From UHGV virus genome UHGV-0236300: a DNA stretch of 64,000 bases. One strand, given 5' to 3'. Source of the DNA: a virus. This document shows positions 1 to 64,000 of the stretch, piece after piece; position 1 is the first letter of the stretch; each line of letters opens with the position of its first letter. The position numbers were made by a program, and so were the translations under genes. Below the pieces are notes generated by a model. It did no database searches. It worked only from the letters and a program-made list of their open reading frames with translations, and was not told where the DNA came from.

Positions 1-763
1 TAACAAATATCTATTAAACCCAGATGACCATTATAAAAGTTGGACGTGGTGCGGTATTGCCGATGCGTTTGCAAAGGCCAATGGCTATAAAGATACAAAA
101 GAAGCCAAGAAAAAACTGCCTGATACATTTGATGATGAATTAGCACAATTTGCAATTGATAATGCAGAACGTGTATTTCAATCCGTTGCAATTGGCGGTG
201 GTGCCAAAATAAAGAGAAAAGAAACTATCGAGAAGTCAAAGAAAGATAGGGATAAGGTTTATGTACATCCAAATGAGGATGTCGAAGGCTTTTATATCGC
301 AAATGGTAGGCAAATGGTCTTTTATTCCAATAGGCTTTTGGAAATTGACGGCAAGATGCAGCCTGCTGAACTAATAACTGATGTTTGGACTGACATTAGT
401 TGGAATGGAATAGCAAATGAAGGCGGCGTTAGTTTCAAAAATGGAAAAAAGCCCGAAGCGCTTTTGAAGCGAATTTTCGAAATGTGTACGCGAGAAGGAG
501 ATTTAGTCTTGGATTCATTCGGCGGTTCAGGAACTACTGCTGCCGTAGCTCACAAGATGAAAAGACGTTGGATCTCTGTCGAGTTAGGTGATCATTGTCA
601 TACCCATATCATCCCGCGCTTGCAAAAAGTGATCGATGGCAAAGATCAAAGTGGTATTTCTAAATCTGTAAACTGGCAAGGTGGCGGGGGCTTTCGCTAT
701 TACAAACTTGCCCCGAACTTAGTTATGAAAGATAAGCTTGACTCAGAAGAAGATTTAGAGTAA
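1..763 (+). CDS. DNA methyltransferase (beta-class amino-MTase, N6-adenine or N4-cytosine type), C-terminal part; 5' end outside window
   Basis: ORF open from nt 2 to stop at 761-763; AdoMet motif DSFGGSGTT and KKPEALLKRIF segment typical of Mod-like MTases. Confidence 0.75.
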   Translation, partial: NKYLLNPDDHYKSWTWCGIADAFAKANGYKDTKEAKKKLPDTFDDELAQFAIDNAERVFQSVAIGGGAKIKRKETIEKSKKDRDKVYVHPNEDVEGFYIANGRQMVFYSNRLLEIDGKMQPAELITDVWTDISWNGIANEGGVSFKNGKKPEALLKRIFEMCTREGDLVLDSFGGSGTTAAVAHKMKRRWISVELGDHCHTHIIPRLQKVIDGKDQSGISKSVNWQGGGGFRYYKLAPNLVMKDKLDSEEDLE

Positions 764-822
764 TATTTAAAATATCTAAGGGTAGGTCTACTCTTCACAC
801 AAGATAAGGAGAACACCAAACG

Positions 823-1065
823 ATGAAGCGTTATAAACCATACACTTTTGAAATCGATTTCGAACTTGACGATATGCTCACTGTAGAAGCTCAGGCAGTT
901 GTCCAGTTGCCAGATCCGGAGTGCCGTGATTCTGATGTTGATTATTATGGATTTAGACAGATTACTGATGTGCATGTTTACCACACAACGGAGAAGAGGT
1001 GGATTTTCACCAGTTACCAAACGATCTGCGCCACTCGATTTACAAACGTGCAGCACGTGAACTAG
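823..1065 (+). CDS. hypothetical protein
   Basis: 80-aa ORF with AAGGAGA RBS upstream of ATG. Confidence 0.5.
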   Translation: MKRYKPYTFEIDFELDDMLTVEAQAVVQLPDPECRDSDVDYYGFRQITDVHVYHTTEKRWIFTSYQTICATRFTNVQHVN

Positions 1066-1126
1066 AGTCCTATCTGGATGCAGCGACGACAGCGGCAGCA
1101 TTTGCTGAAGAAGTAGGAGGCTTCTA

Positions 1127-1525
1127 ATGATTACAGATGTGAAGATTATCCAATACCACCTAACCAAATTAGAAGATGCTGAAAAAGAGCTTGCAGAAGT
1201 TCTGAACAGTGGGTATACTTTACTGACATGCTCCTGCTCAGACACATACATTGTGTGGACACTTGCTAAGAAGGAAGAGCCTGCATGGATCTTGGTGCCA
1301 AACCCAGAGATCGCTAGTGAAGTTGATGGCTACTCCCAAGATAACGGCTTGCCAGAAGGTTGGGAAGTGTGGGAAGGTGGTGAAAACCCTGCACCAGGTA
1401 AGTGGGTAAAATACAAACTACGTAGCGGTGCACAGTATGCTGACTACTCTGATGACCTAGACTGGAGTCACTCTTCACCAGGATCATCTGCAAGTGCATA
1501 TGATATTGTTGCTTTTCAGGAATAA
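1127..1525 (+). CDS. hypothetical protein
   Basis: 132-aa ORF, RBS GTAGGAGG upstream. Confidence 0.55.
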   Translation: MITDVKIIQYHLTKLEDAEKELAEVLNSGYTLLTCSCSDTYIVWTLAKKEEPAWILVPNPEIASEVDGYSQDNGLPEGWEVWEGGENPAPGKWVKYKLRSGAQYADYSDDLDWSHSSPGSSASAYDIVAFQE

Positions 1526-1537
1526 GGAGAGGGTGTT

Positions 1538-2020
1538 ATGTCAGATTTTATGTGGAAGGTAGGTTATGCCTCTCCTGAAATGTGTGAGGCTTGTTTTGTG
1601 AAAATAGGCCGCGAGGATATTGACAAAGTGATCCTTAAGTTTCGTGATGTGTCTGTAATCGGCAACCGAGTTCTTAAGCACTTAAAGAATCTGAAGCTCA
1701 CCAAGAAGAAGTTCTTCGGACTTTTCGAAGAGAAAGTTGATGCTTGGACCCATTGCATTCAGGAAGCTAAATCTCACTACAGTGCTATCGTTACTCCGGA
1801 ACGGGTAGCCAAGATGGAAGGATTCATCAACAGCACGGAGTTTGAGTGCCTAAAGGCTGCCCTTGATAGCTATCCAAAGTGCCTCAAACACCTTGACAAG
1901 TATGTAGAAAAGGATGGTGAAATGTATCTCACCCTGGACGCATACTATGAGATGCAAGAAATTTTAAATTTAGATTTGACATTGGTATCCACCGAGTATA
2001 CAATAGGTATCCGGGTTTAA
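1538..2020 (+). CDS. hypothetical protein
   Basis: 160-aa ORF, RBS AAGGAGAGGG upstream. Confidence 0.55.
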   Translation: MSDFMWKVGYASPEMCEACFVKIGREDIDKVILKFRDVSVIGNRVLKHLKNLKLTKKKFFGLFEEKVDAWTHCIQEAKSHYSAIVTPERVAKMEGFINSTEFECLKAALDSYPKCLKHLDKYVEKDGEMYLTLDAYYEMQEILNLDLTLVSTEYTIGIRV

Positions 2021-2027
2021 CACTATG

Positions 2028-2053
2028 CCCTGCCCGAAAGGGTGGGGCTTTTT
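2028..2053 (+). terminator. rho-independent terminator
   Basis: 8-bp stem CCCTGCCC/GGGTGGGG (G-U wobbles), GAAA loop, then CTTTTT; near-identical copy at 13029-13056. Confidence 0.6.
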
Positions 2054-2071
2054 GCATTAGGAGACAGCAAA

Positions 2072-2836
2072 TTGAAATTTATCTACAAAGAACACTACCA
2101 CAAAGGTGTCGTGTGGAGTCTATTTGACGGGTCTGGTGGTGCAGTTATTGACTGGGCAAAAGCTGGGTACCTGTGCCTGTGCTTTAATGCAGAAGGTGCT
2201 GACCACGGTAGTTATGCAGAGGTGATAACCGATCATCCTAACATTCACTATGTGGATTATTGGATTGATCCATGGTTCCCTCAAGAAACTTTTTGCATGT
2301 ATCCAGCTCCAGACTTTATTCTTGCATTTCCTCCGTGCACGCATTTAGCAGTATCCGGAGCTGCACACTTTAAGAAAAAGCTGGCTAAGGACCCACTGAT
2401 CCAAATTAATGCTGTGAAAGATGCTCGGGTTGCAGAAGAGTTGGGAGAGATTTATGATTGCCCGTGGCATGTAGAGAACCCTGTAGGAGTTATGTCAACA
2501 CTGTGGCGAAAACCTGATTACCGTTTTCATCCTTCGGATTATGGTGGGTATCTACCAGAGGACGATGTAAACCCATGGTTTCCTGAATTTATAGCTCCAC
2601 GTGATGCCTACCCAAAAATAACTTGCGGTTGGATAGGCAATGGATTTATAATCCCCGCCACAAAACCTGTCCCGCAAATAGTTGATGTGGTTAGTGGTTA
2701 TTCCATGCAACACGCTAAGCTAGGTGGAAAGAGTGCAAGGACGAAGATGATTCGAAGCCTTACACCACGTGGCTGGGCAAGAGCTGTATTCTTAGCAAAC
2801 GAGCCTGCAGTAAGGAGAAGAATTAATGGGCAGTAA
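2072..2836 (+). CDS. C5-cytosine methyltransferase-like protein (divergent, small)
   Basis: Motif I-like LFDGSGG, motif IV-like FPPCTHLAVSGA (PC dipeptide), motif VI-like HVENP; start taken as TTG 2072 after AGGAG, since GTG 2042 lies inside the terminator stem. Confidence 0.45.
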   Translation: MKFIYKEHYHKGVVWSLFDGSGGAVIDWAKAGYLCLCFNAEGADHGSYAEVITDHPNIHYVDYWIDPWFPQETFCMYPAPDFILAFPPCTHLAVSGAAHFKKKLAKDPLIQINAVKDARVAEELGEIYDCPWHVENPVGVMSTLWRKPDYRFHPSDYGGYLPEDDVNPWFPEFIAPRDAYPKITCGWIGNGFIIPATKPVPQIVDVVSGYSMQHAKLGGKSARTKMIRSLTPRGWARAVFLANEPAVRRRINGQ

Positions 2837-4904
2837 ATTCATGGCATCTGCATACAACCGTTTCGGTGAGCCAAACCCGAAAGCAACTAAGTATAAAAGT
2901 GGGGGAAGTGTGAAACGAGACTATCGTGATGAAAAAGAAGTTGAAACTGTAGAGACTGTTTTAGAAAATACTAAAATTGTCCCTGTTCCACAACAAAATA
3001 TTGGACTGATGGCTGCACAATATTTTGGTGTACGATCATCGCTATCCCAAGAGGATGGTGTAACTGTTACTGCCACCTACTTTCCGTATTATGACCGCTA
3101 CGGTAATCTATCTGGCTTTAAAAAGCGGGACTGGACAATCCCTAAAGAGCAAAGGGGCCATTTCTCGGTTGTTGGCATAGTAAAGGCCAACTCCCAGATG
3201 TTTGGTCAAAAGCTGTGTGCATCCTCCAACAACCGCAAGCAGATTAACGTTTGTGAGGGGGAAGGAGATGTTATTGCAGCGTGGCAGGCTGCATATCAGG
3301 TACAAGTAAAAGGAATTCTCACCAATACTAAAGCCCCGGCGAAGGTGAAGCAGTGGGCTAAAGAAGTCCAGGATGGGATTGATGCAGTTATCAACGGCGG
3401 TGATCTGGCAGGAAAACCATGCCTGCCTTTTGTCGGAATTAACTGCGGGTGTGCAAACGCCGTAGACACTTTTGCGAACAATGAGAAATTTATCCGTAGC
3501 TACGGAACAGTAGTCCTTGCAATGGACAACGATGCAGCTAACGAGGTAGAGAAGCAAAAACACGTTATCAAAGGTGTTGAAGCTACGCATAATATCGCAG
3601 CATTTTTGATGGCTGACAACGTTTACCACGTGGAATACCCAGGTGAGGTAAACGACCCTGATGGTGTAAAAGATATTCGTGACATGCTGAAGGCTAAAAA
3701 GCTGGAAGATATTGTCAACATGTTCCGTCACCCAGTCAAATATGTGCCTGATGCTGTATCTGATTTAGAAGACTTCTCCATTGAATCTCTTCGTAAGAAG
3801 ACTTCCAATGGCGTGGATATCAGTGCAGAGTTCCCTAAACTGCAGAAGATGCTGAAAGGACTCCACAAAGGCACCTTGATGATGCTGACAGGCCCGTCTG
3901 GCGGTGGTAAAACAACTGTAGCCAAGAAGCTGGAACATTGCATTGCAAGATACTTGATGGACCCAACATGCCCTAAAGCTGATGATTATGAAGAGGATGA
4001 TCGCCTGTGCCTGATTCACCTTGAAGAGGATCCTGAGGAAGCAATCAACTCTCTGTACGCTAACCAGCTGGGGTTTGATGTTAAAGAGTTTGTTGAAGAC
4101 CCCAGTCAGTTCCTGACCGATCAGGAGCACGCTGAGATTCATCAATCTTGGGCCAAGGCCGGAAAAATCAAAGTGTTCAAGCATTTCGGCTCCATCCCTG
4201 TAGATGAGCTGATCACTAAGCTTAAACAAATGGTGTGCCTGTATCACTGCCGTTACATTGTGCTGGATCACTTGTCTATGGTGATTTCAGGGCTTAATGT
4301 TAAGGATGAGCGTAAAGAGCTTGACATGGCTATGACTCAACTAGCCGCGTTCTGTAAGCAGTTTAATGTGTTTATCTTGGTGATTGCTCACCTGAAGCGC
4401 ACAGAGATTGTACCTCCGAAGGATAAGGATGGAAATCCGTTACCTTTCTGGTACCCTGTACGAAAAGAGAACCTTCGCGGTAGTGCCGGATTGGAGCAAC
4501 TTAGCTGGGTGGTTGTCGGGGTAGAGGCAGAGGAGATGGTGGATCGTTCCCGTGGGCGTGTCCGGCTGGTAGGTCTTAAAAACCGCCCAGCAAAAACCTT
4601 AGGTATTGCGGACACTCTAGTTATGGATCCCCACACAGGCAAGTTCCACGATGCCAGCAATTGGTATTGGGATAAAGAGATGCAGATGTTTACAGACGGG
4701 GAAGGTGGAGAGGTTGTTTGGAGACCTCAAGCTATGTTTGAGGATCAGGAGCATGCAGTTGTAGAAACACCTGTGGGCAAGGTTGTGGCTGATAAGGTTA
4801 TAACTCCTGCTGTTAACCCTGTTGACACACAGGAAGATCTTCAGTATGATGATCCGTCCTCTAACCACGTTCCTGGTTTTGAAGACGACGAAACACCTTT
4901 TTAA
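2826..4904 (+). CDS. DNA primase-helicase (T7 gp4-like)
   Basis: TOPRIM-like CEGEGDVIAAW; Walker A GPSGGGKTT; Walker B-like FILVIAHL; acidic C-terminus ending EDDETPF; RBS AAGGAGA. Confidence 0.85.
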   Translation: MGSKFMASAYNRFGEPNPKATKYKSGGSVKRDYRDEKEVETVETVLENTKIVPVPQQNIGLMAAQYFGVRSSLSQEDGVTVTATYFPYYDRYGNLSGFKKRDWTIPKEQRGHFSVVGIVKANSQMFGQKLCASSNNRKQINVCEGEGDVIAAWQAAYQVQVKGILTNTKAPAKVKQWAKEVQDGIDAVINGGDLAGKPCLPFVGINCGCANAVDTFANNEKFIRSYGTVVLAMDNDAANEVEKQKHVIKGVEATHNIAAFLMADNVYHVEYPGEVNDPDGVKDIRDMLKAKKLEDIVNMFRHPVKYVPDAVSDLEDFSIESLRKKTSNGVDISAEFPKLQKMLKGLHKGTLMMLTGPSGGGKTTVAKKLEHCIARYLMDPTCPKADDYEEDDRLCLIHLEEDPEEAINSLYANQLGFDVKEFVEDPSQFLTDQEHAEIHQSWAKAGKIKVFKHFGSIPVDELITKLKQMVCLYHCRYIVLDHLSMVISGLNVKDERKELDMAMTQLAAFCKQFNVFILVIAHLKRTEIVPPKDKDGNPLPFWYPVRKENLRGSAGLEQLSWVVVGVEAEEMVDRSRGRVRLVGLKNRPAKTLGIADTLVMDPHTGKFHDASNWYWDKEMQMFTDGEGGEVVWRPQAMFEDQEHAVVETPVGKVVADKVITPAVNPVDTQEDLQYDDPSSNHVPGFEDDETPF

Positions 4905-4962
4905 TGTTTAACCAAGAGTGGGAGGGGTAGTACAACCGCCTCCCCTTTAAGGAGAACTGTAT

Positions 4963-7386
4963 ATGAGCATGTGGTCGTTCGATTTTGAGGCCTCTGGCTT
5001 GCTGGAAGACCCAGATCTTTATTATCACTGCGGTTTGTTTAAAGAGCTGAATAAGAACCGTTTTATGCTGTTCCTTCCCCTAAATGACCGCACACACTAC
5101 TCTGAAGAGGATGTGGAGAAAGCTAAGAACTTCATTCTGGCAAAGAAGACCCTTTATACAGATTTTGAGGCTCGCATAGCAGATTTTTCAGAGTTGGAAG
5201 GCTGGCTTACAGGCAATTCAGACTGGTCACCTACGGCTTTGAACTGTCATAACTGCTACAGTTACGACTTTATGCTGATGGAAAGATTATCCGGTATTCA
5301 TTTTGATATGTTCCGTGATCCTAAATGCATGGGAACTATCAACGACCACCAGGTTAATCTGTTTGATACGTTAGCGATGAGTCGAATCTTGTGGCCTGAC
5401 CGCCCTTTGCCAAAAGGTTGTCCAGACGCAGTATTCAATCCAGTTACCAAGAAAATGCAGCCTGTTGGACCTCATGGTCTTATGGCATGGGGCTATGCCC
5501 TTGGTAACCAGAAAGTTCAAATCGATGACTGGCGGGAGCTTCCGCTGTGGAAGTATGTGGATCGTGTGTTCGAGGACGTTATCATTCAGGAGTTGCTCTG
5601 GAAGGAGTTGGTAGCGGAATCAAAAGGTGTATTCTACGGCAAATCTGACATGCAGAACTTTATGTACGATCCTGCCAAAGAGAAGCCGAAAGGCTTCAAG
5701 AAGATCACCTGGAAGAACGCATTACGCCGAGGCATGTTACAGCACTTCCTGATGGAGCTGCAGGCTCGACAGGGGGTGTATTTCGACATAGATGGGGCTA
5801 TTGCTTTACGTGATCGTTGCGATGCGTGGATGAAAGAGATCGCTGATCGTGTTGAACCACAGCTTCCTTTAAAAGAGTTATCAATGTCTCAGCGGCCTAA
5901 GTTCCCTGAAAAGCCGTTTAACCAGGATGGGACAATCTCCAATAATGGTTGGAAATGGTTAAAAGACAAGCTTGGCTATCCTGTGGACATGAGTGCTTTA
6001 GAATTTAAAGCCCCTCCTAAGCGAGCATTTACCTCCACAGGGGATGTAAGTAAGATGGGGATAAAATGGTGTGAAGAGATGGGCTGTAAAGACCCCGATA
6101 AGATGGCTGATTTCTTGAGGGGGTATATCAAAGGAACTTCTACACCACACCCTTTACCTAAAGAGCTGATGGATCAGGCGATAAGTGACCTACAGCAGAA
6201 GCGAATGCCTGACTGCAAGATACCCATGAAAATCAGCAATCAGGACGACATCAAGCGATACCTGATCAGTGCTGGTTGGCTCCCAACAATGTGGAGAACT
6301 AAGGATGTAACTAAGGATAGCAAGAAGAAAGCTTTACCTGATGCAGATGTTGATGCACGAGTATATGCATATATGGACGAGCTTTTGGAGTCAGAGTATT
6401 GTGACCTAATTATCAACTTCTGGAACAAAACTGATGCTAAGTTCCAGACAACTGTACATAAGTTCAGAAGCTTCCCTAACTCTGAAAGAATTAAAAAGGA
6501 AGTGTTCGGGAAAATACGTAGAAAAGCCAGAGCGCTTATTACTTCTCCGCAACTGAAAGATACGTTTGGGCACCTGTGCCCGAATCTTGAAAAATTGAAC
6601 GGAGAGATGGCTAAAGATATCGTTTTGTGGTTATCATTGCGAAACCGTAGATCGGTCCTTGATCCAATCAAGGAAGATAAGGTTGATACTGGTCTTCTTA
6701 ATCATCCACGTTTGAAGATTGACCACAAACTTCCTGCTAAAAGTTCTGGATTAACAAACACTTCCAGACAGAAACATAGTATTTGTGCAAACATGCCTAA
6801 ACCATCTCCTAAAGTGGTTATGGGTAAAGAGATGCGTAGTCTGTGGGGTGTTCCTCCGGGATACTTTGAGATCGGTATTGACGGGTCCAACTTAGAGCAG
6901 CTCATCGGGGCCTGGGGTGCCTTTGAGTTTGACAACGGTCTGTATTATGATGTTGTAAGTAACGGGGACGCGCACCAAAACAATGCTGAGGCATATACAA
7001 AAGTAGCAGGTAGAGAGGTGTCCCGTAACGATGGTAAACCTATCACGTATGGGGTTATGTATGGGGCACAAAAAGATAAAGTTGCAGATATGCTGGATAT
7101 CTCTCCCGAACTGGGGCAGAGAGTAATCGATGCTCTCTGGGATGCCAACCCAGGTCTTAAGGGGCGCAAAGAGGATCTGGAGAAATTCTGGGAAGCAACA
7201 GGTAAGAAATTTATCTACTCTTTTGACGGGCATGCTATTTGGACACGCTCTAAACACTCTTTGCTTAATGCATATCAGCAAAATGGCGGTGCATCACTGT
7301 GTGACCTAGTTGGGATACTCATGCACCACCAGATGGTGAAGCGTGGATGGTATGATGAGGGTGTTCGTCGTATTATTTATTACCAT
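4963..7386 (+). CDS. DNA polymerase, family A, exon 1 (proofreading domain, motifs A and B)
   Basis: Exo I FDFEASG; motif B RxxxKxxxYGVMYG; QQNGGASLCD segment like T7 QSAGALICK; frame hits stop at 7390-7392 just before the expected motif C. Confidence 0.85.
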
Positions 7387-8228
7387 AAATAACATTGTGG
7401 CTTCGTGCAGTGATGCACGTCGAAAACCTCTTTAATTGACGGGAAGGCTAAGTTGACTTTTACGCCTAAACATGGTAAAAGCTCAATATGCTAATCCGCA
7501 GCGAAGACTAAAGGGGTGTAGTTAAAATGGCTAGATCAGTTGATTATCACGGATATACCGTGTTTGATGATGGAACAATACCTTTATCGAAACGTGATCA
7601 TACAACAATGTTTTGTTTTGATAATGGTAGAGGTTACCTTTGCGTAACCATGCTCATCGAGGGGAAGCAGTGCACAAAAGGTGTCCACCACTTGGTTGCT
7701 GAATGCTTTGTACCGAACCCTGATCCTGAAAAGCTCACATGGGTGAACCATAAGGATGGAAATAAGTACAACAATGCATACTGGAACTTGGAATGGACTA
7801 CCCCTGGCGGAAATATCAAACACGCCTACGATAATGAACTCAGAGTAAGGCCAGTCGGTGAGTATAATGCCAACGCTGTACTGACCGAGGATGAGGTAAC
7901 GGAGATTTGTGAACTGTTGCAGAGTGGTCTACGACAATGCGAGATTAGGGATCTTGGGTATCCTTATGAGACGGTTAGGGCCATAAAGCAAAGAAGACAG
8001 TGGAAACATATCTCTAAAAACTACACCTGGTAGTAACGTTCAGAGACTATCGAAAGCATAGCTCCAACATAGTTTGGTGTGAAGAAGCGAGTAGAGTAGG
8101 CCAGCAAGTGCGGTCGAAATGAGAGGTGCCTTGGTGACAAGGCAGTGAGATAGTCCGATCCATACAGGAAACCGTATGGCTGTGCACGTAATGGTGCGGG
8201 GTAGCTTAACGACCTACCTGAACTATTG
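7387..8228 (+). mobile_element. group I self-splicing intron with HNH endonuclease ORF, interrupting the DNA polymerase gene
   Basis: Core elements P AATTGACGGGAAGG (7434-7447), Q AATCCGCAGC (7493-7502), R GTTCAGAGACTA (8038-8049), S AGATAGTCC (8148-8156); upstream exon ends in U (7386), intron ends in G (8228); candidate P1 between exon CCAU and intron GUGG (7397-7400). Confidence 0.8.
7527..8033 (+). CDS. HNH homing endonuclease (intron-encoded)
   Basis: HNH motif HHLVAEC...NHKDGNKYNNAYWNLEW; ORF sits between intron elements Q and R. Confidence 0.8.
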   Translation: MARSVDYHGYTVFDDGTIPLSKRDHTTMFCFDNGRGYLCVTMLIEGKQCTKGVHHLVAECFVPNPDPEKLTWVNHKDGNKYNNAYWNLEWTTPGGNIKHAYDNELRVRPVGEYNANAVLTEDEVTEICELLQSGLRQCEIRDLGYPYETVRAIKQRRQWKHISKNYTW

Positions 8229-8582
8229 GATGAGTACCAACTTCAAGTGCCTGACACACCTAAGTATAAAACTGTATACACCTTCGACACAATTGAAGAG
8301 CTGGAAACATTTAAAGCCCAACAAGAGGCTAAACTTCATGTGTTCGACGGTCATAAGTACAAAAAGGCACGCAAAGATGAGGACGGAAACGAAGTGGTTG
8401 ACAAGGACGGAAATACGGTATACGATCCTATCTTGAACGATGACGGAAAGCTTGAACTTATCTGGAGCCCTGTGGGCGAAATGGTGGTGCATTGCTTCTG
8501 GCAGGCTTCTAAAATGATGGGCGTTCCGTTCCAGATCACAGGTGAATACTTGTGCGGTCGTAACTGGGGCGATTGTCACTAA
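8229..8582 (+). CDS. DNA polymerase, family A, exon 2 (motif C and C-terminus)
   Basis: Begins GAT GAG directly after intron 3' G; with exon 1 gives YYH|DEYQ (motif C HDE); ends GRNWGDCH with terminal His as in T7 gp5. Confidence 0.7.
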   Translation, partial: DEYQLQVPDTPKYKTVYTFDTIEELETFKAQQEAKLHVFDGHKYKKARKDEDGNEVVDKDGNTVYDPILNDDGKLELIWSPVGEMVVHCFWQASKMMGVPFQITGEYLCGRNWGDCH

Positions 8583-8633
8583 TGTAAACTATCAACACAC
8601 GGAAGTGTTGTTAGACAAAGAGAGGAGACTTTT

Positions 8634-8918
8634 ATGGTAGTAGAACCAACAAAAACATTTACCTCCATGACTATCCCTGTCATTATGCAGGTAGAGTGCG
8701 TTCAGGTGTCCCAAGTGTGGCCCGGTACTAAAATTCCAACAGGGCCTGATTTCTTTCAGGTCGGCAAAGTGTATAATGTCTGGAAGGCACCGGATTGTTA
8801 CCCTTTCATTAAAGATGACCGTGGAATGTTATGGTATCTGGGGAATGATTTGACACTGCATCTTGGAAATGCTATTATTGCAGTGTTCCGGCTCAACAAG
8901 AAGGAGACAGATCAATGA
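8634..8918 (+). CDS. hypothetical protein, tandem paralog family member 1 (KDD-G-W motif)
   Basis: RBS GAGAGGAG; shares GKVY...KDDRG.LWYL with the next two ORFs. Confidence 0.5.
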   Translation: MVVEPTKTFTSMTIPVIMQVECVQVSQVWPGTKIPTGPDFFQVGKVYNVWKAPDCYPFIKDDRGMLWYLGNDLTLHLGNAIIAVFRLNKKETDQ

Positions 8919-9142
8919 CAACTTTGGTTAAAGCTACGTTTGTAGAAGAAAAGATGACAGACCTGTCATTCTTTGAAGAAGGTAAGGTCTACAAGGTTTA
9001 TTACGATAAGGATCGCAGGAACAATATGATCGAAGACGAGGACGGTATCTCCTGGTATATCTCCCATCTGTCAAATGGTGAGTATCATATCTATGGGACC
9101 ACCCTACTTGCCAAGTTTGCAGTTGTTGAAGAGGATCTATGA
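8915..9142 (+). CDS. hypothetical protein, tandem paralog family member 2
   Basis: ATGA-coupled start; GKVYKVY...EDEDGISWYI motif. Confidence 0.5.
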   Translation: MTTLVKATFVEEKMTDLSFFEEGKVYKVYYDKDRRNNMIEDEDGISWYISHLSNGEYHIYGTTLLAKFAVVEEDL

Positions 9143-9333
9143 AAGTAAAGTATCTGGCTGAAGGTATGAGTAGGTATTTTACCCTTGGGGAAGAGTATTG
9201 GCCCTTCACGGAAAATGGAGATGTATACGTGAAGGATGACCAAGGTGTGCCGTGGTTTCTGCACCCTAATGGGTTGGGATATTCCATCTACTGCGGTGCG
9301 GTGAACAACACAACCCTTGCAGAGTTTGTATAG
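9139..9333 (+). CDS. hypothetical protein, tandem paralog family member 3
   Basis: ATGA-coupled start; VKDDQGVPWFL motif. Confidence 0.5.
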   Translation: MKVKYLAEGMSRYFTLGEEYWPFTENGDVYVKDDQGVPWFLHPNGLGYSIYCGAVNNTTLAEFV

Positions 9334-9343
9334 AGGAGGTAGA

Positions 9344-9715
9344 ATGTTAGTAAAAGGTACCCACACAGTCAAGCAACGTATTGAAGTTGAGATTGATGAT
9401 TGTGAGCTGAAGCATATTTTACGGTCATGCTCCAACGTTTTGCTCCTTAGTATTCTTCAGGAGCGAGCGGAGAACGAGTTCTTAAATGCACTGGCAGGCC
9501 GTCCTGGGGACTTCTGTGTGCGTAAGCGTGAAGATCGTAAGTCATGGTTGTGGGAAATCGATGCCGACTGGGATTACCACAAAAATGAGGGTATAGATGA
9601 GCCTATTCGTGAATTGACAGACAAAGAGATTCAGATGTACAATGAAGTTTGTCATTGGGCAAAACGCCAACAAATTTACCTCGACCCTGTGTGGATGATT
9701 GAAAATAGTCATTGA
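9344..9715 (+). CDS. hypothetical protein
   Basis: ORF; ATG 9344 preceded by GAGGAGG. Confidence 0.5.
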   Translation: MLVKGTHTVKQRIEVEIDDCELKHILRSCSNVLLLSILQERAENEFLNALAGRPGDFCVRKREDRKSWLWEIDADWDYHKNEGIDEPIRELTDKEIQMYNEVCHWAKRQQIYLDPVWMIENSH

Positions 9716-9740
9716 CAAGAGGTAAGATTGGATATAAGAT
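9712..9740 (+). promoter_or_regulatory. sigma70-like promoter (candidate)
   Basis: TTGACA at 9712-9717, -10-like TAAGAT 17 nt downstream. Confidence 0.35.
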
Positions 9741-9791
9741 TCTTCACACAAACAGAGATTTGATTTTTAAATAATTGAGGAGACTGCTAAG

Positions 9792-10046
9792 ATGCAAATC
9801 ACTTTGAAGCCAGAATGCGTTGCAAATGACCGAGCTTTTAAAGATTGCACACTCGGTGCAATTTATGAAGCAGAATTTTGTGAGAACCCTCTGGTAAAAG
9901 CCCTTCTGGAAGAAGGAACCTATTTATCACAAGAAGAGCTTGATGAGTTGGAAAACTCGGCCCAGTGTCTTACCTTTAAAGATGATGAAGGGGATTCTGT
10001 CTGGTGCACTGTTAACGAAGTAGTTTTTGTAAAACCTGAGCATTAA
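9792..10046 (+). CDS. hypothetical acidic protein, paralog of 10110-10382
   Basis: RBS GAGGAG; RAFKDCT and KDDEGDSVWCT motifs shared with next gene. Confidence 0.55.
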   Translation: MQITLKPECVANDRAFKDCTLGAIYEAEFCENPLVKALLEEGTYLSQEELDELENSAQCLTFKDDEGDSVWCTVNEVVFVKPEH

Positions 10047-10049
10047 TAC

Positions 10050-10078
10050 TTGACAATAGAGATGGGGTCTAATATAAT
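10050..10078 (+). promoter_or_regulatory. sigma70 consensus promoter
   Basis: TTGACA, 17-nt spacer, TATAAT (perfect consensus). Confidence 0.6.
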
Positions 10079-10109
10079 GGCCCTATCAAAACGAAAGGAG
10101 ACCACAGCA

Positions 10110-10382
10110 ATGACCAAACAATATCAACGAATTAAAGCCAAGGTTAAGCCAGACTATCTGGAGAAGGACTCTGCTTTTCGGGACTGCACAGCAGACAAAA
10201 TTTACACAGGGGCCGTCCTGCTAAACGATGAATTTGAAGTGGATGTGCTAGGTAAGGAGGCTACTATCAAGGATGACCAGGGGGATTATGTTTGTTGCAC
10301 CACCAGAGAGCTGGAGGTATTAGAATACTTCGGTGAAATCTTCACCTCTCTTGATGATTACTTAGATGACGAGGAAGCGTGA
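10110..10382 (+). CDS. hypothetical acidic protein, paralog of 9792-10046
   Basis: ATG 10110 after AAAGGAGA; SAFRDCT and KDDQGDYVCCT motifs. Confidence 0.55.
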   Translation: MTKQYQRIKAKVKPDYLEKDSAFRDCTADKIYTGAVLLNDEFEVDVLGKEATIKDDQGDYVCCTTRELEVLEYFGEIFTSLDDYLDDEEA

Positions 10383-10783
10383 TGAAAAACATTTGGGATA
10401 TTAATATCTTTGAAGCCTCTGAGCTTGACGGTGCCGATGGAGTTATTATAGTCTCTGATGGAAAGGTAACATTGACCTCTGGACTGACCTATGAGGACAC
10501 TACCTACGCACTGGGAGATCTTGCCTTGTTGAAATCAACAGGTGACTCTCTGGAAGAACGTCTGCAAGGATTTGCCTTTAAAGAAGGCACAAGCACCACA
10601 CTGATGTGCACTACACGCACTGTTCAGTTGGGCAACGGGGTCTATATGGTCATTGCAGTGTGCCCCAAATTCAGCAACATCAATAAAGATGATGCTGACG
10701 CTGTCAACGACGTGGTTGTCCTCTTCGTTGGTGACGCTATGGCAGATCTGATGAATGCAGGAGAAGCAGCAAATGAAGACTGA
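10379..10783 (+). CDS. hypothetical acidic protein
   Basis: ATGA-coupled ORF, RBS GAGGAAG. Confidence 0.5.
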   Translation: MMKNIWDINIFEASELDGADGVIIVSDGKVTLTSGLTYEDTTYALGDLALLKSTGDSLEERLQGFAFKEGTSTTLMCTTRTVQLGNGVYMVIAVCPKFSNINKDDADAVNDVVVLFVGDAMADLMNAGEAANED

Positions 10784-11075
10784 AAACATCAACCCAACAG
10801 GATTCTTGAAAGTATACCGTGAACTGCTATATACTACAGAGGACAGTGTTCTAGAGTACCCAGAATACCTTTTGCTGTATAAGTATCTACAAGAAGCTGG
10901 TGAAAATCTACCAGTTAGTGCAGAAGGCGGTCCGAACTGGATATACAGCGCATGGAGAAAGGTTGACATTCTCCCAGATCCAGGAAAAGATATGGTAGTT
11001 TGGCAGCTTATCAACAACATCGGGATTCCAATCTTTGATGAAGCTGTTAAAATCTATTTTGAACTTGACGATTAA
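10773..11075 (+). CDS. hypothetical protein
   Basis: ATG 10773 after AGGAGAAG. Confidence 0.45.
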   Translation: MKTENINPTGFLKVYRELLYTTEDSVLEYPEYLLLYKYLQEAGENLPVSAEGGPNWIYSAWRKVDILPDPGKDMVVWQLINNIGIPIFDEAVKIYFELDD

Positions 11076-11092
11076 TATCAGGAGACCTTAAG

Positions 11093-11338
11093 ATGGCTGG
11101 AGTAGTTGCTCGCGCAGGACAGAAAGTACGTTGTGTTGAAGTTGGTTTCGGCGGCAAAGGTTGCCAGAACCTAACACAAGGTAAGGAATACGCTGTTATT
11201 TCTGGTGGTGGAGATAAGAGCATTGTGTTCGATGATCATATTCTGGATGCTGAAAACTTTGAAATATTTGACGATGATGGCGATCCGATCACCTGCCTGC
11301 TGAACGGAAGCTGGGGCACTTTCGAAGTAATTGGCTAA
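11093..11338 (+). CDS. hypothetical protein
   Basis: 81-aa ORF, RBS CAGGAGA. Confidence 0.5.
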   Translation: MAGVVARAGQKVRCVEVGFGGKGCQNLTQGKEYAVISGGGDKSIVFDDHILDAENFEIFDDDGDPITCLLNGSWGTFEVIG

Positions 11339-11375
11339 CAAATAGCTGTTGTAATTTACAGAAGGAGATGCTAAA

Positions 11376-11786
11376 ATGGTGTCTCCTTTATGTTGTTCAA
11401 ATAAAATCGGAGATTCCACAATGGAACAAATGAACGATCAAGCGTCGGTTGCGATGAACGAGCAAGAACAACCTCAAGAATTTTTCTTAGGGTTAAGCAA
11501 AGATCAAGTGTCTCTTCTGCTGGTACTTTCTTCTTTCATGGGGAGACTTCAGGAGCTCACACAACAACCAGAGGCTGAACAGTTATTCCAGGCTCTGCGA
11601 GAAGAAGAGAAATATCGTCGTTTGGATTATGCCTTAGGTTGGGTAGCTCAACAACGAGATATGCTAATGGCCCTTTCTGGGACGACGAGTTTTGCAATGG
11701 GCCTGTTAGCTCAAGTCCAGGACAAATTAATTCAAGCAGGGTTTGCACATACATCAACCACTAACGAAGAACAAGGAGATAAATAA
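11376..11786 (+). CDS. hypothetical protein
   Basis: 136-aa ORF, RBS GAAGGAGA. Confidence 0.5.
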   Translation: MVSPLCCSNKIGDSTMEQMNDQASVAMNEQEQPQEFFLGLSKDQVSLLLVLSSFMGRLQELTQQPEAEQLFQALREEEKYRRLDYALGWVAQQRDMLMALSGTTSFAMGLLAQVQDKLIQAGFAHTSTTNEEQGDK

Positions 11787-13012
11787 TGAGCGTTATCCAA
11801 CAATTTGCTAACCCGATGAATCCGCGTGAAACTGTTTTACTGGCTCACGGTATGATTAAACGTGTCAGCATCAAGCCCATTAAAGGTGCTGATCCTACAA
11901 CAGGTATTAAAACCACTGTGTGGCAAGGTAAGAAAATTGAATCCAGCCACACCATCTCTTTACTGATTTCTGAACTGGACTCCTCTGATAACCTGCTCCA
12001 AGGTGGTGAAGAAGTTTGGATCAGCATGGGTGATAAGCTGCTTAAGCCTGGTCATCAAGACTCCGTCTCTGTTAAAATTGATGACAAGTGGGAAACAGTA
12101 ACGCCAGGATGGATCGTAAATATCCCTTTAAAGGCAAATGAGCATAACGGTAAGACCTACTACAAAGGCTCACTGGCTAAAATGGTTAAGTTGGGGGCAG
12201 GAGAGGCTCCATCAGCTCCACAGCAACAAAAACAGCAACAAGGCACACAATCACAAGGCCAGAAGCAGAAACCTCAGCAGAATGCCAATCAGGACGTTTT
12301 ACGCATCTATGGTGATGTGACTCAGATTGTTGGTAACGTGGTTACTGTCAATGACCACAAGATTGGCGAAGGTGCTATGGTTGTCTCCGATGAGCAGCTT
12401 AAAGACCTGGTGGTTGGCGGTCGTGTTGCAGCTATTGTTGACAAAGACACCGGGAATATTATCAGCGGCTTCAAGGCCTACCCGCCTAAAGCAGAGAACG
12501 GTACACAAGGTTCTGGTGGTAAGCGTAAATCCTCTTACGACCCCATCGGTGTAGAGACAGGGCACAGTATCAATGCATTGCAGATCATCCTGGATCGCGG
12601 GTTTAAGATTGACAGCCCTTTAGATGTGGCTAAAACACTGCACGTGGTCACCATCGAGCTTAAGAAAGAGTACGCTCAAGCCACTAACCGAACTGAAGAT
12701 GAAGTAGGTGCCAGTGTTGGTAATGCGGTATTGAACGCTTGTCGCCGTATTGACAAGAAAACGAAAGTTGATGATTTTGCAGTAGCAATTACTGCAGAGG
12801 CAAAAGATGTCTTGACTAATCTTGCTGAACCGTTGTATGATTGGATCAAGAACGGTGCTGGAGCCACTGACCATCAAGAGCCTCAAGCTGCCAAACAGGA
12901 AGCCGCCCCACAGCAAAACACTGTAGACGCTCCTCCTGTAGATGATGCGGAAGACGACCCGATGGATCAGAATCCGGCACAGTACGCCTTTGATGATGAC
13001 ATACCTTTTTAA
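11786..13012 (+). CDS. putative ssDNA-binding protein with SSB-like acidic C-terminal tail
   Basis: Q-rich linker (PQQQKQQQGTQSQGQKQKPQQ) and C-terminal ...AFDDDIPF, identical to the E. coli SSB C-terminal hexapeptide; sits in the replication module. Confidence 0.5.
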   Translation: MSVIQQFANPMNPRETVLLAHGMIKRVSIKPIKGADPTTGIKTTVWQGKKIESSHTISLLISELDSSDNLLQGGEEVWISMGDKLLKPGHQDSVSVKIDDKWETVTPGWIVNIPLKANEHNGKTYYKGSLAKMVKLGAGEAPSAPQQQKQQQGTQSQGQKQKPQQNANQDVLRIYGDVTQIVGNVVTVNDHKIGEGAMVVSDEQLKDLVVGGRVAAIVDKDTGNIISGFKAYPPKAENGTQGSGGKRKSSYDPIGVETGHSINALQIILDRGFKIDSPLDVAKTLHVVTIELKKEYAQATNRTEDEVGASVGNAVLNACRRIDKKTKVDDFAVAITAEAKDVLTNLAEPLYDWIKNGAGATDHQEPQAAKQEAAPQQNTVDAPPVDDAEDDPMDQNPAQYAFDDDIPF

Positions 13013-13028
13013 CATCTAGTTAACATAG

Positions 13029-13056
13029 CCCTACCCGAAAGGGTGGGGCATTTTTG
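13029..13056 (+). terminator. rho-independent terminator
   Basis: Stem CCCTACCC/GGGTGGGG, GAAA loop, then CATTTTTG. Confidence 0.6.
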
Positions 13057-13074
13057 TATAGAGAGGACTGAAAA

Positions 13075-13491
13075 ATGACATTAGAAGATATCATTGTTAA
13101 ACCTGAGAACTATGACCAATACAATCTATCAACCCAATCTGTGGACCTTGGATGCGCCACTGTCAGTGCGTGGCTGGTTAACGGAAAAGAGTTGGATAAA
13201 TGCTTAGAAGCTCACATGACTGTGAACAAGTTCCTTGATGAAAATACTCACTGGCTGGAAGGTGCAGGTGTATACGCTTCGTGGCTAGAGAGTATGGGAT
13301 TTGACTACCAATCTGAAGAGGGGTGGTGGAGCTATCTGGCTATCTGTCCAGAGACATTGCAATGCTTCATGAAATATTCTGAAGATTTGGAGTACCGGGC
13401 GGTGGTTGACAGTGCTATTGCTCGTTATAGCCGTAAACCTTTTTCCCACGACATTAAAACTGTGGAAGAATTTGTTGAAGTTTTCTGTTGA
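13075..13491 (+). CDS. hypothetical protein
   Basis: 138-aa ORF, RBS GAGAGGA. Confidence 0.5.
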   Translation: MTLEDIIVKPENYDQYNLSTQSVDLGCATVSAWLVNGKELDKCLEAHMTVNKFLDENTHWLEGAGVYASWLESMGFDYQSEEGWWSYLAICPETLQCFMKYSEDLEYRAVVDSAIARYSRKPFSHDIKTVEEFVEVFC

Positions 13492-13587
13492 CACAGGTTG
13501 TAAGGTGTGCAATTATAACCTTGTAGAGCTGGAGGATGTGATGAACGAAGAAAACTGGGATGTGTAACTAACAGGAGGCCACTGCCC

Positions 13588-13785
13588 ATGATTTATCGAA
13601 TCCGTGTGAGAGAAGATGCACCAGGTTGTTACTTTGACTGGCGTGGGTGGTGGTTTCTCCACCCAATGGATGGACTCACAGATAGAATGCTGGATGCTGC
13701 CCTTTACACAGATACCGACATAGAGTATAATCTTTACTTGAAAGATGGTATCGATAACGGCCTGTTTGAAGCAATTCCTGCGTAA
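13588..13785 (+). CDS. hypothetical protein
   Basis: 65-aa ORF, RBS CAGGAGG. Confidence 0.45.
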   Translation: MIYRIRVREDAPGCYFDWRGWWFLHPMDGLTDRMLDAALYTDTDIEYNLYLKDGIDNGLFEAIPA

Positions 13786-13850
13786 GAGAATGTGATCGCC
13801 ATGTTTTATGATCTTCCTGTAGCACCACCTATTGATCCTGGAGAACTACG

Positions 13851-14276
13851 ATGATTTATGAAATGCCAAAACTGATTCGTGACGATGCACGAAACGCCCA
13901 CACCTTTATTATGGGCAAGCGCATGGATATTATTTGTCACAAAGACTTCTGGGAAGGGAGCTACTTCACAGAATATTTTGGAAAAATGGATGATGGCCTA
14001 CTGATCCAGTTTTACACCGATGCGGAAAACAACATTAGTTGGGAGTTCGAGACCGAAGATATCCATAAACTTTTCACCTTCCTTGGTATTAAGATTAAGG
14101 CCAAGTTTGAAGAGGGAGAGTGCGACGATTGTGGATTTTATGAGGTAACAGATTTCTATCTTCCGAGCGGTAAAAACCTTTACTATGAAAGCCACTTCGG
14201 TAACTCCAATATGCCACAGTGCTGGACTGAGTTTTTTGAAATTGTGGAAGAGGAGCTGGAATATCGTGATTATTGA
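13851..14276 (+). CDS. hypothetical protein
   Basis: 141-aa ORF, RBS CTGGAGA. Confidence 0.5.
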   Translation: MIYEMPKLIRDDARNAHTFIMGKRMDIICHKDFWEGSYFTEYFGKMDDGLLIQFYTDAENNISWEFETEDIHKLFTFLGIKIKAKFEEGECDDCGFYEVTDFYLPSGKNLYYESHFGNSNMPQCWTEFFEIVEEELEYRDY

Positions 14277-14724
14277 TACTGTAGAGGGAGATTTAATCTC
14301 CCTTTTTAAGAGCGGTGCTGGTCACCTGATCCACGGTTGTAACTGCTTCCACACAATGGGTAAGGGTGTAGCAAAACAGATTGCCCGTGAGTTCCCTCAA
14401 GCATTGGAAGCTGATAAAATGACTATGCACGGTTGCCTAAGTAAACTGGGCGCGTTCTCCCGCTGGGAGCACTTATCTCCGAGAGGTATTGTCTACGGAA
14501 TAAATCTGTATACTCAGTTCTACCCAGGGCCTAATGCTGAATATTTCTCAATACTGAAAGGATTTGAGCGAGTCAATGAAGTATTTGAGGGGTCGATTTT
14601 ACCATTCTACATCCCTAAGATCGGGTGCGGCATAGGCGGTTTGAAGTGGGAACATGTAGAGGACATTATTAACCTTGCCACTTTTGATATAGATATTATC
14701 GTGGTGGAGTACAAAGAGTGTTGA
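14266..14724 (+). CDS. macro-domain protein (ADP-ribose binding/hydrolase family)
   Basis: LIHGCNCFHTMGKGVAKQIAREF resembles the macro-domain Gly-rich ADP-ribose site; IPKIGCGIGGL resembles the second macro motif; GTG start 14266 after AGGAG, overlapping upstream stop. Confidence 0.6.
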   Translation: MIIDTVEGDLISLFKSGAGHLIHGCNCFHTMGKGVAKQIAREFPQALEADKMTMHGCLSKLGAFSRWEHLSPRGIVYGINLYTQFYPGPNAEYFSILKGFERVNEVFEGSILPFYIPKIGCGIGGLKWEHVEDIINLATFDIDIIVVEYKEC

Positions 14725-14749
14725 CAGCTATATTTTAAGGTGGTATAGT
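14721..14749 (+). promoter_or_regulatory. sigma70-like promoter
   Basis: TTGACA, 17-nt spacer, TATAGT. Confidence 0.55.
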
Positions 14750-14778
14750 CACCACAACGATTAAGACAGGGGAGCACT

Positions 14779-14973
14779 ATGGAGACTAAAATCTTAATTC
14801 TAGCTGTGATAGATACAACAGAAGGAGCCATGTTTGAATCTGCAGGAGGGTATTTCTACCTGCCCTACGGAAAAAGAACTTCCGAGCCGAGTAAAGATTC
14901 AATCCTCAAAGTGTTCCCGTGTGCTTTCTGGCTGGAGATTCTGGTAGAAGATTGCAGAGGCTTGGGGAGATAA
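14779..14973 (+). CDS. hypothetical protein
   Basis: 64-aa ORF, RBS AGGGGAG. Confidence 0.45.
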   Translation: METKILILAVIDTTEGAMFESAGGYFYLPYGKRTSEPSKDSILKVFPCAFWLEILVEDCRGLGR

Positions 14974-14975
14974 TT

Positions 14976-15170
14976 ATGAGAAACAAGAAAGAGCTTTACT
15001 CTGGCGAGTGGATAAACGATCAACAGGTAGGAGAGGTAACCTGCTTCCGTTGCTTTACTCGGTACAATCTTAAAACTGCACCAAAAAGTGTTCCAAAGAC
15101 TGACGGTTATTACATAAAAGAACCTCATTGCCCGAAGTGTAAATGCCGAGTATACTGGAGTAACCTGTAA
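14976..15170 (+). CDS. hypothetical zinc-ribbon protein
   Basis: ATG after GGGGAGA; CFRCF...CPKCKC cysteine pairs. Confidence 0.5.
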   Translation: MRNKKELYSGEWINDQQVGEVTCFRCFTRYNLKTAPKSVPKTDGYYIKEPHCPKCKCRVYWSNL

Positions 15171-15174
15171 AAGG

Positions 15175-15202
15175 TTGACATCTGAAAACTGCGGTATATA
15201 AT
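15175..15202 (+). promoter_or_regulatory. sigma70-like promoter
   Basis: TTGACA, 16-nt spacer, TATAAT. Confidence 0.55.
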
Positions 15203-15233
15203 ATAAACATAAACTAGCAGAGAGGGATAAATT

Positions 15234-15425
15234 ATGGTAATTTTTAATCGAGACGGTATCATAGTTAGACAGCACCCATTCCTTGAATACTATCAGGTTG
15301 AGCAATGGTGTTACGGTGATTGCAGTCATTCCTATGGGCAAAGTTGGGGATATCGCACAGTTTTTGAATCAACAGATCTTGATAAAGTAAAACAGAAAGT
15401 CTTAGAACTTCTTAACAACAAGTGA
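15234..15425 (+). CDS. hypothetical protein
   Basis: 63-aa ORF, RBS GAGAGGGA. Confidence 0.5.
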   Translation: MVIFNRDGIIVRQHPFLEYYQVEQWCYGDCSHSYGQSWGYRTVFESTDLDKVKQKVLELLNNK

Positions 15426-15435
15426 GTATTATACT

Positions 15436-15768
15436 ATGGTAACATTAGAAAGACGTAAAGCTATCGCCGCCACACTGGCAGACATCTTTTGGGATTGCAA
15501 TTTAAAAGATACCCGATATTGCGGCGCATCTGTAGATGTATTATTCCCACGGCCCACCATTGTTGCAATGGGTAGCCTGCTGGGTGTAGTTGCAGGTGCA
15601 TGGGATAAGGAAGGTGGTTTCTATATCTGGCAGCCTGACTACGGGACCTGGAAAGAAGTAAGGGGTGCTGATGACTTTGGGCCTGCAGTTGCTAAGATGG
15701 ATGGCTGGGAAATTTATGTTGGAAACGACATGAAGCTGAAAGGTGAGATTGTTTACTGGTTACCTTAA
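15436..15768 (+). CDS. hypothetical protein
   Basis: 110-aa ORF in co-oriented array. Confidence 0.45.
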   Translation: MVTLERRKAIAATLADIFWDCNLKDTRYCGASVDVLFPRPTIVAMGSLLGVVAGAWDKEGGFYIWQPDYGTWKEVRGADDFGPAVAKMDGWEIYVGNDMKLKGEIVYWLP

Positions 15769-15788
15769 TAAAACGCAGGAGATAAAGT

Positions 15789-16034
15789 ATGAACAAAGGG
15801 TGGACATTTGTAGACGGCGTTAAAAACATGCCTCTAGGAAAGTATATTGTAGCCATGGCAGATGAGAATGGCAAGGTGGATTTCGGAGTTTGCGAGATTG
15901 TTCTTGCAGGATCTGGTGACTATGCCCACAAAACTGGGATAATTAACGGTCATTTCTACTTTGATTACAACCCTGTTGTGGCGTATATGGCTATGCCAGA
16001 GTTAGAGCTCCCAAAGGAGGGTGCAGATGTTTAA
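15789..16034 (+). CDS. hypothetical protein
   Basis: 81-aa ORF, RBS CAGGAGA. Confidence 0.5.
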   Translation: MNKGWTFVDGVKNMPLGKYIVAMADENGKVDFGVCEIVLAGSGDYAHKTGIINGHFYFDYNPVVAYMAMPELELPKEGADV

Positions 16035-16224
16035 GCTTAAATCTGCATGGAACATTGCTGTGGGTGATGAGATCCGCATCCCTGGTGGGAAGACCGTTAT
16101 GAAGATATCTCGTATTGAATACGAAGGCGACCGTGTATTCCACATCTTTGCAGAAGATGGTCGGGAAATTTATGTACAAGCGGGCTCTCACATCTATATC
16201 CGTAAGAAAGGGGATGACAAATGA
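16027..16224 (+). CDS. hypothetical protein
   Basis: ATG 16027 after AAGGAGGG. Confidence 0.45.
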   Translation: MFKLKSAWNIAVGDEIRIPGGKTVMKISRIEYEGDRVFHIFAEDGREIYVQAGSHIYIRKKGDDK

Positions 16225-16550
16225 CAGAGATCATTATTTCAACTGCAGGGTATGTATTCCTGACAATCATTGCTCTGACCATTTTGGTGGCGGTATATGG
16301 ATTTGTTATTCTACCTATTCTTGAGACAATTAGTTTGTGTCGGTGTTGGAGAAAGGCTTACGGTCCACAGCCGTGGAGGGACTGGCCCCACCTGGTTCGC
16401 ATAGCGTTCTCTTATGCTTATGATCACGCCAGCAGTGCATGCATAACCGGGTATCACGCTCACAATTGGAACTGGGAGGGGTTGGGTAGATGGAATGTTA
16501 TAAAGACCATACCTCTACGTATGCACAAGCCTAAAAACAAAGACAGTTGA
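16221..16550 (+). CDS. hypothetical membrane protein
   Basis: ATGA-coupled; N-terminal hydrophobic helix YVFLTIIALTILVAVYGFVILPIL. Confidence 0.5.
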   Translation: MTEIIISTAGYVFLTIIALTILVAVYGFVILPILETISLCRCWRKAYGPQPWRDWPHLVRIAFSYAYDHASSACITGYHAHNWNWEGLGRWNVIKTIPLRMHKPKNKDS

Positions 16551-16599
16551 TACTTGAAAATCCCTGGCACATCAAGTATAAGGAGGATTTCTAAAATGG

Positions 16600-17050
16600 A
16601 CTTCCTCCTTTTGATATTTTACCTGGCCGGATATTTTAAAATTCTTAGAAAATCAGAAAATGGATCGAAAACTAAAATGGATTTTTCAAGACAGGCGCGA
16701 TAAGATGTGCTGCTCATTCTATCGTTCGCACCGTACTTTAAGTTACTATTCCAGATTTTCCGCACATACTCTCACCCTTCTACCAGAACTTTCCCAGCTT
16801 ACCTTTGACCCTTTATAACAATAAACCCATTATTCTCAGTAGGTTTTGATACATCTCTCTCAGTACTCGATCTGTTTTTCGTTTCAAAGATTGAATTTTC
16901 TGAAAATTTTTCTCGATAAATTTCTTAGTACTCGATCTGTTTTTCGTTTTCTGAATCAGATTTTCTGGAAATCGTTCCGGAGCTCGACCTGAAATTTTTG
17001 GGGACGAAATCGATTTTTCGTTTTCGGAAATGGATTTTTAAAATTTGTAT
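16600..17050. repeat. AT-rich non-coding region with short direct repeats
   Basis: AGTACTCGATCTGTTTTTCGTTT at 16861 and 16929; AAAATGGAT repeats near 16650; TTTTTCGTTTTC motifs. Confidence 0.5.
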
Positions 17051-17157
17051 ATGGAAATACTTAAGGAGGTATTATTTTATATAGAATTGTCACGGTAGGT
17101 AATTAGCATGCTAACTAAATTTATGAAATGCGAAAAGTTCTCATTTAGAATTTTGAA

Positions 17158-17350
17158 TGATAATCATTCTCGTTTGCAGAATAACGGGCACCCCCGGTGA
17201 TTGTCTCCCGGCCCCTGTTGCCCCGGCTTGTTATTATAGTATCACACAGGACAAAGAAAGCAAGGATTTTTTGCATAAATTTTTAAATGATAATGATAAC
17301 CGTTCTCATTTTATGCAGCGCCCATCCCCGGTGGTTGTCTCCCCCGTCAC
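17158..17350. repeat. duplicated ~65-nt element (two diverged copies)
   Basis: Both copies contain AATGATAAT...TTCTC...GCAG...CCCCGGTG.TTGTCTCCC; downstream CCTGGCGGGGCC repeats at 17389 and 17449. Confidence 0.5.
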
Positions 17351-17773
17351 CGGTGCCTGCCGTCCTTTCGATAGGTATATTGTGCCACCTGGCGGGGCCG
17401 CTGTCAACACTTTTCAAAAAAATTCTAACCTGATGCGCTAACCGTTGCAACCTGGCGGGGCCAGCCTGGCAGGGCTATGCTATAGGGTAGGCAACAACTG
17501 AAGAGGAGGTACAAAAATAAAAGGTAATATGATCCCTGGAAATGTAGCGATTAATGACGCTGAGGCTATCGCCCTGGTTGAAAAGGCTATGGCGGGAGCG
17601 TTGGAACATAAAGAAGAGTACGAAAAAATGATGGTTAACCTGGCAGGGGCGGCGGCTGGAGAATTCTGCCCAAAAAATAATTCTAACTAATGGTTGACAG
17701 CTCGGATAGTTCTGTTATTCTTATCCTCGCAAGGTGAACAACACCACACTAATTAACAGAGAGGATAAAAATC

Positions 17774-17971
17774 ATGAACGCCTACGGAATTAAAGTACGT
17801 CGCAACACTCGCCAGGCCGTCACCGATCAAATGATTTGCCAGGTGGACGTAACCATCAACAACGGGCAAGGCCTTTATAAATTCCGTCGCGGTCAGAGCT
17901 ACACCCGGCAACAGCTTAATCGTTGCGCCCTGACAAAAGGCCAGATCAACCACTGGTTTAATAAAAAATAA
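17774..17971 (+). CDS. hypothetical early protein
   Basis: 65-aa ORF, RBS GAGAGGA. Confidence 0.5.
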   Translation: MNAYGIKVRRNTRQAVTDQMICQVDVTINNGQGLYKFRRGQSYTRQQLNRCALTKGQINHWFNKK

Positions 17972-17974
17972 GTA

Positions 17975-18003
17975 TTGACATACAGTCTGACACCAAATAC
18001 ACT
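17975..18003 (+). promoter_or_regulatory. sigma70-like promoter
   Basis: TTGACA, 17-nt spacer, TACACT. Confidence 0.5.
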
Positions 18004-18035
18004 AAAAGCACAAAAGACACTAAGAGGATAAAATC

Positions 18036-18434
18036 ATGAAAACCACTACCTTTAATTTTGATAATGCGGACTTTTCTTTTTCTGATGTCAAGAACTGCCG
18101 CCGTGATCGTGGATTTTACAAGGCCTATAATCTGGTGGGCCTGGACGATGACAATAATTTGCACGAAGTAGCTGAGATCCGGTATTATGCCGCCGCCAGC
18201 GGGAACACTCAATACTGCGTTTTTTGGATTCACGACAACAAGAACAATAAGTACGGTTATACTGGCGGGAAGGCGAGCGGTCACGGTTACGATAAAGCTA
18301 ATGCAGCACTTGAGAGCGCATTAAATGCTATGGGGATCACTGCCAACGGCTGGATCTATGAAGAAGAGTTTTTGTCGGCACTTGCTAACCACCTGGGCTA
18401 TAAAAAGCACATTGTAACATGCGCCCACGAATAA
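18036..18434 (+). CDS. hypothetical early protein
   Basis: 132-aa ORF, RBS TAAGAGGA. Confidence 0.55.
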   Translation: MKTTTFNFDNADFSFSDVKNCRRDRGFYKAYNLVGLDDDNNLHEVAEIRYYAAASGNTQYCVFWIHDNKNNKYGYTGGKASGHGYDKANAALESALNAMGITANGWIYEEEFLSALANHLGYKKHIVTCAHE

Positions 18435-18440
18435 AAATTG

Positions 18441-18468
18441 TTGACACGCTGCAAAATTCAAGTAAACT
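18441..18468 (+). promoter_or_regulatory. sigma70-like promoter (weak -10) with conserved 5'UTR hairpin downstream
   Basis: TTGACA then TAAACT; hairpin GGCGGGAATGTTTCCCGCC at 18479-18497. Confidence 0.4.
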
Positions 18469-18516
18469 AATCACAAAAGGCGGGAATGTTTCCCGCCAAC
18501 ACAAAGGAAAAAGATC

Positions 18517-18921
18517 ATGAATAAGAACGTACGCCGCATCATGAATGAACTGGCAAACGATGAAAAAATTATTGATATGCATTTGGTGAACATTTGCCGC
18601 CGTTGTGTAACATATAACAACCGCGCCGCAAAAGCGCGTGAGATGAACGCAAAAGGCACCTTAAAGCCCTTCCAGGTGGTGGTAAAGGCCATCAAAGATG
18701 TAACTAATACGGCAAACCAGGTACAGGGGAACACCAACGAGAGTACCGATATTGATCCGGCTTACATCATGAAACGGATCCGGACCTGCAAGAACAAAGA
18801 GCAAGTGTATAACGTCATAGACTGGTTGGATTCTATGGGCGACGTGGTGTACAATAGGTTTTCTGCAGCTATCGAGATCCAGCTTGACAGGTTGGACGGG
18901 AAAGTACTGAAAACTTATTAA
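18517..18921 (+). CDS. hypothetical early protein
   Basis: 134-aa ORF, RBS AAAGGAAA. Confidence 0.55.
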   Translation: MNKNVRRIMNELANDEKIIDMHLVNICRRCVTYNNRAAKAREMNAKGTLKPFQVVVKAIKDVTNTANQVQGNTNESTDIDPAYIMKRIRTCKNKEQVYNVIDWLDSMGDVVYNRFSAAIEIQLDRLDGKVLKTY

Positions 18922-18924
18922 GTT

Positions 18925-18970
18925 TATTTTTAGATGGCCTTGACTCCAGGGCCATCAATAAAGTAAACTA
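18925..18970. repeat. conserved stem-loop element, copy 1 (possible terminator or RNA processing site)
   Basis: TTTATTTTTAGATGGCCTTGACTCCAGGGCCATCAATAAAGTAAACT, stem GATGGCC/GGCCATC; identical copy at 19544-19589. Confidence 0.5.
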
Positions 18971-19001
18971 GTCTCAACTAAGCGAAAAAGGGGGCTTTAA
19001 G

Positions 19002-19121
19002 ATGAGCACTACACGCCAATACACAAAGGTAACTATTATCGTTTGCGTTGTCGGTTACATCCTGGCGCAAATGTTAATGAGTAGCGCCAACAGTTTTGCA
19101 AAATTTTTCTTAAATTTTTAA
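19002..19121 (+). CDS. small hydrophobic peptide (39 aa)
   Basis: RBS AAAAGGGGG; MSTTRQYTKVTIIVCVVGYILAQMLMSS... predicted transmembrane. Confidence 0.35.
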   Translation: MSTTRQYTKVTIIVCVVGYILAQMLMSSANSFAKFFLNF

Positions 19122-19122
19122 T

Positions 19123-19176
19123 TGACAAGCTAACCCAAATCAGTATACTTAAGCACGTAAACGGGAAAACTTCCCA
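19123..19176 (+). promoter_or_regulatory. sigma70-like promoter plus conserved 5'UTR element
   Basis: TTGACA ... TATACT, then CACGTAAACGGGAAAACTTCCC (identical 22-mer also at 21013-21034). Confidence 0.5.
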
Positions 19177-19200
19177 GAACACACAAAAGGAGAAAACACC

Positions 19201-19533
19201 ATGACTACTATGACCGCCGCAGAAAAAGCTATTCAGGTTGCCGCACTGAAAAAACAGATCGCAGACCTTGAGAACAAGATCGATAACTTTGAAATCGACG
19301 AGGACAAGTACGACGAAAACTATGATGAATGGTTAGACGAGGTCTACGGCGAAATCATGATCGGAAACATTTCTTTTCTTCCGTCGCGTATCCTCAAGGA
19401 GCTAGATCCTATCGCTTACCGCTGCGGATTTAGCGACTACATCGACAGCCTGGATATTGAGGACGATGAAGAGTACCAAGAATTGCAAACAGAGTTGGAA
19501 GAAGCAAAAGAAGAGCTTGCAGAACTGGAATAA
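19201..19533 (+). CDS. hypothetical highly acidic early protein
   Basis: 110-aa ORF, RBS AAAGGAGAAA; D/E-rich. Confidence 0.55.
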   Translation: MTTMTAAEKAIQVAALKKQIADLENKIDNFEIDEDKYDENYDEWLDEVYGEIMIGNISFLPSRILKELDPIAYRCGFSDYIDSLDIEDDEEYQELQTELEEAKEELAELE

Positions 19534-19543
19534 AACGAGTAAA

Positions 19544-19589
19544 TTTATTTTTAGATGGCCTTGACTCCAGGGCCATCAATAAAGTAAAC
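19544..19589. repeat. conserved stem-loop element, copy 2
   Basis: Same 46-nt sequence as 18925-18970. Confidence 0.5.
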
Positions 19590-19628
19590 TTTACACTGTT
19601 AACACTGAACTAATGAGGAGTTAAAACC

Positions 19629-19874
19629 ATGGCAGCACTAATCACCAAATATTATGCGCCTACCAACACCAAAAGCGCCCGTATCATGGTAAAAGGCTTC
19701 GGACGTAAAAAGGTCTACACCTGGGATTATGCCTTAGATATGGAAGACAACTACACCAACGCAATGACCGATTTTATTAATGATCTGAATAAACAGATCT
19801 TAACCGACTACAAAGTGACCGATATTGCCTACGTCGGGGAAGGCGGGATCTGTTTTGTGGGCATTGTGAAATAG
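19629..19874 (+). CDS. hypothetical early protein
   Basis: 81-aa ORF, RBS TGAGGAG. Confidence 0.5.
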   Translation: MAALITKYYAPTNTKSARIMVKGFGRKKVYTWDYALDMEDNYTNAMTDFINDLNKQILTDYKVTDIAYVGEGGICFVGIVK

Positions 19875-19949
19875 TTATTTTTTCGGTGGTCCTGGCTGCA
19901 GGGCCATCTATAAAGATAATTTATTAACACCATGAAAGGAGAAAGTAAC

Positions 19950-20303
19950 ATGATCAGCGGTGCAAGTTTTATCATTGGCGCTATTGCTACGGCTTTAATT
20001 GTAAACAAGATCCAGGATAAAAAGGAAAGAGGAAGCACCGCCCTTGCAGAATATCCATTTTGGGCATTCAACGATAACGAAGATTATATTATAAAGTATA
20101 AAAATAAAGAAGGTGACCAAGTAACACCGCGACCGATCCCGGCTTACAAGATGCAGGAAACACTATACCGCCTGGAGGCGGGGGGCGCAAAAATTGTGGA
20201 CTTTTGGGGATACGATCACACAGATCAGGAAGTTATAAAGCGCCGTATCCGGGCTATTCAGGCCAATATTGAAGTTAGCAAGGGGGGAATATATGAAGAT
20301 TAA
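19950..20303 (+). CDS. hypothetical membrane-anchored protein
   Basis: ATG 19950 after AAAGGAGAAAG; N-terminal hydrophobic segment. Confidence 0.5.
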   Translation: MISGASFIIGAIATALIVNKIQDKKERGSTALAEYPFWAFNDNEDYIIKYKNKEGDQVTPRPIPAYKMQETLYRLEAGGAKIVDFWGYDHTDQEVIKRRIRAIQANIEVSKGGIYED

Positions 20304-20490
20304 TTTTGAGAAGATTGTAAAGCGATCTCATGATTCCGAAGAGTTGCCGGAACGCCGCCAGCGTAACAATAAACTGAATAAGCCAAAAAGATTTGGAAAG
20401 ATCTGGCGAAATCATTATGATCGTAAATTGCCTGGCCTACTTTTGGAACGTGAACGACAGGCAGAACGATACCGCCATAAAGACAAATAA
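20293..20490 (+). CDS. hypothetical basic protein
   Basis: ATG after AAGGGGGG; K/R-rich. Confidence 0.4.
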   Translation: MKINFEKIVKRSHDSEELPERRQRNNKLNKPKRFGKIWRNHYDRKLPGLLLERERQAERYRHKDK

Positions 20491-20498
20491 CAACCAAC

Positions 20499-20527
20499 GC
20501 CCCGCCATTGTGCGGGGCTTTTTATTT
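20499..20527 (+). terminator. rho-independent terminator
   Basis: Stem CCCCGC/GCGGGG, loop CATTGT, then TTTTTATTT. Confidence 0.6.
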
Positions 20528-20670
20528 CTATTCTACGAATAGCGCCCCTGGTTGGCCCTGTAAGCGCCAAAAAGGCCCCCACCTATGCAATCGCCCCTTT
20601 AACCTGAAAACATCGCCCAGGGCCGTTTTATGGCGTTAAAAATATTATTGGCAGTGATTTTATTTAAAGC

Positions 20671-20698
20671 TTGACATCTTAAACAGGTTAGCTATACT
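20671..20698 (+). promoter_or_regulatory. sigma70-like promoter
   Basis: TTGACA, 16-nt spacer, TATACT. Confidence 0.55.
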
Positions 20699-20730
20699 AA
20701 CCACATCAAAGAGAGAAAGGAGTAAACGCC

Positions 20731-20991
20731 ATGCGTAAATTAAAAAATTTTGATAAAGTTGATGTTATCCTGAATAATTTTTACTACTGCAACAACAAGG
20801 CCATTTGGTGGCGTGATAGTTCCACCGATAAAGTCAAGGCGCGCTTTCTCCAGGGGCACTGGCAAGGCCGTCCAGTGATTAAAATCATGGGGCAATTGGT
20901 AGCGTTTAAAAATTGCCGCCGTGTTGATGACGTTGAAGAGATTTTAAACATTTTGCGCCACAATAATTTAAAAAATAGTGTTGACAAGTAA
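20731..20991 (+). CDS. hypothetical early protein
   Basis: 86-aa ORF, RBS GAAAGGAG. Confidence 0.55.
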   Translation: MRKLKNFDKVDVILNNFYYCNNKAIWWRDSSTDKVKARFLQGHWQGRPVIKIMGQLVAFKNCRRVDDVEEILNILRHNNLKNSVDK

Positions 20992-21035
20992 ATCTCGATA
21001 AGTATACTTAAACACGTAAACGGGAAAACTTCCCG
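20981..21035 (+). promoter_or_regulatory. sigma70-like promoter plus conserved 5'UTR hairpin
   Basis: TTGACA, 16-nt spacer, TATACT, then CACGTAAACGGGAAAACTTCCCG. Confidence 0.55.
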
Positions 21036-21065
21036 CCACTAACAAAGAAAATAGGAGAAAATATC

Positions 21066-21689
21066 ATGACCACCGTTAACATTACCACAGGTTGCAATTT
21101 ATCTTTCGACGTGCTGACCGACGAACAAAAAGAAAAAGCTATTGAAATGGTCCGCGAAAGAGAAGAACACAGCGGAGAGGATTTTTTCGCAGAAAGTGTA
21201 ATTGAATATTATAAAGAACAAGTTTTTCCAGAGTACGGCCTTGAAGATACCGAAGTACATTGGTCCGGCTTTTGGTGCCAGGGTGACGGCGCGTCAATCA
21301 GTGCTGAAAACGTGGATTTAGAAAAATTCTTGCGTAAAGTAAAGGCCCTGACCAAGTTCCGATCAATTCGTCACTTGTTCGGCACAATGCACGATGGCGA
21401 GTTATCAGCCAGTATTGAACGCGACAAGTACAGCCATTACAGCCATGAAAACACTGTAAGCGGATACATTGATACCACCTGGCTAGATCTGACCGCCAAA
21501 CAAGAAAACAAAGTGGAAGACCTGGAAGAGCTGATCACCGAGACGGTACGGGAGCTATCCCGCAAGGTTTATGTAGACCTGGAGGAGTCCTATCTTGAAC
21601 AGTTTACTACCGAAAACCTGATCGGCCTTATTGAAGCCAATGATTGGCGGTTTGATGTGGATGAATATGGTGAGATGAGTTTTTCATAA
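21066..21689 (+). CDS. hypothetical early protein
   Basis: 207-aa ORF, RBS ATAGGAGAAA. Confidence 0.55.
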   Translation: MTTVNITTGCNLSFDVLTDEQKEKAIEMVREREEHSGEDFFAESVIEYYKEQVFPEYGLEDTEVHWSGFWCQGDGASISAENVDLEKFLRKVKALTKFRSIRHLFGTMHDGELSASIERDKYSHYSHENTVSGYIDTTWLDLTAKQENKVEDLEELITETVRELSRKVYVDLEESYLEQFTTENLIGLIEANDWRFDVDEYGEMSFS

Positions 21690-21780
21690 ATAAAGTGTTG
21701 CAATAATCTAAAAACCTGCTATATTTAAAACTCAAGGGGGTGAGATGACTTGCCTCCCACAAAACAAAGAGGAAAACATC

Positions 21781-22044
21781 ATGAAACGTCTTGACCAGCT
21801 CAAACTAGTTCAGTACATGGCTTACAGAATTCTTGAAGTCCAAAAAGGTAGCAAAAAAGAAGTTTGCGAGAAAGCGTACAAGATCTTTACTCGCAAAAAA
21901 GACGATTGGATGTTACGCCAGACCAAAAAAGCCGATATCTTGGGGTACCTGGAAGAAGAGATCCGGCTTGAAGAACAAGAAGAGATCCGCCGTAGTGAGG
22001 CAGATTATCAGGCAGCTTGGGAAAACTGGATGAGCAACAAATAA
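21781..22044 (+). CDS. hypothetical protein
   Basis: ATG 21781 after AAGAGGAAA. Confidence 0.5.
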   Translation: MKRLDQLKLVQYMAYRILEVQKGSKKEVCEKAYKIFTRKKDDWMLRQTKKADILGYLEEEIRLEEQEEIRRSEADYQAAWENWMSNK

Positions 22045-22110
22045 TACAACAGGTTGCATGGTCAGGGGCGATAAAGCCCCTTGATCACATAAAAATTATG
22101 CTATCCCTTG

Positions 22111-22139
22111 TTGACAGGGATCGGCAGTTTTGCTATATT
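22111..22139 (+). promoter_or_regulatory. sigma70-like promoter
   Basis: TTGACA, 17-nt spacer, TATATT. Confidence 0.55.
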
Positions 22140-22188
22140 CTTTTTTGAAGGGAAGTTGTAAGAAAATTAACTAAGAGGTAAAAACACC

Positions 22189-22608
22189 ATGAACATTAAA
22201 TCTGATAATCCGGCATATAGCTTTGATAACGCTTTTTGTCACGGTCCGGCGGCGAAAGGATTCGAAATCGATGGTAAACTAATTATTGTCAATGTTGACG
22301 GGGAAGAGGTTGCAGTATATCCGGTGGCAGACGTTAAAAGCCGTCTACAATGCCGCATAGATGTTACCGCCTATCAGCTTGATCCGGTCCGGGTAGTTGC
22401 CCTGGTCCTGGAAGAAGAAATTAAAGCAATGCACCACAGCAACAAGTTTATTGGTGACGCTCAAGATAATATGCAGGTATGCCGCTATAAAGTTAATGAA
22501 GTGCTTAAAGAGTACGGCTATAAGGATTTAATGATCAAGCGCGATGAAAAATTCCGCTACCGTAACGACCTGGCAAATCGGATTTTTGAAATATACGAAT
22601 CATTATAA
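22189..22608 (+). CDS. hypothetical early protein
   Basis: 139-aa ORF, RBS TAAGAGGT. Confidence 0.55.
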   Translation: MNIKSDNPAYSFDNAFCHGPAAKGFEIDGKLIIVNVDGEEVAVYPVADVKSRLQCRIDVTAYQLDPVRVVALVLEEEIKAMHHSNKFIGDAQDNMQVCRYKVNEVLKEYGYKDLMIKRDEKFRYRNDLANRIFEIYESL

Positions 22609-22626
22609 TTTCTTAACTGAATTATC

Positions 22627-22652
22627 AAGGGGCTTAAAGGCCCCTTTCTTTT
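22627..22652 (+). terminator. rho-independent terminator
   Basis: Stem GGGGC/GCCCC with TAAA loop, then TTTCTTTTT. Confidence 0.6.
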
Positions 22653-23263
22653 TGTCTGCTCTTCTCCTACCATAAACGGCCCTACCTGGCAAGTGGAATA
22701 ATTGACTAGCCATCAATCCCACATACTGTACAAATATACATGGAAAATAACTATTGCATAATCTTTCATTGTGTGGTAGCAGGGCCATTTTTACCCGTTT
22801 TCTCTCCCAAAAGTGCACGTAATGCCGCTATTGCACAAATTTTAACCTGATGCACATCTCCAATATCTTGTCAACAACTAAAAATCTTTATAAGTCATAC
22901 ACTTACACAGCATCGAAAGCGTGTTCTACGCGAAAAATCGAGTATAACTATAGCCGCCAGATCTCAGAATTCACGTACGCACGCCATTCTATAGTCTGCA
23001 AAGTATTTATTCCAACCACAGAATAACGGAATAGTCAATACCTGCATAAAATAATTATTCGTGTAAACTGCATAACATAAATCAGCTCAGGTGTCAACAT
23101 TTTTCGTAAACAGTTCGAAATTGTCACGATAAGTTATTATACACAGAGAAATCTTTAGTCGTCTAATGTTTACTGTACATTACTATACTGACTGGAATCA
23201 TTAGATGACTAAGAGAAAGATAAGAAATAATTAATAATGTAATTGTTTTACCTGTAACAATAA

Positions 23264-23440
23264 GGCAACTATGCAAACGAATGGCATGGCGCGACGGAGT
23301 CGCGACATAATATAAAAGCAGTAACAATCACCCCCGTGATAGTTTTTCTGCAATCTATTATTCAGATCATAGTTGCCTTGTATTTAGTTAATCATGACAT
23401 AACAAGCAAGGCAACTATAGATCTTCTAATAGTTGCCCTG
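23264..23440. repeat. CATAGTTGCC direct and inverted repeats
   Basis: Motif at 23264 (rev), 23368 (fwd), 23410 (rev), 23429 (fwd); 23368-23420 is a 13-bp-arm imperfect palindrome. Confidence 0.5.
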
Positions 23441-23529
23441 CTTTTATATTATGTCATAGATTGTTATCTTGTTAATTGTTTTCATGCAAACGAATGTCAT
23501 GGCTTATCATCTCTGTGTAAACAATTTGG

Positions 23530-23585
23530 GCGTAAACTATTCAGATGAAAACTATTCAGGCGTAAACAGTCTATGCGTAAACAGT
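23530..23585. repeat. CGTAAAC(AG) motif cluster
   Basis: GCGTAAAC at 23530, 23560, 23575; also 23897 and 23105; the same core occurs in the early 5'UTR 22-mer. Confidence 0.5.
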
Positions 23586-23610
23586 GAGATATGGAATAGT
23601 AACAGCCGTT

Positions 23611-23682
23611 ATTGTGTCATATTGTGTCATTGTGTCAAAGGTAAAAGTGTCAAAAGTGACAATTTTGTCACATTGTGTCAGA
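23611..23682. repeat. TGTGTCA / TGACA iteron-like repeats
   Basis: ATTGTGTCAT x2, TGTGTCAAA, GTGTCAAAAGTGACAA, TTGTCACATTGTGTCAGAC. Confidence 0.5.
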
Positions 23683-24204
23683 CAAGTTTTTCTCCTCTTT
23701 GTCAAGTGCCGCATGAAAAATTTACAAACTGGTATGGTAGCATTTTTGCGGCCCTGTTTACATTCAGGAATGTATGTATAATCCTTGCTGTGTGGGCGTT
23801 TAGACGTCTGGACGGTCAGAAGTCAGCAGGTCAATATCTAATCTATTGGTTGCTAACTATATCCCACACAAATAGTAAGAAATATAATTGTTATGTGCGT
23901 AAACAGTAACTCATGTTATCAATCCCTGTATGTATCGCCAGTGGTGCGCATAATGGGTATTATGTTAAATTGCCCGTAATGATAACCATTCTCACAATGA
24001 TAGGTATTCTCATTCATCCCCACAAGATAGATTGCAAATGTTGTGCCACTGTGTGAACGGCCTCACCTATTAATTTGCCTCACTGCCTCGATATTTGAGA
24101 ATTATTATAAAAAATGAGAAGTATTCCCATTCCGTCCGCCTGGCAGCACTCCTGTAGGACAAGCACAACATCGGGGTATAACTGGACCTGTTCAGATATT
24201 TCTG

Positions 24205-24345
24205 GCTGACTCTTCAGGCCTGTGTGGGAAAAGCCAACCTCTCCGGCGGCGGGGAGGGGGGTCAATTAAAAAATTTACGTGGTGTATGAAGCGCTCTTCA
24301 GGCAAGGTGTGTATTATGGGATGAAACCCTCTTCAGGTGATGATA
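24205..24345. repeat. CTCTTCAGG repeats and G-rich repeats
   Basis: CTCTTCAGG at about 24211, 24296, 24330 (and 24739); CCGGCGGGGA(G/T)GGGG at 24244 and 24388. Confidence 0.4.
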
Positions 24346-25113
24346 TTTGTGGGGGGATATTTGCTGGAAAGCCAGATATGACGGGGCTCCCGGCGGGGAT
24401 GGGGTAGTACAGACAGGGAAAATGTGGGGATGTGGTGGGAGTAAATTGATCAAGTAGGTAGGATATGGAATATGTTACAAGTATGTTAAATATAGAGGTA
24501 GGATATTTGTGAGATTTGTGTGTAAAATCAAAGACTTAGGTGGTGTTGTGGTATTTTCTATAAATAATTCAAGTTTAATAGGTGATATTTGTCTCCATCC
24601 ACTTTGTGTGGTAAACAGCTCCTAATTGAATTGGTTTACAAGTGTATATAAAGTATACAAATTAAAGATATAAGAAACCCCCCTCCCCCTTCGGCTACCA
24701 TTCACCTTTTCCTCTGACTGGTACTTAAACACTTATTCAGACTCTTCAGGTTATCACCCCTATACTATATGGCAGTGACTGGTGTCCTCCGGCCCCTCTT
24801 TCGCCACCCGTCCGCTTCGCCATGCTAATGCCATAGCCAAAGGTTCGGTTGTTCACCCTGTTCACTCAGGTGTATCTCCATACCCCTTCAAACCGAAGAG
24901 AACAGAAAACCCGAATTACTCGGTAAAAGAAAAGAGAAGAACTTAATTTTATCAAGATAGGCAAGAATGTCAAGGGATGACTGCTCACTAAACAAGCAAA
25001 CAGTCATGTGTGGTAGGTAAGTAACTGGGTTGGTAGGAAATTTAGTTGGAAGATGTTATAGGTGCCTCCAGAACCTTAGCTGGGCAGCTAAACCTGCAAA
25101 GCAGACTTGTGTG

Positions 25114-25329
25114 TCAGTCCAAAGGTTCATCTACTACTTCACTGAAATCAATGTTCAGGGTCTCTTCCCAACCATCAATCTCAGCACCAGAGTAGAGATC
25201 TTTAGGGTCTACATCAAGGGCTTCCGCAACAGCATCTATATTTAACACTTCTGGCAGGTAAGATTCATCGAATTCAAGGTAAATCAGGCCACGAGTGTTG
25301 TCAGTCCCACCAAATATTTCTATTTTCAT
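25114..25329 (-). CDS. hypothetical acidic protein
   Basis: ATG preceded by AGAGGAG. Confidence 0.45.
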   Translation of the reverse strand: MKIEIFGGTDNTRGLIYLEFDESYLPEVLNIDAVAEALDVDPKDLYSGAEIDGWEETLNIDFSEVVDEPLD

Positions 25330-26133
25330 GAAATCTCCTCTGGAAATGAGAGTGTGAACAGGGTTTATACGTTCCAATACGCTGGAATTATGCACGTTTG
25401 CCTCTTCAGGCCATGCTTTAGCATGATAAACTTATGTGGGCTCGGTGCTTCATAGTCTCCCACCTCTGAACTCTTCGTGCTCGGGCATAATAGAGAACCA
25501 GATGGCTATGATATCTTCCCACGTTAGGTCATCAGCCTCAGGATCCACCTGGGACGGAGATAGAGAATCCTCAGAATTGAAGTTTTCCTCTATCACTCCT
25601 TCAGATGTCTCTGTAGATGCATGTGTGTTGGTCATGTTCCACCCGTGAGTATTCCGGCAACATGTTTAAAAAATAAGACTTTATCAACATATGGCCGGAA
25701 CGTGTCGATGCCATAAGCATATTCCTGCAACAGCCGCTATGGACGTAATGATCATCAGGATCACCACTAAAACCTCTGACAATGTTTTCATTGTGTATTC
25801 CATATTATCCAAACAATGTGTGGATACTATCACAGGGGCGGTAATGTGTCAACAGAAGCGCCGCGAGGGTTTGGTTAAAATCCGAGCGTATGGTGATTTG
25901 GGTCAAAACGGGCGTGCGTTCTCGCTACGCTCGAAATAGAGAGTTGTTTGTAGGATGACTTTAAACGCTCTGTAAGGAGATTAATTGTCTAAGGTATGGA
26001 ATCGTGCACCAGATAAAGAAAAGGACGCCACAGAGCGTCCTAGGTGCCTTAAATTTGATATTTTGCTATACCCATGAGGGCTTGTCTAGGTTGGAGTAAC
26101 TGAAGGGGGTCAAAAGGTGACTGTCAAAATCTT

Positions 26134-26364
26134 TCAAACTGTCCAAGTCTTTTCCTCGTCCTGACACCATCTGTGCCTGCATTTATTGTTGTAGTGCATG
26201 GAATGCATAGCGTTCTGCAACTTAATAGGTACAAGTGATTCAGGAGTAGATAGAATTGTTGGGTATGCCAGGACTATCTCGAACAATGGAAACACATCGA
26301 AACTGAAGTCTATTTCTGCTGAGGTTGCTGGCATATAGGAGTATTTAGCTGTCGTTGTAGACAT
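26134..26364 (-). CDS. hypothetical protein
   Basis: ATG after GAGGTGG; coupled to upstream gene. Confidence 0.4.
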   Translation of the reverse strand: MSTTTAKYSYMPATSAEIDFSFDVFPLFEIVLAYPTILSTPESLVPIKLQNAMHSMHYNNKCRHRWCQDEEKTWTV

Positions 26365-26372
26365 AATCCACC

Positions 26373-26699
26373 TCACACAGGCTTGATAATACCTTCACCG
26401 AATAACTCTTCATATTTAATCTTATCAGGATCCCACTCCTGGATAATTTCGAAGACAATATCCAGCCCAGGGATAATCACTTCTCCGGTATCAAGTCTGG
26501 CAAGAACAAAACCGGAAGGTTGAATGGTTTCCCAGTTGCGACGATTAGAATAGAGAACTTCGAAAATATCGCCAACCGCAATCTGCTGATCAAGGTGCTC
26601 AAGATTCTCTTTCATATAAACGCAGCGTATTTTCCGTGCAGGCCACAGGCCCCCTGCATCACGTTCATTTAGCTCTTTTACAGTAATCGGCATTAGCAT
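26373..26699 (-). CDS. hypothetical protein
   Basis: 108-aa ORF, RBS GGAGAAG. Confidence 0.5.
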   Translation of the reverse strand: MLMPITVKELNERDAGGLWPARKIRCVYMKENLEHLDQQIAVGDIFEVLYSNRRNWETIQPSGFVLARLDTGEVIIPGLDIVFEIIQEWDPDKIKYEELFGEGIIKPV

Positions 26700-26752
26700 T
26701 TCTGATCTTCTCCATAGATAGTAAAAAGAGGGGCCAAGACCCCTCCTCGTTG

Positions 26753-27058
26753 TTATTCTGCAGAGCGTTTGAACAGAATGTCTGCTTCAGACATGTGCTC
26801 AACCTCTTCTTCGATTTTAGCTCGACGTTTTTCAGCTTCGTAGCGGATATCGAATTCGGTAGCCACCAATGACTTGATAAACTTAGGAGAATACAGGTGA
26901 TCCTGTTTCTCGACAAGAATAATATCCTTGATAGCGTCTTTCAGATCTTTAATCTGAAGCTGAAGTTCCACCAGCTCTTCAATTGTTTTACGGAGGCGAT
27001 CACGCTCTGCAGTGTCAGAAGGCAGAGAGGTGAACAGTTCAACTTTAGATTTAGCCAT
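26753..27058 (-). CDS. hypothetical coiled-coil protein
   Basis: 101-aa ORF, RBS AAGGAGA. Confidence 0.5.
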   Translation of the reverse strand: MAKSKVELFTSLPSDTAERDRLRKTIEELVELQLQIKDLKDAIKDIILVEKQDHLYSPKFIKSLVATEFDIRYEAEKRRAKIEEEVEHMSEADILFKRSAE

Positions 27059-27086
27059 AGTAAGAGTCTCCTTATATTGTTTTAAA

Positions 27087-27338
27087 TTAACGTTCTACAA
27101 AAATACCGTTCAGTTCAATAACCAGGAATTTCTGGTCTTCACTATCGTCACGTGCCAGCACCTCACAGACGTAACGGTCATCTCCGTCATCATCACAGTC
27201 AAACACAAGGCTGAGGACTTTATCATGATAAACCTTCGCCACTACCGCCTCGTAAGTGTTGCCGATTGTGAATCCAAGATAATCCCCGATGCATTTGACA
27301 ACAACATGGTCGCCAGCATTTAAGTCAATCTTCGTCAT
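27087..27338 (-). CDS. hypothetical protein
   Basis: ATG after AAGGAGC. Confidence 0.45.
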   Translation of the reverse strand: MTKIDLNAGDHVVVKCIGDYLGFTIGNTYEAVVAKVYHDKVLSLVFDCDDDGDDRYVCEVLARDDSEDQKFLVIELNGIFVER

Positions 27339-27493
27339 TACTGTGCTCCTTGGGTGATAATACGGTATGTAAAACTCTAACCAGAGATGTGAATAACGCC
27401 CCAAAACACACCGATAGCGCTAAAACAGATAAGGCCATCATTAAAGCTTCAGTAAAATCAGTCATTCCTCACCTCTTGTTAGTCACTATACTA

Positions 27494-27757
27494 TTATTTA
27501 TCTTTGCCGTCAAGAACTTTTTTAAATCTCTCAGGAATATCTCCTGTTCTTAGATAGTTCATGACCTCACAAGGTTCCCACTTAAACTTCTTGCACAGCA
27601 GAGCGGCTGAGATTGTCTCATTGCGAAAAGAAAGGATATCAATATCCCACTCTGAGAACCCTAATTTCCGAAGAGTGGCTATAGAAATCCTCACAGCAAC
27701 CCAACAAGAGAGGCACGCAACAAACGCCACTGCCACAACCCACACCAAGATGTTCAT
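27494..27757 (-). CDS. hypothetical membrane protein
   Basis: ATG after AAGGGG; N-terminal hydrophobic helix. Confidence 0.4.
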   Translation of the reverse strand: MNILVWVVAVAFVACLSCWVAVRISIATLRKLGFSEWDIDILSFRNETISAALLCKKFKWEPCEVMNYLRTGDIPERFKKVLDGKDK

Positions 27758-27845
27758 ACAGCCCCTTAATGAAATACAAGACATAGTGCCAAGGTCACTA
27801 TTCAGCAAATAATTAACAGTGCCGTTGCAACCTTGGCAAGATTTA

Positions 27846-28133
27846 TCATAGCGTCTCTAAAATTTCATACCCTTCGGGTCGGAAAACAAGCCACTCAGGT
27901 GCTCCATTTGGTCGATACGCTTTATACAGAACAACCTGATCTCGGCACATACACATTGCTACATAGTTTTCATCCACACCTGCAGCCTGCATTGCATCTT
28001 CTTCTCCGGCAACCGCTTTGCTTACAACTTCCTTGGTAGGCAGGTGGGCGATCAGCTCGTCACCATCGTTAATTCCAAAATGGCTGAGTTCTCCATTGGT
28101 GTCTTTAATCTTGATCTTAACCAAATCTTTCAT
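27846..28133 (-). CDS. hypothetical small acidic protein
   Basis: RBS GGGGGAAG; coupled array. Confidence 0.5.
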   Translation of the reverse strand: MKDLVKIKIKDTNGELSHFGINDGDELIAHLPTKEVVSKAVAGEEDAMQAAGVDENYVAMCMCRDQVVLYKAYRPNGAPEWLVFRPEGYEILETL

Positions 28134-28462
28134 TAGTCTTCCCCCAAGTTCAAAGGTCCTAAGATTTCATATGCCAGATTAGAAGTTACCAGGGGATCTT
28201 CTGCATCTTTAGTATTATACCACCCGTGAATAACCAGAGTCCCACTTTTCTTCATGTCTAACTGGAACTGTTCTGCCGTTTCCTCATCCACCTCCAAGAT
28301 CTCCATGAGGTATTTGATGTTAGGAAGGTATGCAGCTGTTACAGTCCCCTCTACCCGGCCTTCAGGCCAACCTACATCCGGATGACAAGTAGGGACCAGA
28401 GAGGTCAGCTTGATAGTGTATGCTTTTTCTGCACGAGCCTTCAGTAACGGATCAATCTTCAT
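28133..28462 (-). CDS. hypothetical protein
   Basis: RBS GAGGAGGAAG; ATGA-coupled. Confidence 0.5.
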   Translation of the reverse strand: MKIDPLLKARAEKAYTIKLTSLVPTCHPDVGWPEGRVEGTVTAAYLPNIKYLMEILEVDEETAEQFQLDMKKSGTLVIHGWYNTKDAEDPLVTSNLAYEILGPLNLGED

Positions 28463-28812
28463 TATTCTTCCTCCTCTTCGGTGCCTGCTTCCAGTAGTAA
28501 GTTAAGAACATCTTCAGCAGAAGGTTCGTAGAACTCTTGGCCTTCGTTGTCGATGATGCGATAGTCATCACCACGAATAATCAGAGGATCGTCATCAAAA
28601 CCTTCAAGACCTTTAACAACGACAACACGGTCGATTGCCATCATTGTAAGAACTTTATCGACATCTTCCTCTGCTACACCATACTGCAGCAGAATGTCTT
28701 TGGTAGGAGGGACAGCATCCACCACAACACCGTTACTAAAACCTTCCGGAAGTTTAGCTAAAATATCTTCCGGAACCACATTCATATCAAAACCTGTGAT
28801 CTCTACTTTCAT
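28462..28812 (-). CDS. hypothetical small acidic protein (MKV... / acidic-tail family)
   Basis: RBS GAGGTG; C-terminus TEEEEE. Confidence 0.5.
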   Translation of the reverse strand: MKVEITGFDMNVVPEDILAKLPEGFSNGVVVDAVPPTKDILLQYGVAEEDVDKVLTMMAIDRVVVVKGLEGFDDDPLIIRGDDYRIIDNEGQEFYEPSAEDVLNLLLEAGTEEEEE

Positions 28813-29073
28813 TTACAGCACCTCTTCGTCAACTACTTCATAAAAATGGCTAGGGATTGCAATAGCGTTCTCACCTTCACCTACAAACACAGTCCCGTCA
28901 AGGATCAACATCATAAGAATGTCTGTAATATCCTCCTCCGGAACGTTGCCAAAACCTTTAATCAACTTATATGTCGGGACATTCGCCTCTAGGATGTCGC
29001 CATCTTTAGAACGGAAATCCACACCTTCCTGAATCTCTGCCATTTCAAGGTTTTTCAATCTAATCTTCATCAA
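28813..29073 (-). CDS. hypothetical small acidic protein (family member)
   Basis: RBS CAGGAGA; C-terminus YEVVDEEVL. Confidence 0.5.
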   Translation of the reverse strand: MMKIRLKNLEMAEIQEGVDFRSKDGDILEANVPTYKLIKGFGNVPEEDITDILMMLILDGTVFVGEGENAIAIPSHFYEVVDEEVL

Positions 29074-29102
29074 TCAGTCTCCTGTCTTGTTAAGATGAAG
29101 GT

Positions 29103-29131
29103 ATTATTGCACACAGGGTTGGTGTTGTCAA
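29103..29131 (-). promoter_or_regulatory. sigma70-like promoter (candidate)
   Basis: Minus-strand TTGACA (29131-29126), 17-nt spacer, AATAAT. Confidence 0.35.
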
Positions 29132-29149
29132 CACCTGTGTGGCATAAAA

Positions 29150-29545
29150 TTACTGAAACAGTGCAGATAAATTACCTTCTGGTGGGAACTTATCTGCCAG
29201 GAATGGGGTTAGAACAGTGGCCTTCTGAAGATCTGGGGTCCACTCGTTGTTCAGAACATCCCAGTAATACGCAATGTTGCTATGTGGGTGCCGCATTACG
29301 AACTTTTTCCCTTCGTAGTCAGTTGAAACCTCTACAGAAGAAATAACAACAGAATCTTCAAGGGTTTCTTCATAGAAAGATCCACCCTCAAATTTCCAAC
29401 GAGATGCAAGAGCTCCTGCCTTGAACGCTGCAGATAACGGACTGTCTGCAAGAACATACATTTCTTGCACTCTGTCACTGCGATCTTTGCTTCTTACGTT
29501 GTATACAGTATCCGAGCTATACTCAACACGGTATAGACTTACCAT
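29150..29545 (-). CDS. hypothetical protein, paralog of 31353-31751
   Basis: RBS GAGGAGG; shared HP.S...YW.....WTP motif. Confidence 0.5.
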   Translation of the reverse strand: MVSLYRVEYSSDTVYNVRSKDRSDRVQEMYVLADSPLSAAFKAGALASRWKFEGGSFYEETLEDSVVISSVEVSTDYEGKKFVMRHPHSNIAYYWDVLNNEWTPDLQKATVLTPFLADKFPPEGNLSALFQ

Positions 29546-29877
29546 TACCGAGCCTCCTCAATAACTTCCACATCTGAACCCACCACAAATGCAAAAGGGC
29601 AGGTTTCATGAAAGATATCCGGATCTCCACCAAGCTTGCTAACTATCTCTCCACCACTAATAAACACAAGCTCACCAATATTCATCAGATTGCTAAAATA
29701 GTAGCCATAATGATTGAAGAATGCAGCTGGGTCAGGTAGACTGGTGGCCTCAAGCTCTACATTGCTTGAGATCACTTTCTTATCATACCCTCTCGCCTTT
29801 TGAGATGCAAGATCTGCAGAGTCTTCAGGAGACCGGAGATGCACAGGAATTGTTTCACCAATAAAGCGTACTTTCAT
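29545..29877 (-). CDS. hypothetical small acidic protein
   Basis: ATG 29877 just after upstream stop; C-terminus VEVIEEAR. Confidence 0.45.
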   Translation of the reverse strand: MKVRFIGETIPVHLRSPEDSADLASQKARGYDKKVISSNVELEATSLPDPAAFFNHYGYYFSNLMNIGELVFISGGEIVSKLGGDPDIFHETCPFAFVVGSDVEVIEEAR

Positions 29878-29881
29878 ATTC

Positions 29882-30145
29882 TTACCCCACAACCATAGCT
29901 TCAAAAGGTGTCATAAACGAATAAACAGCATCATCATCTGCTTCAGGGAATGCCCCCAAAGACTTTATGTCTGATCCCTTGACAAATACAAGGTTTTGAT
30001 CAAAAGCTTCTTGTGGATCAATCCGATACATATCTCGTAGGATACCACTTACCTCCTCATCAAGAGGCGAGTATGCTGTGCACGTTTTTCCAATCAAGCT
30101 TTGAGAATCAGGGTATCCACCTGAAGTTTTAAAATAAACAATCAT
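29882..30145 (-). CDS. hypothetical protein (GSD-I/L-xx-GA motif family)
   Basis: RBS GAGGTGA; KGSDIKSLGAFPE. Confidence 0.5.
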   Translation of the reverse strand: MIVYFKTSGGYPDSQSLIGKTCTAYSPLDEEVSGILRDMYRIDPQEAFDQNLVFVKGSDIKSLGAFPEADDDAVYSFMTPFEAMVVG

Positions 30146-30237
30146 ATAGTATCACCTCTGGTAAGAGATGGGGATTCCTTTCCCACAAATAATTACAAAC
30201 CTTTCTTGTCGAGGAAAGTATGCTAACCCAAGTAGGA

Positions 30238-30507
30238 TTACTCTTCTACAACCTCATACACATCCGGAGTTACAATCAACTCTTCTCCGTTACCTGGTGC
30301 AACAAACACTACCAAACCTTCCGGTGTGTGCTTTTTAGCCATCTCGATGACATCTTCTCGCAGAGCTGGCTCCATCAGATCAAAACCTTCACCCAGAGCA
30401 TCACGAACCACCTTCATGTAGTCAACTGGTTGTGCTTCAACGATCATGCCTTCAACCAGTCCACAGTTTTTGTCTGCCAGCTCAGTTTGGAATAATTTAA
30501 TTTTCAT
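30238..30507 (-). CDS. hypothetical small acidic protein (family member)
   Basis: RBS GAGGAGA; C-terminus YEVVEE. Confidence 0.5.
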   Translation of the reverse strand: MKIKLFQTELADKNCGLVEGMIVEAQPVDYMKVVRDALGEGFDLMEPALREDVIEMAKKHTPEGLVVFVAPGNGEELIVTPDVYEVVEE

Positions 30508-30533
30508 TTAGAGGTCTCCTCAATTATTTGATA

Positions 30534-30635
30534 TTAATAGCCGTAACCTAACACATTAACTACAACTGCGATTGCAAACATAATTTCAAAGCATGCAATC
30601 TCTACATTTGGGACTAATTTCTTAATCATGCCCAT
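30534..30635 (-). CDS. small hydrophobic peptide (33 aa)
   Basis: RBS GAGGTG then ATG; MGMIKKLVPNVEIACFEIMFAIAVVVNVLGYGY. Confidence 0.3.
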   Translation of the reverse strand: MGMIKKLVPNVEIACFEIMFAIAVVVNVLGYGY

Positions 30636-30650
30636 TGTAGCACCTCAATC

Positions 30651-30962
30651 TCAAAAGTCAATCTTTACTTTACCTTTTCCCTTACCTTTCTTTCCACCGC
30701 ATTTAGCCAACTGGCGTGCTGCAACATCCACCATACGGTCAGTTGCCTCGTAAGCATCGCTACCTTTAGCTTTGGCGATAACTTCTTTCCCAGAATTGTC
30801 AAAAATGAAAGCCATAACTTCCTGGTGATCATTTTCAACTTTTACACTCACACGTGCATAGTTGGCAGAGGGGTGCAAACGCTCCAGCTTGGACATTTTG
30901 TGGGAAATGAAAGACACCATACCTTCAGTGATCTCTACGTTGCCAGTGATTTCAATCTGCAT
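30651..30962 (-). CDS. hpf: ribosome hibernation-promoting factor homolog (HPF/RaiA, S30AE family)
   Basis: MQIEITGNVEITEG...KLE...VKVE...GKEVIAKAKGSDAYEATDRMVDVAARQLAK matches E. coli HPF along its length (recalled from memory); RBS AAAGGAGC. Confidence 0.75.
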   Translation of the reverse strand: MQIEITGNVEITEGMVSFISHKMSKLERLHPSANYARVSVKVENDHQEVMAFIFDNSGKEVIAKAKGSDAYEATDRMVDVAARQLAKCGGKKGKGKGKVKIDF

Positions 30963-31009
30963 AACGTGCTCCTTTTAAAGAAGAGGGAACCAAACCCTCT
31001 TTGAAAATA

Positions 31010-31038
31010 ATGATACTAAAGATCAAATGTTGTGTCAA
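31010..31038 (-). promoter_or_regulatory. sigma70-like promoter upstream of hpf
   Basis: Minus-strand TTGACA, 17-nt spacer, TATCAT; hairpin AGAGGG/CCCTCT in the 5'UTR. Confidence 0.45.
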
Positions 31039-31044
31039 CAGTTT

Positions 31045-31335
31045 TTACAGCTTGTCGTCGATAGTTTTTAAAATATCCACTGCAAGATCTGCCATTTTAC
31101 GAACATACTCTGCAAACTCAACAGGATCCTTGATCAATGAGTTCACAGGGTCATACCCTAAAGCGTTTAAAATGGCTACAGCATCCACAACCTTCTCATC
31201 ATTTGCGAAGATCTCACCGTCAAACTTGTAAGTCCATTTTGAGTCAATCTTGGCATGGCAGGATTGGTCCATGCTTATTACACCATCTTTTTTAAACGAT
31301 TCGGTGTTATCAGTATCCAAAACTAAATCCATCAT
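31045..31335 (-). CDS. hypothetical protein
   Basis: 96-aa ORF in coupled array. Confidence 0.45.
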   Translation of the reverse strand: MMDLVLDTDNTESFKKDGVISMDQSCHAKIDSKWTYKFDGEIFANDEKVVDAVAILNALGYDPVNSLIKDPVEFAEYVRKMADLAVDILKTIDDKL

Positions 31336-31352
31336 GTAAGTACCCCACTATT

Positions 31353-31751
31353 TCAGCTTATCTTTTCTTCAACAACCCCGTAGCTCGGGGCAGAGTCAAG
31401 AGCTTTCTGGTTTAAAAGTGGTGTAGCAGAATCTGCAAACGGTGTCCAGGTTTTTGTTCTGGCATTCCAGTAATGCTTTACTCTGGAATCTGGATGCACT
31501 ATAACAAAAACTTTTTCACTTGTCAACACATTAATTTCTTCTACACCCTTGCTGATAATCTCTCCGTCATAGCCACCAGTCTGGTATCCTTCGTACCAGG
31601 TTCTTGCATAGGCATAGCCAGCCTGCCAGCATGCAGCCTCCTCCGAGGTGGAGACTACGTAGAAGTCTTTCTCAAATTCGGGGATACGCCCTTGCTTTAC
31701 GCTCCAAGCTCCGCGAATTTTCATTGTAACTTTGAACAGTTTATTTTTCAC
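31353..31751 (-). CDS. hypothetical protein, paralog of 29150-29545
   Basis: GTG start after GGGGAA; HPDSRVKHYWNARTKTWTP motif. Confidence 0.5.
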   Translation of the reverse strand: MKNKLFKVTMKIRGAWSVKQGRIPEFEKDFYVVSTSEEAACWQAGYAYARTWYEGYQTGGYDGEIISKGVEEINVLTSEKVFVIVHPDSRVKHYWNARTKTWTPFADSATPLLNQKALDSAPSYGVVEEKIS

Positions 31752-31763
31752 AACAGTTCCCCA

Positions 31764-32018
31764 TCACAGCTCTAAAATATCTGCATCTGACCCTGTCCCA
31801 AAGGCATAATACGAGTCCTCTCCGAAATAATATTCCGGGGCACCAGCCGCGATCAGGTCTGATCCCAAGATGAACACCACATTGTGGCCTACATGGCTGT
31901 GATTTTGCCGCACAGGATCGTCCCACGGCAACCCTTCGAAGTATACAGCAGGTACTACCTTTCCTTTCAGGAAGGATTGTCCCAAGTAGACGTTAGAGTC
32001 AAGAATTTTAACCTTCAT
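31764..32018 (-). CDS. hypothetical protein (MKVK / DLIAAGA family)
   Basis: RBS GGAGGA; MKVKILDS... SDLIAAGAPE. Confidence 0.5.
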   Translation of the reverse strand: MKVKILDSNVYLGQSFLKGKVVPAVYFEGLPWDDPVRQNHSHVGHNVVFILGSDLIAAGAPEYYFGEDSYYAFGTGSDADILEL

Positions 32019-32232
32019 GATCGTCCTCCACTATCTCCACATCCTCTCCTAGGGCAAAGTTGTAGGTCCACTGACTGTCAAAGCATTCCTGGGATGCACC
32101 AGCGGCAATAAGATCTGCACCTTTTATTTTTAAAAGGTCAGGATAATCTTCGTTAGGGATAGCGGTAAACACTTTCCCCACTAAGGGCTCCTGACCAATA
32201 TAGAAGCTTGAATCTAAAACTTTAACTTTCAT
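32008..32232 (-). CDS. hypothetical protein (MKVK / DLIAAGA family)
   Basis: RBS GGAGAC; MKVKVLDS... ADLIAAGASQ. Confidence 0.5.
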   Translation of the reverse strand: MKVKVLDSSFYIGQEPLVGKVFTAIPNEDYPDLLKIKGADLIAAGASQECFDSQWTYNFALGEDVEIVEDDHEG

Positions 32233-32516
32233 CAGCGGTCTCCATCGGGCGGTTGTGGAACGTAAACACTGTTACGAATCTCGTCAGCAGTATAGTAACA
32301 AGTTTTCCCCTCTCTGTCTCTGGCAGCAATGTATTCAGCTATACCAATAAGTGCCATAGCCTTGGTTGCGTATCTCTTAAGCTCGTTAGCTCCCCAGCAA
32401 AATCTCTGCCAAAACGGTATGAAACCGAATAGGTACACTTTCTGTTTCACTATCCAATAAGTTCCTTTACAGATCACTTTAAACTCTGCAGCACTATTGC
32501 TAACACCATTGCTCAT
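32232..32516 (-). CDS. hypothetical protein
   Basis: RBS AAGGAGAAG; ATGA-coupled. Confidence 0.5.
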   Translation of the reverse strand: MSNGVSNSAAEFKVICKGTYWIVKQKVYLFGFIPFWQRFCWGANELKRYATKAMALIGIAEYIAARDREGKTCYYTADEIRNSVYVPQPPDGDR

Positions 32517-32528
32517 TATCTTCTCCTT

Positions 32529-32813
32529 TTATTTTTCTGGATTTGGCAGATATTGCACATTGGCAGGAGGAACACCGGATAGCTCCCAAACAACCATAGT
32601 GCTGTACCCTGGCACACTTCTAACATTTAAAAGAGTAGGAGCACCAACACATTTAAACTTCCTTTTCCCAAATCCGTTCTCCATCATAACCCAGTATCCG
32701 GTATCCTGATCACCGGGAATTTGTGTTCCATCATCGTCCACCCAGCGGACGGTCCATTTCGATACAGCAACAGCCTGGTATTTAAACTTTTTAAACCACT
32801 CGAACAGTTTCAT
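32529..32813 (-). CDS. hypothetical protein
   Basis: RBS GAGGCTG. Confidence 0.5.
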   Translation of the reverse strand: MKLFEWFKKFKYQAVAVSKWTVRWVDDDGTQIPGDQDTGYWVMMENGFGKRKFKCVGAPTLLNVRSVPGYSTMVVWELSGVPPANVQYLPNPEK

Positions 32814-32816
32814 AAT

Positions 32817-32906
32817 TCAGCCTCGCATAGCCATAATAACTATAAACAGACAAAGAATGAATCCGAATGCCACGCCACCCATAAACGTTAATATTGATGC
32901 GACCAT
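32817..32906 (-). CDS. small hydrophobic peptide (29 aa)
   Basis: RBS GAGGCTG; MVASILTFMGGVAFGFILCLFIVIMAMRG. Confidence 0.3.
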   Translation of the reverse strand: MVASILTFMGGVAFGFILCLFIVIMAMRG

Positions 32907-32908
32907 AA

Positions 32909-33094
32909 TCAATCAGCCTCGTTTGGCAGCTCTTCCATTTTGACATACCGGAAAGTGTTGCCGTAATAGTTGATCCATGACATCAGCTCACTTTCTTGCT
33001 CTTCCTCTGGGATGGACTCTCGAACGCTGACAAGTTTTAAGAAAACCCAATCACAATCCACCCCCATCCTACCAGACAGACAATAGTGCTTCAT
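32909..33094 (-). CDS. hypothetical protein
   Basis: RBS GGGAGGG. Confidence 0.45.
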   Translation of the reverse strand: MKHYCLSGRMGVDCDWVFLKLVSVRESIPEEEQESELMSWINYYGNTFRYVKMEELPNEAD

Positions 33095-33112
33095 AAAACC
33101 CTCCCGCCTGGT

Positions 33113-33307
33113 TTAGAATACTGCTTCTTCCATTGCACCTGAGAGCAACAAAGAGGTAATCTGGCTAACATTCATCTCAGACTCCACTTCCTCCCCTTTG
33201 AAAGGTTCGCGGCAGAATAGGACTGTTTCAGGATTTTTACTTCGAACAATATAATACAAATCATTCAAAGTGTTGTAGTAATAAGTGTTAAAACGTAAGT
33301 TTTTCAT
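33113..33307 (-). CDS. hypothetical protein
   Basis: RBS AAAGGGGA. Confidence 0.45.
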   Translation of the reverse strand: MKNLRFNTYYYNTLNDLYYIVRSKNPETVLFCREPFKGEEVESEMNVSQITSLLLSGAMEEAVF

Positions 33308-33591
33308 TTTCTAGTCCCCTTTTTAGATTTTTGTGCAGAAACGCTTTCTGCAATACGAGACAGGCGTTCTTCTGAAGCTTTACCTACTCCAGGTTTCTTG
33401 AGCGGGCTATCTTTATGACCGCAATCCAATTGGATGCTAGATACATCCCCAACCTTGTAAGTCAATTCTAGCAAAAGGTTGTCGTCCTTGTCAAATGTTT
33501 TTACGATAAATTTTTTATCGTCCTCCTTAACTTCATATCTAGTACCTGCAGTGTACAGCATGGTGCCATCAGCGTAGGATATCCAGATCAT
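33304..33591 (-). CDS. hypothetical protein
   Basis: RBS GAAGGAGG; ATGA-coupled. Confidence 0.5.
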   Translation of the reverse strand: MIWISYADGTMLYTAGTRYEVKEDDKKFIVKTFDKDDNLLLELTYKVGDVSSIQLDCGHKDSPLKKPGVGKASEERLSRIAESVSAQKSKKGTRK

Positions 33592-33908
33592 TGCACCTCC
33601 TTCTGCTGCAACAGCATCAACTCTTTGTTGGAAATCTTTACTGCTGTCTTTATTGTCCCATCTTCACGGAACCACGACCAGAATTCTACAGTGTCACCAC
33701 TATCAAGCAAGGCATGACCATGGTAAAAATCTTTGTCCTTAGACAGTTTCTCATCTATATCTGCATCGACACATTCGTGATCCATAGCATTCTGCCTGAA
33801 TGCATCGGTTATGCCAATGCACGCCTTACTCTCAAGGCTGGTATACCCAATATCTTTTAATTCAGTTCCCAAGTCCAGTATCCTACAAAAGCTACAACAG
33901 CCACCCAC
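33588..33908 (-). CDS. hypothetical protein (start uncertain)
   Basis: ORF beginning with GTG; overlaps a better-initiated 25-aa hydrophobic ORF (33857-33934) in another frame. Confidence 0.35.
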   Translation of the reverse strand: MGGCCSFCRILDLGTELKDIGYTSLESKACIGITDAFRQNAMDHECVDADIDEKLSKDKDFYHGHALLDSGDTVEFWSWFREDGTIKTAVKISNKELMLLQQKEVQ

Positions 33909-33994
33909 ATTAATATCGATTTAATCTTTGACATTCTCTCTACCTCTTTCTTAGTTTATTTAATTATGGCACATCCTTTGTGCCATAATGCACA

Positions 33995-34456
33995 TTACTT
34001 AAACAACAGTTCAAAATAGTGCAAAATTAACAGAAGTTGAATTACGCCTAGCACAACGGCGAGTATGTTGATCTTAGAATCAAAAAACTTCTTAACTTTT
34101 ACCCTAAAAGGCTCCTTAATGTCCTTTACGATCCTATTTATAGATGATTTCATATCCCTGATTACCATCCTAAACATTAGGGACGGATCTTCCTTCTCTG
34201 TAACGGAATCGAAAACATACTCTCTTCGGTCATAAGGACCTCCAGATCTGCGTATTAACCTCTCCACAGATACCTCGTACGACACACCTGTAACGTAATC
34301 ATCTATGACAAGTAGTGACGGATCTTTATCGTCCAAAGGTATTAAAGTTATCTTTCCAGATTTTGTTAAAATTTCTCCTTTTTCAAGCAGTGTGTACCAA
34401 TGCTCTCTACCAAGGTTGTTGAGGCACGTTTTTACATATTTAACAAACATCGTCAC
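33995..34456 (-). CDS. hypothetical protein with C-terminal transmembrane segment
   Basis: RBS GAGGGGTG; C-terminal ILAVVLGVIQLLLILHYF. Confidence 0.5.
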   Translation of the reverse strand: MTMFVKYVKTCLNNLGREHWYTLLEKGEILTKSGKITLIPLDDKDPSLLVIDDYVTGVSYEVSVERLIRRSGGPYDRREYVFDSVTEKEDPSLMFRMVIRDMKSSINRIVKDIKEPFRVKVKKFFDSKINILAVVLGVIQLLLILHYFELLFK

Positions 34457-34638
34457 CCCTCATCGCACGTCTGATATAGCCATTCTATGAAATCTTGATA
34501 CCACTCTCCCTCTGAGCGCTCCGTAGGCCAATAATCTTCCCCCTCTCTTGCATTAAAATCTGAGTATTCAACTTTCCACTCCTTTACCAGCTCGTGGAGA
34601 AGGTTTTCAGCCTGTTCTAAGGATTTATTTTTTGTCAT
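34453..34638 (-). CDS. hypothetical protein
   Basis: ATG after AAAAGGGGA; TAATG coupling with upstream small ORF. Confidence 0.45.
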   Translation of the reverse strand: MTKNKSLEQAENLLHELVKEWKVEYSDFNAREGEDYWPTERSEGEWYQDFIEWLYQTCDEG

Positions 34639-34744
34639 TACTGTCCCCTTTTTCAAGATAATTATACATCAGCGCCGCACCACCCAAAATGGCTACCAGC
34701 AGTAATACCCCAGAGAGCATTTCAATAAACATGGCTTGAAACAT
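34625..34744 (-). CDS. small hydrophobic peptide (39 aa)
   Basis: RBS AGAGGGGG; MFQAMFIEMLSGVLLLVAILGGAALMYNYLEKGDSNDKK. Confidence 0.3.
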   Translation of the reverse strand: MFQAMFIEMLSGVLLLVAILGGAALMYNYLEKGDSNDKK

Positions 34745-34875
34745 TAGAAGGCCCCCTCTAATTTCACGCACCATTTTAAATACATATTCTTTTCCCATAA
34801 AGGTGCCCGGCTAAGATCTGTGTAGAACGCAATCTCTTTAAGAACAGTATAAACAGTTTTAGGTGCGGTATCCAT
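34744..34875 (-). CDS. small protein (43 aa)
   Basis: RBS AAGGAGAG; TAATG overlap with next ORF. Confidence 0.3.
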   Translation of the reverse strand: MDTAPKTVYTVLKEIAFYTDLSRAPLWEKNMYLKWCVKLEGAF

Positions 34876-35095
34876 CCCTACTCTCCTTTTTCTCCTTACG
34901 GGTATTCTTGTAGTAATCAACCAGACACATTATTACGATGAAGACAACCACAGGCCAAAAAGGTGCAGCAGTGATGATGGTGATAAAATCATCAAACTTC
35001 ACCCTTCGTGTAGACACGATGCATATACCTGTCAAGATTACTGCTGTTATAACAGCTACTACTAGGTAACCTATTAGCACAGCATTTATACTCAT
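34859..35095 (-). CDS. small membrane protein with two TM helices and charged C-terminus (holin-like topology)
   Basis: RBS GAAGGAGG; two hydrophobic segments then KNTRKEKKESRDGYRT. Confidence 0.5.
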   Translation of the reverse strand: MSINAVLIGYLVVAVITAVILTGICIVSTRRVKFDDFITIITAAPFWPVVVFIVIMCLVDYYKNTRKEKKESRDGYRT

Positions 35096-35113
35096 TGGCT
35101 CCTCCTTCGTAGG

Positions 35114-35650
35114 TTAAATTGTGCACTTCAGGTGGTTGTCGATGGTGTCAAGAAAATTATCCCGTTCTTTCTCAGAGTTTTCACGGATGTAGCTGAAAAA
35201 CATATCTAGAATAACCTTATTGATATATTCCAACTCCTCTGTGTTCAAGTACTTAGCAGGATCTACAATGACATCCCAAGTATCATACAGACCGCACTCA
35301 TGATACCCCCAACGCCGCTCAATTGTCAAACTGATCGGCAAATCTTTACCGTCACAAACAACCCTCCATCTACAGATACTGGTATCTGGGCGTACCTGTG
35401 CACGGTATACCTGTACAAAATCCAATTTGAATTTGAGGTACTCGTCATACAATTTAAGCACAAAGCTCTCGATTTGTGGAGACACTTTTGCAGCAAACTG
35501 TGCGTATTTGTACTTGCACTGGATGATCTTTCTGCGTTTTGCAGTTAAATTTTTTGCAGCCAGTTGTTCTTCAGTGTACCTCCACCTACGATCAACAAAC
35601 GCAACAGGGTCTTTGTCCCCATAGAGGTCTTCCCAGTTAATCAGAAGCAT
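35114..35650 (-). CDS. hypothetical protein
   Basis: ATG after GGAGGAG. Confidence 0.5.
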   Translation of the reverse strand: MLLINWEDLYGDKDPVAFVDRRWRYTEEQLAAKNLTAKRRKIIQCKYKYAQFAAKVSPQIESFVLKLYDEYLKFKLDFVQVYRAQVRPDTSICRWRVVCDGKDLPISLTIERRWGYHECGLYDTWDVIVDPAKYLNTEELEYINKVILDMFFSYIRENSEKERDNFLDTIDNHLKCTI

Positions 35651-35655
35651 ACCTG

Positions 35656-35889
35656 TCACTCCTCCACAACTTCAAGGCCTTTACCGCCTCGCTCTGGCAG
35701 ATTGCCTAAAGATAGGTAATACGTATAATCAGGAGAGATCCTACCAGACTCTGCACCTGCAGCTAGTAAATATTTTCCCTTAACCATGACAACATTATCG
35801 TTTGCAGATAGCCGTTTTGCTTCCACAATTTTACCAACGCAGTCAACCAAGGAAGGGTACCCTAAATCTGTAAGAAATTTAACTTTCAT
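35656..35889 (-). CDS. hypothetical protein (MKVK / LAAGA family)
   Basis: RBS GTAGGAGG; MKVKFLTD... KYLLAAGAES ... LEVVEE. Confidence 0.5.
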   Translation of the reverse strand: MKVKFLTDLGYPSLVDCVGKIVEAKRLSANDNVVMVKGKYLLAAGAESGRISPDYTYYLSLGNLPERGGKGLEVVEE

Positions 35890-35928
35890 GCTACCTCCTA
35901 CTTCTACCGTCCCTGGTAAGATAAATTA

Positions 35929-36327
35929 TTACTGAACAGAGCGCGGAGCTGGGAAGGATAACTCTTCTAAAGAGAATATTTCATTTCCCACAATCCATGT
36001 TGCCGGATCATCCGGGTTGACTGGATAGATAATCATCACCTCATCAGTGTTACATACCCGCTTTTTACCTGTGGAGTTATCAGCAACTAGCATGCGAGGC
36101 TCTTCAGAGATACACAGGTATCCGCCACGTCCAACTGTCCCTTCTACAGGGTCCTGACCTTTTATTACGATGAATATCTTCTCTCCTGAGGTGATATTAC
36201 CTTGCACACTTACCGTTTGACCAACCTTGGATGTACCAATCTTAGTGACTTCGAACATTACATCACGGATAACTGTTGCATAGTTACCAGAGACTTTCTT
36301 ACCTTCTTCAGTAATCTCAATCTTCAT
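35929..36327 (-). CDS. hypothetical protein
   Basis: RBS TAAGGAGC. Confidence 0.5.
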   Translation of the reverse strand: MKIEITEEGKKVSGNYATVIRDVMFEVTKIGTSKVGQTVSVQGNITSGEKIFIVIKGQDPVEGTVGRGGYLCISEEPRMLVADNSTGKKRVCNTDEVMIIYPVNPDDPATWIVGNEIFSLEELSFPAPRSVQ

Positions 36328-36563
36328 AATCTAGGCTCCTTAAATGAATCTATATAGTCAATTAAATCCCAAGCATCCCTATGACCTGTCAGAGGGTATA
36401 CTTCTCCAAGAGGGATCATAGCAATAAGCCTATCAAAAACCCAGTCTGGACGCAACATTTTATGATGATATTCCCACTCACCTTCCACAGATTTTTTCTG
36501 AGTGATCAGAATCTCTGTGTAGTGTTTTGCCTGTCTTGAGTAAATTGAAAATGACTTATACAT
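36324..36563 (-). CDS. hypothetical protein
   Basis: RBS AGAGGGGGGG; ATGA-coupled. Confidence 0.5.
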   Translation of the reverse strand: MYKSFSIYSRQAKHYTEILITQKKSVEGEWEYHHKMLRPDWVFDRLIAMIPLGEVYPLTGHRDAWDLIDYIDSFKEPRL

Positions 36564-36600
36564 AGATGACCCCCCCTCTTGTTGAAAACAAAATACACTA

Positions 36601-36885
36601 CTACCAGGTCACTGTCAAGTAGGCAACTGTGTTATTTTTCTCCGGGGAGATGCCAACAACATCCACCCGCAGACCTCCTGCCCTCAAATCCCCAACGATG
36701 TGTGGGAAGTAGTCTGAGAGGTGTGATGGAAGATTTATCGAAAATCCGCATCCCAGAAAGCCTGCTAACGCCTTATTTTGTATCTCCCCTACAATCGCAT
36801 CATAAATGGAGTTAAGCTCGTCAGGGAGAGTTACAGGACGTTTTAGCGCTAACTGGTGCAACTTGTCCTTAGCACTCATTTTCAT
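36601..36885 (-). CDS. hypothetical protein
   Basis: ATG overlapping stop of upstream MTase gene. Confidence 0.45.
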   Translation of the reverse strand: MKMSAKDKLHQLALKRPVTLPDELNSIYDAIVGEIQNKALAGFLGCGFSINLPSHLSDYFPHIVGDLRAGGLRVDVVGISPEKNNTVAYLTVTW

Positions 36886-37415
36886 TTCAAGTCTGCCTCC
36901 GGAGGTGCCAACCACATAAATGGTGGTAGGTCTAAACGGTTCTTCTTGTCCCACACAAAATATGCATATGCTTGCCCGTCAGTTCTGCCATTAGATTGGA
37001 ATGATGGACGCTTAGATATTGTGATCACAGTGGTAGGGGCATTATCAAGCCACCATTCAAATCTGGCCTTGCTTTCCAGAAAATTAAGACGCAAAAGCAT
37101 AATAACTACGTCAGCATCTTTCAACGCCTTGTCCACAAACTCACGAGCCAGGCTGTACGGCGGGTTGGTGATAATACAGTCAACATGGTTGTATTCCGTA
37201 TTCAGATAGTCAACACCTTCTTGGATTTCTCCCCATGCAGATCCTAACGGCATACGGGAGTAGAATACACCTGAGGCGCTATTCCTGCAAGGCTCCAAAT
37301 AGGTCCAATCTTCTGGGAACGGAATGAGGTTATACAACCCTTCTGCACACCACTCTGGTGTCACATATTCATCATAGGCGTTACGTTGTTCGTCAGGTTT
37401 TCTAGCACAAGTCAT
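36882..37415 (-). CDS. DNA methyltransferase (NPPY-type, N6-adenine or N4-cytosine)
   Basis: Catalytic motif IV IITNPPYS; RBS TGGAGAT. Confidence 0.65.
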   Translation of the reverse strand: MTCARKPDEQRNAYDEYVTPEWCAEGLYNLIPFPEDWTYLEPCRNSASGVFYSRMPLGSAWGEIQEGVDYLNTEYNHVDCIITNPPYSLAREFVDKALKDADVVIMLLRLNFLESKARFEWWLDNAPTTVITISKRPSFQSNGRTDGQAYAYFVWDKKNRLDLPPFMWLAPPEADLK

Positions 37416-37426
37416 GCAAATCTCCA

Positions 37427-37454
37427 GATCATAAAAGCCCTCCGAAGAGGGCTT
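37427..37454 (-). terminator. rho-independent terminator
   Basis: Minus-strand hairpin AAGCCCTC/GAGGGCTT followed by TTTTAT. Confidence 0.55.
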
Positions 37455-37466
37455 TAAGATTAATGT

Positions 37467-38516
37467 TTAAGCTTCTTCGACAATTCCTGCGCCCAGGATT
37501 TTTTCATTGAGCTCTTTTGCTGTTTTAATAATATTGTCAACCAGACGCTTGCGGGTCTTATCTTTAACCTGAACTTCTTCACCTCCGTTCAGGGTGGTTT
37601 TCAATTGGGACAAAATGTCCTGAAGCTCTACCACAGAGAATCGCTGCAGATCTTCCGAGGTAATCTCACCCAGTGCAATCTTAACGGTCTCACCACTCTC
37701 CATCTGCAGATTCAGGAACACAGTGTGAACATCACCTTTCATACCATTTGCTTTTGCAGACTCAACAGCATGAACCAGCTCGTCCAGAGATGTGCATTGG
37801 TGAATCTCTGGCAAACCTGCTTCACCTAGCACACCTTCTTCATCACTTTTTGCCAAAAGCTTTTTCGGTTTCTGTCCATTCTGAATGTGCTGAATGTTTT
37901 CATCGTCCAGAATGATAGCACCAGTTCGAGATGCCAGCTCTTCTCCATCCAACCACACTTCGCCACCAGCTGTGATGGATGCGATCTCATCTTCTGTCAG
38001 AACCCCACCGTAGTATTTTTCAATCAGGCGTTCAAAACGTTTCTTCCAGTAGTTAACCTGGGTATTCATGTTCACACCGTTGCCATAGGTGCCACCTTGA
38101 TAGTAGTGGAACATAAACTCTGTGTCCGGAGCCACAGTTCGTTCTTTGCACCCCAGCCATAAGATTGTTCCTGCTGAGCAGCACATCCCTTCAGCGTGTA
38201 CAACAACGCTTGCCTGAGACTCGCGAAATGCCTGCAAATACGCCATAGCAATGTGAACGCAACCACCAGGGCTGTTAATGATTACACGGATACTTTCTTC
38301 TGGCTGTGCCATACGAATTGTTTGCAAACGTGACATATGATCCTGCAAGTCTTCAAGATCGTCAATATAAAGGACGTGGTCAACAACTGGCGTTGGGTAG
38401 CTATATGTTTCCATAATACCACCAGGCATACCGAACATTTTATTACTCATCGGTTCGAAGCCGTTCTGTTTTTCTTTCATACCGTGTACCATGGTGCTAC
38501 GAGGTGTTAAATTCAT
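37467..38516 (-). CDS. ClpP-like serine protease with N- and C-terminal extensions
   Basis: VIINSPGG, catalytic-Ser context GMCCSAGT, His context MFHYYQGG, Asp context VWLDGEEL in ClpP order; C-terminal ~130 aa helical extension. Confidence 0.6.
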   Translation of the reverse strand: MNLTPRSTMVHGMKEKQNGFEPMSNKMFGMPGGIMETYSYPTPVVDHVLYIDDLEDLQDHMSRLQTIRMAQPEESIRVIINSPGGCVHIAMAYLQAFRESQASVVVHAEGMCCSAGTILWLGCKERTVAPDTEFMFHYYQGGTYGNGVNMNTQVNYWKKRFERLIEKYYGGVLTEDEIASITAGGEVWLDGEELASRTGAIILDDENIQHIQNGQKPKKLLAKSDEEGVLGEAGLPEIHQCTSLDELVHAVESAKANGMKGDVHTVFLNLQMESGETVKIALGEITSEDLQRFSVVELQDILSQLKTTLNGGEEVQVKDKTRKRLVDNIIKTAKELNEKILGAGIVEEA

Positions 38517-38577
38517 GTGAGGTCCTTAATGTTGGAAAGTTAAAAGCGATCTATTTAAACCTGATTATCATTTACCT

Positions 38578-38889
38578 TTATTTAGCAATTACCATGGAAT
38601 ACTTACAATTGTCAGAAGCATCACAGGTCAACGATTGCCAGTCTACAACATACCACGTATCATTGTCAACAATTACTTTATCGCCTGTTCTGTAAAAGGT
38701 GTTGCTTTCAATAACACGAGACTCAGTGAAGAATCGGTGTCTCCGCTCACGCAGTAGTGCTAAGTTGATTATATTACCACCGCTGTCCTTAATCCACACA
38801 TTCTTGTATCCTTTGTTTGCCAAAATTGTCTCGCCGTTATAGACAAATAGGCAGTATATTTTATTCAGTCTCTCTTGTATTGTAGCCAT
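38578..38889 (-). CDS. hypothetical protein
   Basis: RBS AAGGAGAATG. Confidence 0.5.
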   Translation of the reverse strand: MATIQERLNKIYCLFVYNGETILANKGYKNVWIKDSGGNIINLALLRERRHRFFTESRVIESNTFYRTGDKVIVDNDTWYVVDWQSLTCDASDNCKYSMVIAK

Positions 38890-38914
38890 ACTGTCATTCT
38901 CCTTGCCTTGTTCG

Positions 38915-38943
38915 ATAATATCTAAAACTTATCCGTTTGTCAA
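38915..38943 (-). promoter_or_regulatory. sigma70-like promoter
   Basis: Minus-strand TTGACA, 17-nt spacer, TATTAT. Confidence 0.5.
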
Positions 38944-38988
38944 CAATTGTTTTAGGTATTTAAGGGTGGAATAAACCACCCTTTTGTA

Positions 38989-39777
38989 TTACTCGGAAAC
39001 AGGGGTCCAAATATGATTTGCACGATCCTCAATGAGATTGAGTGCAATCTGACGACCCAACCCGGAACGAACAACATCGTCTGGACTATCAAAGCTGATC
39101 ATTCCGACCTCAGGATCTGGATGGCGAGTAAAGAAATCCGTAACCCACGCAAGGCCAGATTTACCAGGAATGTCACGTTGGCTGTTATCGCCCATAATTA
39201 CAAGGGTTGCCTGATCAGAGATCCTTGTGATGATTGACAACATCTCTTCAGGGTTGGTTTGCTGTGCTTCATCAATAAGGACAAAGCATCGTTCATCAAA
39301 ACTACGACCACGAATGCTTTCAACCTCACAAATCTCGATACGGCTGTTCTGACCATCCCCAAGCATTGCTGCAAAAGCACCTTTGCCGACACGTTTGCAA
39401 ATCGTGTCCATCATACTGCGAAGGTAAGGCCACAGTTTCTGCATTGCATTTCCAGGTTTAAATCCTGAAGTCTTTCCTGTTTGAACGTAAGGGCGTGCAA
39501 CAATGATCTTATCAATCTCGTTCTTACGCAAAAGATCACCTGCATATGCGGATGCCATGAATGTCTTACCGGATCCAAACACACCGTTTACAATAATAAT
39601 CTTACGCGATCCTAGATAATCAAGATACTTTTGCTGCTTTTTGTTCATTGGTCTAAGAGCTGGAGCTGTGTGCTCTCGTTCGTCAGCAAATTTCTCAGCA
39701 GCCTTACGCAGGCGATCAGATTTGCGAGCCTCTCTGGCTTCATCACGCATGCGTTTTGTTTCTTTAGCTCGACCCAT
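38989..39777 (-). CDS. phoH: PhoH-like ATPase
   Basis: Walker A GVFGSGKTF; VLIDEAQQ; GDNSQRD; RBS AAAGGAG. Confidence 0.8.
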   Translation of the reverse strand: MGRAKETKRMRDEAREARKSDRLRKAAEKFADEREHTAPALRPMNKKQQKYLDYLGSRKIIIVNGVFGSGKTFMASAYAGDLLRKNEIDKIIVARPYVQTGKTSGFKPGNAMQKLWPYLRSMMDTICKRVGKGAFAAMLGDGQNSRIEICEVESIRGRSFDERCFVLIDEAQQTNPEEMLSIITRISDQATLVIMGDNSQRDIPGKSGLAWVTDFFTRHPDPEVGMISFDSPDDVVRSGLGRQIALNLIEDRANHIWTPVSE

Positions 39778-39815
39778 GTTGGGACTCCTTTCAGATTGAG
39801 ATGTGTCAAGGACTT

Positions 39816-40166
39816 TTACTGCAACAGTTTTTCAATAGCCGCTTCCATGCTGCTTGCAACAGCCTGAACTCGGATATTCATCTCTTCTTGGCGGATCAGC
39901 TCCTTAAGCTCTTTAACGGTAAATTCTTTAGAGAAACCTTCCACCATAATCTTGTGCAAGGCTTCTTGCGTGTCTACTTGCAAGAACTTTTCCAGTTTGT
40001 TGGCAGAGGCCTCTAAATCGGCCCGAATACGTGGGTCATCTGTTCGGTTCAGCATTAGGCGTAAGCCATCAAGATTGGTAGAAATAGCGTCTGCATGTTG
40101 AGTAACCAACCGTGGCAAAATGAGATCTACAAACTTACTGGCTAAATCAATACGCTCTTGTGTCAC
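39816..40166 (-). CDS. hypothetical protein
   Basis: GTG start overlapping stop of upstream small basic ORF. Confidence 0.45.
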   Translation of the reverse strand: MTQERIDLASKFVDLILPRLVTQHADAISTNLDGLRLMLNRTDDPRIRADLEASANKLEKFLQVDTQEALHKIMVEGFSKEFTVKELKELIRQEEMNIRVQAVASSMEAAIEKLLQ

Positions 40167-40276
40167 TGTTGCACCCCCTCTTCATCTTCATGATATTTCT
40201 TTTCACGCTTGTGTTTTTTCTTAAGCTCAAGCGCAATCTCTTTCTTGTACGCCTTCTTCAAGGCTTTTTTAGCCAT
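40163..40276 (-). CDS. small lysine-rich basic protein (37 aa)
   Basis: RBS GGAGGTG; MAKKALKKAYKKEIALELKKKHKREKKYHEDEEGVQQ. Confidence 0.35.
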   Translation of the reverse strand: MAKKALKKAYKKEIALELKKKHKREKKYHEDEEGVQQ

Positions 40277-40338
40277 TTGGCACCTCCTCTGCTTTCATTA
40301 TGATAATTATAACCAACTTATCAAAGCTTTGTCAACGA

Positions 40339-40812
40339 TTAGTCAACCTGAACCCAACCGCCTGCTACCTTTTTAAACATTCTTTGGTTATCGCTGCCTC
40401 GGAATGGTTTCTTTGTTGGTAAATCTTTTACATACTTTCCATCAATGACGATATCAGCCAGTTTAAGAACATCACTAGAGATATGCTCAAATGTGAACCC
40501 AGTATACACAAGAATAGTTTTCTTGTCACCAAACTTTTCCTTAATTCTCCTCATAAGGTCTATAATACCTGGCTCATTATAAGGAGCCAAAGGCTCTCCA
40601 CCAAGTAAAGAAATACCGCATACAGATTCATTGTCTAAATCCGACAAAATTTTCTGCAAATCTTCTTCGGTGAACTCCCTTCCTTTATCTTTTGACCAAA
40701 ATGCTTGATTAAAGCAACCAGGACAAGCGTGTGGGCACCCAGATACCCACAAAGCTGTCCTAATGCCTGGCCCCTCGGTGTAAGATATCTCTGTATACCC
40801 GACAATATTCAT
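40339..40812 (-). CDS. nrdG: anaerobic ribonucleotide reductase activating protein (radical SAM)
   Basis: CPHACPGC cysteine cluster; T4 NrdG-like length; start taken at MNIVGY. Confidence 0.8.
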   Translation of the reverse strand: MNIVGYTEISYTEGPGIRTALWVSGCPHACPGCFNQAFWSKDKGREFTEEDLQKILSDLDNESVCGISLLGGEPLAPYNEPGIIDLMRRIKEKFGDKKTILVYTGFTFEHISSDVLKLADIVIDGKYVKDLPTKKPFRGSDNQRMFKKVAGGWVQVD

Positions 40813-40925
40813 ACGTACTCCGCATCGCATTTAGGACAATGCCAAATAAAATCGTCCAGTGCCTTACACCAACGAAGATTGCAATGACAACCACACTTGC
40901 AAATTTTATAAATACCTGTAGACAT
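40809..40925 (-). CDS. small Cys-rich zinc-ribbon protein (38 aa) between nrdD and nrdG
   Basis: RBS AGGAGG 6 nt before ATG; MSTGIYKICKCGCHCNLRWCKALDDFIWHCPKCDAEYV; stop overlaps nrdG start (ATGA). Confidence 0.5.
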   Translation of the reverse strand: MSTGIYKICKCGCHCNLRWCKALDDFIWHCPKCDAEYV

Positions 40926-40988
40926 ATTGCACCTCCTAGTTTACTGTGTGACAACAATATGCCACATCCTTGTGACTTTTGTCAAGTA

Positions 40989-43109
40989 TCAGCAACCACA
41001 ACTTCCGTAGTGCTTAACCCGTTCTATAACCTCAGCCTGCTTACCCTTATTGTAAGGGCGGGAGTTTGGACTAGACAGATACCCGGATACGCGTCTGATC
41101 ACACTGATCGTTCCTTCTTCATGGTTTCCACACTCTGGGCATACAAAGCCTTTAGCTGTTGCACTGAACTCGCCAGAGAATCCACACTTAAGACATTTAT
41201 CCACAGGCTGGTTAATACCAAAATACATAATGTGTTTATACCCGAAATCGACAAGAGCTTCTAAAGCATCTAAGTTGTTTTTCAGGTTAGGTGTTTCTAT
41301 GTATCCAATGTTGCCGCCAGAAGAGATCATAGCAAAACCTTCCTCATACTTCCACTTGTCAAAAGGTGAGCTATTGATCCACACGGGTTGGTGGAAACTG
41401 TTGGTAAGGTATTCGTGCTCGTGCTTCAACACTTCAGGATATTCACGATCTAGACATGTTGCAGCCTTATAGCACAAGCTCTCTGAAGGAGTGCCGTACA
41501 AGCTGAATGCCAGACCACTTTCTTTTTTGTACCGATCACAAGCATCTTTCATGTGTTGAAGGATCCCAAGAGCTAAGGACTTGTCTCCCTCTCTGCCTAA
41601 AATCTGGCAGGTTTCATACACACCAATATACCCAATACTTATGGAAGCATACCCGTCATAGAAGAGTTTATCAATACTCTCTTCAGGATCCAGGCGAGCA
41701 AGGGCCCCTTCACACCACATGATGGGGTTCTGCCCTGCCTTTGTTCCTTTTAGACGGTTAACTCTTACAAGGTGAGCCTCGTATGCCAGATCCAAGTACT
41801 CGTCAAGAACTGCAAAGAAATCAACACCTTCCGTTTTAGCTTTTGCCGCAATCATTGGTAGGTTAAGGCTAACAACACCCAAGTTGAATCTGCCAAGGTA
41901 TTTTTCATCACCCTCCGAGGTAACGTATTTGCCAAGGAACGACCTACATCCCATGCTTGTTACTTTGCCATCTGTTGAACCTGTCACTTTACGATTTAGC
42001 GGAACAGAAACAAAGTCAGGATAAATCCGCTCTGCAGAGCATTCTAGGGCCAATCGTTTCAAATCATAGTTAGGATCCCCAGGGTTCATGTTGACACCAT
42101 CTTCTAAGAAGAACAGCACTTTAGGGAACACAGGCGTGATCCGTTCTTCACCAAGACCCATTTTGTGGACTTTCAAGTAGTTTTTGGTAATCATTCTACC
42201 AAAGACCGAAGTATCCAGCCCTAAACTTAATGTGATGAATGGGGTTTGCCCGTTGACAGAAGTTAACGTATTGATTTGGTAGAGCAAAGTTTGCATACTA
42301 TCAAACACGTCTTTATCGGTCATTTGCATTGCAACAGTCTCAGCATCTGGCAACCAATGTTCCTGACAAAATTTAAGGTTCTTCTCATAAGTTGCTTCAG
42401 CATATTGTGCCAGATAATGATCAATATGGCTCATAGTTTGACCACCATATTGAGCACTAGCTACTGCACTAGAGATTTGACTAAGGATTGTTGTTGCAAC
42501 CCCTATTGACTTCGGCTTACTGACATGGGCGTTGCCAATGTTGAATCCGTTTTCCAGCATATCCGGATAATTTACCAAACAACAGTTTGTTAACGGACTG
42601 ATCAGGTAGTCAAGATCATGCACATGGATGAAGCCCTTGTTGTGCTCTTCTGAGACACGATCTGGCAGGATCTGTGTTGATGCAAGGTGTTTGCTAAGGA
42701 TGCCTGCAAGCAGGTCACGATGAGTGTGTACATGATTAGTAGGCTTATTTGCGTTTTCTTTTGTAAATTCATCACAAGTACGATCCAAAAAGCCACTAAT
42801 ATCTGCAAGCAGTTTTCCACCTGCCTCTCTGTTATTATCTCTTGTCTGTCTATACTGGATGTATTCTCTGGCTGCACATTTTAAACCCATATCCATAAGA
42901 GCATCTTCAACAAGGATATGGATATTTTTTACAGAGATCGTGCACTGGTCGGTTGGCAGATTGTTGGCAACAACTTCATTAACCGCGCAGGCAATCCGGT
43001 AAGCTTCTTCTTCAGTATGCCCAGACTCAAGTAAGGCGGACTCTGCCGCCTTGATCACCTTAATTCCGTTATAAAACTCTTCTCTACCGTCCCGTTTTAC
43101 AACTTTCAC
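40989..43109 (-). CDS. nrdD: anaerobic ribonucleoside-triphosphate reductase
   Basis: Collinear with T4 NrdD as recalled; C-terminal Cys cluster and glycyl-radical-like RRVSGYL; GTG start overlapping upstream stop. Confidence 0.85.
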   Translation of the reverse strand: MKVVKRDGREEFYNGIKVIKAAESALLESGHTEEEAYRIACAVNEVVANNLPTDQCTISVKNIHILVEDALMDMGLKCAAREYIQYRQTRDNNREAGGKLLADISGFLDRTCDEFTKENANKPTNHVHTHRDLLAGILSKHLASTQILPDRVSEEHNKGFIHVHDLDYLISPLTNCCLVNYPDMLENGFNIGNAHVSKPKSIGVATTILSQISSAVASAQYGGQTMSHIDHYLAQYAEATYEKNLKFCQEHWLPDAETVAMQMTDKDVFDSMQTLLYQINTLTSVNGQTPFITLSLGLDTSVFGRMITKNYLKVHKMGLGEERITPVFPKVLFFLEDGVNMNPGDPNYDLKRLALECSAERIYPDFVSVPLNRKVTGSTDGKVTSMGCRSFLGKYVTSEGDEKYLGRFNLGVVSLNLPMIAAKAKTEGVDFFAVLDEYLDLAYEAHLVRVNRLKGTKAGQNPIMWCEGALARLDPEESIDKLFYDGYASISIGYIGVYETCQILGREGDKSLALGILQHMKDACDRYKKESGLAFSLYGTPSESLCYKAATCLDREYPEVLKHEHEYLTNSFHQPVWINSSPFDKWKYEEGFAMISSGGNIGYIETPNLKNNLDALEALVDFGYKHIMYFGINQPVDKCLKCGFSGEFSATAKGFVCPECGNHEEGTISVIRRVSGYLSSPNSRPYNKGKQAEVIERVKHYGSCGC

Positions 43110-43384
43110 TTTTTCTCTCCAAAACCATTCTTAACAAAAGAGATGAAATCGTCAGCACCACCTATGTGGAGACTGTCAAGGTTGCTTTCCAAGAAGATCT
43201 GAGGCAACGTTCTAGGAACAAATGGGCTACACTTCTCGATAAGCTCTTCTTTTGTGTATCCTTCACCCAGCGTCTTGTATACGAAAGGTATGCCTTTGCT
43301 GACTGCAAATTCTTTTGCTCTTACACAATGTGGGCAGTTATCCTTGCCGTAAATGATGATGAAAAAAGATTTTTCGCAGCTCAT
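43106..43384 (-). CDS. glutaredoxin/thioredoxin-like protein (T4 NrdC-like)
   Basis: Redox motif CPHC; HIGGADDF segment. Confidence 0.75.
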   Translation of the reverse strand: MSCEKSFFIIIYGKDNCPHCVRAKEFAVSKGIPFVYKTLGEGYTKEELIEKCSPFVPRTLPQIFLESNLDSLHIGGADDFISFVKNGFGEKK

Positions 43385-43387
43385 ATA

Positions 43388-44476
43388 TTAAAACTCCCAA
43401 ATTTCTTCTTCAGCGTCGTTAACAGTTGTGTTGACGCGGTAGTCAGTGTTAGACATTTCCTGGTTAGCCGTCTGTTGCAGTGAAGGTTTCATCCACACCT
43501 GCATAAACGGTAGCGGGTCTTTTGTTGGCGGCACAAAGTCTTTGTCGATATTGTAGTAATCATAAATCGGTGAGCAGTTATAGTCAACCCATTCTTTAAG
43601 TAATGGTGAGTTAAGACCTATAATTGCTCTTCCTTCGCTGAAAATATAGTCACTCCAACCGTACTCCTTGATTCGCACTTCGTCAAGAATTTCTTTTAAC
43701 TCACCCTTAATCTCAAGAAAGCTTTGCTCCCATGCAGGGTCATCAAGCAGGATATCGATGATAGCAAAATCACCTTTCGAATGCAGCATTTCATCAAGCA
43801 TAATTTTTTGAACGAGTTGTGCAACTTGAACAAAAATACCTTGCTCAGCTACTGCGAACGTACATGCAAAACTTGCAATAAACTCAATACTCTCTAGAGC
43901 TAAAAGTGCAAAAAGTGCTCTAAGGATACATTTCCGTACAACATCTTCTTCAACACTGGAAGGATCCAGTCGGTATTTTGCACCAATAACCTCAAGCTCT
44001 TGCATATATTTGACAATAACTCCAGACCTGCTCAGCACGTTCTGGTTTTCCTGAATCTCTTCTATAATCTCACGAGCATTAGGAAGGCATTGTCTAACAA
44101 TCTCTGAGTAAGTTAGTGCATGAAGAACCTCAATCTCAGACTGCTTCATCAACAAGGTGAAAAGTTCACTATTGGTGATAAATGGTGAAAACAGACAAAT
44201 GATAGATCTTGCTGCAACACTGTCTGCCTCCCATTGCCACATCAGTGTCTGCACCATCACATCGTAAGTTGACTTTGAGCATGTTACGAAATCCGAAATA
44301 GACTGTGACAGATCTACTTCGTCCTCTGCCCAATCTTGTTCTTTTTGTTTTTTGTATAGTTCAAACAGCTGTGGGTACTTTTTGTTAATAGAGTCGTACA
44401 TCCCCATCTGCTGTCCTAAAAACAGTGGATAATCACCAGTTTTATGAGCAGTGTTCTCAGTATTAAATACAGCCAT
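43388..44476 (-). CDS. nrdB: ribonucleotide reductase class I beta subunit
   Basis: Ferritin-like E..H pairs (EIEVLHALTYSE, DEMLH); start at MAVFNTEN after AGAGGTAG. Confidence 0.8.
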   Translation of the reverse strand: MAVFNTENTAHKTGDYPLFLGQQMGMYDSINKKYPQLFELYKKQKEQDWAEDEVDLSQSISDFVTCSKSTYDVMVQTLMWQWEADSVAARSIICLFSPFITNSELFTLLMKQSEIEVLHALTYSEIVRQCLPNAREIIEEIQENQNVLSRSGVIVKYMQELEVIGAKYRLDPSSVEEDVVRKCILRALFALLALESIEFIASFACTFAVAEQGIFVQVAQLVQKIMLDEMLHSKGDFAIIDILLDDPAWEQSFLEIKGELKEILDEVRIKEYGWSDYIFSEGRAIIGLNSPLLKEWVDYNCSPIYDYYNIDKDFVPPTKDPLPFMQVWMKPSLQQTANQEMSNTDYRVNTTVNDAEEEIWEF

Positions 44477-44488
44477 TATTCTACCTCT

Positions 44489-44510
44489 AAAATGGGGCCG
44501 AAGCCCCTTT
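44489..44510 (-). terminator. intergenic hairpin between nrdA and nrdB (partial terminator or stability element)
   Basis: GGGGC TTCG GCCCC flanked by A-run and T-run. Confidence 0.4.
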
Positions 44511-44516
44511 TTTAAA

Positions 44517-46832
44517 TTACAGTGCACAACTTTCGCAATATGGATCTTCAACTGAACTATCTGCAATCAAAGGATAGTTCTTTCTGGTTTCATCTTCAGC
44601 CTGTTTCTTCGCGTGAAGCTCCTCTGTCAAAGAGTCACCAGCACCAACCCGAGAGTTTAAGTAATACCATGTCTTCATCCCGAATTTAGTAGCACGGATA
44701 AGATACCCCAGCTGCTCCTTCATTGAAATTTTACCATCTTTCAACTTGGTGTAATCAATATATAGGTCAGCACTGATTGCCTGTCCTGTGAATTTTTGAA
44801 TCACAGCATACATATCAATCATGTCGTTAGTATCAACGTCCCAAGCCGAGGTATAATACTCTTTCAGTTCATCATATTCAGGAACGATAAACAGCACCTG
44901 TCCTTGTGGCGACTTTTTAAAGATAATGTGCTCACGGACAGGATAAACCCCGTTAGTGGTGTTTGTTGCCAGCGAAGAGCTTTCATTAGGCATATATGCT
45001 TCAAGAACGCTATTACGTAGCCCACCATTTTCAATGATTTCTTTACGTAACCCTTCCCAATCCTGCTTAAGAGAAGGATCTTTCACCACACTATCGACCT
45101 CTTTGTTATAGGTGTCGATTGGTAACCAACCATCCGGGTATTTTGTTTTATGCATCCACTCACAGACACCACGCTCTTTTGCCAATCGTAAACTTGCCTT
45201 ATGCAAGCTGTAGCTGTGGAGCTCTGCAAGATCGTGAACAAGCTGTTTACTTTCAGGAGACCCGTAAGCAACCTTGTGGCTGGCAATAAAATGTGCAACA
45301 TTGGTAAGGCCAACCCCGATGGATCTGCGTTTTTTAACAGTGCTCTCCATATTTTCATACGGATATGTCATGATTTCCATAACATTGTCAATCATAAGCA
45401 CAGTGTAGTATGCAACATCCTCATACTCCTCTGGGGTAACCCTTCCAGCTACAAGAGATGACAGGAAGCACAATGCAACTTCGCCATCATCAACATCGTA
45501 CTTGAAGATATTACGCATATCTGAATAGCCTTTTGTCGGGAGGGCTATTTCTGCACACAGGTTACTTGAATAGATCACATCTTTAAAAGGTGTATGTCTA
45601 TTCATCTCATCTGTCCAGTATACGTACAGCCTGCCAACCTCGGTACGCTGCGTGATCAGTTCAACAGCAAGGTCTCTAGCACGGATCCATGTTTTAGGAA
45701 TGCTGTCATCTTTAGCAATACGATCAACCTCTGCATCAAACTCCTCCATAGACATGGTGAAGATACCCTCATGCAGTTGAGGCGCGTGCTTATAAGAAAC
45801 AAGCATCCAATCTAAATTCTTAGCCACACGGTTGATAAACGACCTATTAATACCTATAGAGTAATCCATGGTGTTGATTCTTTTTGAAGCAACAGTCATA
45901 GGGTTTCTCAAACGGATTAGCTCATCAATCTGCGGGTCCAGTGCAAGGAATGATACTGTTGCAGAACCGCCACGTGATTGTTGTCTGTTCTCCTTAACCC
46001 CAGCATCAATACCTCGATAATATGGAATCTTGCCCATATGTTTAATAGTGTTACCACGAACACCATCACCTGCAGATCTTGATGATAAATAGTATCCAAT
46101 ACCTGCTTGGTTAACCGTCATTGTGTATGCAACTTCACGTGCCACACCAATAGATTTTGCTGTATCGTCAGCTTTTATTACACAACAAGATGCATACCCT
46201 GTCTTGCCTGTGCGTAGACCGTTTAAGTACGGTGTCGGGGCATTGATCTTTAAGTCTGACAGATAAGTGTATAATTTTACAACATCGTCAATACGGCGTT
46301 CTTTCGGCATATTTTTCATGACAGCCATCGCTATCCCCATAAACATCATCTGTGGAGATTCGAACAGGGTGTCTTTAAGAGTATCCTTGATCCCGTATTT
46401 GTCTCGAAACTGTTTAAGGACTGCATAGCCATAACCAAGGTCTTTACTGTGATCAATAACAGTGTCTAAAGTGTTTAACTCGGTAAAGCTATAACCCATA
46501 TCCTCCCAATACCCTTTATCAACCATGGTATTGTAAAATGATGGTAAGGAAGGGATCTTTGTGAATCCTCCAAAAGCCTCTTTATAAATCTGACCGATAA
46601 GAACACGACCAGCCATACGAGAATGTGCTTCGTCCTTACGGCTAACACAGGAGTCTATAATAGCTTGGTTAACTTCTTTGGTTGTGCATCCATCATACAG
46701 CCGTTTGTATGCATCAAGTGCAATATGTGACCAATTGCCGTTACCGTCGTCACCGAAAATAGCTGCCTTATTTAAACGTTCCGGATCGAATGCCACTTCA
46801 CATCCGTTGCTTTTAATTACCTTAGTGATCAA
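44517..46832 (-). CDS. nrdA: ribonucleotide reductase class I alpha subunit
   Basis: Active-site NLCAEIALPT; C-terminal CESCAL; TTG start after GGAGGA, overlapping upstream stop. Confidence 0.85.
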   Translation of the reverse strand: MITKVIKSNGCEVAFDPERLNKAAIFGDDGNGNWSHIALDAYKRLYDGCTTKEVNQAIIDSCVSRKDEAHSRMAGRVLIGQIYKEAFGGFTKIPSLPSFYNTMVDKGYWEDMGYSFTELNTLDTVIDHSKDLGYGYAVLKQFRDKYGIKDTLKDTLFESPQMMFMGIAMAVMKNMPKERRIDDVVKLYTYLSDLKINAPTPYLNGLRTGKTGYASCCVIKADDTAKSIGVAREVAYTMTVNQAGIGYYLSSRSAGDGVRGNTIKHMGKIPYYRGIDAGVKENRQQSRGGSATVSFLALDPQIDELIRLRNPMTVASKRINTMDYSIGINRSFINRVAKNLDWMLVSYKHAPQLHEGIFTMSMEEFDAEVDRIAKDDSIPKTWIRARDLAVELITQRTEVGRLYVYWTDEMNRHTPFKDVIYSSNLCAEIALPTKGYSDMRNIFKYDVDDGEVALCFLSSLVAGRVTPEEYEDVAYYTVLMIDNVMEIMTYPYENMESTVKKRRSIGVGLTNVAHFIASHKVAYGSPESKQLVHDLAELHSYSLHKASLRLAKERGVCEWMHKTKYPDGWLPIDTYNKEVDSVVKDPSLKQDWEGLRKEIIENGGLRNSVLEAYMPNESSSLATNTTNGVYPVREHIIFKKSPQGQVLFIVPEYDELKEYYTSAWDVDTNDMIDMYAVIQKFTGQAISADLYIDYTKLKDGKISMKEQLGYLIRATKFGMKTWYYLNSRVGAGDSLTEELHAKKQAEDETRKNYPLIADSSVEDPYCESCAL

Positions 46833-47059
46833 TTTGCTTCCTCCACTTCATCAACGTATTTATCAAGGCAGGTATCAGTATCTTGTTGGGTAAAGGTATC
46901 CTCTTCTACAGAGATATTTATAATTTTACCTGTATACTCGTCATAATAAACATCATCATACATTTTAATATCGTTTGTCAGGCCATTGAACCAAAGCCAA
47001 CCAACATATTCTGCCCGACTTGCAAAACCAAGATCCTTCCACTTGGAGTTATGACTCAT
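46829..47059 (-). CDS. hypothetical protein
   Basis: ATG after AAGGTGG. Confidence 0.45.
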   Translation of the reverse strand: MSHNSKWKDLGFASRAEYVGWLWFNGLTNDIKMYDDVYYDEYTGKIINISVEEDTFTQQDTDTCLDKYVDEVEEAN

Positions 47060-47069
47060 CTTCACCACC

Positions 47070-47531
47070 TTAGCTTTCAATACCGAATAATTTTTCCAGG
47101 AGATGCAGATCTTCAAAATTGAAAGGTTCATCAACAATATGAATATCTTCAGCCTTTTCAGATTGTTTTGTATACTTTCTTACATTAACACGATCTTCTA
47201 CAGGGATATCATATGGAAGATCTTGAACAAGCATTGTCTCACCGGGTGCTTTATCTACATCGAGAATATCTACACCATTATACATTTGTGGGTATCTAAA
47301 GTCTGCACGCATGACACCAGCAAATACATCGGCCTTTCGATAATGAGTTGGTTTATTTTTGCATCTAACGTTTTTTCCACGAAGAACATCAATATTTTTT
47401 AAATCAAACCCTACGGCAAAGAGTGCAGCTCGAAGACCGTTTCGTGTGCGAACGTTAAACCCGGGAACGGTAGATAGGAAATCTAAAGTAACTGAAATAA
47501 ATGTCTTTTTAGGAATCATAACATCACTCAT
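47070..47531 (-). CDS. hypothetical protein in nucleotide-metabolism cluster
   Basis: ATG after AAGGGAGA; no confident motif match. Confidence 0.45.
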   Translation of the reverse strand: MSDVMIPKKTFISVTLDFLSTVPGFNVRTRNGLRAALFAVGFDLKNIDVLRGKNVRCKNKPTHYRKADVFAGVMRADFRYPQMYNGVDILDVDKAPGETMLVQDLPYDIPVEDRVNVRKYTKQSEKAEDIHIVDEPFNFEDLHLLEKLFGIES

Positions 47532-47629
47532 ATCTGTCTCCCTTTCTGGCTCACCAACAAAGTGAGCCACTATTATAGATTATCTAATGCTATTAGTCAA
47601 CACAAAAGTTACCTATCGCTGTGATAGGC

Positions 47630-48613
47630 TTACCCTTTCATGAAGTGGTTATTAAGCAACTGTCTGTGCTGAACCCACCCACAAAAGTTGGCAGACCAGA
47701 ATTTACCATCGCGGTCTTGATGGGTTACACCTTCCTGCCAAACACAACTATCTTGTGTGATTTCACATGAAGACAGGTAGTAGTTTAAACGTTCCATTGC
47801 ATTGTCGTGATCCATAGGTGTCGCCTGGTGCTCGTAAGGGCTTGCATGAATACGATCCCCACCAATCAATTTTTTAGCCACACTATCTGCTTTTTCAAAC
47901 GTGCTGTCAATATTGCGATAAGATACTTGTGCACAGCAGCTCGCACTAATAGATAGAGCTTCTCCAGTATCGAGAATGCATAGCTTCCCTTCTGTGTCAC
48001 GCACAGCATAGTTAAACTCACCGTCCAAATAAACGTGTTCTACATATGGGGTGTGCCATTGACCTGGTTTAAGGACTTCAGGAGTGCTATTCACAAGAGC
48101 CTCCCACATACAATTAGCCAACATCTGAATCGTAGGATCCGCATCGTGCCAGCAACGGAGGTGGAAAAAATTATTCCACTCGGTGCTTGTTACAACTGTT
48201 TTCATGCGTTGAAAAGGTTCCACTAAGCGGTTACATACTTGCTTATGGTAACCAGCAAGGGCGAACTTCTCTGCATGCCAAGCGGCGTTTTTTGCAGCTT
48301 CTTTCCAAAACTCTTCAGGAGTCAGCTCCATGTCAGTGTATTCTACACGGATCTTTTGATCGTGTTCCCCACCATCTTCCATCCCTCGCTTATTTACACC
48401 GAAGCGAACTGGCATTGCCGGATTCTCCACGATCTGCTGCAGCATCTTGCTGACAGGTACTGCACGAGAAGACATAGCGTTTCGGCTGAACACTCGATGT
48501 GTCATAAGCTCTGAGTGAATAATTCGAGGATATTCTAGCTCAAAAGTGGTGATACGCTTACCTTTCTCGGAAATGCTGTCGGCAATAATCTTTGCAGTGC
48601 ACAGTTTTAGCAT
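47630..48613 (-). CDS. thyX: ThyX-like flavin-dependent thymidylate synthase (divergent)
   Basis: ThyX-type signature THR-x7-SSR (ELMTHRVFSRNAMSSRAV); RBS CAAGGAGAG. Confidence 0.55.
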   Translation of the reverse strand: MLKLCTAKIIADSISEKGKRITTFELEYPRIIHSELMTHRVFSRNAMSSRAVPVSKMLQQIVENPAMPVRFGVNKRGMEDGGEHDQKIRVEYTDMELTPEEFWKEAAKNAAWHAEKFALAGYHKQVCNRLVEPFQRMKTVVTSTEWNNFFHLRCWHDADPTIQMLANCMWEALVNSTPEVLKPGQWHTPYVEHVYLDGEFNYAVRDTEGKLCILDTGEALSISASCCAQVSYRNIDSTFEKADSVAKKLIGGDRIHASPYEHQATPMDHDNAMERLNYYLSSCEITQDSCVWQEGVTHQDRDGKFWSANFCGWVQHRQLLNNHFMKG

Positions 48614-48813
48614 TATTTAGCTCTCCTTGTTTTAATTTTGGAAATTTCGTCTGGGTTTATGTTGGCCTTAAATGCAAGGTATCTGTTGAACATATCGGAG
48701 CACATATCTTGGGTGATCCTAGAGGCATACACCAGCTTACCACCCAGATCATACACCTCTAGCCAGTCACCGTATCTGACTACAGGATCGCCACCCTTAG
48801 AACATCTGCCCAT
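48613..48813 (-). CDS. hypothetical protein
   Basis: RBS GAAGGTA; ATGA-coupled. Confidence 0.45.
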   Translation of the reverse strand: MGRCSKGGDPVVRYGDWLEVYDLGGKLVYASRITQDMCSDMFNRYLAFKANINPDEISKIKTRRAK

Positions 48814-48814
48814 T

Positions 48815-49408
48815 TCAAATACCTTCTAAAAACTTCCCTATTTTATACCAGCTGTTAGCGGTATAGTCAACACTAACCTTCAACTCCTCGAATTGCTCAT
48901 AAGGAGTGTCTTTTAAGATTTTAATAACTTCAGGGCGTGAAGCGAATTGGTTCAGGTATTCATGCCTGTCGTCAATTATAACATCTACAGCCACATTACC
49001 TTTGAAATGTGTGGCGTAGAAGCCGTGACCCTGGGTGTGATCGTCCAGATCCATAAAATCGCTGGTCCAACGCTTTAAGAACCTTGATTTAGATGCAAGG
49101 TGACCTTTCTTGCATACAGAGATAAATGCAAGCTTGTGACCACGAGCCACCAAATCTTTCATAACCTCAATAGCCCCCTCTTCAGGCTTAAGAAAGTCGT
49201 AGAGGAACGGGTCACTCCAGAAATCAAAAGGTCCTATGATGTTTTCTTTGGGGCGATCAGGCCAATACTTTGACAGATCGTAATACATCAGCCCGTTAGA
49301 AGGTTTAGCAACTGTCTTGCTGGCTGGACCATATAAACGCTCTAGCCACTCCCACCATGCTGTTCCTGAGTCTACCAGTGTTAAATCTACATCAATTCCG
49401 ATCAGCAT
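48815..49408 (-). CDS. HAD-family hydrolase, likely 5'(3')-deoxyribonucleotidase
   Basis: HAD motif I GIDVDLTLVD (DxDxT); later IIDD; RBS AGAGGT. Confidence 0.6.
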   Translation of the reverse strand: MLIGIDVDLTLVDSGTAWWEWLERLYGPASKTVAKPSNGLMYYDLSKYWPDRPKENIIGPFDFWSDPFLYDFLKPEEGAIEVMKDLVARGHKLAFISVCKKGHLASKSRFLKRWTSDFMDLDDHTQGHGFYATHFKGNVAVDVIIDDRHEYLNQFASRPEVIKILKDTPYEQFEELKVSVDYTANSWYKIGKFLEGI

Positions 49409-49413
49409 TGTTC

Positions 49414-50016
49414 TCAGACCTCTTTAGCATCAATATACTTGCACACAATCTCAGATGCGCACTCCCAAGGAGACCCCTCAGGGTTAACAACATCAAACTC
49501 GATACCTTTTATCCCGTTCTTCTCTAGGCTAAGGTAAGTTCTGGAATCATTCCCCCAATCATACCCTGCACGGTGGATACGGAACAGTAGAAGATCACCA
49601 CCTGTGCTGTATGCGTACTCGCCAAGGCATGCCAGCTCCTCTTTGAAGCCACCATCGGAGTAAACAACAACCCCTTTACCTTCAGGGAAATCTTTCTTCA
49701 AGGATGCTACTGCGGCCTTACCGAAAGCGTCTTCACCAAAGATAGGTTTAATCAGATTTTCACTACAATGGATCATCCATTCTCGCGGAGAAACATGCTT
49801 GCCGTCTATCATTAAGAACGGGCACGGTTCTTCTTTGTAGCGGCGATCATAGAGTGCATTCCACAACTGTGGTGAAATACCAGCTGCCTTAATTGCCACA
49901 CTGAATAGCATTTCCTTTACCTCGCGGTGATGCGAGTTTGGAATGGCTTCCAACAAAAGATCTGCGATATGGTCTTTTCCAGAACTTGGTGGAGCATTAA
50001 GAACAATAATATCCAT
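49414..50016 (-). CDS. deoxynucleoside monophosphate kinase-like protein
   Basis: P-loop variant SSGKDHIAD as in T4 gp1 (RSGKDTTAD); RBS GGAGG. Confidence 0.5.
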   Translation of the reverse strand: MDIIVLNAPPSSGKDHIADLLLEAIPNSHHREVKEMLFSVAIKAAGISPQLWNALYDRRYKEEPCPFLMIDGKHVSPREWMIHCSENLIKPIFGEDAFGKAAVASLKKDFPEGKGVVVYSDGGFKEELACLGEYAYSTGGDLLLFRIHRAGYDWGNDSRTYLSLEKNGIKGIEFDVVNPEGSPWECASEIVCKYIDAKEV

Positions 50017-50207
50017 TAAAAACCTCCGTGGTATTCTTCAACTGCATCAATAATACTTTTACACTTATCTACCAGCTCGTTAGCCACTACAGCATCGTCT
50101 TCCCAAACAGCCTCCTCAATCTGGTCAAGCAGTGATCGCATCTTTCCCATCATTTCTGGAATAAAGCTTTCTGAAAAGCTGTCTGGGATTGTTAACTCTG
50201 GTGTCAT
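50016..50207 (-). CDS. hypothetical acidic protein
   Basis: ATG after GGAGAC. Confidence 0.45.
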   Translation of the reverse strand: MTPELTIPDSFSESFIPEMMGKMRSLLDQIEEAVWEDDAVVANELVDKCKSIIDAVEEYHGGF

Positions 50208-50234
50208 TGCGGTCTCCAATCATACTGTGCGTTA

Positions 50235-50675
50235 TTAGAAGTTTGTTTTTACACGTCCCTTTTCATCTACTTCGTTGTTAGCTAAAAGCGTTACAAAGTC
50301 TGTAAAACGAACATGAAGAACTCTTTTCTTATCTAGGTATCCTAAAGCCACACCTGAGAAATTTACCATCAAAGGGGCTAAAGAAGCTCTGGCACTGAGA
50401 TGTTGCTGTTCCACTCTTCCAACACCTTTAGTATAAGAAGGGTTGAGATTGTAAGTTCTGAATCCAAGTTTTGTTGGAGCTTTAGAATTAAAAACAACTT
50501 TATAACGTTTCTTACTCAGCTTATGTTCCAGAATAAGCATCCCCTTTTCACCACGGATAAGCTGAAAATCTGTAAAATGCTCTTTTAAGACAAAAGGTAG
50601 TGCCAGGCCCATAGCCTGCCCCCTTTGCACAGCTGTCTCACCAAAAGCTTTTGCATCAGTAAGCTCTTTAGTCAA
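50235..50675 (-). CDS. hypothetical protein (start uncertain; alternative ATG at 50612)
   Basis: ORF with TTG start at 50675; internal ATG at 50612 has AAAGGGGG RBS. Confidence 0.45.
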   Translation of the reverse strand: MTKELTDAKAFGETAVQRGQAMGLALPFVLKEHFTDFQLIRGEKGMLILEHKLSKKRYKVVFNSKAPTKLGFRTYNLNPSYTKGVGRVEQQHLSARASLAPLMVNFSGVALGYLDKKRVLHVRFTDFVTLLANNEVDEKGRVKTNF

Positions 50676-50677
50676 GT

Positions 50678-51469
50678 CTATAGATCATACCTGGTCTCCA
50701 AAATGTATTGTAGTTCTTTCTTGCCTATACTCTTCATTCCAGCAGTCTTACCTGCTTCTTCTTGAAAAGAAGAATAGCATTCAGCAAACACTCTGTCAAC
50801 ACCGTCAACTAAAGATTTTATGAAATATGTTGATTCTTCAGATTTTGGGTCATCATCCCCCAATACTTTTCCAGCATTATACCCAACACGTCTTATGCAG
50901 AAGTCGTAGTCATCTGGTGTACTAAAAGAAAATAGCTTATTCTCCCCAATCTCTACAGGATCCCTATTGCACACCTTTTTCTCCCAAATTTGGAAAACAC
51001 ATGGCACGTCATAAGGTTTGCCGTTGAGTAAAAACGAGTTCTTGGGGCACCTTTCACTGTAAATAAGGTGCATCGACATGTCCAGTTTGTTTGCAAAAAA
51101 TATTTTTTCAAATGTCCGTGGCAAGATGAAGGCTATAGCCCCACCAGGCTCTAGCAATGATGCGCAGTGGTTAAAAAACTTGCAAGCTAAAGACGAATTT
51201 TTGCCGAATGGGGGATTACCTATGAAGACATCAGCCTTAGGGTACACCTCTAAGAAGTCTGCCTTAATACACGGTGTTGGGCCTTCAAATTCAGGATCTG
51301 GTACCAAATCGTACGACAGTATCTCTGAAAATAGTTTTGAAAAAGAACCCTTTCCAGCAGAAGGCTCAACGTATGCACAACTCCCATACTTACCTTTTAC
51401 TTTACCAACAAGATATTCTGCATACTCAGGGTCTGTGTAATATTTGTCGTTGGACTCTTTCTTGCTCAA
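50678..51469 (-). CDS. DNA N6-adenine methyltransferase (NPPF-type)
   Basis: Motif I VEPSAGKGSF; motif IV IGNPPFG. Confidence 0.7.
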   Translation of the reverse strand: MSKKESNDKYYTDPEYAEYLVGKVKGKYGSCAYVEPSAGKGSFSKLFSEILSYDLVPDPEFEGPTPCIKADFLEVYPKADVFIGNPPFGKNSSLACKFFNHCASLLEPGGAIAFILPRTFEKIFFANKLDMSMHLIYSERCPKNSFLLNGKPYDVPCVFQIWEKKVCNRDPVEIGENKLFSFSTPDDYDFCIRRVGYNAGKVLGDDDPKSEESTYFIKSLVDGVDRVFAECYSSFQEEAGKTAGMKSIGKKELQYILETRYDL

Positions 51470-51477
51470 AGTGCCTC

Positions 51478-51510
51478 CAAAAATGAAAAGGGAGGCGCAA
51501 GCCTCCCTCT
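51478..51510 (-). terminator. rho-independent terminator
   Basis: Minus-strand hairpin GGGAGGC/GCCTCCC then TTTTCATTTTT. Confidence 0.6.
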
Positions 51511-51515
51511 ACTTG

Positions 51516-52499
51516 TCAGATTATCTGAATCAGGGTGTTTTTCATCTCTTCTCTGGTACGGATGTTGTTACGATCACGAACAACAGATCCACAACCTTCG
51601 CAGCGGTATGTTTTAAATGCACTCAGCTGAGTATACGCCAAAGCTTCTTCCTCGTGAAGGTGTTCTCCACCACAACGTGGGCAACGAACTTTTGACTCCT
51701 CATCTTGGTAGTACAATGACATGTTAGGGTGCTGCTTGGCAAACGGACGCGCCAGCAAATACAGGCCTTCCAGAGACAAGATGTCCCCAACATTATACTC
51801 CCGCATCTGTTTAAACGCCTCAAGATCACCATGAACACACTTGATCCACATTTCAAATGTGTGGTCAATCAGCTTCTGTCGGGCCAGTTGGAAGTATTTA
51901 CATGCATACTCTAACGTGTTTGCATTCAAACGGAATGCCTTTTTAATCATCTTGAGGGTGTCAACCTCTTTGTATGGACTTGTTGGCGGCAAACCGTGAA
52001 ATGCAAATCGTTGGTTGGCCCACCCACAGTCAAAACCAGAGTTGTGCGCTACTGCGACATCACATTTATCCAGATAATACCACAAATCTTGAATCAGTTC
52101 AAGATCGTTGTGGATATCCTCGCCCCACATTTTGTAATCGGGAAGAGCACAGTCAACCACGCTAGGGCTGTCTAACCATTTACCTGCGAAAGTTAGCATA
52201 TAAGGCATAATTTCAATACCGCAGGTTTGAATGTTGGTCTTATAGTGCCCAAAGAACCAGCCGTTTGTTGGGGATGTCTCTGTATCATACACCCAAACTT
52301 TAGCGCCCTTGTGTTCTTCAAGGAAGCGCTCCGTTGCCTCCCCTACAATCTCTGACATATTCTCTTGTGCACGTTTAAGCTGTAGCCGGATCCAGCTCTC
52401 ACGTGACTCACGACCTAAAAATTCACGAGCAATCTGTCTATTAGTGTATCCCTGTTGCTTTAGTGTTAAAATTTGCTCAAGAGTTAACTTTGTCATCAT
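51516..52499 (-). CDS. DnaQ-like 3'-5' exonuclease (DEDDh) with C-terminal zinc ribbon
   Basis: Exo I VWVYDTETS; HNSGFD; C-terminal CPRCG...CEGCG; RBS AAGGAA. Confidence 0.6.
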   Translation of the reverse strand: MMTKLTLEQILTLKQQGYTNRQIAREFLGRESRESWIRLQLKRAQENMSEIVGEATERFLEEHKGAKVWVYDTETSPTNGWFFGHYKTNIQTCGIEIMPYMLTFAGKWLDSPSVVDCALPDYKMWGEDIHNDLELIQDLWYYLDKCDVAVAHNSGFDCGWANQRFAFHGLPPTSPYKEVDTLKMIKKAFRLNANTLEYACKYFQLARQKLIDHTFEMWIKCVHGDLEAFKQMREYNVGDILSLEGLYLLARPFAKQHPNMSLYYQDEESKVRCPRCGGEHLHEEEALAYTQLSAFKTYRCEGCGSVVRDRNNIRTREEMKNTLIQII

Positions 52500-52511
52500 C
52501 GTTAAGATTCC

Positions 52512-52733
52512 TTAGTAAAACTGAAGAATGTCTTTTAAAGCGAAGTCACGATATTCGCCCTTGTCTACATCAAATGCATGCATCAACCACTGATCTTCTT
52601 TATGATAATCTGTAGAGCCAAACCATAAACTAGGCTCAGTAACGCAGCGATCTGCAACAACACCTTTCCAGTTACGGTATTTCATCCTGATCAGAACTGA
52701 ATCGCAAGGATTGAATACCTTTTTCATCTCCAT
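52512..52733 (-). CDS. hypothetical protein
   Basis: 73-aa ORF. Confidence 0.4.
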   Translation of the reverse strand: MEMKKVFNPCDSVLIRMKYRNWKGVVADRCVTEPSLWFGSTDYHKEDQWLMHAFDVDKGEYRDFALKDILQFY

Positions 52734-53277
52734 AGAAATCTCTCTCCTCAGTTTTCTTTATAAACTCCTGCATGTAGGCCTCAATAGCCTCATGCTTGGT
52801 ATACTCTGAATTAATGACAAGATCTAGATCCGATTCTGCCCGTGCAATAATCGTAGCTTTAGAGCATCTCCTCAAGAACTTTGTCATATCGTCCCTGTAG
52901 TTTTTGTGGAGCGGGAAGTCGCTGTAGTCTTTCTCCAGATAGTCAGCCATCCGGCGCAACGCCTCTGATAAACTGCAATCTGTATACTCGTTACAGTATT
53001 TCATCCAGTATTTAAGCACATACCCCTCAAAGGTATTAGTGCATTGGGACAAAACACCCCTGCAACGACCAGTCAGATGATCATGATCTAAACAAGGCTT
53101 ACGAAGTGGTTCGCACAAGATCGGATCAAGACCATCCTGCTCTTCTGACAATTCTTTCCGAAAGTTAGCTATGTCCTTAGAATCTTTTAGCCACCCGCTA
53201 TGAACGGGGGCTTTGACAGCTTTCTTTCTTATTTTACGCTTTGCGATAATCCCTCCAGATGCGCCCTGCCTATCCAA
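52672..53277 (-). CDS. endonuclease VII-like (His-Me finger) nuclease
   Basis: CLDHDHLTGRCRGVLSQCTN matches T4 endo VII catalytic core (HDH...GxxRGxLCxxCN). Confidence 0.6.
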   Translation of the reverse strand: MDRQGASGGIIAKRKIRKKAVKAPVHSGWLKDSKDIANFRKELSEEQDGLDPILCEPLRKPCLDHDHLTGRCRGVLSQCTNTFEGYVLKYWMKYCNEYTDCSLSEALRRMADYLEKDYSDFPLHKNYRDDMTKFLRRCSKATIIARAESDLDLVINSEYTKHEAIEAYMQEFIKKTEERDFYGDEKGIQSLRFSSDQDEIP

Positions 53278-53858
53278 TAAGCATCTGCGAGATCGGCCTT
53301 ACCTTGTACCAAATTGATCCCATCTAGGAACCCCGGTTCAGATACTTCGCAGGCCTTAACCATCAACTTTTTATCCATCGTAACAGGTTTCTTCACAGTA
53401 AGCTCCTTACCTGTCCTTTTGTCAAGCTTTTTCTTCTCCTCAAAAGCAAGTTCTTCAGGAAGATGACTACGAGCAAACTTTTTGGCAGTTGTTGGTGTCA
53501 CTGTGTGAACCTTAAACAGGCCGTCATTTTCACAATCTGCTAAAGCATCCCAAAGCATAACTTCAAGACCGTAAAACAACCCAGCCAGTTCACGTGTGGC
53601 ATCTCCTCGCGATCCGAAGGAGAGCCCTTCCATAACCACGGTGTCAACGCCGTGCGTGTGGATATAATATCTAACCTGTTTGCAGATCCAGTCAATACGC
53701 TCAGCAGCTGTTGCAAAAGAAACCGTCCCTGGTTTCTTCTCTTTTGCAGACGAGCTTTGGGTTCGTAACACAACCTTATGAACAGGCCTACCATCGTCCC
53801 ATACAACGCAGGCAGTGTGGGTAAGAGACTGGTCTATAGACAGCAGTCTTTCTCTCAT
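53229..53858 (-). CDS. RuvC-like Holliday junction resolvase
   Basis: N-terminal SIDQSLTHTACVVWDDG and MEGLSFGS segments typical of RuvC fold; RBS AGAGGA. Confidence 0.5.
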   Translation of the reverse strand: MRERLLSIDQSLTHTACVVWDDGRPVHKVVLRTQSSSAKEKKPGTVSFATAAERIDWICKQVRYYIHTHGVDTVVMEGLSFGSRGDATRELAGLFYGLEVMLWDALADCENDGLFKVHTVTPTTAKKFARSHLPEELAFEEKKKLDKRTGKELTVKKPVTMDKKLMVKACEVSEPGFLDGINLVQGKADLADAYWIGRAHLEGLSQSVK

Positions 53859-54181
53859 GCTGTTTCCTCTTCATCTGGGGCATAAGCTTTGTCTTTGAAC
53901 AACACAAGGGAGCAAAGCTTAACATCTGTTTCCACACTGGTAAACATGCATAACCGCTCGCCCTCGATCAGCTCACAGTCCTCTTTTAAAACAGCAGACC
54001 ATACACGATCATCTGCGTAATCATCAGTATACAAGATGTATGCAATAGTATCATCTTCATACAATCGCCACATACCTGTGGCAACAATAAATGTATTTTT
54101 TGTTTTAATGGTGCCTGTTGTATGATCATCCTCAAAAACAGCTTCCATAATTGCATTATCTACAGAATTTTTAGTCATCAA
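53855..54181 (-). CDS. hypothetical protein
   Basis: 108-aa ATGA-coupled ORF. Confidence 0.45.
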   Translation of the reverse strand: MMTKNSVDNAIMEAVFEDDHTTGTIKTKNTFIVATGMWRLYEDDTIAYILYTDDYADDRVWSAVLKEDCELIEGERLCMFTSVETDVKLCSLVLFKDKAYAPDEEETA

Positions 54182-55317
54182 ATTGCTCCAACATTTCTAA
54201 GAACGTTAACAAGTTTTGTTTGATCATTGAATGTTCGCTTCATATACAAACAGTCAAAAATTATACTCATCCACTGGCCTACGGAAATCCTACGGTCGAT
54301 ACCATTGAAATCAGTATACTTAACGGCACCTTTCGGAAACCATTTTTTATACTGATCAATAATTGCTAACCACATCTCTTTCGGTGTGCTGCACTGAGAC
54401 AGTAAGGAGAATGCAGATGCATCTCCAAACTTTCCTTTACCAATAAGCCCTTGGTAAGGCTTAATATTGTCAGCCGAGTCACCACACAGCATTTGATAAC
54501 CGAAGAACAACATTCCATACCCACCAACATCGCCGTTTGGTTTCATGAATATGTTACCCATACCGTTATCAATGAGCATAGGTGTCTCTCTTACAAAATC
54601 ACCTTTATCGTTCCTCATCGGATCGAATACAAGCCCAGGAAGTGTTCGCTGGTCCTTATCTATAGAGATAATAAACTTGTTGAACTTTCCTGTTTTCTGG
54701 TAGTGGTTCCAACCTTCAAATTGCTGGATAGCTAACCAGTCGTCAGCTTCAATACCGTTGATCACTTGAGCGTTATATTGCTTTTGTAGATACTGTCTTG
54801 CATCTTCAAGCAACAGTGGTCGAAGAGTATTGTTACGGTTGGCTTTATATCGTTCCGGCATGGGAAGATCTAGTCTGAAATTGCCTGTTCCTCCAAGCAC
54901 CCCTACGCACCGATCTTCAGGAATACCGAGATAGTTAAGGACTGCATTAGCTTTACACTTAATTGTGTGCAAGCAGTTCTCTACAGGATCAGGGGTTTGG
55001 ATATCCAAGACATCAAAATCTTCGCGTGTCCACGGAATAAACTCCTTGCCAGCTTTTTTACATGCAGCTTCACGGTTGGTGTTCTCAGCCTTTAACCAAC
55101 CGCCAACTGCGTTCTTCTGCCTCCCCCAAAATTCTGTTCGTGTTTTAAACACCTTCTTACGTCCGGAGGCTTTATGTGTTACCTCAATTGTCCTTTTTTC
55201 ACAACTTGCTGCAGCTTGATATGCAACCTGATCGAAGTCATAATAAACTATAGCGTCAGGTTCAAGAAGATCAGCTAGACAATCTATAGACTCAATAAGT
55301 GGATATTCTCTACTCAA
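54178..55317 (-). CDS. 5'-3' exonuclease / flap endonuclease (FEN family)
   Basis: INGIEADDWLA and GDSADNI motifs; TTG start after AGGAGGG. Confidence 0.75.
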   Translation of the reverse strand: MSREYPLIESIDCLADLLEPDAIVYYDFDQVAYQAAASCEKRTIEVTHKASGRKKVFKTRTEFWGRQKNAVGGWLKAENTNREAACKKAGKEFIPWTREDFDVLDIQTPDPVENCLHTIKCKANAVLNYLGIPEDRCVGVLGGTGNFRLDLPMPERYKANRNNTLRPLLLEDARQYLQKQYNAQVINGIEADDWLAIQQFEGWNHYQKTGKFNKFIISIDKDQRTLPGLVFDPMRNDKGDFVRETPMLIDNGMGNIFMKPNGDVGGYGMLFFGYQMLCGDSADNIKPYQGLIGKGKFGDASAFSLLSQCSTPKEMWLAIIDQYKKWFPKGAVKYTDFNGIDRRISVGQWMSIIFDCLYMKRTFNDQTKLVNVLRNVGAI

Positions 55318-55618
55318 AGACCCTCCTGTTAGTTACTCTGCAAGATGGTTGGATGCTGTAATGGAATGCATCATCACTCTCTGCAATAAGAGACTCAACA
55401 TCCCAATATTTTTCAAAAAGGAACGGATTAGACCCCCAGTGGTGGGTTATTTTCATCAAGGAGTCTGGTATCAGATAGCCACAAATCTTAATTACATCAC
55501 CAGGTTGAATGGTGTTTTCATGAAGGTTGCTTGCCTTCTTCAGGATCATACCTTTATGATTCTCGTTTGCATACAACTGGACAATATCTTTATCTTCAAC
55601 AATAAAAATTTTAAGCAT
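55310..55618 (-). CDS. hypothetical protein
   Basis: RBS TAGGAGAA. Confidence 0.5.
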   Translation of the reverse strand: MLKIFIVEDKDIVQLYANENHKGMILKKASNLHENTIQPGDVIKICGYLIPDSLMKITHHWGSNPFLFEKYWDVESLIAESDDAFHYSIQPSCRVTNRRVFE

Positions 55619-55677
55619 GTCTAGTTCTCCTAGTTTATAAATATCTGACTGATAATATCAGATTAATAGAACTTTTG

Positions 55678-55968
55678 TCAAGACTTTTTAGTCTTTCTTG
55701 GAGAGCCTTTTGTTGATCTTTTCCTTTTGTGGTAGATTCCAAGTGCGGCGTTTTCTTGGGCGCACGTTTTAACAGTTCTCAGACAAGAACTTTCAGCTTT
55801 AGGCAGGTTTAACTCCCACCAACCAAGCCAGTAAAGTTCTGATTCAGACAATTGCTCAGATTCAGCCTTCCGATACAATGATTGCATACCTCTGATAATG
55901 TCGTCCAGAGGCGTATCAAATACAAAAGCTGTCTTATCGAATTTCTCTTTTACAGGTTTCTTAGCCAT
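55678..55968 (-). CDS. hypothetical basic protein
   Basis: RBS GAGGGT. Confidence 0.45.
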   Translation of the reverse strand: MAKKPVKEKFDKTAFVFDTPLDDIIRGMQSLYRKAESEQLSESELYWLGWWELNLPKAESSCLRTVKTCAQENAALGIYHKRKRSTKGSPRKTKKS

Positions 55969-56425
55969 CAAGGTAACCCTCTATCCACGAAAAGTCAGTC
56001 TTCCATTCCGGAACTTTACTAAGCTCACGCCACTCTGCAAAGCAGTCTCGGTAATACGCCTCTGCCATACCCTTGGTGATCTTATTCACCTTAGCCAACT
56101 GATTAACTGCCTGAGCATACTTTCCACGGATATTTGCTAACCCAGGATGCACCGATGTGTGACAATCTGGGCACAACGCTATCAGTCCGACAAGCCGGAT
56201 CACTCCCTCTTCGAAAGTGTAAAGTTCATGACACTCCACCGGATGTTTGCTGCCTTTACCGCCGCACACCTCACAAGTATAGTTGGCTTCTCTGTAGCAC
56301 TTCTTACGGATCTTATCCCACTCACTCTTCTTCACAGCGTTTCGGAGATTATTATACCAAGCTGTCTCTGGGATCAGCTGTACAATAAGCCTGCGTTCAG
56401 ACTTCATTAAACGTCCGTCTTCCAC
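55961..56425 (-). CDS. HNH-family endonuclease (free-standing)
   Basis: CEVCGGKGSKHPVECHELY ... LCPDCH (paired Cys plus His/Asn). Confidence 0.55.
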   Translation of the reverse strand: MEDGRLMKSERRLIVQLIPETAWYNNLRNAVKKSEWDKIRKKCYREANYTCEVCGGKGSKHPVECHELYTFEEGVIRLVGLIALCPDCHTSVHPGLANIRGKYAQAVNQLAKVNKITKGMAEAYYRDCFAEWRELSKVPEWKTDFSWIEGYLDG

Positions 56426-56434
56426 GTATCCTCC

Positions 56435-56641
56435 TCATTCAAAGAAATGGGTGCGAGGGCAGGAACCTGCCTCGCCTTGTTTCACAAGCTCGTAGAGCTC
56501 ACCTTGGCTTGTCTCATAAAGGCAAATACGTTTACCATTGTCCCGATATACATCCACAAGATACGCTGTTTCACCTGCAAACACGACACCACAGGCAAGG
56601 CATGCTGCCATGAACAAAATTGCCAACAGAAAATCTTTCAT
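56435..56641 (-). CDS. small lipoprotein (signal peptide plus lipobox)
   Basis: MKDFLLAILFMAACLACG with L-A-C lipobox; RBS AGAGGGT. Confidence 0.55.
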   Translation of the reverse strand: MKDFLLAILFMAACLACGVVFAGETAYLVDVYRDNGKRICLYETSQGELYELVKQGEAGSCPRTHFFE

Positions 56642-56704
56642 GGTTAAACCCTCTTGAGTACTTTATGAGGTAACAATACCACATCCATGTGGTCATGTCA
56701 ATGA

Positions 56705-57175
56705 CTAATCTAGGACAACACCGCCTGACTTTTTAAACACCTCGATCAACTTTTCGATCTTCTGTTCGTGCTGACCATACCCTGCACCAGGAAGGCTTGC
56801 CCATCGGGATCTGCAAAGATGGATGGCCTGATGAATACGACCTTCATCAATATCATCGAGCGCCTTGCACTCACGGATCAATTGTAGTGCGATCTTATCC
56901 TGACTGGCAGGGCCAAAATCTGGTAATCCTAACTGTTTCATATAGTGTTTAGCAAACTTCTCCAAAACTTGGTAGCGACCCGCAGCAGAGGAGGTAAGTT
57001 TAGCATTTAGCTTAACGTACACACCTGGATGCTTACTGTAATCGCTAAACAGCTTGCCACCGACTATGACATCATAGCCACGATCCTTGGTAGGTTGTCT
57101 ACCATTATCTGTGCCTTCTGAATATGCGATCATATCCAAGAAAGCTTTTCGTTGAACATTTTTATCAAGTTTCAT
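56705..57175 (-). CDS. endolysin, lambda R-type lytic transglycosylase
   Basis: RKAFLDM.A.SEGTDNGRQ...GYDVIVGG...WASLPGAGYGQ, estimated ~65% identical to lambda R from memory; RBS GGAGAG. Confidence 0.9.
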   Translation of the reverse strand: MKLDKNVQRKAFLDMIAYSEGTDNGRQPTKDRGYDVIVGGKLFSDYSKHPGVYVKLNAKLTSSAAGRYQVLEKFAKHYMKQLGLPDFGPASQDKIALQLIRECKALDDIDEGRIHQAIHLCRSRWASLPGAGYGQHEQKIEKLIEVFKKSGGVVLD

Positions 57176-57299
57176 TTTTCATACTCTCCAGTTTACTCAT
57201 AACTAACCAGATCAACAACACTGCATAATGTGGTTATGCAGGGGCCAATTGAAAAACCATCATTCAATTGGCTACCGTTATCTACTGAACATCCCTACA

Positions 57300-58583
57300 T
57301 TATTCCAGCACCTCCCAAGTGTCTGGGTTAACATTTCGGACACAGATGCCGACAGGGAATTGGTAGTTGTTGTCTTCTGTCCTTGCTTGATATTTGAAGG
57401 TGACAAACTTGCCGATCATTTCCTGCATCCTGTCATAGCTGCGCTCCTCGTGCGTACCTTTCATCTTCATTTTAACAACGATACCTTCCTTGTCAACACA
57501 GATAAGAACACCTTCATCATTCTTATCTTTCTCAACGTCAATAACTTTCACCTCAGCATCGTTGAACTTTTTCCATTTCAATGCTTCGGATGTTCGCTGA
57601 CCGTATTCGTATTTACCACAGAAGTTACGCATGATAGTACCTTCATATCCTTCGGACATGAATACACCAACAGATTCTTCGCAATGATCAACTGTGTACG
57701 CAAGCTCTGCGTCAACAACCTTGATATTGTCAAGCATCAGAGTGGCAATGGTATCTTCTGCATCCATGAGATCCTTGCATCGTCCAGATTCTGTTTCCGG
57801 ATCCCACCATACCTTGTCACTAGGGATGTCGAAAATATGATACTCTAAGTCATAGCTACAGTACCCTCCGTAACGCAAATCATCACGAACAGGCTCAACA
57901 TCAACAGGAATATCTACCTTATTGAAGTTTTTGTATGTTGATAAGCCTGCCTTAATTGCGGCATGACGGCGTTTTTTATCTGCCTCGTAGTCTTTATCGA
58001 TCTCGGCCTGAATCTCTTCCTGTGTGCGCCACCGTTTAGCAAGAGACACTATTTTCTGCAGAGGCAGACCATGAATATAGATCTCTCCGTCGAGCTGTTT
58101 AATCCCGGTGGTGAAGTGGAAAGAACGAAGTTGCTCCAGAAGCTTTCCTTGAATAGGGTAGGACTTATTACCACGGGAAATAAATTTAGGCTCACCGTTT
58201 TGGAAAACAACCAGTAGACGAAGGCCATCTAACTTACGCAAGATCCAGCAAGGCAATTTAAGTGCCTTTCCACGCTTCAGGTAGTCATGCACCAGCATGG
58301 GTAAAAGGTCAACACCCTGCTCGCAATCTTCCATATTTTCAACATACCCCAGACGGACTTGTTTTTCCCACTTACTGATCGCTTCCAGCTCAGCCTGTTG
58401 CTCAGCTGTAGTTTCATTGGCACGACCCACGTTCTTAGGTGTGCAGATCGTCTCTTTGTATTGCAGTTTACCATCAAGCTTGCCAAACTCTACGATAACC
58501 TTATCACCATCCGTGAATACTTTCCACTGTTGGTAGCTGCCATCTTTGTTCAGTGCGTACAGTGTTGTTTTAATCTGATGCAT
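57300..58583 (-). CDS. ATP-dependent DNA ligase
   Basis: Adenylation motif I KLDGLR; RBS AGGAAGAGG. Confidence 0.6.
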   Translation of the reverse strand: MHQIKTTLYALNKDGSYQQWKVFTDGDKVIVEFGKLDGKLQYKETICTPKNVGRANETTAEQQAELEAISKWEKQVRLGYVENMEDCEQGVDLLPMLVHDYLKRGKALKLPCWILRKLDGLRLLVVFQNGEPKFISRGNKSYPIQGKLLEQLRSFHFTTGIKQLDGEIYIHGLPLQKIVSLAKRWRTQEEIQAEIDKDYEADKKRRHAAIKAGLSTYKNFNKVDIPVDVEPVRDDLRYGGYCSYDLEYHIFDIPSDKVWWDPETESGRCKDLMDAEDTIATLMLDNIKVVDAELAYTVDHCEESVGVFMSEGYEGTIMRNFCGKYEYGQRTSEALKWKKFNDAEVKVIDVEKDKNDEGVLICVDKEGIVVKMKMKGTHEERSYDRMQEMIGKFVTFKYQARTEDNNYQFPVGICVRNVNPDTWEVLE

Positions 58584-58852
58584 TACTCAGCCTCTTCCTT
58601 AAAAATTTTAAACATCTCTTCTTTGCTCATTACCAACCAGTCTCCCATAAAGTCAACTAACCAATCCCCTTGGTACAAGACCAGGTTACCAAACGGCTCG
58701 ACAAGCTCACACATGCGGAGAATATCTCTGGTCCGAACAGGTGACGGTGTAAACACACCTGTATCAATCCACCGTTGCAGATCAGATACTGATGAAGAGC
58801 TTCCGTCAAACTGGTGTGCTTCTACAGGTTTAGCAAGATTAAATAACGGCAT
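58583..58852 (-). CDS. hypothetical protein
   Basis: RBS GAAGGAGG; ATGA-coupled. Confidence 0.5.
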   Translation of the reverse strand: MPLFNLAKPVEAHQFDGSSSSVSDLQRWIDTGVFTPSPVRTRDILRMCELVEPFGNLVLYQGDWLVDFMGDWLVMSKEEMFKIFKEEAE

Positions 58853-59147
58853 TGCAGTCCTCCTTCTCTAATAGGTCTTTTATCGGGTAAACAAGTAGGT
58901 GTGGATCGTAATAATTTATAGTTTTATTCTGCCACACTATGAACTTAATTACAACTAAATTTACCACATCTTTATCTCCATGCAGTCCAACACACAGATT
59001 TGTCCATACTTTGTGGTTGAATACTTTGCTGTCGATATAGATCTTAGTGTCAAACTTATCCTCTATCCTACCTATAAGTTTAACCAATTCTTTCATCTGA
59101 TCCCCAAACACATCATCGTTTTCAAGATCTCTGGAGTGCTTGTACAT
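58839..59147 (-). CDS. hypothetical protein
   Basis: RBS GAGGTAG. Confidence 0.5.
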   Translation of the reverse strand: MYKHSRDLENDDVFGDQMKELVKLIGRIEDKFDTKIYIDSKVFNHKVWTNLCVGLHGDKDVVNLVVIKFIVWQNKTINYYDPHLLVYPIKDLLEKEDCNAVI

Positions 59148-59169
59148 AACTTTCTACCTCACTTGCATA

Positions 59170-59204
59170 CTTTCCGAAACAAGTAAAGCCGGGATCGCCC
59201 CGGC
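59170..59204 (-). terminator. rho-independent terminator
   Basis: Minus-strand hairpin GCCGGG/CCCGGC then U-rich CTTTACTTGTTT. Confidence 0.55.
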
Positions 59205-59211
59205 TATGTTA

Positions 59212-59925
59212 TTAAATATATTCTGTTACATCCTTGAAGCTTGAAGGCTTCATAATCTTACCTTTACTGTCGAGGAATATGATAACTTTATTTCCGTTGT
59301 AGAATTCTTCTTTAGCAACAAAACCTTCATAGCGACCATCAAAGCGTCGCTCAAGATCTTTAATCTCCAACTCGATGAGTTGTTCAGCAGGCATATCTGC
59401 ACTGGCACCGTGTGAATGCCGCAGATGGTTGACACGTGCAAACTTGCTGTCATTAGATTTTAGAACCTTCCGCATCATCCCGCACACATCACCGCGAAGC
59501 TGGAACAGTAAAGCCGTTGACAGCTCTGCTAAGCGGTAAGCAGACGCTCTTTGCTTAGAGGTATTTTTCGCAGCGATCAGTGTATCATAAAATTCACCGA
59601 TCTTAAACTTAAGACCTCGCGGATTATCAAACAGGTTTGACCACTTTTCATGGTTATCGTTAACAAGATAAGCGGCATAACTTGTGACAACGTGAAGATC
59701 GCAGGCCTCTTTTAGGAGATGATCCCCACCATCACCTTTCTCCAACTCTTCCAAAACTTCATTGAACTCTTCCTCAATGAAACTCAGCTGAAGTTCGAAT
59801 GGTGTGTATGATTTTTTCACTTTAGCTGCTACACGGTTCCAATTTTCCACCCAGTTGGCAGACCAAAGGTAGTTTTCAGGCTGAGACAGTTTTTCCAGGT
59901 TGTCGATCAGTTTAGTATTCAGCAT
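59212..59925 (-). CDS. MazG-like nucleotide pyrophosphohydrolase domain protein
   Basis: IEEEFNEVLEELEKGD...LLKEACDLHVV matches the MazG EExxE...D...E..D core; RBS GGAGG. Confidence 0.55.
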   Translation of the reverse strand: MLNTKLIDNLEKLSQPENYLWSANWVENWNRVAAKVKKSYTPFELQLSFIEEEFNEVLEELEKGDGGDHLLKEACDLHVVTSYAAYLVNDNHEKWSNLFDNPRGLKFKIGEFYDTLIAAKNTSKQRASAYRLAELSTALLFQLRGDVCGMMRKVLKSNDSKFARVNHLRHSHGASADMPAEQLIELEIKDLERRFDGRYEGFVAKEEFYNGNKVIIFLDSKGKIMKPSSFKDVTEYI

Positions 59926-59939
59926 TAAAAGGCCTCCGC

Positions 59940-60701
59940 TTACAGTTCCATAAAGTTTTCTACGATGTCAATAAATGTTTTATCAGAGAAAGCGTCAACC
60001 GCCCCGTTAAACCAAACTGGGATGCCGCGATCCTCATACTGGTAAATGTCACTACGTGAAATGCCATTCTCCCCTAAATGCTGTGAGTCGTATTTGTTGA
60101 CGATCAGCAGTTTGGTTCCCTTATTACAGGCAGGGAATAGCTCCCAGTTAAAATTGATAACTGTGTTGGAGCACCCTACAAGGATAACCATATCATTGCT
60201 CGTCAGAGAAGTCAACAGGTCATACATGTCTGTATACTTTGGAGCTACTTCTCCGAAAAACACTACATTAGGCTTAACCCAAGTATACTTGCTTGCGTCT
60301 ACCTCAGAGTATCCAATGTCTTTAATGACGTCACTCCCTTCATCATCCTCGTAGACTATTTCTGGCAAATATCCGTGGACATGTAAAATATCTTCATGTT
60401 TTACACCAGCACGCTCCAGCAAATCATCTACATTGGTTGTCAGGTTGATCACACGACCAGACCAGCGTGAATACCACTCAGCGATCCGGAGATGTGCAAG
60501 GTTAGGATCAACACTGCCCAAAGCTACACGCCGTGCATTGTAAAAGTCATGCACCTTATAGTAGTTCTTGGCAAAGGTGTGGATGTTACACACCTCATCG
60601 ATGCTGAAATTCTCCCACATTGCAGTGCCACCAGATCGGAAAGTGGGGATACCAGATTCAGCGCTCAAACCAGCACCGGAGATAATGATCAGTCGTCGCA
60701 T
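59940..60701 (-). CDS. Sir2-family (sirtuin) NAD-dependent deacylase / ADP-ribosyltransferase
   Basis: GAGLSAESGIPTFR, TTNVDDLLERAG, catalytic His in LHVHGY, VVFFGE, ILVGCSNTV; no obvious Zn-ribbon cysteines; RBS GAGGA. Confidence 0.8.
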   Translation of the reverse strand: MRRLIIISGAGLSAESGIPTFRSGGTAMWENFSIDEVCNIHTFAKNYYKVHDFYNARRVALGSVDPNLAHLRIAEWYSRWSGRVINLTTNVDDLLERAGVKHEDILHVHGYLPEIVYEDDEGSDVIKDIGYSEVDASKYTWVKPNVVFFGEVAPKYTDMYDLLTSLTSNDMVILVGCSNTVINFNWELFPACNKGTKLLIVNKYDSQHLGENGISRSDIYQYEDRGIPVWFNGAVDAFSDKTFIDIVENFMEL

Positions 60702-60709
60702 AAGTGTCC

Positions 60710-61060
60710 TCAGTAGATGTTTTGTTTAATCTCTATTCCAAACTTTTTAAACGAGTCAGCAGCAAGCATGAATTTACGAGCCGCTGATGGGTTAGAAGTA
60801 TGCACGAAAATCTTCACGTTGTCAACTACAGGAGGCTTACCAAATACAAATTTTTCCTCCAGCATAGATAGGCAATCGTACCCTTCAAATACCTCTCCAA
60901 GGTCGTTGTCCATGTGCCACTCAGAAACGCGCCTGTAGAGCTTTCTCTTATCGTTAATAAAATCCATAAACTCAGAGGAATTCTTTAGCCAAATAGCATC
61001 TGGGAGCCCATAATTTGACGGATCTCTCAAGTCATCCAGCCACACAATCAACTTCTTCAT
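60710..61060 (-). CDS. hypothetical protein upstream of the sirtuin gene
   Basis: 116-aa ORF, RBS GAGGA; N-terminus MKKLIVWLDD. Confidence 0.5.
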   Translation of the reverse strand: MKKLIVWLDDLRDPSNYGLPDAIWLKNSSEFMDFINDKRKLYRRVSEWHMDNDLGEVFEGYDCLSMLEEKFVFGKPPVVDNVKIFVHTSNPSAARKFMLAADSFKKFGIEIKQNIY

Positions 61061-61992
61061 TGCATATAGTCCTCGTTGTGGAAATAGCAGTCAAGTATCT
61101 CACTGCGTTCCTGCTCTAGGAGGCAGTTCCACACATCTTCTGTGTAATTGTTACGAATGAAGTTTACCATGCCGTAAAACTCTTCGTCAATACGTTTAAA
61201 GATATCATCATCCCAAATCTTCCAAGCTTTACCCCTCATTACGGCCTTCCGTGCCAAATAGTATGGAGACTTGATCTTCAGCTGCAGATCATAAGGGTAG
61301 TAAGGCTTACGAATCATATACCCTTCACCTCTTGTTTCTGCAGCTAATTCTTTTGCATAGCTGAACGGAATTTCACGCACAGTGTGAGGACGTTTTGCAC
61401 CAAGGTATTTGGCAATCCCATCTAAAGCTGCTTCTGGTAGCATTATTCCAGAATCATTATATCTGCAACCTATCAAATATGCGCCATGATCTTCCTGAAC
61501 AATATGCGGATCTGAAGGGTGACAAATTTCAAACATGAATGTCATGTTTTCATGGCCCATAACCCTCTTGATAAGATCTAAATTACCACATTGCTCCTGG
61601 ATTGTTTCCTTTGCGAGGTTACAATATGGAGAATCAAGAGACCCGGTTGTTGAGAACAATAGTTCACCTTTATGAGATGATACCACACCAAGGAATCCGT
61701 TCTTTTTCTCTACCGCCGTCACAAGTTTATTGTCAGGCAGGTTGGTGGAATTTTCTCCCAAGTTAAACACTTTTGTGAAGGGCCATGCCACAACATTTCC
61801 TTCATTACCGACAACAATGCCTCGGCACTCCAGCAAACGAGGAGACAAATGCCATAAATTGTTGTAGAATACTTTTCTGGCATATTTATAGATCTTTAAC
61901 CCAAGATCCGGGTAATATCTGCTGGTTACAAGACCTTTGTCAACTAGGTCGTCTGCATTAAAATACTTCATTATACATTCCTCATTTGTCAT
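61057..61992 (-). CDS. RNA ligase 1 (T4 Rnl1-like)
   Basis: LECRGIVV, KVFNLGEN and KKNGFLGVVS match T4 Rnl1 LECRGIMF, KFFNLNEN, KEDGSLVS (recalled from memory). Confidence 0.75.
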   Translation of the reverse strand: MTNEECIMKYFNADDLVDKGLVTSRYYPDLGLKIYKYARKVFYNNLWHLSPRLLECRGIVVGNEGNVVAWPFTKVFNLGENSTNLPDNKLVTAVEKKNGFLGVVSSHKGELLFSTTGSLDSPYCNLAKETIQEQCGNLDLIKRVMGHENMTFMFEICHPSDPHIVQEDHGAYLIGCRYNDSGIMLPEAALDGIAKYLGAKRPHTVREIPFSYAKELAAETRGEGYMIRKPYYPYDLQLKIKSPYYLARKAVMRGKAWKIWDDDIFKRIDEEFYGMVNFIRNNYTEDVWNCLLEQERSEILDCYFHNEDYMQ

Positions 61993-62046
61993 TTTGTCCC
62001 TTTATCCTGCCACACAAATAACTTGGTGTCAACACTTGAAATTAAC

Positions 62047-62075
62047 AAAACAGTTAGGTATACTATCATTAAAAT
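62047..62075 (+). promoter_or_regulatory. sigma70-like promoter
   Basis: TTGAAA, 17-nt spacer, TATACT. Confidence 0.5.
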
Positions 62076-62092
62076 TAAAACGGAGAGTTACT

Positions 62093-62503
62093 ATGTCTAA
62101 AATGCTATATATCGTGCGTGGTCTACCAGGGTCTGGCAAATCAACACTGGCAAATGCGCTATCTTTAGAAGGTCTGTATCCACATTTTGAGAACGATATG
62201 TTCTGGTACGACGATGACGGCAATTACAATTGGGATGCAAGTAAAGTAACACTTGCAGCAAAATGGTGCAAAGATAACGTAGAAGATATGATGCGTATGG
62301 GCTACGACCGTATCGTGGTAAGTAATACGTTTACAAAAGAAAAATATGTGCAAGAATATATTGACATGGCGATCAGTCATGGATATAGTTATACCGTGAT
62401 CGTGGTTGAAAACCGCCATGGTAATAAAAGCATTCATGATGTTCCAGACAGGGTTGTGGATCGTATGGAACGCCAGCTTAAAAACTGCATTAAACTTAAA
62501 TGA
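62093..62503 (+). CDS. polynucleotide 5'-kinase (T4 Pnk kinase-domain-like)
   Basis: Walker A GLPGSGKST; C-terminal ENRHGNKSIHDVPDRVVDRM resembles T4 Pnk RNSKRGTKAVPIDVLRSM; RBS GGAGAG. Confidence 0.7.
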   Translation: MSKMLYIVRGLPGSGKSTLANALSLEGLYPHFENDMFWYDDDGNYNWDASKVTLAAKWCKDNVEDMMRMGYDRIVVSNTFTKEKYVQEYIDMAISHGYSYTVIVVENRHGNKSIHDVPDRVVDRMERQLKNCIKLK

Positions 62504-62510
62504 GGAATGT

Positions 62511-63065
62511 ATGAAATACTTTGTAACAAGCGACACACACTTTCTCCACCAGCGGGTAATGGAGTTCGACTCATGTCAAAAACACAGATCTCAGTATGAT
62601 CACAATCTTGACAGTATGAATGCGGGAATCATCACCAAGTGGAACTCTGTTGTGTCACCTGCAGACACTGTGTTTCACTTGGGGGATATTGCGTGCACTA
62701 ATGATAAGAATATCAACAAATTGCTTCCAGATGTTCTAAATATGTTGAACGGACATATTATTCTTGTTCGTGGTAACCATGACACAAAGACGACTGTCAG
62801 AATTATGAAAGAGTTCGGTCATGAGGTTGTAGATTATTACGAGCTTCGCCACAACAAGAATTTGATCTGTATGAGCCATTACCAGTTTGCAAAGTGGAAC
62901 AGAAAGCCTCACGGATCAGTCCAACTGTTCGGTCATGCTCACGGAACCACACAGCAGTTGTTTGGCAGGCAGTTTGATGTCGGTTGGGATGTGTGGGGGA
63001 GACTCTTACCATTAGAAGAGGCATACCGTATTGCAATGAGTCTTGCTATTGACAGCGGGGAGTAA
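62511..63065 (+). CDS. calcineurin-like metallophosphoesterase (candidate 2',3'/3'-phosphatase)
   Basis: DTHF, GDIAC and GNHD metal-binding motifs; RBS GAGGA. Confidence 0.65.
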   Translation: MKYFVTSDTHFLHQRVMEFDSCQKHRSQYDHNLDSMNAGIITKWNSVVSPADTVFHLGDIACTNDKNINKLLPDVLNMLNGHIILVRGNHDTKTTVRIMKEFGHEVVDYYELRHNKNLICMSHYQFAKWNRKPHGSVQLFGHAHGTTQQLFGRQFDVGWDVWGRLLPLEEAYRIAMSLAIDSGE

Positions 63066-63112
63066 TCCCTGCTATTTTAAAGAAAATTGCCACACAAGGA
63101 GAATCAGGAGAT

Positions 63113-63463
63113 ATGAAAGATGGGGATAAGCTGCTATATCTTAAAGTCCCCCTTGAAATACTGTCTATGTCAAAAGTTTTGAATGACACAACTGGGGAGG
63201 TTGTTGTTCTTGACTTATATGACAAGATCGTATACTGCTACCTGCACAACTGGTATAAGCTTGGAGAAAATTCACGCTTCACACCCAGCACAAGGAAAAT
63301 TGCAGCAGATGTTGGGATAAAGAAAACAAAAGCAGCAGCGTGCGTTAAAACTTTAGAATGTGCAGGAGTGGTTGAAATATCCACACAAGGGAGAGGTAAA
63401 AGATGCACATTTTCCAAAGTTTTGCCACCAGAAGAAGTTATTCGAATGTCAACAACTGGTTAG
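63113..63463 (+). CDS. putative DNA-binding (HTH / winged-helix) protein
   Basis: STRKIAADVGIKKTKAAACVKTLECAGVVEI resembles an HTH; followed by operator-like repeats; RBS AAGGAGAATCAGGAGA. Confidence 0.5.
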   Translation: MKDGDKLLYLKVPLEILSMSKVLNDTTGEVVVLDLYDKIVYCYLHNWYKLGENSRFTPSTRKIAADVGIKKTKAAACVKTLECAGVVEISTQGRGKRCTFSKVLPPEEVIRMSTTG

Positions 63464-63545
63464 ACCAGTAAAAACTTAAACATCTGTACTATAAGGATTT
63501 GTATGTTTTATGTTCACTATGGAACAGAGGTTAGTAACTGTCCGT

Positions 63546-63632
63546 GATACGGACACTACTGTCCGTCACGCGGACACATCTGCCCGTAATACGGACACTA
63601 ACTGTCCGTGATACGGACACATAAAGAATATA
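63546..63632. repeat. four tandem palindromic sites (operator/iteron array)
   Basis: ACTGTCCGTGATACGGACAC-type units at 63546, 63567, 63590, 63610 (about 21-22 bp spacing), each an inverted repeat GTCCG-N5-CGGAC. Confidence 0.7.
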
Positions 63633-63660
63633 ACTAAAATAACTAAATAATAAAAAATAA

Positions 63661-63725
63661 AAGATCTAGTACTTATGGTACTAAAGTACATATACTTAAC
63701 TTATGTAGAATATACTAGATCCTAA
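63661..63725. repeat. AT-rich segment bounded by a 9-10 bp inverted repeat
   Basis: AGATCTAGTA ... TACTAGATC with internal GTACTAAAGTAC palindrome. Confidence 0.45.
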
Positions 63726-64000
63726 GCACCATGTTTTAAATTTATTACTTATTATGGGTAGTGTCGGCCCTTCATTGGCACTCGCCTACGAGGGGCGAGA
63801 TGCCGGGCCTCCATAGTGCACACAATAACAGAAGTGCATACATGCAGGACTGTTAACATGTGTGGGAGCGAAGCGATAGCGCAGGCCAAAGGCCGAGCAC
63901 TAATGTGGACCACCGACGAAAGCTTGCCAGCGCCGGAAGGAGTCGGTTGAGAGCCTCCCGCGCGAGTTCGGATAAAGTTTATGTGTGGAAACTGACAAGA

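Follow-up and report, generated by a model that had tools for sequence, protein, structure and literature searches.

The window analysed here, a stretch of 64,000 nucleotides of phage DNA (UHGV-0236300), contained a sirtuin gene within a minus-strand unit of four genes encoding, in this order, an Rnl1-type RNA ligase, a cREC (cyclic-phosphate-processing receiver) domain protein, the sirtuin and a pyrophosphohydrolase. Genes for a kinase and a phosphoesterase lay back-to-back with this unit and were divergently transcribed. The sirtuin locus is real, and its genes and neighbourhood are already known from annotation and from a study published in 2022 (Iyer, Burroughs, Anantharaman & Aravind, Viruses 14:1977; PMC9503650, sections 3.3.2 and 3.7.3). 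That study described the same neighbourhood, with phage V5 as the prototype, and predicted an NAD+-using RNA repair in which the sirtuin acts like Tpt1/KptA. As published for V5, we tentatively read the sirtuin as part of an RNA (probably tRNA) break-repair and NAD+/ADP-ribose module of the phage, a reading that we consider possible, if somewhat short of probable; its chemical steps are given below as proposals. The preliminary description of the window had an incomplete view of the context: the genes for ligase, kinase and phosphoesterase went unnoticed, and the 116-aa protein was left unidentified. This context points to RNA end-processing and to a way of handling by-products that contain ADP-ribose.

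The first gene of the unit, for the RNA ligase (311 aa; 61057..61992, minus strand), overlapped the second, for the cREC protein (116 aa; 60710..61060, minus strand), by 4 nt (ATGA; ligase stop over cREC start). The sirtuin gene (253 aa; 59940..60701, minus strand) followed after a gap of 8 nt and the pyrophosphohydrolase gene (237 aa; 59212..59925, minus strand) after a gap of 14 nt. Each downstream gene had its own GGAGG-like ribosome-binding site. Directly after the stop codon of the last gene, a terminator-like GC-rich hairpin (59187..59205, minus strand) was found, with an 8-pair stem (six G-C pairs) followed by a T-rich tail. Its stem GCCGGG...CCCGGC was also present in the relatives L001 and L052, with a different loop. 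The last three genes, all confirmed at the coordinates given before, had previously been described as co-oriented and tightly spaced, which suggested one operon. The overlap and the short gaps support co-transcription of the sirtuin gene with its two neighbours; the trio stands, but the unit is larger, with the RNA ligase gene upstream and the conserved hairpin downstream. Over about 37 kb, the phage genes form a single co-oriented and tightly packed array, and close spacing is therefore weak evidence of functional coupling. The sirtuin gene was located inside a nucleotide-metabolism block, near genes for RNR, ThyX and a dNMP kinase.

The stretch that separates the divergent genes for RNA ligase and kinase (61993..62092) contained a plus-strand promoter-like site (TTGAAA-17-TATACT; 62036-62064) and a GGAGAG ribosome-binding site ahead of the kinase ATG. 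No minus-strand promoter-like site scoring at least 9/12 was found in this region. The kinase gene (136 aa; 62093..62503) and the phosphoesterase gene (184 aa; 62511..63065) were both on the plus strand.

The 253-aa protein matched the Pfam SIR2 profile (PF02146) with an E-value of 1.3e-26 and 94.1 bits (cut-off 24), over profile positions 1-178 of 180, and phrog_2162 with an E-value of 9e-109. The profile E-values of the sirtuin and the cREC protein rule out chance matches. The sirtuin motifs G9-A10-G11, S16-G17, F21-R22, N90/D92 (TTNVDD), H109-G110 and FFGE (148-151) were invariant in 24 homologues with 51-62% identity, and S13 was also present in the GAGxS motif (S13/S16). The corresponding codons are at 60669-60677 (GAG), 60540-60542 (Y54), 60531-60533 (R57) and 60375-60377 (H109). 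With the PF02146 match and all NAD-binding and catalytic motifs in place, the ORF encodes a true Sir2 protein, as first proposed. The AlphaFold model (pLDDT 88.6, pTM 0.87) had the Rossmann fold plus small domain of solved sirtuins. In Foldseek, its best match was CobB (6rxq/1s5p, TM 0.75/0.84), with a probability of 1.0 to CobB, SIRT5, Sir2Af and Sir2Tm. The HMM search and the structure prediction suggested in the preliminary description thus both gave a sirtuin (PF02146; model closest to CobB).

The zinc-ribbon cysteines, already reported as missing, were indeed absent: there was no Cys between H109 and F148 (residues 110-147) and only three in the whole protein (C38, C177, C191). A CxxC pair between the HG and FGE motifs was lacking in all 24 aligned homologues. 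The H109-F148 segment of the model still had three beta strands. More distant relatives with the same 'DIGY' signature carry two CxxC pairs, which indicates that the loss of the zinc cysteines is specific to the sub-clade.

The best PDB sequence matches were E. coli CobB (1s5p, E 3e-21) and SIRT5, both class III sirtuins. The fold is the same and the identity is about 27% overall, much higher in the first 100 residues, with the GAGxS, FR, N/D, HG and FYNARR (YxxR) motifs in common. The anion-binding YxxR motif (F53-Y54-N55-A56-R57-R58) aligned with FYNARR of CobB and was invariant in the 24 homologues. Based on the PDB sequence alignment and the mutant names in structure entry titles, Y54 and R57 of the invariant class III anion pocket are the counterparts of Y92 and R95 in CobB, and at the position of CobB A76 there is a Cys38, likewise invariant. 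Unlike CobB and SIRT5, the phage sirtuin has this Cys, lacks zinc cysteines, is encoded in an RNA-repair operon and has an invariant V-I-N-F-x-W-x-L-F-P loop in place of the canonical GTS-x-V-x-P loop of sirtuins.

A PADLOC scan of all six proteins with E-values up to 0.01 gave no Sir2 match. With no such match, and with the class III deacylases CobB and SIRT5 as nearest relatives by sequence and fold, the earlier likening to anti-phage Sir2 effectors was misleading, and a defence-type Sir2 NADase was rejected. The phage protein shares the Sir2 superfamily and the use of NAD+ with the defence NADases (ThsA, DSR1/2, SIR2-HerA, SPARSA). It differs from them as a single-domain protein of 253 aa with no fused or adjacent sensor or ATPase (SLOG, TIR, HerA, pAgo, DSR repeats), from a virulent phage and with RNA-repair enzymes as neighbours. 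Many defence-system Sir2 NADases also lack the zinc ribbon. A host-captured CobB orthologue was likewise rejected as an equivalog, with NCBIfam scores under half of the cut-offs (NF001753, 120.8 versus 243; NF040867 prot_deacyl_CobB, 101.9 versus 320).

The sirtuin might be an ordinary class III (CobB/SIRT5-like) NAD+-dependent lysine deacylase that strips proteins of the host or the phage of acetyl or succinyl groups, its position among RNA-repair genes being inherited synteny in a block of nucleic-acid enzymes. Among characterised proteins, protein lysine deacylases are its nearest kin, the NCBIfam models that score best are named 'NAD-dependent protein deacylase', and the catalytic set was invariant. 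All residues for deacylation are kept, including the YxxR used by SIRT5 and CobB for succinyl-lysine. These findings, which also count against RNA repair, are joined by T5-like phages that have the clade but no RNA ligase, by Phapecoctavirus, in which the two lie apart, and by a Macro-domain protein of the same phage as a possible O-acyl-ADP-ribose deacylase. However, the scores were far under the CobB equivalog cut-offs, the zinc cysteines are gone, the substrate-side loop is remodelled and the host already has CobB. Deacylation also gives no reason for the recurrent cREC, 2H, HAD_SAK_2 and Nudix neighbours in independent lineages, and we regard it as unlikely. The changed substrate surface (zinc cysteines lost, loop replaced) and the full two-step catalytic set, including His109, invariant in the homologues, favour RNA repair. 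The phage sirtuin may act on nucleic acid and not on protein, a proposition that we consider possible but less likely than not.

The RNA ligase matched PF09511 (RNA_lig_T4_1) over the full profile (1-227; E 1.1e-14, 55 bits, cut-off 28) and phrog_562 (E 7e-66), and its translation contained the lysine-containing motifs EKKNG and LKIKSPYY. The weak score with TIGR02308 (39 bits versus 242) shows that it is no equivalog of T4 Rnl1 (RnlA). The 116-aa protein had been called uncharacterised, which does not hold in database terms: it matched the cREC_REC domain (PF20274; E 2e-14, 54.5 bits, cut-off 27) and phrog_1479. A receiver-like acidic active site is kept (D9/D10, D51, D53, T88/S89, K96); in 14 homologues D51, D53, H87-T88-S89-N90-P91 and K96 were invariant and D9/D10 nearly so. 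The cREC domain has been described as experimentally uncharacterised and is considered to process ADP-ribose derivatives (Iyer et al. 2022, PMC9503650). The kinase is a P-loop, polynucleotide-kinase-like protein (PF13671 AAA_33, E 2.7e-10; phrog_2071 and phrog_505 'polynucleotide kinase') with the Walker A motif GLPGSGKST, and in the related phage HMD-6 it carries the annotation of a polynucleotide kinase. PDB sequence searches with the RNA ligase, kinase and cREC protein returned no relative of solved structure. The calcineurin-like metallophosphoesterase matched PF12850 and PF00149 above the cut-offs (E about 2e-6) and phrog_547 'phosphoesterase' (E 1e-51).

In the 237-aa protein, the only Pfam match was PRA-PH, below threshold (E 0.083, 13.8 bits versus 21.3). 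All 12 homologues examined matched PRA-PH (best E 4.8e-6) and ten of the 12 matched MazG (best E 5.9e-5). The protein had the ExxE...ExxD metal-binding motif on a four-helix core, as in all-alpha NTP pyrophosphohydrolases (the MazG/HisE/dimeric-dUTPase superfamily). The fold of this protein, earlier labelled 'MazG-like', is closer to that of dimeric dUTPases than to MazG.

Two further genes may be connected with the unit. An ATP-dependent DNA ligase (57300..58583, minus strand; PF01068, PF14743) is a syntenic neighbour that may or may not belong to the system. It was found in 12 of 51 related loci, and in Mydo-like loci it came directly after Sir2 with a stop/start overlap. It was also part of a backbone of cREC, phosphoesterase, DNA ligase and MazG-like genes that had no Sir2 (L053). 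A Macro-domain protein (14266..14721, plus strand; PF01661, E 1.3e-7, 32 bits, cut-off 22), 93% identical to the 'macro domain protein' of HMD-6, is encoded 45 kb away and might be linked to the sirtuin unit; it could be a phosphatase or esterase that acts on ADP-ribose derivatives. Dephosphorylation of ADPR-1''-phosphate has been shown for Poa1p-type Macro proteins of phages (bioRxiv 10.64898/2026.01.28.702374).

The phage is an rV5/FV3-like Vequintavirus, a group of E. coli phages. The locus was near-identical in 121 phage records, and a 3-kb region was at least 90% identical in 118, where Sir2, nucleotide pyrophosphohydrolase, cREC and RNA ligase are annotated. Of 50,697 phage records, 979 (about 2%) had homologues of the sirtuin clade and only 356 had cREC. 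Contrary to what had been supposed, a standalone phage sirtuin is therefore not unusual, and its neighbourhood was published in 2022. In 11-12 rV5/Mydo-like loci the gene set stayed clustered with a shuffled order, and a calcineurin-like phosphoesterase accompanied Sir2 at 12 of 51 related loci. In a distant lineage (L102/107/108) the order was 2H phosphoesterase, Sir2, Nudix, cREC and PIN-PhoH, so that cREC recurs and a Nudix pyrophosphatase stands in place of the MazG-like protein. In another lineage (L101) a cREC protein was encoded 1.2 kb from Sir2, and of the Pfam families in 148 neighbour ORFs (21 distant lineages), none but cREC and NAMPT appeared more than once. The association of Sir2, cREC and a pyrophosphatase was thus reproduced in independent lineages, with Nudix for MazG-like. 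In T5-like loci, HAD_SAK_2 (PF18143, 'HAD domain in Swiss Army Knife RNA repair proteins'; E 4e-20) was encoded within about 1 kb after a sirtuin of this clade in 28 of 31 cases. In L047/L050, cREC is replaced by a 161-aa protein, which gave no Pfam or PDB match and hit only phrog_652 of unknown function.

Other loci count against RNA repair. The 31 T5-like loci had the sirtuin without a nearby RNA ligase or cREC, about eight phi92/Phapecoctavirus-like loci had it without a recognisable partner, and in phage ukendt Sir2 was 33 kb from cREC and RNA ligase. The backbone of L053, which has no Sir2, counts likewise.

The locus has the gene set of the published type 2 sirtuin neighbourhood (prototypes Escherichia phage V5 and Proteus phage Mydo): sirtuin, T4-like RNA ligase, cREC, nucleotide kinase, MazG-superfamily pyrophosphatase and calcineurin-like phosphoesterase. 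Nothing substantive differs; here the kinase and phosphoesterase genes are divergent and the pyrophosphatase gene directly follows the sirtuin gene, whereas in Mydo-like relatives all genes are co-linear with the DNA ligase gene after the sirtuin gene. The type 1 neighbourhood was matched in L102 and type 3 in the 28 T5-like loci. Both have the same sirtuin family without RNA ligase and kinase, and with Nudix or HAD proteins instead of the MazG-like and calcineurin-like proteins found here.

Like phage T4 with its repair of tRNA anticodon breaks (Pnkp and Rnl1), this lytic coliphage encodes a 5'-kinase, a phosphatase for end healing and a ligase of the Rnl1 family. In contrast to T4, it has a calcineurin-like phosphatase in place of an HAD-type one, a small kinase encoded as a protein of its own, a ligase with no more than distant kinship to Rnl1, and three extra genes (cREC, sirtuin, pyrophosphatase). 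Kinase, phosphoesterase and ligase would already suffice for T4-style healing and sealing. Since no 2'-phosphate remains after such a repair, the need for a Tpt1-like step is not obvious. The reaction predicted for the phage sirtuin, in which NAD+ is used to take a 2'-phosphate off RNA, would be that of Tpt1/KptA, and the genomic partners are of like kind (RNA ligase, kinase, cyclic phosphodiesterase and, for clean-up, an enzyme of the Macro/Poa1p type). Formally, the two steps of Tpt1 chemistry (PMC6097658, PMC11417386) appear parallel to sirtuin catalysis. The folds are unrelated (ART-like in Tpt1, Rossmann in sirtuins), and the likeness could only be a predicted functional convergence. The E. 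coli host itself encodes KptA, which we counted against RNA repair.

In the proposed RNA-repair pathway, cleavage by a metal-independent RNase of the host (an anticodon nuclease, for example) would leave 2',3'-cyclic-phosphate and 5'-OH ends. The cyclic phosphate would be opened by cREC and/or the metallophosphoesterase, the 5'-OH phosphorylated by the kinase and the break sealed by the ligase. The sirtuin would then remove the remaining RNA 2'-phosphate (terminal or at the junction) with NAD+ in two Tpt1/KptA-like steps: a phosphate oxygen would attack C1'' of NAD+ with release of nicotinamide, and His109 would activate the 2''-OH of ADP-ribose, which would attack the phosphate. Breakdown of the by-product would fall to cREC and the pyrophosphohydrolase, perhaps with help from the distal Macro protein. 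Partners of the cyclic-phosphodiesterase type (cREC, 2H) would fit a phosphorylated ADP-ribose by-product and not O-acyl-ADP-ribose, judging by the known Tpt1 pathway (PMC6097658). If the RNA 2'-phosphate hypothesis were true, sirtuin chemistry would extend from proteins to RNA, with this enzyme as the first RNA-directed sirtuin. It would also give cREC its first activity or function and phage tRNA repair an NAD+-consuming branch, relevant to anticodon-nuclease defences.

Alternatively, the sirtuin could act on the NAD+/ADP-ribose pool or ADP-ribosylate a host target within an NAD+-centred takeover or counter-defence island, in which cREC and the pyrophosphatase would process ADP-ribose derivatives or immune signals. 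This makes specific an idea that the preliminary description had marked as speculation. NAMPT-like genes lay 0.5-4 kb from Sir2 in two lineages (L092, L102/107/108), a NAMPT-like and Prs-like (NARP1-like) pair lay about 5 kb away in Mydo-like loci, and the 2H neighbour in L102 best matched the anti-CBASS protein Acb1 (E 2.4e-17); these genes would fit such an island equally well, which counts against RNA repair. The proposed role of cREC as an ADP-ribose-derivative processor (PMC9503650) agrees with it, and phage enzymes acting on ADPR-1''-phosphate are proven counter-defence factors (bioRxiv 10.64898/2026.01.28.702374). On the other side, NAD+ use offers a phage no obvious gain when many host defences deplete NAD+, the protein has no likeness to models of defence NADase Sir2, and the operon partner of the sirtuin gene is an RNA ligase. 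The retained catalytic His argues for two-step chemistry and not for simple hydrolysis or transfer. In addition, no NAD+ salvage genes were found in the window, and neither NAMPT nor Prs is annotated in HMD-6. We consider this explanation improbable. A plain deacylase or an NAD+/ADP-ribose enzyme would show how these phages use or protect the host NAD+ pool.

It is very improbable that the sirtuin performs base exchange or phosphoribosyl/ADP-ribosyl transfer to a small molecule, like the CobT-like side activity once reported for CobB, with the unusual nucleotide trimmed by the dUTPase-like pyrophosphatase and phosphatases. According to work cited in section 3.3.2 of PMC9503650, CobB was first found via an NaMN:DMB phosphoribosyltransferase-like activity. 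A phosphatase and a nucleotide pyrophosphatase constantly accompany the sirtuin, and its place inside the nucleotide-metabolism block would suit such a reaction. Small-molecule transfer explains neither the RNA ligase nor the cREC link, however, and no acceptor candidate is known.

A literature search for experimental work on phage sirtuins or cREC found none, only comparative papers of the Aravind group. The clade is the commonest among viral sirtuins and occurs in easily handled T5-like and rV5-like coliphages, and it matters as an experimental target.

tRNA and Rfam scans of the 64-kb window found nothing, and no tRNA genes adjoined Sir2 in 11 related loci. In HMD-6, which is 98% identical, genes for tRNA-Arg, -Tyr and -Met lie about 3 kb past the phosphoesterase gene; by this comparison, tRNA genes would fall just past the end of the window. 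We counted these tRNA genes in favour of RNA repair. An HAD-like 'polynucleotide kinase' of HMD-6, compared with the T5-type HAD_SAK_2, had only HAD motif I in common with it. Domain fusions in longer sirtuin relatives were uninformative, with only a tandem Sir2 and WG repeats. The conserved peptide patterns of the sirtuin were clade-specific.

Four open reading frames (ORFs) lay head to tail on the minus strand at 59212–61992, encoding a 311-aa RNA ligase assigned by profile match to the Rnl1 family (61057–61992), a 116-aa protein (60710–61060), a 253-aa sirtuin (59940–60701) and a 237-aa all-alpha (MazG-like) pyrophosphatase (59212–59925). The first two ORFs overlapped by 4 bases (ATGA), the following gaps were 8 and 14 nt, and a GGAGG-like ribosome-binding site preceded both the sirtuin and the pyrophosphatase gene. 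Since nearly every gene between about 26 kb and 62 kb has the same orientation and sits tightly against its neighbours, close spacing is weak evidence for an operon here. The unit was instead delimited by a hairpin and a divergent region. The GC-rich hairpin (GCCGGG-loop-CCCGGC; 59187–59205, minus strand), followed by a T-rich tail, lay directly 3' of the pyrophosphatase stop codon and is probably a terminator or attenuator closing the unit; two related viral loci kept its stem with a changed loop (L001, about 7495–7515; L052, about 3155–3175). At the other end, a 100-bp divergent region upstream of the ligase gene led to two plus-strand genes, for a 136-aa PNK-like P-loop kinase (62093–62503) and a 184-aa calcineurin-like phosphoesterase (62511–63065), whose start positions follow those publicly annotated in a 98%-identical phage. 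The co-oriented operon of the preliminary description stood as a unit, but its three genes became four, and six with the divergent pair. Between the pyrophosphatase and DNA ligase genes (58583–59147, minus strand), two small conserved proteins of 102 aa (phrog_7684) and 89 aa (phrog_14585) were encoded; their homologues remained inside the module in Mydo-like loci, where the 89-aa domain was lengthened to about 154 aa.

Escherichia phage NHEP1 matched the 3-kb region at 99% identity, and 118 phage records of the rV5/FV3 group (Vequintavirus) matched it at 90% or more; these records already carry annotation of the genes. The 98%-identical phage HMD-6 is annotated with a DNA ligase, a nucleotide pyrophosphohydrolase, a SIR2-family NAD-dependent protein deacetylase and a cyclic-phosphate processing receiver domain-containing protein, as well as an RNA ligase, a polynucleotide kinase and a phosphoesterase. 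Most viral sirtuins were reported to form a distinct clade with three conserved neighbourhoods (Iyer, Burroughs, Anantharaman and Aravind, Viruses 2022, PMC9503650), and the window locus is exactly the published neighbourhood. The sirtuin was proposed to work like KptA/Tpt1, taking 2'-phosphates off RNA cut by metal-independent nucleases, with the accompanying phosphoesterases either opening the cyclic phosphate or acting on ADP-ribose cyclic phosphate (PMC9503650). Literature searches found no experimental follow-up of this prediction. The feature is real but already known: public records annotate it, and comparative genomics has yielded a published prediction for this group of phages. What the locus may still offer is a biochemical hypothesis.

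The ORF at 59940–60701 had been described as a sirtuin with NAD-binding and catalytic motifs but no zinc-ribbon cysteines, and both statements held. It matched Pfam SIR2 across the whole profile (E = 1.3e-26), and GAG 9–11, F21-R22, N90, D92, H109-G110 and FFGE 148–151 were invariant in 24 aligned homologues (51–62% identity). No cysteine occurred between H109 and F148, where the AlphaFold model (pLDDT 88.6) still formed three beta strands. Remoter relatives, recovered by a profile search among 1.8 billion representative proteins, had a 'DIGY' signature in common at this segment; some carried two CxxC pairs and others none, indicating that zinc-site loss characterises a sub-clade. None of the defence-system Sir2 models matched the protein. 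The expectation that a standalone phage-borne sirtuin is unusual was not borne out: it was present in 979 of 50,697 phage records and is common.

The nearest solved proteins were E. coli CobB (E = 3e-21) and SIRT5 by sequence, and CobB by predicted fold (TM 0.75/0.84), so that by both measures the closest solved relatives are class III deacylases. The class III YxxR motif reads FYNARR in both CobB and the phage protein. CobB residues A76, Y92, R95 and H147 corresponded to phage C38, Y54, R57 and H109 (by sequence alignment and the mutant names in PDB titles), all four invariant across the phage clade. With deacylases as the nearest characterised relatives and all deacylase residues kept, these results count against the published reading and would suit a plain CobB-like protein deacylase. 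The phage protein, however, scored less than half of the curated CobB cut-offs, and an invariant VINFxWxLFP replaced the GTS-x-V-x-P loop of canonical sirtuins; we consider a plain deacylase somewhat unlikely.

The 116-aa protein, previously called uncharacterised, could be identified as a cREC domain (PF20274, E = 2e-14) with conserved receiver-like acidic residues. The domain was first defined by Iyer et al. 2021 (PMC7824862) and described as still experimentally uncharacterised in 2022 (PMC9503650), so the earlier label applies to experiment and not to identity. Overall, the preliminary observation was confirmed and extended by this identity, the terminator-like hairpin and the six-gene extent, and its interpretation found support in part.

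Close sirtuin homologues were surveyed in 51 viral loci. The same gene set was clustered, in shuffled order, in 11–12 rV5/Mydo-like loci. The T5-like loci (31 of the 51) had neither ligase nor cREC; HAD_SAK_2, a HAD phosphatase of RNA-repair type, was within about 1 kb of the sirtuin in 28 of these. Two tandem paralogous DUF7415 genes (phrog_2502) were always located 3' of HAD_SAK_2, downstream of the sirtuin (7651–8481 in locus L002, and 30 others). No recognisable sirtuin partner was found in about eight phi92/Phapecoctavirus-like loci, and in phage ukendt the sirtuin was 33 kb from the cREC/RNA-ligase genes of the same genome. In two loci (L047, 5079–5564; L050, about 5090–5575), a 161-aa protein that matched phrog_652, with no Pfam or PDB match, filled the usual cREC slot between kinase and sirtuin and may be a non-homologous replacement. 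A 151-kb phage (L053, 10001–14087) encoded cREC, two small ORFs, a calcineurin-like phosphoesterase, a DNA ligase and a MazG-like protein. This backbone contained no sirtuin, RNA ligase or kinase, which shows that it is separable from the Sir2, Rnl1 and kinase genes.

In a second search, with distant sirtuins as the query, 21 further lineages were recovered; in a set of 148 of their neighbour ORFs, only the Pfam families cREC and NAMPT recurred (more than once). In a jumbo-type lineage (L102, L107 and L108; L102 2041–9801), a co-oriented array ran from NAMPT to a 2H phosphoesterase, the distant sirtuin, a Nudt16-like Nudix protein, cREC and a PIN-PhoH fusion, reproducing the type 1 neighbourhood of Iyer et al. 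2022. The best Pfam match of the L102 2H protein was the anti-CBASS protein Acb1 (E = 2.4e-17). Elsewhere, cREC was 1.2 kb from Sir2 (L101) or NAMPT directly upstream of it (L092). Based on both surveys, Sir2, cREC and a pyrophosphatase (Nudix or all-alpha) make up an element that recurs across lineages, often near NAD+ salvage genes, and the RNA ligase link was limited to one broad myovirus lineage.

In Mydo-like and 151-kb phages, a NAMPT-like gene (PF04095, 572 aa) was paired with a Prs-like one (293 aa) at a distance of about 5 kb from the Sir2/cREC module (about 1–1400 in L022, L023, L027, L047, L050 and L051; 5085–7755 in L053). The pair resembles the NARP1 NAD+-reconstitution pathway (Namat and Adps); neither gene is annotated in HMD-6. 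In L053 a 15-tRNA cluster (86–4286, minus strand) adjoined the pair, and one of its tRNAs had an amber-suppressor-like CTA anticodon and was called tRNA-Pyl by ARAGORN. The NAMPT-like, NARP1-like and Acb1-like neighbours of the sirtuin in relatives would equally fit an NAD+-centred counter-defence island. A role on NAD+/ADP-ribose small molecules or as an ADP-ribosyltransferase, in takeover or counter-defence, nevertheless appears improbable to us, and a small-molecule base-exchange role highly so. The window also encoded a Macro-domain protein (14266–14721, plus strand; PF01661, E = 1.3e-7) in the early region, 45 kb from the module. Phage Macro proteins of Poa1p type dephosphorylate ADPR-1''-phosphate as counter-defence (bioRxiv 10.64898/2026.01.28.702374); this one could act on the sirtuin by-product or be a separate anti-defence gene.

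We tentatively favour the published reading, in which the module would repair RNA broken by host nucleases with a Tpt1/KptA-like sirtuin. The sirtuin shares an operon with the ligase and cREC, retains the two-step catalytic set and an invariant anion pocket, and has a remodelled substrate surface; in addition, the recurring cyclic-phosphodiesterase-type partners suit a phosphorylated ADP-ribose by-product, not O-acyl-ADP-ribose. Against this reading, kinase, phosphoesterase and Rnl1 already make up the whole of a T4-style pathway, after which no 2'-phosphate is left, and T5-like phages have the sirtuin without the ligase.

Outside the module, the window was also compared with HMD-6 (PQ505080.1). 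The large subunit of the anaerobic ribonucleotide reductase was an intact 706-aa ORF in the window (40989–43109, minus strand), and its HMD-6 counterpart (33766–36831) was interrupted by an HNH homing endonuclease gene. About 0.8 kb of the window (about 21786–22621) had no match in HMD-6. An HMD-6 gene beyond the window's extent (113322–113795), labelled 'polynucleotide kinase', encoded HAD motif I (IAIDFDGT) with no P-loop and no Pfam hit; going by these motifs, a HAD phosphatase is a likelier product than a kinase. ARAGORN detected no tRNA genes within the window. In HMD-6, genes for tRNA-Arg, tRNA-Tyr and tRNA-Met (60477–61198) adjoined the RNA-repair module about 3 kb past the phosphoesterase, at a site that corresponds to a position just outside the window end.

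Follow-up and report, generated by a model that had tools for sequence, protein, structure and literature searches.

Defences that cut tRNA, among them PrrC, RloC, PARIS, retron-linked nucleases, Cas13, HEPN nucleases and Schlafen-like nucleases, are now recognised as one of the main branches of bacterial immunity. The anticodon nuclease PrrC is countered by the tRNA repair pathway of phage T4, which consists of the polynucleotide kinase Pnk (PseT) and the RNA ligase Rnl1 (gp63), and to our knowledge this is the only phage repair pathway that has been validated. Do the ligase, kinase and phosphatase genes that lie side by side in the 64-kb stretch of phage DNA analysed here (the window) encode another such pathway, and how is it built? 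As judged by sequence comparison, the locus is likely an RNA break-repair (heal-and-seal) gene cluster of an rV5-like E. coli phage (Vequintavirus). This finding is already known: deposited Vequintavirus genomes, which match the window at 99% identity, carry repair-gene annotations in GenBank, and these annotations as well as comparative genomics published in 2022 precede the present analysis.

Table 1. Genes and putative control elements of the repair locus (positions in the 64-kb window).
Feature	Position	Strand	Details
G+C-rich hairpin, terminator-like on both strands	59187..59205	.	just downstream of the MazG-like gene; consensus scan
MazG-like nucleotide pyrophosphohydrolase	59212..59925	-	237 aa; phrog_671; last gene of the leftward unit
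Sirtuin (Sir2-family)	59940..60701	-	253 aa; Pfam SIR2, phrog_2162
cREC (cyclic-phosphate processing receiver-like)	60710..61060	-	116 aa; PF20274, phrog_1479
Rnl1-family ATP-dependent RNA ligase	61057..61971	-	304 aa from M8 (probable start); ORF reaches upstream ATG at 61992
Divergent intergenic control region	61972..62092	.	promoter-like site and kinase ribosome-binding site
Standalone polynucleotide-kinase-like P-loop kinase	62093..62503	+	136 aa; ATG 62093; AAA_33, phrog_2071, phrog_505
Calcineurin-like dinuclear metallophosphoesterase (MPE), aq_1665 (1XM7) clade	62511..63065	+	184 aa; ATG 62511

The genes form two divergent units (Table 1). The leftward unit contains the genes for the ligase, cREC, the sirtuin and the MazG-like protein in this order, and an intergenic region of 100-121 nt separates it from the rightward kinase-MPE pair. 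Both units show operon-like coupling: the start codon of cREC overlaps the stop codon of the ligase gene (ATGA), the sirtuin gene starts 8 nt past the cREC stop codon, the MPE gene starts 7 nt past the kinase stop codon, and a GAGGA Shine-Dalgarno sequence lies ahead of each downstream gene. The preliminary description had proposed an RNA repair module with a ligase gene divergent from a rightward operon for a kinase and a phosphatase. This layout was confirmed and the three genes are real, since strongly significant family matches on long ORFs are not due to chance; the cluster as it had been described was incomplete, however, because the cREC, Sir2 and MazG-like genes of the ligase's own transcription unit had been missed. 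The kinase operon is preceded by a sigma70-like site (TTGAAA-17-TATACT at 62036-62064, plus strand), which is a consensus match only but a plausible promoter, and a GGAGAG ribosome-binding site precedes the kinase ATG. For the ligase operon, the consensus scan returned no minus-strand promoter in the intergenic region, and a minus-strand 'promoter' at 61943-61914 was disregarded, as it lies inside a gene. The hairpin downstream of the MazG-like gene, also a pattern match only, is built from 8 pairs, of which 6 are G-C, and on the minus strand a T-rich tail comes after it. A tRNA gene search of the 64-kb window and an Rfam search of the region from 56 to 64 kb gave no hits, so that the window holds no module-associated RNA element; in relatives, 5-6 clustered tRNA genes lie around 3 kb downstream of the MPE gene on the same strand.

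The ligase ORF matches the Pfam family RNA_lig_T4_1 (PF09511; E 1e-14, 55.3 bits against a cutoff of 28.3) and phrog_562 (E 7e-66). Its true start is probably the ATG of M8: this is where the homologues start, and a GAGGA sequence is found 7 nt upstream. Motif I (KxxG, with the lysine nucleophile) and motifs III, IV and V are present, and the residues K96-K-N-G99, F154-E155, E223-G224 and K239-x-K241 are invariant among 38 family members. Ten catalytic or essential positions of T4 Rnl1 are kept, among them R54 (R57 in the window ligase), K99 (K96), E159 (E155), E227/G228 (E223/G224) and K240/K242 (K239/K241); G99 aligns with T4 G102. Likewise invariant are R57, K74 and F76, which align with R54, K75 and F77 of T4 Rnl1, residues that we take from the mutagenesis work of the Shuman laboratory to be the Rnl1-specific N-terminal essential ones. 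With 39 bits, the protein falls far short of the cutoff of 242 of the NCBIfam equivalog TIGR02308 (T4 RnlA) despite passing that of PF09511; its relation to T4 RnlA is thus one of superfamily or family and not an orthologue-level match. Identity to T4 Rnl1 is around 20%. A single-sequence PDB search yielded only a spurious match (E 0.7), and family profiles were needed for informative PDB searches with both the ligase and the kinase. Among ligase families, T4 Rnl1 is the closest in overall fold. The ligase domains of Trl1 are only slightly more distant from the window ligase than T4 Rnl1, and the enzyme is not of the Rnl4 type found in Pnkp. The profile alignments end at T4 residues 248-249: past motif V, the window ligase has only about 60 residues with helices at 243-254, 270-282, 285-290 and 293-305, and the all-helical C-terminal tRNA-specificity domain of T4 Rnl1 (~120 aa) is absent. 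In addition, T4 K119 is not retained, the aligned residue being T116. In view of this replacement and the short C-terminal tail, a preference of the ligase for tRNA should not be assumed.

The kinase matches AAA_33 (E 3e-10), phrog_2071 (E 1e-58) and phrog_505, annotated as 'polynucleotide kinase' (E 3e-10). R9, G10, G15, K16, T18, D35, N78, T79, E106, N107, H109 and G110 are invariant in the family; S17, R108 and the remaining positions of the P-loop G10-L-P-G-S-G-K16-S-T are conserved in at least 90% of the sequences. The P-loop aligns with that of T4 Pnk, and D35 lies opposite T4 D36, one position off the catalytic D35 of T4. R108, part of the conserved ENRHG motif, is opposite T4 R122, which together with R38 and R126 presumably makes up the phosphate-binding arginines of T4 Pnk; the position of R38 is occupied by an aromatic residue, and N78 is found opposite T4 D85. 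While a single-sequence PDB search gave P-loop matches only, hhalign aligned the protein with residues 2-141 of T4 Pnk (probability 95.9%) and covered nothing beyond. The HAD/DxDxT phosphatase domain is absent, and the 136 residues comprise the kinase domain only. Foldseek searches with an AF2 model (pLDDT 85.8) returned T4 Pnk (1ly1, TM 0.75), the Clostridium thermocellum kinase CthPnk (4jst/4gp6, TM 0.76-0.78) and PSTK (TM 0.73) as top matches, with gluconate, UMP-CMP and APS kinases lower at TM 0.51-0.55. The protein is thus predicted to be a standalone kinase of the PNK clade.

The MPE matches the Pfam family Metallophos (E 2e-5, 25.4 bits against a cutoff of 21.5) and phrog_547 (E 9e-50). 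The long TTG-started ORF at 62406-63065 overstates the gene, which starts at the internal ATG given in Table 1. All five metallophosphoesterase motifs are present (D8-x-H10, G58-D59, G88-N89-H90-D, H123 and G141-H142-x-H144), and in 33 sequences the named residues are invariant except for D8, which is conserved in at least 90%, and the D following H90. Searched against the PDB, the family profile identified 1xm7, the structural-genomics metallophosphoesterase aq_1665 of Aquifex aeolicus (E 6e-23). It is the closest solved relative and has the same motif set; its own function is uncharacterised, and it is therefore no guide to the substrate of the MPE. Similarity to the ligase-associated PdeM family is weak (E 2e-4, 20.6 bits against a cutoff of 150). 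Together, these data bear out the Rnl1-like ligase, the separate kinase without a fused HAD phosphatase and the separate calcineurin-type phosphatase of the preliminary description. Its further claim that the phosphatase is closer to Pnkp-type healing enzymes did not hold: at the family level, the MPE belongs to the aq_1665 clade and is not lambda-phosphatase-like, nor is the ligase of the Rnl4 type of Pnkp.

The remaining genes of the leftward unit give the locus a broader content. cREC matches PF20274 (E 2e-14, 54.5 bits against a cutoff of 27) and phrog_1479 (E 6e-35), with D9, D10, R12, D51, D53, L54, G55, N90 and P91 invariant. Its invariant acidic residues and its linkage to ligase and sirtuin genes fit cREC, a receiver-like domain that is characterised by conserved acidic active-site residues, has no partner histidine kinase and is linked to RNA ligase or NAD-processing genes. 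The sirtuin matches Pfam SIR2 (E 1e-26) and phrog_2162 (E 9e-109), and its CobB-like NCBIfam matches stay under the curated cutoffs. The customary zinc-ribbon cysteines are missing from it, and this may be a sign of something other than ordinary protein deacylase activity. The MazG-like protein was recognised by phrog_671 (E 1e-21) and has no Pfam match. When seven window proteins were searched against the PADLOC defence library, nothing was found for Sir2, cREC, MPE, ligase or the MazG-like protein, and the kinase gave only weak matches at the level of the P-loop. A 'phosphatase' annotated in the nearest relative was considered as a second 3'-phosphatase and rejected, as it is a Macro/DarG-like protein located 46 kb away.

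Whether these enzymes belong together was assessed on 80 viral contigs picked by the ligase and 79 picked by the kinase, with neighbours counted within 6 kb. The kinase accompanies the ligase in 72 of 80 contigs and the MPE does so in 62, in at least four gene orders. Among the kinase-picked contigs, the MPE is present in 55 of 79 and an RNA ligase, either Rnl1-like or Rnl2-like, in at least 48; kinase and MPE are also found together where no ligase is detected at this distance, and 31 of the 79 kinase loci have no detected ligase. The other genes of the leftward unit are found near the ligase far less often (cREC in 13/80, a MazG-like homologue in 12/80 and Sir2 in 11/80 loci). cREC is flanked by genes of the module in gene orders that are independent of each other, and it also adjoins Rnl2-type ligases; in relatives with genomes of ~146 kb, cREC lies between ligase and kinase, and Sir2 comes immediately after the latter, all on one strand. 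A database search found the ligase, kinase and MPE genes in 122 phage records. The activities are also joined covalently. Some phages encode kinase::ligase fusion proteins of 421-432 aa, Cardiobacteriaceae possess kinase::ligase fusions with a member of the MPE family directly next in three of four loci, and cyanobacterial fusions of ~710 aa combine kinase, Metallophos and RNA_lig_T4_1 domains in that order; an RtcB gene is located at a distance of 1.6 kb. Because the triad co-occurs in most related phage contigs and also occurs fused, the predicted joint action of ligase, kinase and MPE in RNA heal-and-seal, as had been proposed for this locus, is well supported in silico.

The leftward unit could also be read as a counter-defence cassette, in which cREC, the sirtuin, the MazG-like protein and perhaps the MPE would degrade or divert NAD/ADP-ribose and nucleotide signals, for instance cyclic nucleotides, cyclic ADP-ribose, (p)ppGpp-like alarmones or NAD derivatives, with RNA ligation as a separate neighbour. 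Sirtuins consume NAD, the same phage encodes a DarG-like Macro protein (14185-14721), cREC has been described as confined to NAD/ADP-ribose-processing or RNA-repair contexts, and the low frequency of Sir2 and cREC marks them as not core to the triad. However, the reading is unlikely: cREC overlaps the ligase gene in the window, is enclosed by ligase and kinase and followed by Sir2 in the ~146-kb relatives, and adjoins ligases of a second family, the MPE keeps company with the ligase in most loci, and the sirtuin has no PADLOC match. Even less probable is that the kinase and the MPE clean 5'-OH/3'-phosphate DNA ends for a nearby DNA ligase, as eukaryotic PNKP does, with the RNA ligase as a bystander. 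T4 Pnk and mammalian PNKP do act on DNA, an ATP-dependent DNA ligase is encoded 2.5 kb off in the same leftward block (57300-58583) and has a homologue in 31 of 80 loci, and both the weak PdeM match and the contigs with a kinase-MPE pair but no nearby RNA ligase would fit. Yet the PdeM score is far under its cutoff, the tight linkage, by adjacency as well as by the two- and three-domain fusions, is to RNA ligases of two families and not to the DNA ligase, and a predicted RNA-end or ADP-ribose cyclic-phosphate domain, cREC, is embedded in the module. That the ligase homologue mainly catalyses tail-fibre attachment, the second, non-enzymatic role that T4 gp63 has besides ligation and for which phrog_562 and many GenBank records are named ('RNA ligase 1 and tail attachment protein'), can practically be dismissed, since the annotation is judged a name transfer from T4 across low sequence identity, the gene lies in an early/metabolic block and not among tail genes, its catalytic residues are strictly conserved, and homologues adjoin end-healing enzymes or are joined to them in one protein, not only in phages but also in bacteria, where there is no tail fibre to attach.

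As a predicted RNA heal-and-seal module, the locus can be compared with several known repair systems. In T4 Pnk, the kinase is fused to a HAD-type 3'-phosphatase, whereas the window kinase stands alone and 3' healing is assigned to the MPE and/or cREC; the T4 ligase also differs by its tRNA-specificity domain, in place of which the window ligase has a short tail. Bacterial Pnkp, which occurs with or without Hen1 in organisms such as Clostridium thermocellum and Anabaena, combines kinase, MPE and ligase domains in one polypeptide, whereas three genes are used here. Both have the same three activities, predicted in the case of the window, and a phosphoesterase of the same superfamily, CthPnk is one of the closest structures to the window kinase, and the cyanobacterial ligase homologues are fused in the domain order of Pnkp. 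However, the lambda-phosphatase-like MPE and the Rnl4-type ligase domains of Pnkp are both lacking in the window. Compared to the fungal and plant pathway of Trl1 and Tpt1 (KptA), the components are separate proteins, and the module contains neither a 2H cyclic phosphodiesterase nor a Tpt1/KptA gene.

The enzyme families suggest the following scheme, in which substrates, step order and biological trigger are inferred. A metal-independent endoribonuclease of the host or a competitor, such as an anticodon nuclease or a toxin RNase, would cut tRNA or another RNA; by analogy with T4, tRNA cut by anticodon nucleases is the candidate target. The 3' end would then be healed by the MPE, cREC or both, which open and/or remove the cyclic phosphate; as both proteins are present, either may handle it. 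The PNK-like kinase would phosphorylate the 5'-OH end at the expense of an NTP, and the ligase, adenylylated on K96, would transfer AMP to the 5'-phosphate and seal the break. Points that weigh against the scheme are the missing R38 equivalent and N78 in the kinase, the replaced K119 and the short tail of the ligase, and the kinase-MPE pairs that have no ligase nearby. As lineage-restricted accessories, sirtuin and MazG-like protein could carry out a clean-up step that depends on NAD or act separately in a conflict over NAD or nucleotides. A specific form of such a clean-up step, a Tpt1/KptA-like role of the sirtuin, was proposed by Iyer et al. (2022; PMC9503650). In this yeast- or plant-style route, the cyclic phosphate would be opened to a 2'-phosphate, and after Trl1-like ligation the 2'-phosphate would be moved to NAD. 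It is doubtful that the sirtuin and cREC perform NAD-dependent 2'-phosphate removal of this kind. The closeness of the Trl1 ligase domains and the missing zinc-ribbon cysteines are compatible with it; however, a complete MPE could directly produce 2'-OH/3'-OH ends and make the route unnecessary, and Sir2 is rarely located beside the ligase. If true, the enzymatic repertoire of sirtuins would be extended by a new activity.

The neighbourhood of phage V5 has been described by Iyer, Burroughs, Anantharaman and Aravind (Viruses 2022;14:1977; PMC9503650), who independently predicted NAD-linked RNA repair. It belongs to type 2 of their sirtuin-centred phage RNA-repair neighbourhoods, the prototypes of which are Escherichia phage V5 and Proteus phage Mydo and which contain a T4-like tRNA ligase, cREC, a nucleotide kinase, a sirtuin, a MazG pyrophosphatase and a calcineurin-like phosphoesterase. 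The window harbours the same locus from the same phage lineage, and both studies are computational. They differ in what is regarded as the centre: Iyer et al. place the sirtuin there and call the calcineurin-like enzyme 'occasional', whereas the counts given above make ligase, kinase and MPE the core, with Sir2 and cREC as lineage-restricted parts. Our literature search retrieved no paper with a biochemical or genetic test of the rV5-type module and no assay of any enzyme from this ligase, kinase, MPE or cREC subfamily. Taken together, the rV5-type cluster is a widespread repair kit that is built differently from that of T4, with a standalone kinase, an MPE of an uncharacterised clade and the never-assayed cREC domain. 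Its value is that of a ready experimental system rather than of a discovery: it is located in tractable E. coli phages, including members of the BASEL collection such as Bas52 (RudolfGeigy), in which the function of cREC, a possible part of the sirtuin in RNA repair and the range of host nucleases that are neutralised can be addressed.

The stretch derives from an rV5-like E. coli phage of the genus Vequintavirus; across 59000-64000 it shares 99.1% identity with phage NHEP1 and has matches in 122 phage records, of which a good many name an 'RNA ligase', a 'polynucleotide kinase' and a 'phosphoesterase' (an alternative kinase label is '3'-phosphatase, 5'-polynucleotide kinase'). A preliminary description had proposed an RNA repair module at 61057-63065, in which a ligase gene is divergent from genes for a kinase and a calcineurin-like metallophosphoesterase (MPE), and all three open reading frames (ORFs) are present in this arrangement. 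This reading is supported, but it was incomplete, as it overlooked the genes for a cyclic-phosphate processing receiver protein (cREC), a sirtuin (Sir2) and a MazG-like enzyme. The kinase and MPE genes lie 7 nt apart, the ligase stop and cREC start codons overlap in an ATGA, the sirtuin gene starts 8 nt past the cREC stop codon, and a GAGGA ribosome-binding site precedes every downstream gene of the cluster. The locus thus reads as two divergent units out of 61972-62092, with translational coupling: the leftward unit comprises ligase, cREC, Sir2 and MazG-like, and the rightward unit kinase and MPE, continuing into a helix-turn-helix (HTH) gene. The latter unit extends, in relatives, as far as 5-6 tRNA genes on the same strand, ~3 kb downstream of the MPE gene (Arg, Tyr, Thr, Met or Ile, Pro and, in some, Lys), whose content varies between close relatives; no tRNA genes were found inside the window.

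Features of the RNA repair cluster, nearby signals and comparison loci
Feature	Position	Strand	Matches and remarks
MazG-like pyrophosphohydrolase	59212-59925	minus	PHROG 671
Sirtuin	59940-60701	minus	Pfam SIR2, E 1e-26
cREC, 116 aa	60710-61060	minus	Pfam PF20274 'cyclic-phosphate processing receiver domain', E 2e-14
RNA ligase	ORF 61057-61992	minus	Pfam RNA_lig_T4_1, E 1e-14 (above curated cutoff); PHROG 562, E 7e-66
P-loop kinase, 136 aa	ATG 62093 to 62503	plus	AAA_33; PHROG 2071, E 1e-58; PHROG 505 'polynucleotide kinase'
Calcineurin-like MPE, 184 aa	ATG 62511 to 63065	plus	Metallophos; PHROG 547, E 9e-50
HTH_36/DUF6945 protein, 116 aa	63113-63463	plus	directly 3' of MPE; PHROG 12838
G+C-rich hairpin	59187-59205		beyond MazG-like gene in leftward unit
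AAATGAGGAATGTAT, copy 1	61973-61987	minus	5' of ligase start (M8)
AAATGAGGAATGTAT, copy 2	62498-62512	plus	5' of MPE start
Sigma70-like site	63049-63078		TTGACA-18-TATTTT, extended TG
Macro-domain protein, 179 aa	14185-14721	plus	Pfam Macro, E 2e-7; 46 kb from module
tRNA cluster, relative L001	13006-13941		beyond window end
tRNA cluster, relative L002	13002-13814		beyond window end
cREC-Rnl2-type ligase, freshwater phage contigs L187 and L197	9086-10625		also with kinase-MPE pair
cREC-Rnl2-type ligase, freshwater phage contigs L125 and L126	9529-11345		also with kinase-MPE pair
Three-domain protein locus L108 (Leptolyngbya sp. PCC 7375)	4726-6864 and 8466-9647		chromosomal

GenBank relatives disagree on the ligase start (61971 or 61992) and annotate 936-nt and 918-nt forms. 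Homologues start at codon 8 of the window ORF and a GAGGA lies 7 nt 5' of that ATG, so that 61971 is the likelier start, and we favour the shorter form. A long TTG-initiated ORF, 62406-63065, exaggerates the extent of the MPE gene. The identical 15-nt copies of AAATGAGGAATGTAT, a Shine-Dalgarno sequence plus spacer, are the only two in 64 kb (0.03 expected by chance); they could stem from a small duplication or serve to co-ordinate translation. The HTH protein is named 'replication initiation protein' or 'transcriptional regulator' in different annotations. The maximum of the cumulative GC skew, near 26 kb, and its minimum, near 62 kb, coincide with the two points at which the gene blocks switch strand; the RNA-repair cluster spans the second of these.

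The ligase belongs to a family of 1,679 database proteins (E<=0.001; typical length ~300 aa), and R57, K74, F76, K96-x-N98-G99, E155, E223-G224 and K239-x-K241 are among the residues invariant in 38 aligned members. The only PDB match of the family profile is T4 Rnl1 (E 4e-12), to which hhalign aligned the window ligase with 97.3% probability, matching R54, K75, F77, K99, G102, E159, E227, G228, K240 and K242 of T4 Rnl1 and placing T116 at the position of T4 K119. In the ligase comparison, T4 Rnl1 reached 23.0 (263 residues aligned), followed by fungal Trl1 ligase domains (20.8-21.9), archaeal Rnl3 (16-17), Rnl5 (13), Rnl2 (12) and the bacterial Pnkp ligase domain (8.0). The enzyme is placed in the Rnl1/Trl1 clade as a short, divergent ligase with an intact active site. 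It misses the T4 RnlA equivalog threshold (39 vs 242 bits), and in place of the ~120-residue domain that confers tRNA specificity after motif V of T4 Rnl1 it has ~60 helical residues; its substrate preference can thus not be read from T4.

The kinase family (at least 7,988 matches) consists of standalone 'predicted kinases' of ~130 aa with invariant P-loop (R9-G10...G15-K16...T18), D35, N78-T79 and E106-N107...H109-G110, while conservation of S77 and R108 reaches 90% or more. hhalign covered kinase-domain residues 2-141 of T4 Pnk (95.9% probability), and for the predicted model (pLDDT 85.8) the nearest structures are the kinase domains of T4 Pnk (TM 0.75) and C. thermocellum Pnk (TM 0.76-0.78) and PSTK (TM 0.73), a tRNA-acting kinase, with lower scores for small-molecule kinases. 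This gives a good basis for placing it in the PNK clade and bears out the proposal of a 5'-kinase without fused phosphatase, since the 136-aa protein lacks a HAD domain. An aromatic residue occupies the position of T4 R38 and N78 is aligned with T4 D85; details of acceptor binding are predicted to differ from T4 Pnk. The phosphatase is, as proposed, encoded by a separate calcineurin-type gene, and all five motifs (D8-x-H10, G58-D59, G88-N89-H90, H123 and G141-H142-x-H144) are conserved over 33 family members. Among solved structures, its closest relative is Aquifex aq_1665 (1XM7; profile E 6e-23), a structural-genomics protein without known function, and the family profile matched no lambda-phosphatase or Pnkp phosphatase chain in the PDB at E<=0.1. 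The suggested closeness to bacterial Pnkp-type healing enzymes therefore holds at superfamily level only and was wrong as a specific affinity.

The linkage of the three enzymes is conserved. Within 6 kb of the ligase gene in 80 IMG/VR viral contigs chosen by the ligase (36-49% identity, except for one near-identical rV5-like contig), a kinase was found in 72, an MPE in 62, cREC in 13, MazG-like in 12 and Sir2 in 11 loci. Gene orders include mpe-lig-kin, kin-lig-mpe, crec-mpe-lig-kin and crec-kin-lig-mpe, as well as mpe-lig-crec-kin-sir2 on one strand in ~146-kb genomes; among these contigs the divergent layout is confined to the rV5 genus. In 79 new viral contigs chosen by the kinase, 55 contain the MPE, 19 cREC and at least 48 an RNA ligase of the window family or the Rnl2-like PF09414 family. 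In some of them, cREC lies directly upstream of the Rnl2-type ligase, and its association with RNA ligases thus covers two ligase families. Kinase::ligase fusions occur in 14 contigs, two of them incomplete at the contig end; intact ones measure 421-432 aa, with both domains confirmed by Pfam in L047. No MPE of the window family lies within 6 kb of the fusions in the IMG/VR phage contigs L042, L043, L047-L049, L051, L054 and L057-L059, so that 3'-end healing would be done there by something else or not be needed. In cellular genomes the ligase family is found almost only in fusions: Cardiobacteriaceae encode kinase::ligase proteins of ~490-504 aa, with a window-family MPE gene directly next in 3/4 loci, and Leptolyngbyaceae ~710-aa proteins with AAA_33, Metallophos and RNA_lig_T4_1 domains. 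Chromosomal proteins of this kind occur in L108 and ~25 other cyanobacterial loci. They have the domain order of Pnkp, but an Rnl1-type ligase domain. In L108, an RtcB gene follows 1.6 kb downstream, with a Pol-beta NTase/DUF29 pair in between, and no Hen1 was found among the ORFs checked. Such fusions are strong evidence that kinase, MPE and ligase activities share one substrate.

Of the remaining leftward genes, those for the sirtuin and the MazG-like enzyme rank as accessory. In the sirtuin, the NAD-binding motif GAGxS...GIPxFR and the catalytic HG are preserved, and the interval between HG and FFGE, the usual site of the CxxC...CxxC zinc ribbon, is free of cysteines. The protein also stays under every CobB equivalog cutoff and has no defence-type Sir2 match; these features suggest something other than an ordinary protein deacylase. 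cREC has invariant D9, D10, R12, D51, D53, L54, G55, N90 and P91. It was introduced, with its linkage to RNA ligases, by Iyer et al. 2021 (PMC7824862); Iyer et al. 2022 (PMC9503650) published the same neighbourhood, described cREC as experimentally uncharacterised and proposed RNA repair that depends on NAD, in which the sirtuin would play the part of KptA/Tpt1. As a rival to the RNA repair reading, cREC, Sir2, MazG-like and possibly the MPE might mainly serve counter-defence against NAD/ADP-ribose or nucleotide signals, which we consider unlikely. The distant Macro-domain protein, which the nearest relative labels only 'phosphatase', has DarG (E 4e-14) as its best PADLOC match and may counter DarT-type ADP-ribosylation or process ADP-ribose by-products of the sirtuin or RNA repair.

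A joint role of the cluster in RNA end-healing and sealing is probable, and the chances that host-inflicted tRNA damage is the main substrate appear about even. What the analysis itself shows are the enzyme and fold classes, the intact active sites, translational coupling, conserved linkage and gene fusions. By the precedents of T4 Pnk/Rnl1, bacterial Pnkp and Trl1, the MPE and/or cREC would heal the 3' end, the kinase would phosphorylate the 5' end and the ligase would close the break via a K96-AMP intermediate. DNA-end processing is quite improbable, and a main function in tail-fibre attachment is still less probable.

The genes had been annotated and the RNA repair prediction published before; a 2025 genome paper on a related Pseudomonas phage contains the same proposal, and no paper was found that tests a cluster component biochemically or genetically. 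The cluster follows the functional logic of T4 Pnk/Rnl1 with different parts and can be read as a split version of a Pnkp-style three-activity enzyme, but lies outside both the T4 bifunctional Pnk and Pnkp families. Added here are the residue- and fold-level classification of ligase, kinase and MPE, the catalogue of fusion proteins and the corrected ligase start codon. Furthermore, ligase, kinase and MPE form a widespread core, to which Sir2 and cREC are lineage-restricted add-ons, and this turns round the emphasis of the 'sirtuin-centred' description.

Follow-up and report, generated by a model that had tools for sequence, protein, structure and literature searches.

The locus described here is probably the theta-type (iteron-type) replication origin of the rV5-like phages, together with a one-domain protein that would bind it. 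It lies at the end of a 64,000-nucleotide window (the whole stretch of DNA that was analysed), which belongs to a Vequintavirus, i.e. an rV5-like coliphage. The initial annotation had pointed out an origin-like layout of initiator, iterons and unwinding element, and comparative inference supports this reading. The dyad that forms the putative iterons is unique in the rV5 genome, and it sits beside the AT extreme of the genome and its only oriC-like 13-mer. The nearest solved relative of the protein is the iteron-binding domain of PLE RepA (PDB 4RO3), and O-like initiator genes of unrelated phages repeat the order of winged helix, repeats and AT-rich stretch. No sigma-70-like promoter overlaps the array, and the promoter of the gene is about 460 bp upstream, therefore simple autoregulation by promoter occlusion does not fit Vequintavirus. 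In the sister genera the gene adjoins the sites despite a flipped orientation.

The dyad array

An HTH-like gene followed by four palindromic units at about two-helical-turn spacing had been reported from the sequence, and this is confirmed. The units are 17-bp dyads whose starts are 21, 21 and 22 bp apart. The stop codon of the gene lies 75 nt before the first dyad; the two are adjacent and do not overlap.

63539..63555, no strand: iteron 1, TGTCCGTGATACGGACA, farthest from the AT tract
63560..63576, no strand: iteron 2, TGTCCGTCACGCGGACA
63581..63597, no strand: iteron 3, TGCCCGTAATACGGACA, which reads TGTCCG in JEP1 and L068
63603..63619, no strand: iteron 4, TGTCCGTGATACGGACA, adjoining the AT tract

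The consensus proposed earlier, TGTCCGTnATACGGACA, is exact in sites 1 and 4 but has two mismatches in site 2 and one in site 3. What the four sites truly have in common is TGTCCG-N5-CGGACA. Allowing up to three mismatches, there are nine matches in the window versus 0.27 expected, and nine is reached by none of 100 shuffles. Across the whole rV5 genome (137,947 bp), sites with at most one half-site mismatch are confined to the array.

Half-sites are centred 11 bp from each other and successive sites start 21–22 bp apart, which places all of them on one face of the helix. The array has the make-up of iterons, namely at least three direct repeats of 17–22 bp in helical phase, and these are semi-palindromic direct repeats in the sense of PMC7145576. 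A scan of both strands for sigma-70-like promoters, which is blind to non-consensus promoters, found none that overlaps the array. In one record a 33-aa ORF (bas52_0217) is annotated across the array; we regard it as spurious, because its sequence is simply a translation of the repeats.

The AT tract, the 13-mer and the inverted-repeat segment

63620..63662, no strand: AT-rich tract of 43 bp with 9% GC, A-rich on the plus strand, with tandem 9-mers (ATAACTAAA twice); proposed DNA unwinding element
63654..63666, minus strand: oriC-type 13-mer GATCTTTTATTTT, which fits the 13-mer consensus of E. coli oriC, GATCTnTTnTTTT, without mismatch
63663..63721, no strand: inverted-repeat segment, with 9-bp arms GATCTAGTA (63663-63671) and TACTAGATC (63713-63721) that are 41 nt apart

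The AT-rich tract lies directly beside the repeats, as would be expected of an unwinding element. It holds the AT-richest 40-mer of the window, and no other 60-bp stretch of the complete rV5 genome is as rich in AT. The 13-mer match, to the consensus of the E. coli DUE (PMC4451416), is unique in the rV5 genome on both strands. This is not an unwinding element of the E. coli oriC type, which has tandem 13-mers and DnaA boxes: there is a single exact 13-mer, and the DnaA box TTWTNCACA is absent within 2 kb.

The initial annotation also described an AT-rich segment bounded by an inverted repeat. Both are present, but the extreme AT tract lies between the array and the inverted repeat and not inside it. 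The bounded segment has 27% GC and one GATC per arm, and it holds the palindrome TAGTAC-N5-GTACTA (63667-63683) as well as TGTAGAAT, a motif similar to the -10 elements of strong sister-genus promoters. Taken by itself, the 9-bp inverted repeat does not exceed chance, since 12% of shuffles of the AT-rich stretch contain one. It is nevertheless conserved, with the segment, in all relatives (3 of 59 columns are variable). It may be an auxiliary origin element or a weak promoter.

Next to the proposed origin is a GC-rich element.

63757..64000, plus strand: start of a conserved non-coding element, 56% GC, about 290–350 nt long and running beyond the window end

This element is a possible structured RNA: on either strand its predicted fold is more stable than that of shuffles (z -3.4 and -3.0), and 2 of 103 pairs are compensatory, the conservation being too high for a covariation signal. 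A check for coding found that the ORF ends differ between phages. Searches with Rfam gave no meaningful family in the window at gathering thresholds, or in the full intergenic region of L001 at E-values up to 10. The genome has a second long non-coding, repeat-rich region, at about 22.6–24.8 kb of the window, which might be a competing candidate for the origin.

A single winged-helix domain

63049..63078, plus strand: sigma-70-like promoter before the winged-helix gene, TTGACA-18-TATTTT with TG, 10 of 12 consensus matches
63113..63463, plus strand: winged-helix gene (rV5 gp075/ORF79), 116 aa; proposed one-domain origin-binding initiator
63455..63469, no strand: 15-bp palindrome ACTGGT-TAG-ACCAGT, which spans the stop codon and is kept even in the relative with a 70%-identical protein

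The promoter corresponds to regulatory feature P76, which is found at the equivalent position in the rV5 record. The palindrome is not an intrinsic terminator, because no T-run follows it.

The protein is a single winged helix-turn-helix domain, and the sequence ends after that domain. It scores 28.5 bits against Pfam DUF6945 (PF22182), marginally above the gathering threshold of 28, and the Iguana-type orthologue scores 28.7; the score against HTH_36 is 24.8 bits, below the cut-off of 25. An AlphaFold model was usable when built with a 15-sequence alignment, and a single-sequence model (pLDDT 38.6) was discarded. The fold is that of an N-terminal domain of the RepA_N/DnaD-NTD type. The best solved match, 4RO3, is the iteron-binding N-terminal domain of RepA from the Vibrio cholerae PLE, a proven initiator (PMC7145576). 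Below this match the fold scores form a plateau, where generic winged-helix regulators (MarR, LexA, CodY) are mixed with initiators. There are weak matches to PHROG 'O-like' families (phrog_678 at 0.028 and phrog_391 at 0.15), and the protein also matches phrog_270 and phrog_391 as families that were found for the array-carrying O-like ORFs described below.

A Pfam scan of the protein found neither Phage_rep_O at E-values up to 1 nor RepA_N (PF06970). Downstream of the gene we found no C-terminal initiator domain, either as a remnant or as a separate gene. When the array-spanning ORFs were compared by tblastn with the 2.5 kb downstream, the iteron-encoded peptide was the sole match, and no informative family was found for the downstream unit, ORF77-74. 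A word-indexed search with the protein returned only Vequintavirus itself, a metagenome scan close relatives only, and a protein-pattern scan of IMG/VR no relatives. An exhaustive HMMER search produced a few weak winged-helix matches of mixed architecture (GIY-YIG or T5orf172 fusions, duplicated HTH_36), which say little about function.

Conservation among relatives

Comparison with related phages had been suggested as a check, and the repeats are indeed kept among relatives. In ten Vequintavirus sequences the fraction of variable columns is 0.02 in the half-sites, 0.20 in the site centres, 0.07 in the AT tract (3 of 43) and 0.05 in the inverted-repeat element. The neutral yardsticks are 0.34 at third codon positions and 0.32 in the gene-array spacer, i.e. 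32–34% versus 2% in the half-sites. Judging from these alignments, the half-sites, the AT tract and the protein are under strong purifying selection across the genus. One relative, whose protein is 70% identical, retains both TGTCCG..CGGACA and the 21-bp register, although its spacer can no longer be aligned. The sole relative with three sites is L067, where iteron 1 was lost by the exact deletion of a 21-bp unit.

The sister genera keep the module too, as a small winged-helix gene, one to three lineage-specific dyads (spaced 24–25 bp where at least two are present), an A/T tract and a cluster of two to six GATCT motifs. The orientation of the gene is flipped there and the gene still adjoins the dyads, which lie 10–70 bp upstream of its start. 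Selection across the genus, and a module that is kept in the sister genera, show a function that serves the phage itself.

The same dyad in unrelated phages and prophages

Pairs of the dyad were found in 45 unrelated phage and prophage loci (L020-L064), of which 8 are on IMG/VR contigs and 37 on bacterial contigs; by our own estimate about 0.01 would be expected by chance. These loci are known from sequence alone. Their arrays have two to seven sites at a spacing of 20–25 bp. In at least 9 of the 45 the array is inside an ORF of 250–500 aa, directly after a winged helix that is matched by the rV5-family profile, and the array-containing ORFs are the top matches of this profile among 1151 six-frame ORFs. 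An AT-rich dip is found on the C-terminal side of the array in about seven of the nine best-supported loci. Four of the five array-containing ORFs that were scanned match the PHROGs 'replication initiation O-like' or 'replication initiation protein'. The homology between the 116-aa protein and the array-spanning O-like proteins is weak, with E-values of 7e-5 to 0.07 (in a small database) and an hhalign probability of 91%.

Alternative explanations

Could the array be an operator? An autoregulated operator array was the alternative given by the initial annotation. We consider it unlikely, though it is the strongest of the rival readings. Dimers of a winged-helix repressor would bind the four sites cooperatively and control a neighbouring promoter. 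The target could be the repressor's own mRNA, a transcript from the opposite strand or, through roadblock or occlusion, the unit downstream, which comprises ORF77-74 and the tRNA cluster; on this reading the AT-rich and inverted-repeat segments would serve as promoter or UP-element sequence. Cooperative phage repressors use exactly this format, 17-bp dyads that have 6-bp half-sites and recur about every two helical turns. The fold and sequence neighbours of the protein include generic regulators (LexA, MarR, CodY), and several database records name it a transcriptional regulator. In Iguana, GAP31, pEp_SNUABM_01, SSE-121 and Av-05 the dyads directly precede the winged-helix gene and fall in a divergent promoter region; this is the classic place for an operator, and autoregulation is plausible there. 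Strong promoters of those same genera have a -10 region that is matched by TGTAGAAT in the inverted-repeat segment. The rV5-like array, however, is past the stop codon and remote from the promoter of the gene, with no sigma-70-like promoter across it. The dyad occurs nowhere else in the genome, therefore the protein is not a global regulator, and the linkage of gene and sites persists while their orientation differs between genera. Nor does an operator account for dyad arrays inside O-like initiator genes followed by AT-rich DNA, or for an initiator domain as the nearest relative of the protein (PMC7145576). The two functions are not mutually exclusive. Iteron replicons frequently combine origin function with autoregulation, so an operator is partly compatible with an origin at this locus.

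The remaining explanations are less likely still. In the least credible of them the winged-helix protein would be the small subunit of the terminase, or a helper, and the repeats with the GATC-containing AT-rich DNA a pac site; the models for this are lambda cosB (with the R sites of gpNu1) and P1 pac (with Dam-methylated repeats). It is common for small terminase subunits to be compact helix-turn-helix proteins that recognize repeated sites, and P1 pac relies on clustered GATC sites. The rV5 genome is circularly permuted (PMC3606486), which implies headful packaging, and a small terminase subunit is not annotated in the records examined. Yet the Pfam, PHROG, NCBIfam and PDB matches contain initiator families and generic winged helices and no terminase family. 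The gene has early-type neighbours (polynucleotide kinase, phosphoesterase) and follows a sigma-70 promoter, with the large terminase gene about 4.5 kb away. Furthermore, none of the phage records examined starts at this locus, and the homologous arrays elsewhere sit in O-like genes. It is also very improbable that the phage once captured an O-like initiator gene, of which the array and a truncated gene are a relic that has lost origin activity, perhaps kept as a decoy that titrates or excludes the initiators of competing phages or satellites with the same iteron. The layout is indeed like that of an O-like gene cut just before its internal origin, with the C-terminal domain missing, and the iteron sequence is common to many other mobile elements. 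But half-sites, AT tract and protein are under purifying selection, the sister genera have an equivalent module, and a pure decoy needs neither the most AT-rich tract of the genome nor the adjoining 13-mer.

A proposed mechanism

If the locus is a replication origin, the 116-aa protein would be made early, from its own sigma-70 promoter. Its dimers would bind the four dyads on one face of the helix, and the phased complex could bend or wrap the DNA, destabilizing the adjacent 43-bp tract with its oriC-like 13-mer. Transcription out of the gene and across the origin may assist the opening, and there is no terminator-like site between the gene and the array. A T7-gp4-like primase-helicase of the phage itself (gp230) would presumably load on the opened DNA, perhaps assisted by a PIF1/RecD-type SF1B helicase (gp237). 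The protein has no second domain, therefore it probably does not recruit a helicase loader in the way that lambda O does. Of these steps, early expression from the gene's own promoter and the destabilization of the AT tract have support in the sequence, and the others are inferred.

Several observations count against an origin. The protein lacks the second domain that would recruit a helicase or its loader, it is not a member of Phage_rep_O or RepA_N and its homology to O-like proteins is weak, and the locus has one 13-mer and no DnaA boxes. In phages with T7-like replisomes, initiation is also possible without any initiator protein. As a more speculative extension, which we put forward tentatively and regard as rather doubtful, a minimal initiator that does nothing other than bind iterons would open the oriC-like element by phased bending alone, helicase entry would fall to the self-loading primase-helicase or the SF1B helicase of the phage, and the iteron and its winged-helix reader would form a portable 'origin cassette' common to phages and prophages from many bacterial phyla, in some cases fused into O-like genes and in others, such as this one, split from them.

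Significance

The rV5-like phages (Vequintavirus) are widely isolated, and are used for the biocontrol of E. coli O157 and in therapy collections. No replication origin has yet been located in them. The authors of the rV5 genome paper could not define an origin and their attempt with GC skew failed; the skew follows the direction of transcription and is therefore uninformative on this point (PMC3606486). In a search of the literature we found no publication that connects iterons to Vequintavirus.

With origin and initiator defined, the phage could be engineered, origin-based vectors or reporter replicons could be built, and defence systems that sense phage origins could be interpreted. A one-domain initiator raises a further question, which has also been raised for PLE RepA: how is the helicase delivered without a recruitment domain? 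Finally, one iteron sequence in O-like genes across distant phyla is a comparative set for studying how the specificity between initiators and iterons evolves.

Comparison with known systems

The module has features in common with several known systems and differs from each of them. PLE RepA has a C-terminal domain, whereas the 116-aa protein corresponds to the N-terminal domain only. Moreover, PLE RepA is carried by a satellite and not by a phage, and its iterons have another sequence and geometry. PLE RepA itself has no sequence similarity to RepA_N proteins (PMC7145576). The RepA_N initiators (S. aureus pSK41 and pTZ2162 RepA; PDB 4PQL, 4PT7, 4PTA, 5KBJ) are members of PF06970, unlike the 116-aa protein, whose fold scores against them are no better than those against generic MarR- or LexA-type regulators. 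The genus-specific C-terminal domain of RepA_N proteins and PLE RepA is also missing. The lambdoid operators OR and OL are likewise 17-bp dyads about two helical turns apart beside the gene for the binding protein. However, they overlap promoters, whereas no sigma-70-like promoter overlaps the rV5-like array, whose sites follow the gene.

The O-like genes with arrays in IMG/VR and bacterial contigs have identical half-sites (TGTCCG/CGGACA) around a 5-bp centre, a distantly related N-terminal winged helix and, in about seven of nine, an AT-rich stretch on the same side. They differ in that the array is translated within a protein of 250–500 aa, and in that the hosts and GC contents (41–73%) are very different.

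In lambda, four 18-bp iterons and then a 38-bp AT-rich stretch are found inside gene O; dimers of the O protein bind there, and the AT tract is opened by bending (PMC3349717, PMC7466680, PMC12663957). The lambda origin differs from ours in its iteron sequence and in its location inside gene O, whereas the rV5-like gene ends 75 nt before the repeats. The O protein has a C-terminal domain that brings in P-DnaB, while the 116-aa protein has no second domain and no match to Pfam Phage_rep_O. Both have four helically phased repeats, dyad-symmetric and about 18 bp long, with an AT-rich stretch of about 40 bp alongside, in the order winged-helix coding part, repeats, AT tract. Two proximal iterons suffice for lambda in vitro (PMC7466680), which fits the loss of the AT-distal site in L067. 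By this analogy the rV5-like module resembles a lambda-O-type arrangement, with the origin inside the initiator gene, except that here the gene ends shortly ahead of the repeats.

The array and its neighbourhood

In our best-supported reading, the array, the AT tract and the 116-aa winged-helix protein form an iteron-type replication origin with its initiator, and the comparative sequence evidence makes this probable. The elements of the locus, and a second region treated below, are the following.

Features (window coordinates)
63113-63463, plus strand: winged-helix gene, an ORF of 116 aa
63455-63469: palindrome ACTGGT-TAG-ACCAGT, spanning the stop codon of that gene
63539: start of dyad 1, 17 bp
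63560: start of dyad 2, 17 bp, 21 bp after dyad 1
63581: start of dyad 3, 17 bp, 21 bp after dyad 2
63603: start of dyad 4, 17 bp, 22 bp after dyad 3
63620-63662: AT tract directly after the array, 43 bp, 9% GC
63663-63721: inverted-repeat element next after the AT tract, 59 bp, 27% GC, ends GATCTAGTA and TACTAGATC
63666 to 63654, minus strand: oriC-type 13-mer, exact match to GATCTnTTnTTTT
63667-63683: dyad TAGTAC-TTATG-GTACTA, inside the inverted-repeat element
63757-64000, continuing about 100-350 nt past the window end (6360-6715 in the RudolfGeigy record, L001): GC-rich conserved non-coding element, 56% GC
about 22600-24800 (rV5 104013-106618): non-coding region, about 2.6 kb, where convergent transcription units meet

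The four tandem palindromic sites that the initial annotation placed downstream of the gene are indeed present far above chance: on both strands of the window the dyad motif occurs nine times against 0.27 expected, a count reached in none of 100 shuffles. Their invariant core is TGTCCG-N5-CGGACA; the longer consensus given by the annotation fits sites 1 and 4 but not sites 2 and 3. Its AT-rich inverted-repeat element needs a similar adjustment, in that a 9-bp repeat does bound a segment of 27% GC, but the 9%-GC tract precedes that segment. Tested alone against shuffles this repeat is not significant, since 12% of them have one of that kind. The dyad inside the element has the 17-bp, 6-N5-6 geometry of the iterons with different half-sites; it is single-copy in the window and may be a candidate site for a second protein. 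A 33-aa 'hypothetical protein' of phage RudolfGeigy, bas52_0217 (L001 6111-6212, window 63510-63611), is almost certainly not a gene, as its reading frame merely translates the array (…VRDTDTTVRHADTSARNTDT…).

The complete rV5 genome (137,947 bp, joined from three pieces) was scanned for dyads, AT content and 13-mers. No dyad with one half-site mismatch or none lies outside the array, and the AT-richest 60-bp window of the whole genome is the tract adjoining it. With both strands counted, the E. coli oriC 13-mer consensus GATCTnTTnTTTT (PMC4451416) is matched exactly just once, where that tract ends. No DnaA box was found within 2 kb.

The 1.6 kb around the array is shared, at 98-99.7% identity, with over 100 genomes of Vequintavirus (rV5-like) coliphages. 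Eighteen MG0656xx records titled 'Campylobacter phage' (host Campylobacter jejuni) share 98% identity with E. coli rV5-like phages here, an indication that hosts were mislabelled in this data set or that coliphages contaminated it. The gene, rV5 gp075/ORF79, follows a polynucleotide-kinase-like ATPase and a phosphoesterase, at the front of a long unit transcribed rightwards. About 1.5 kb separate the start of this unit from a major divergent junction. The rV5 genome paper looked for an origin by GC/AT skew, found only switches that track transcription direction and left the origin undefined (PMC3606486); we found no paper describing iterons, an unwinding element or an origin for rV5-like phages.

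The protein

Database names for rV5 gp075 vary between 'putative transcriptional regulator', 'replication initiation protein' and 'DsrC like protein', the second being the label already in RefSeq and PHROGs, where the protein has its own family (phrog_12838, 'replication initiation protein'). Several further PHROGs families, named 'replication initiation', 'O-like' or 'DnaD-like loader', match more weakly, in each case through their N-terminal parts. In Pfam it reaches 28.5 bits for DUF6945 (threshold 28) and 24.8 bits for HTH_36 (threshold 25). The sole significant match in the PDB sequence search is 4RO3 (E 1e-5; profile 5.7e-6), the N-terminal domain of Vibrio cholerae PLE RepA. No second domain was found in the protein, nor a C-terminal remnant or partner gene downstream.

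Conservation within the genus

Fraction of variable columns in an alignment of ten Vequintavirus sequences (protein identity down to 88%)
Third codon positions: 0.34
Gene-array spacer: 0.32
Site centres: 0.20
AT tract: 0.07
Start of the GC-rich element (63757-63800): 0.07
Inverted-repeat element: 0.05
Half-sites: 0.02

Comparison with related phages, proposed as a check in the initial annotation, thus finds the half-sites near-invariant. In a short metagenomic contig whose protein is 70% identical, the spacer is unalignable while TGTCCGTCACACGGACA is retained, with the next TGTC in 21-bp register. One gut-metagenome phage has three sites, having lost exactly one 21-bp unit, the one farthest from the AT tract. 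Together, the column conservation, the 70% relative and the exact-unit loss indicate that dyads, AT tract and inverted-repeat element are functional DNA and that the pairing of protein and sites is old.

The stop-codon palindrome and the adjoining AAAAACTTAA are also kept at the DNA level in the 70% relative, and the 50 nt beyond them cannot be aligned. We rejected this palindrome as a canonical terminator.

Sister genera

We located the module gene in seven sister-lineage phages of the Vequintavirinae (Seunavirus, Avunavirus, Certrevirus, Henunavirus, a Mydovirus-like Klebsiella phage and the unclassified A7_1), either as an orthologue (about 25% identity, full length) or as a second small winged-helix family. 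These genes adjoin one to three lineage-specific dyads, e.g. TGCTCAAATTGAGCA, ATTCCC-N4/5-GGGAAT or TGTCCCC-N5-GGGGACA, spaced 24-25 bp where there are at least two; in CR3 no clear dyad was found beside the gene. Next comes an A/T-rich stretch, in Av-05 with 40 bp devoid of G and C, and after it one to six clustered GATC sites, mostly in GATCT context and some near-matching oriC 13-mers (GATCTTTTATAAG in A7_1). Beyond the GATC cluster most loci have a strong sigma-70 promoter directed away from the module. In Salmonella phage SSE-121, an unannotated 120-aa winged-helix ORF of the PVP-SE1 gp99 family (L007 2282-2644, minus strand) adjoins the dyad/AT-rich region, with another winged-helix gene (186 aa) immediately past it; the locus thus holds two small winged-helix genes in some genera.

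In the sister lineages the gene is transcribed away from the dyads, which therefore lie just upstream of it; in rV5-like phages it reads towards them. The linkage of gene and sites thus survives an orientation flip, which argues against a DNA element whose only role is that of promoter for the gene.

Arrays of the iteron at other loci

A pattern search of 596 Gb for two adjacent TGTCCG-N5-CGGACA dyads (chance expectation about 0.01 by our own estimate) returned 8 IMG/VR contigs and 37 bacterial contigs of many phyla, with 2-7 sites 20-25 bp apart. These 45 phage or prophage loci (L020-L064, from IMG/VR and GTDB contigs) range from 40 to 73% GC and come from Actinomycetota, Myxococcota, Burkholderiales, Treponema, Kiritimatiellae and others, which points to one iteron sequence conserved across very distant hosts.

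At the clearest loci (L021, L022, L024-L027, L032, L034 and L035) the array lies within an ORF of 250-500 aa, right after an N-terminal winged helix, and in about seven of the nine a local AT-rich dip follows C-terminal of it. Four of the five array-spanning ORFs scanned (L021-L024, L026) match PHROGs 'replication initiation O-like', 'replication initiation protein' or 'DnaD-like helicase loader'. When the rV5-family profile was run against 1151 six-frame ORFs around arrays, the top matches were exactly the array-spanning ORFs, on the winged helix immediately before the array, albeit with weak scores (E 7e-5 to 0.07; hhalign probability 91%). In O-like genes the array is often translated as a VRxxD/VSGRRT-like peptide repeat.

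Other non-coding elements

The GC-rich element (in a 43%-GC phage) is nearly invariant across the genus, although rV5 itself is without its 18-nt hairpin. On either strand its folding is better than that of shuffled sequences (z -3.4 and -3.0), and it may be a structured RNA. No Rfam family matches it, and 2 of 103 pairs are compensatory, variation being too low to reveal covariation. The small ORFs that some records annotate there do not agree in their ends.

The 2.6-kb region, the 'non-coding' box of the rV5 paper (PMC3606486), holds several of the window's most AT-rich 40-mers, short repeats (GCGTAAAC and ATTGTGTCA, about five copies each) and a perfect 18-bp inverted repeat at 23304/23438. 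A terminus, a second origin or a packaging site are among the cis-acting roles it could have.

Origin, operator or relic

The initial annotation saw here either an initiator with iterons and an unwinding element or an autoregulated operator array. The former gains from phased, unique and selected dyads, from an extreme AT tract with its 13-mer, from a protein kin to an iteron-binding initiator domain and from the recurrence of the iteron in O-like genes. That the dyads are instead operators for the winged-helix protein suits their geometry and their position in the sister genera, where autoregulation is plausible with dyads just upstream of the gene. It suits rV5-like phages less well: their array is clear of promoter-like sites, and about 460 bp separate it from the promoter that serves the gene itself. 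Operators also leave the arrays in O-like genes and the PLE RepA kinship unexplained; we consider this explanation unlikely, though operator and origin functions can coexist. A relic or decoy conflicts with the strong selection and with the AT tract and its 13-mer, and seems very improbable. We give even less credence to a pac site with a small terminase, which finds no family support.

As an origin, the locus would work by binding of the 116-aa protein to the dyads as dimers, bending-induced opening of the AT tract and helicase entry at the opened DNA. Read-through transcription from the gene may help to activate it, since no terminator-like site was found between gene and array; transcription helps activate the lambda origin (PMC3017604). 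With neither a second domain in the protein nor a partner gene found downstream, the lambda O-P-DnaB route is probably not available for helicase recruitment. Among the rV5 gene products are a primase-helicase resembling T7 gp4 and an SF1B helicase of PIF1/RecD type (PMC3606486), and PLE replication also requires a phage SF1B helicase (PMC7145576); a parallel between the two is speculation.

An iteron origin with a winged-helix initiator is a well-known kind of element; what varies here is that the proposed initiator has a single domain and that its gene stops just short of the repeats. In lambda, gene O contains four iterons of 18 bp and an AT-rich stretch of 38 bp; the O protein binds as dimers, and the AT tract is opened by bending (PMC3349717, PMC7466680, PMC12663957). 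The array-spanning O-like genes have the same order of winged helix, iterons and AT tract, and the rV5 module resembles such a gene ending just before its internal origin.
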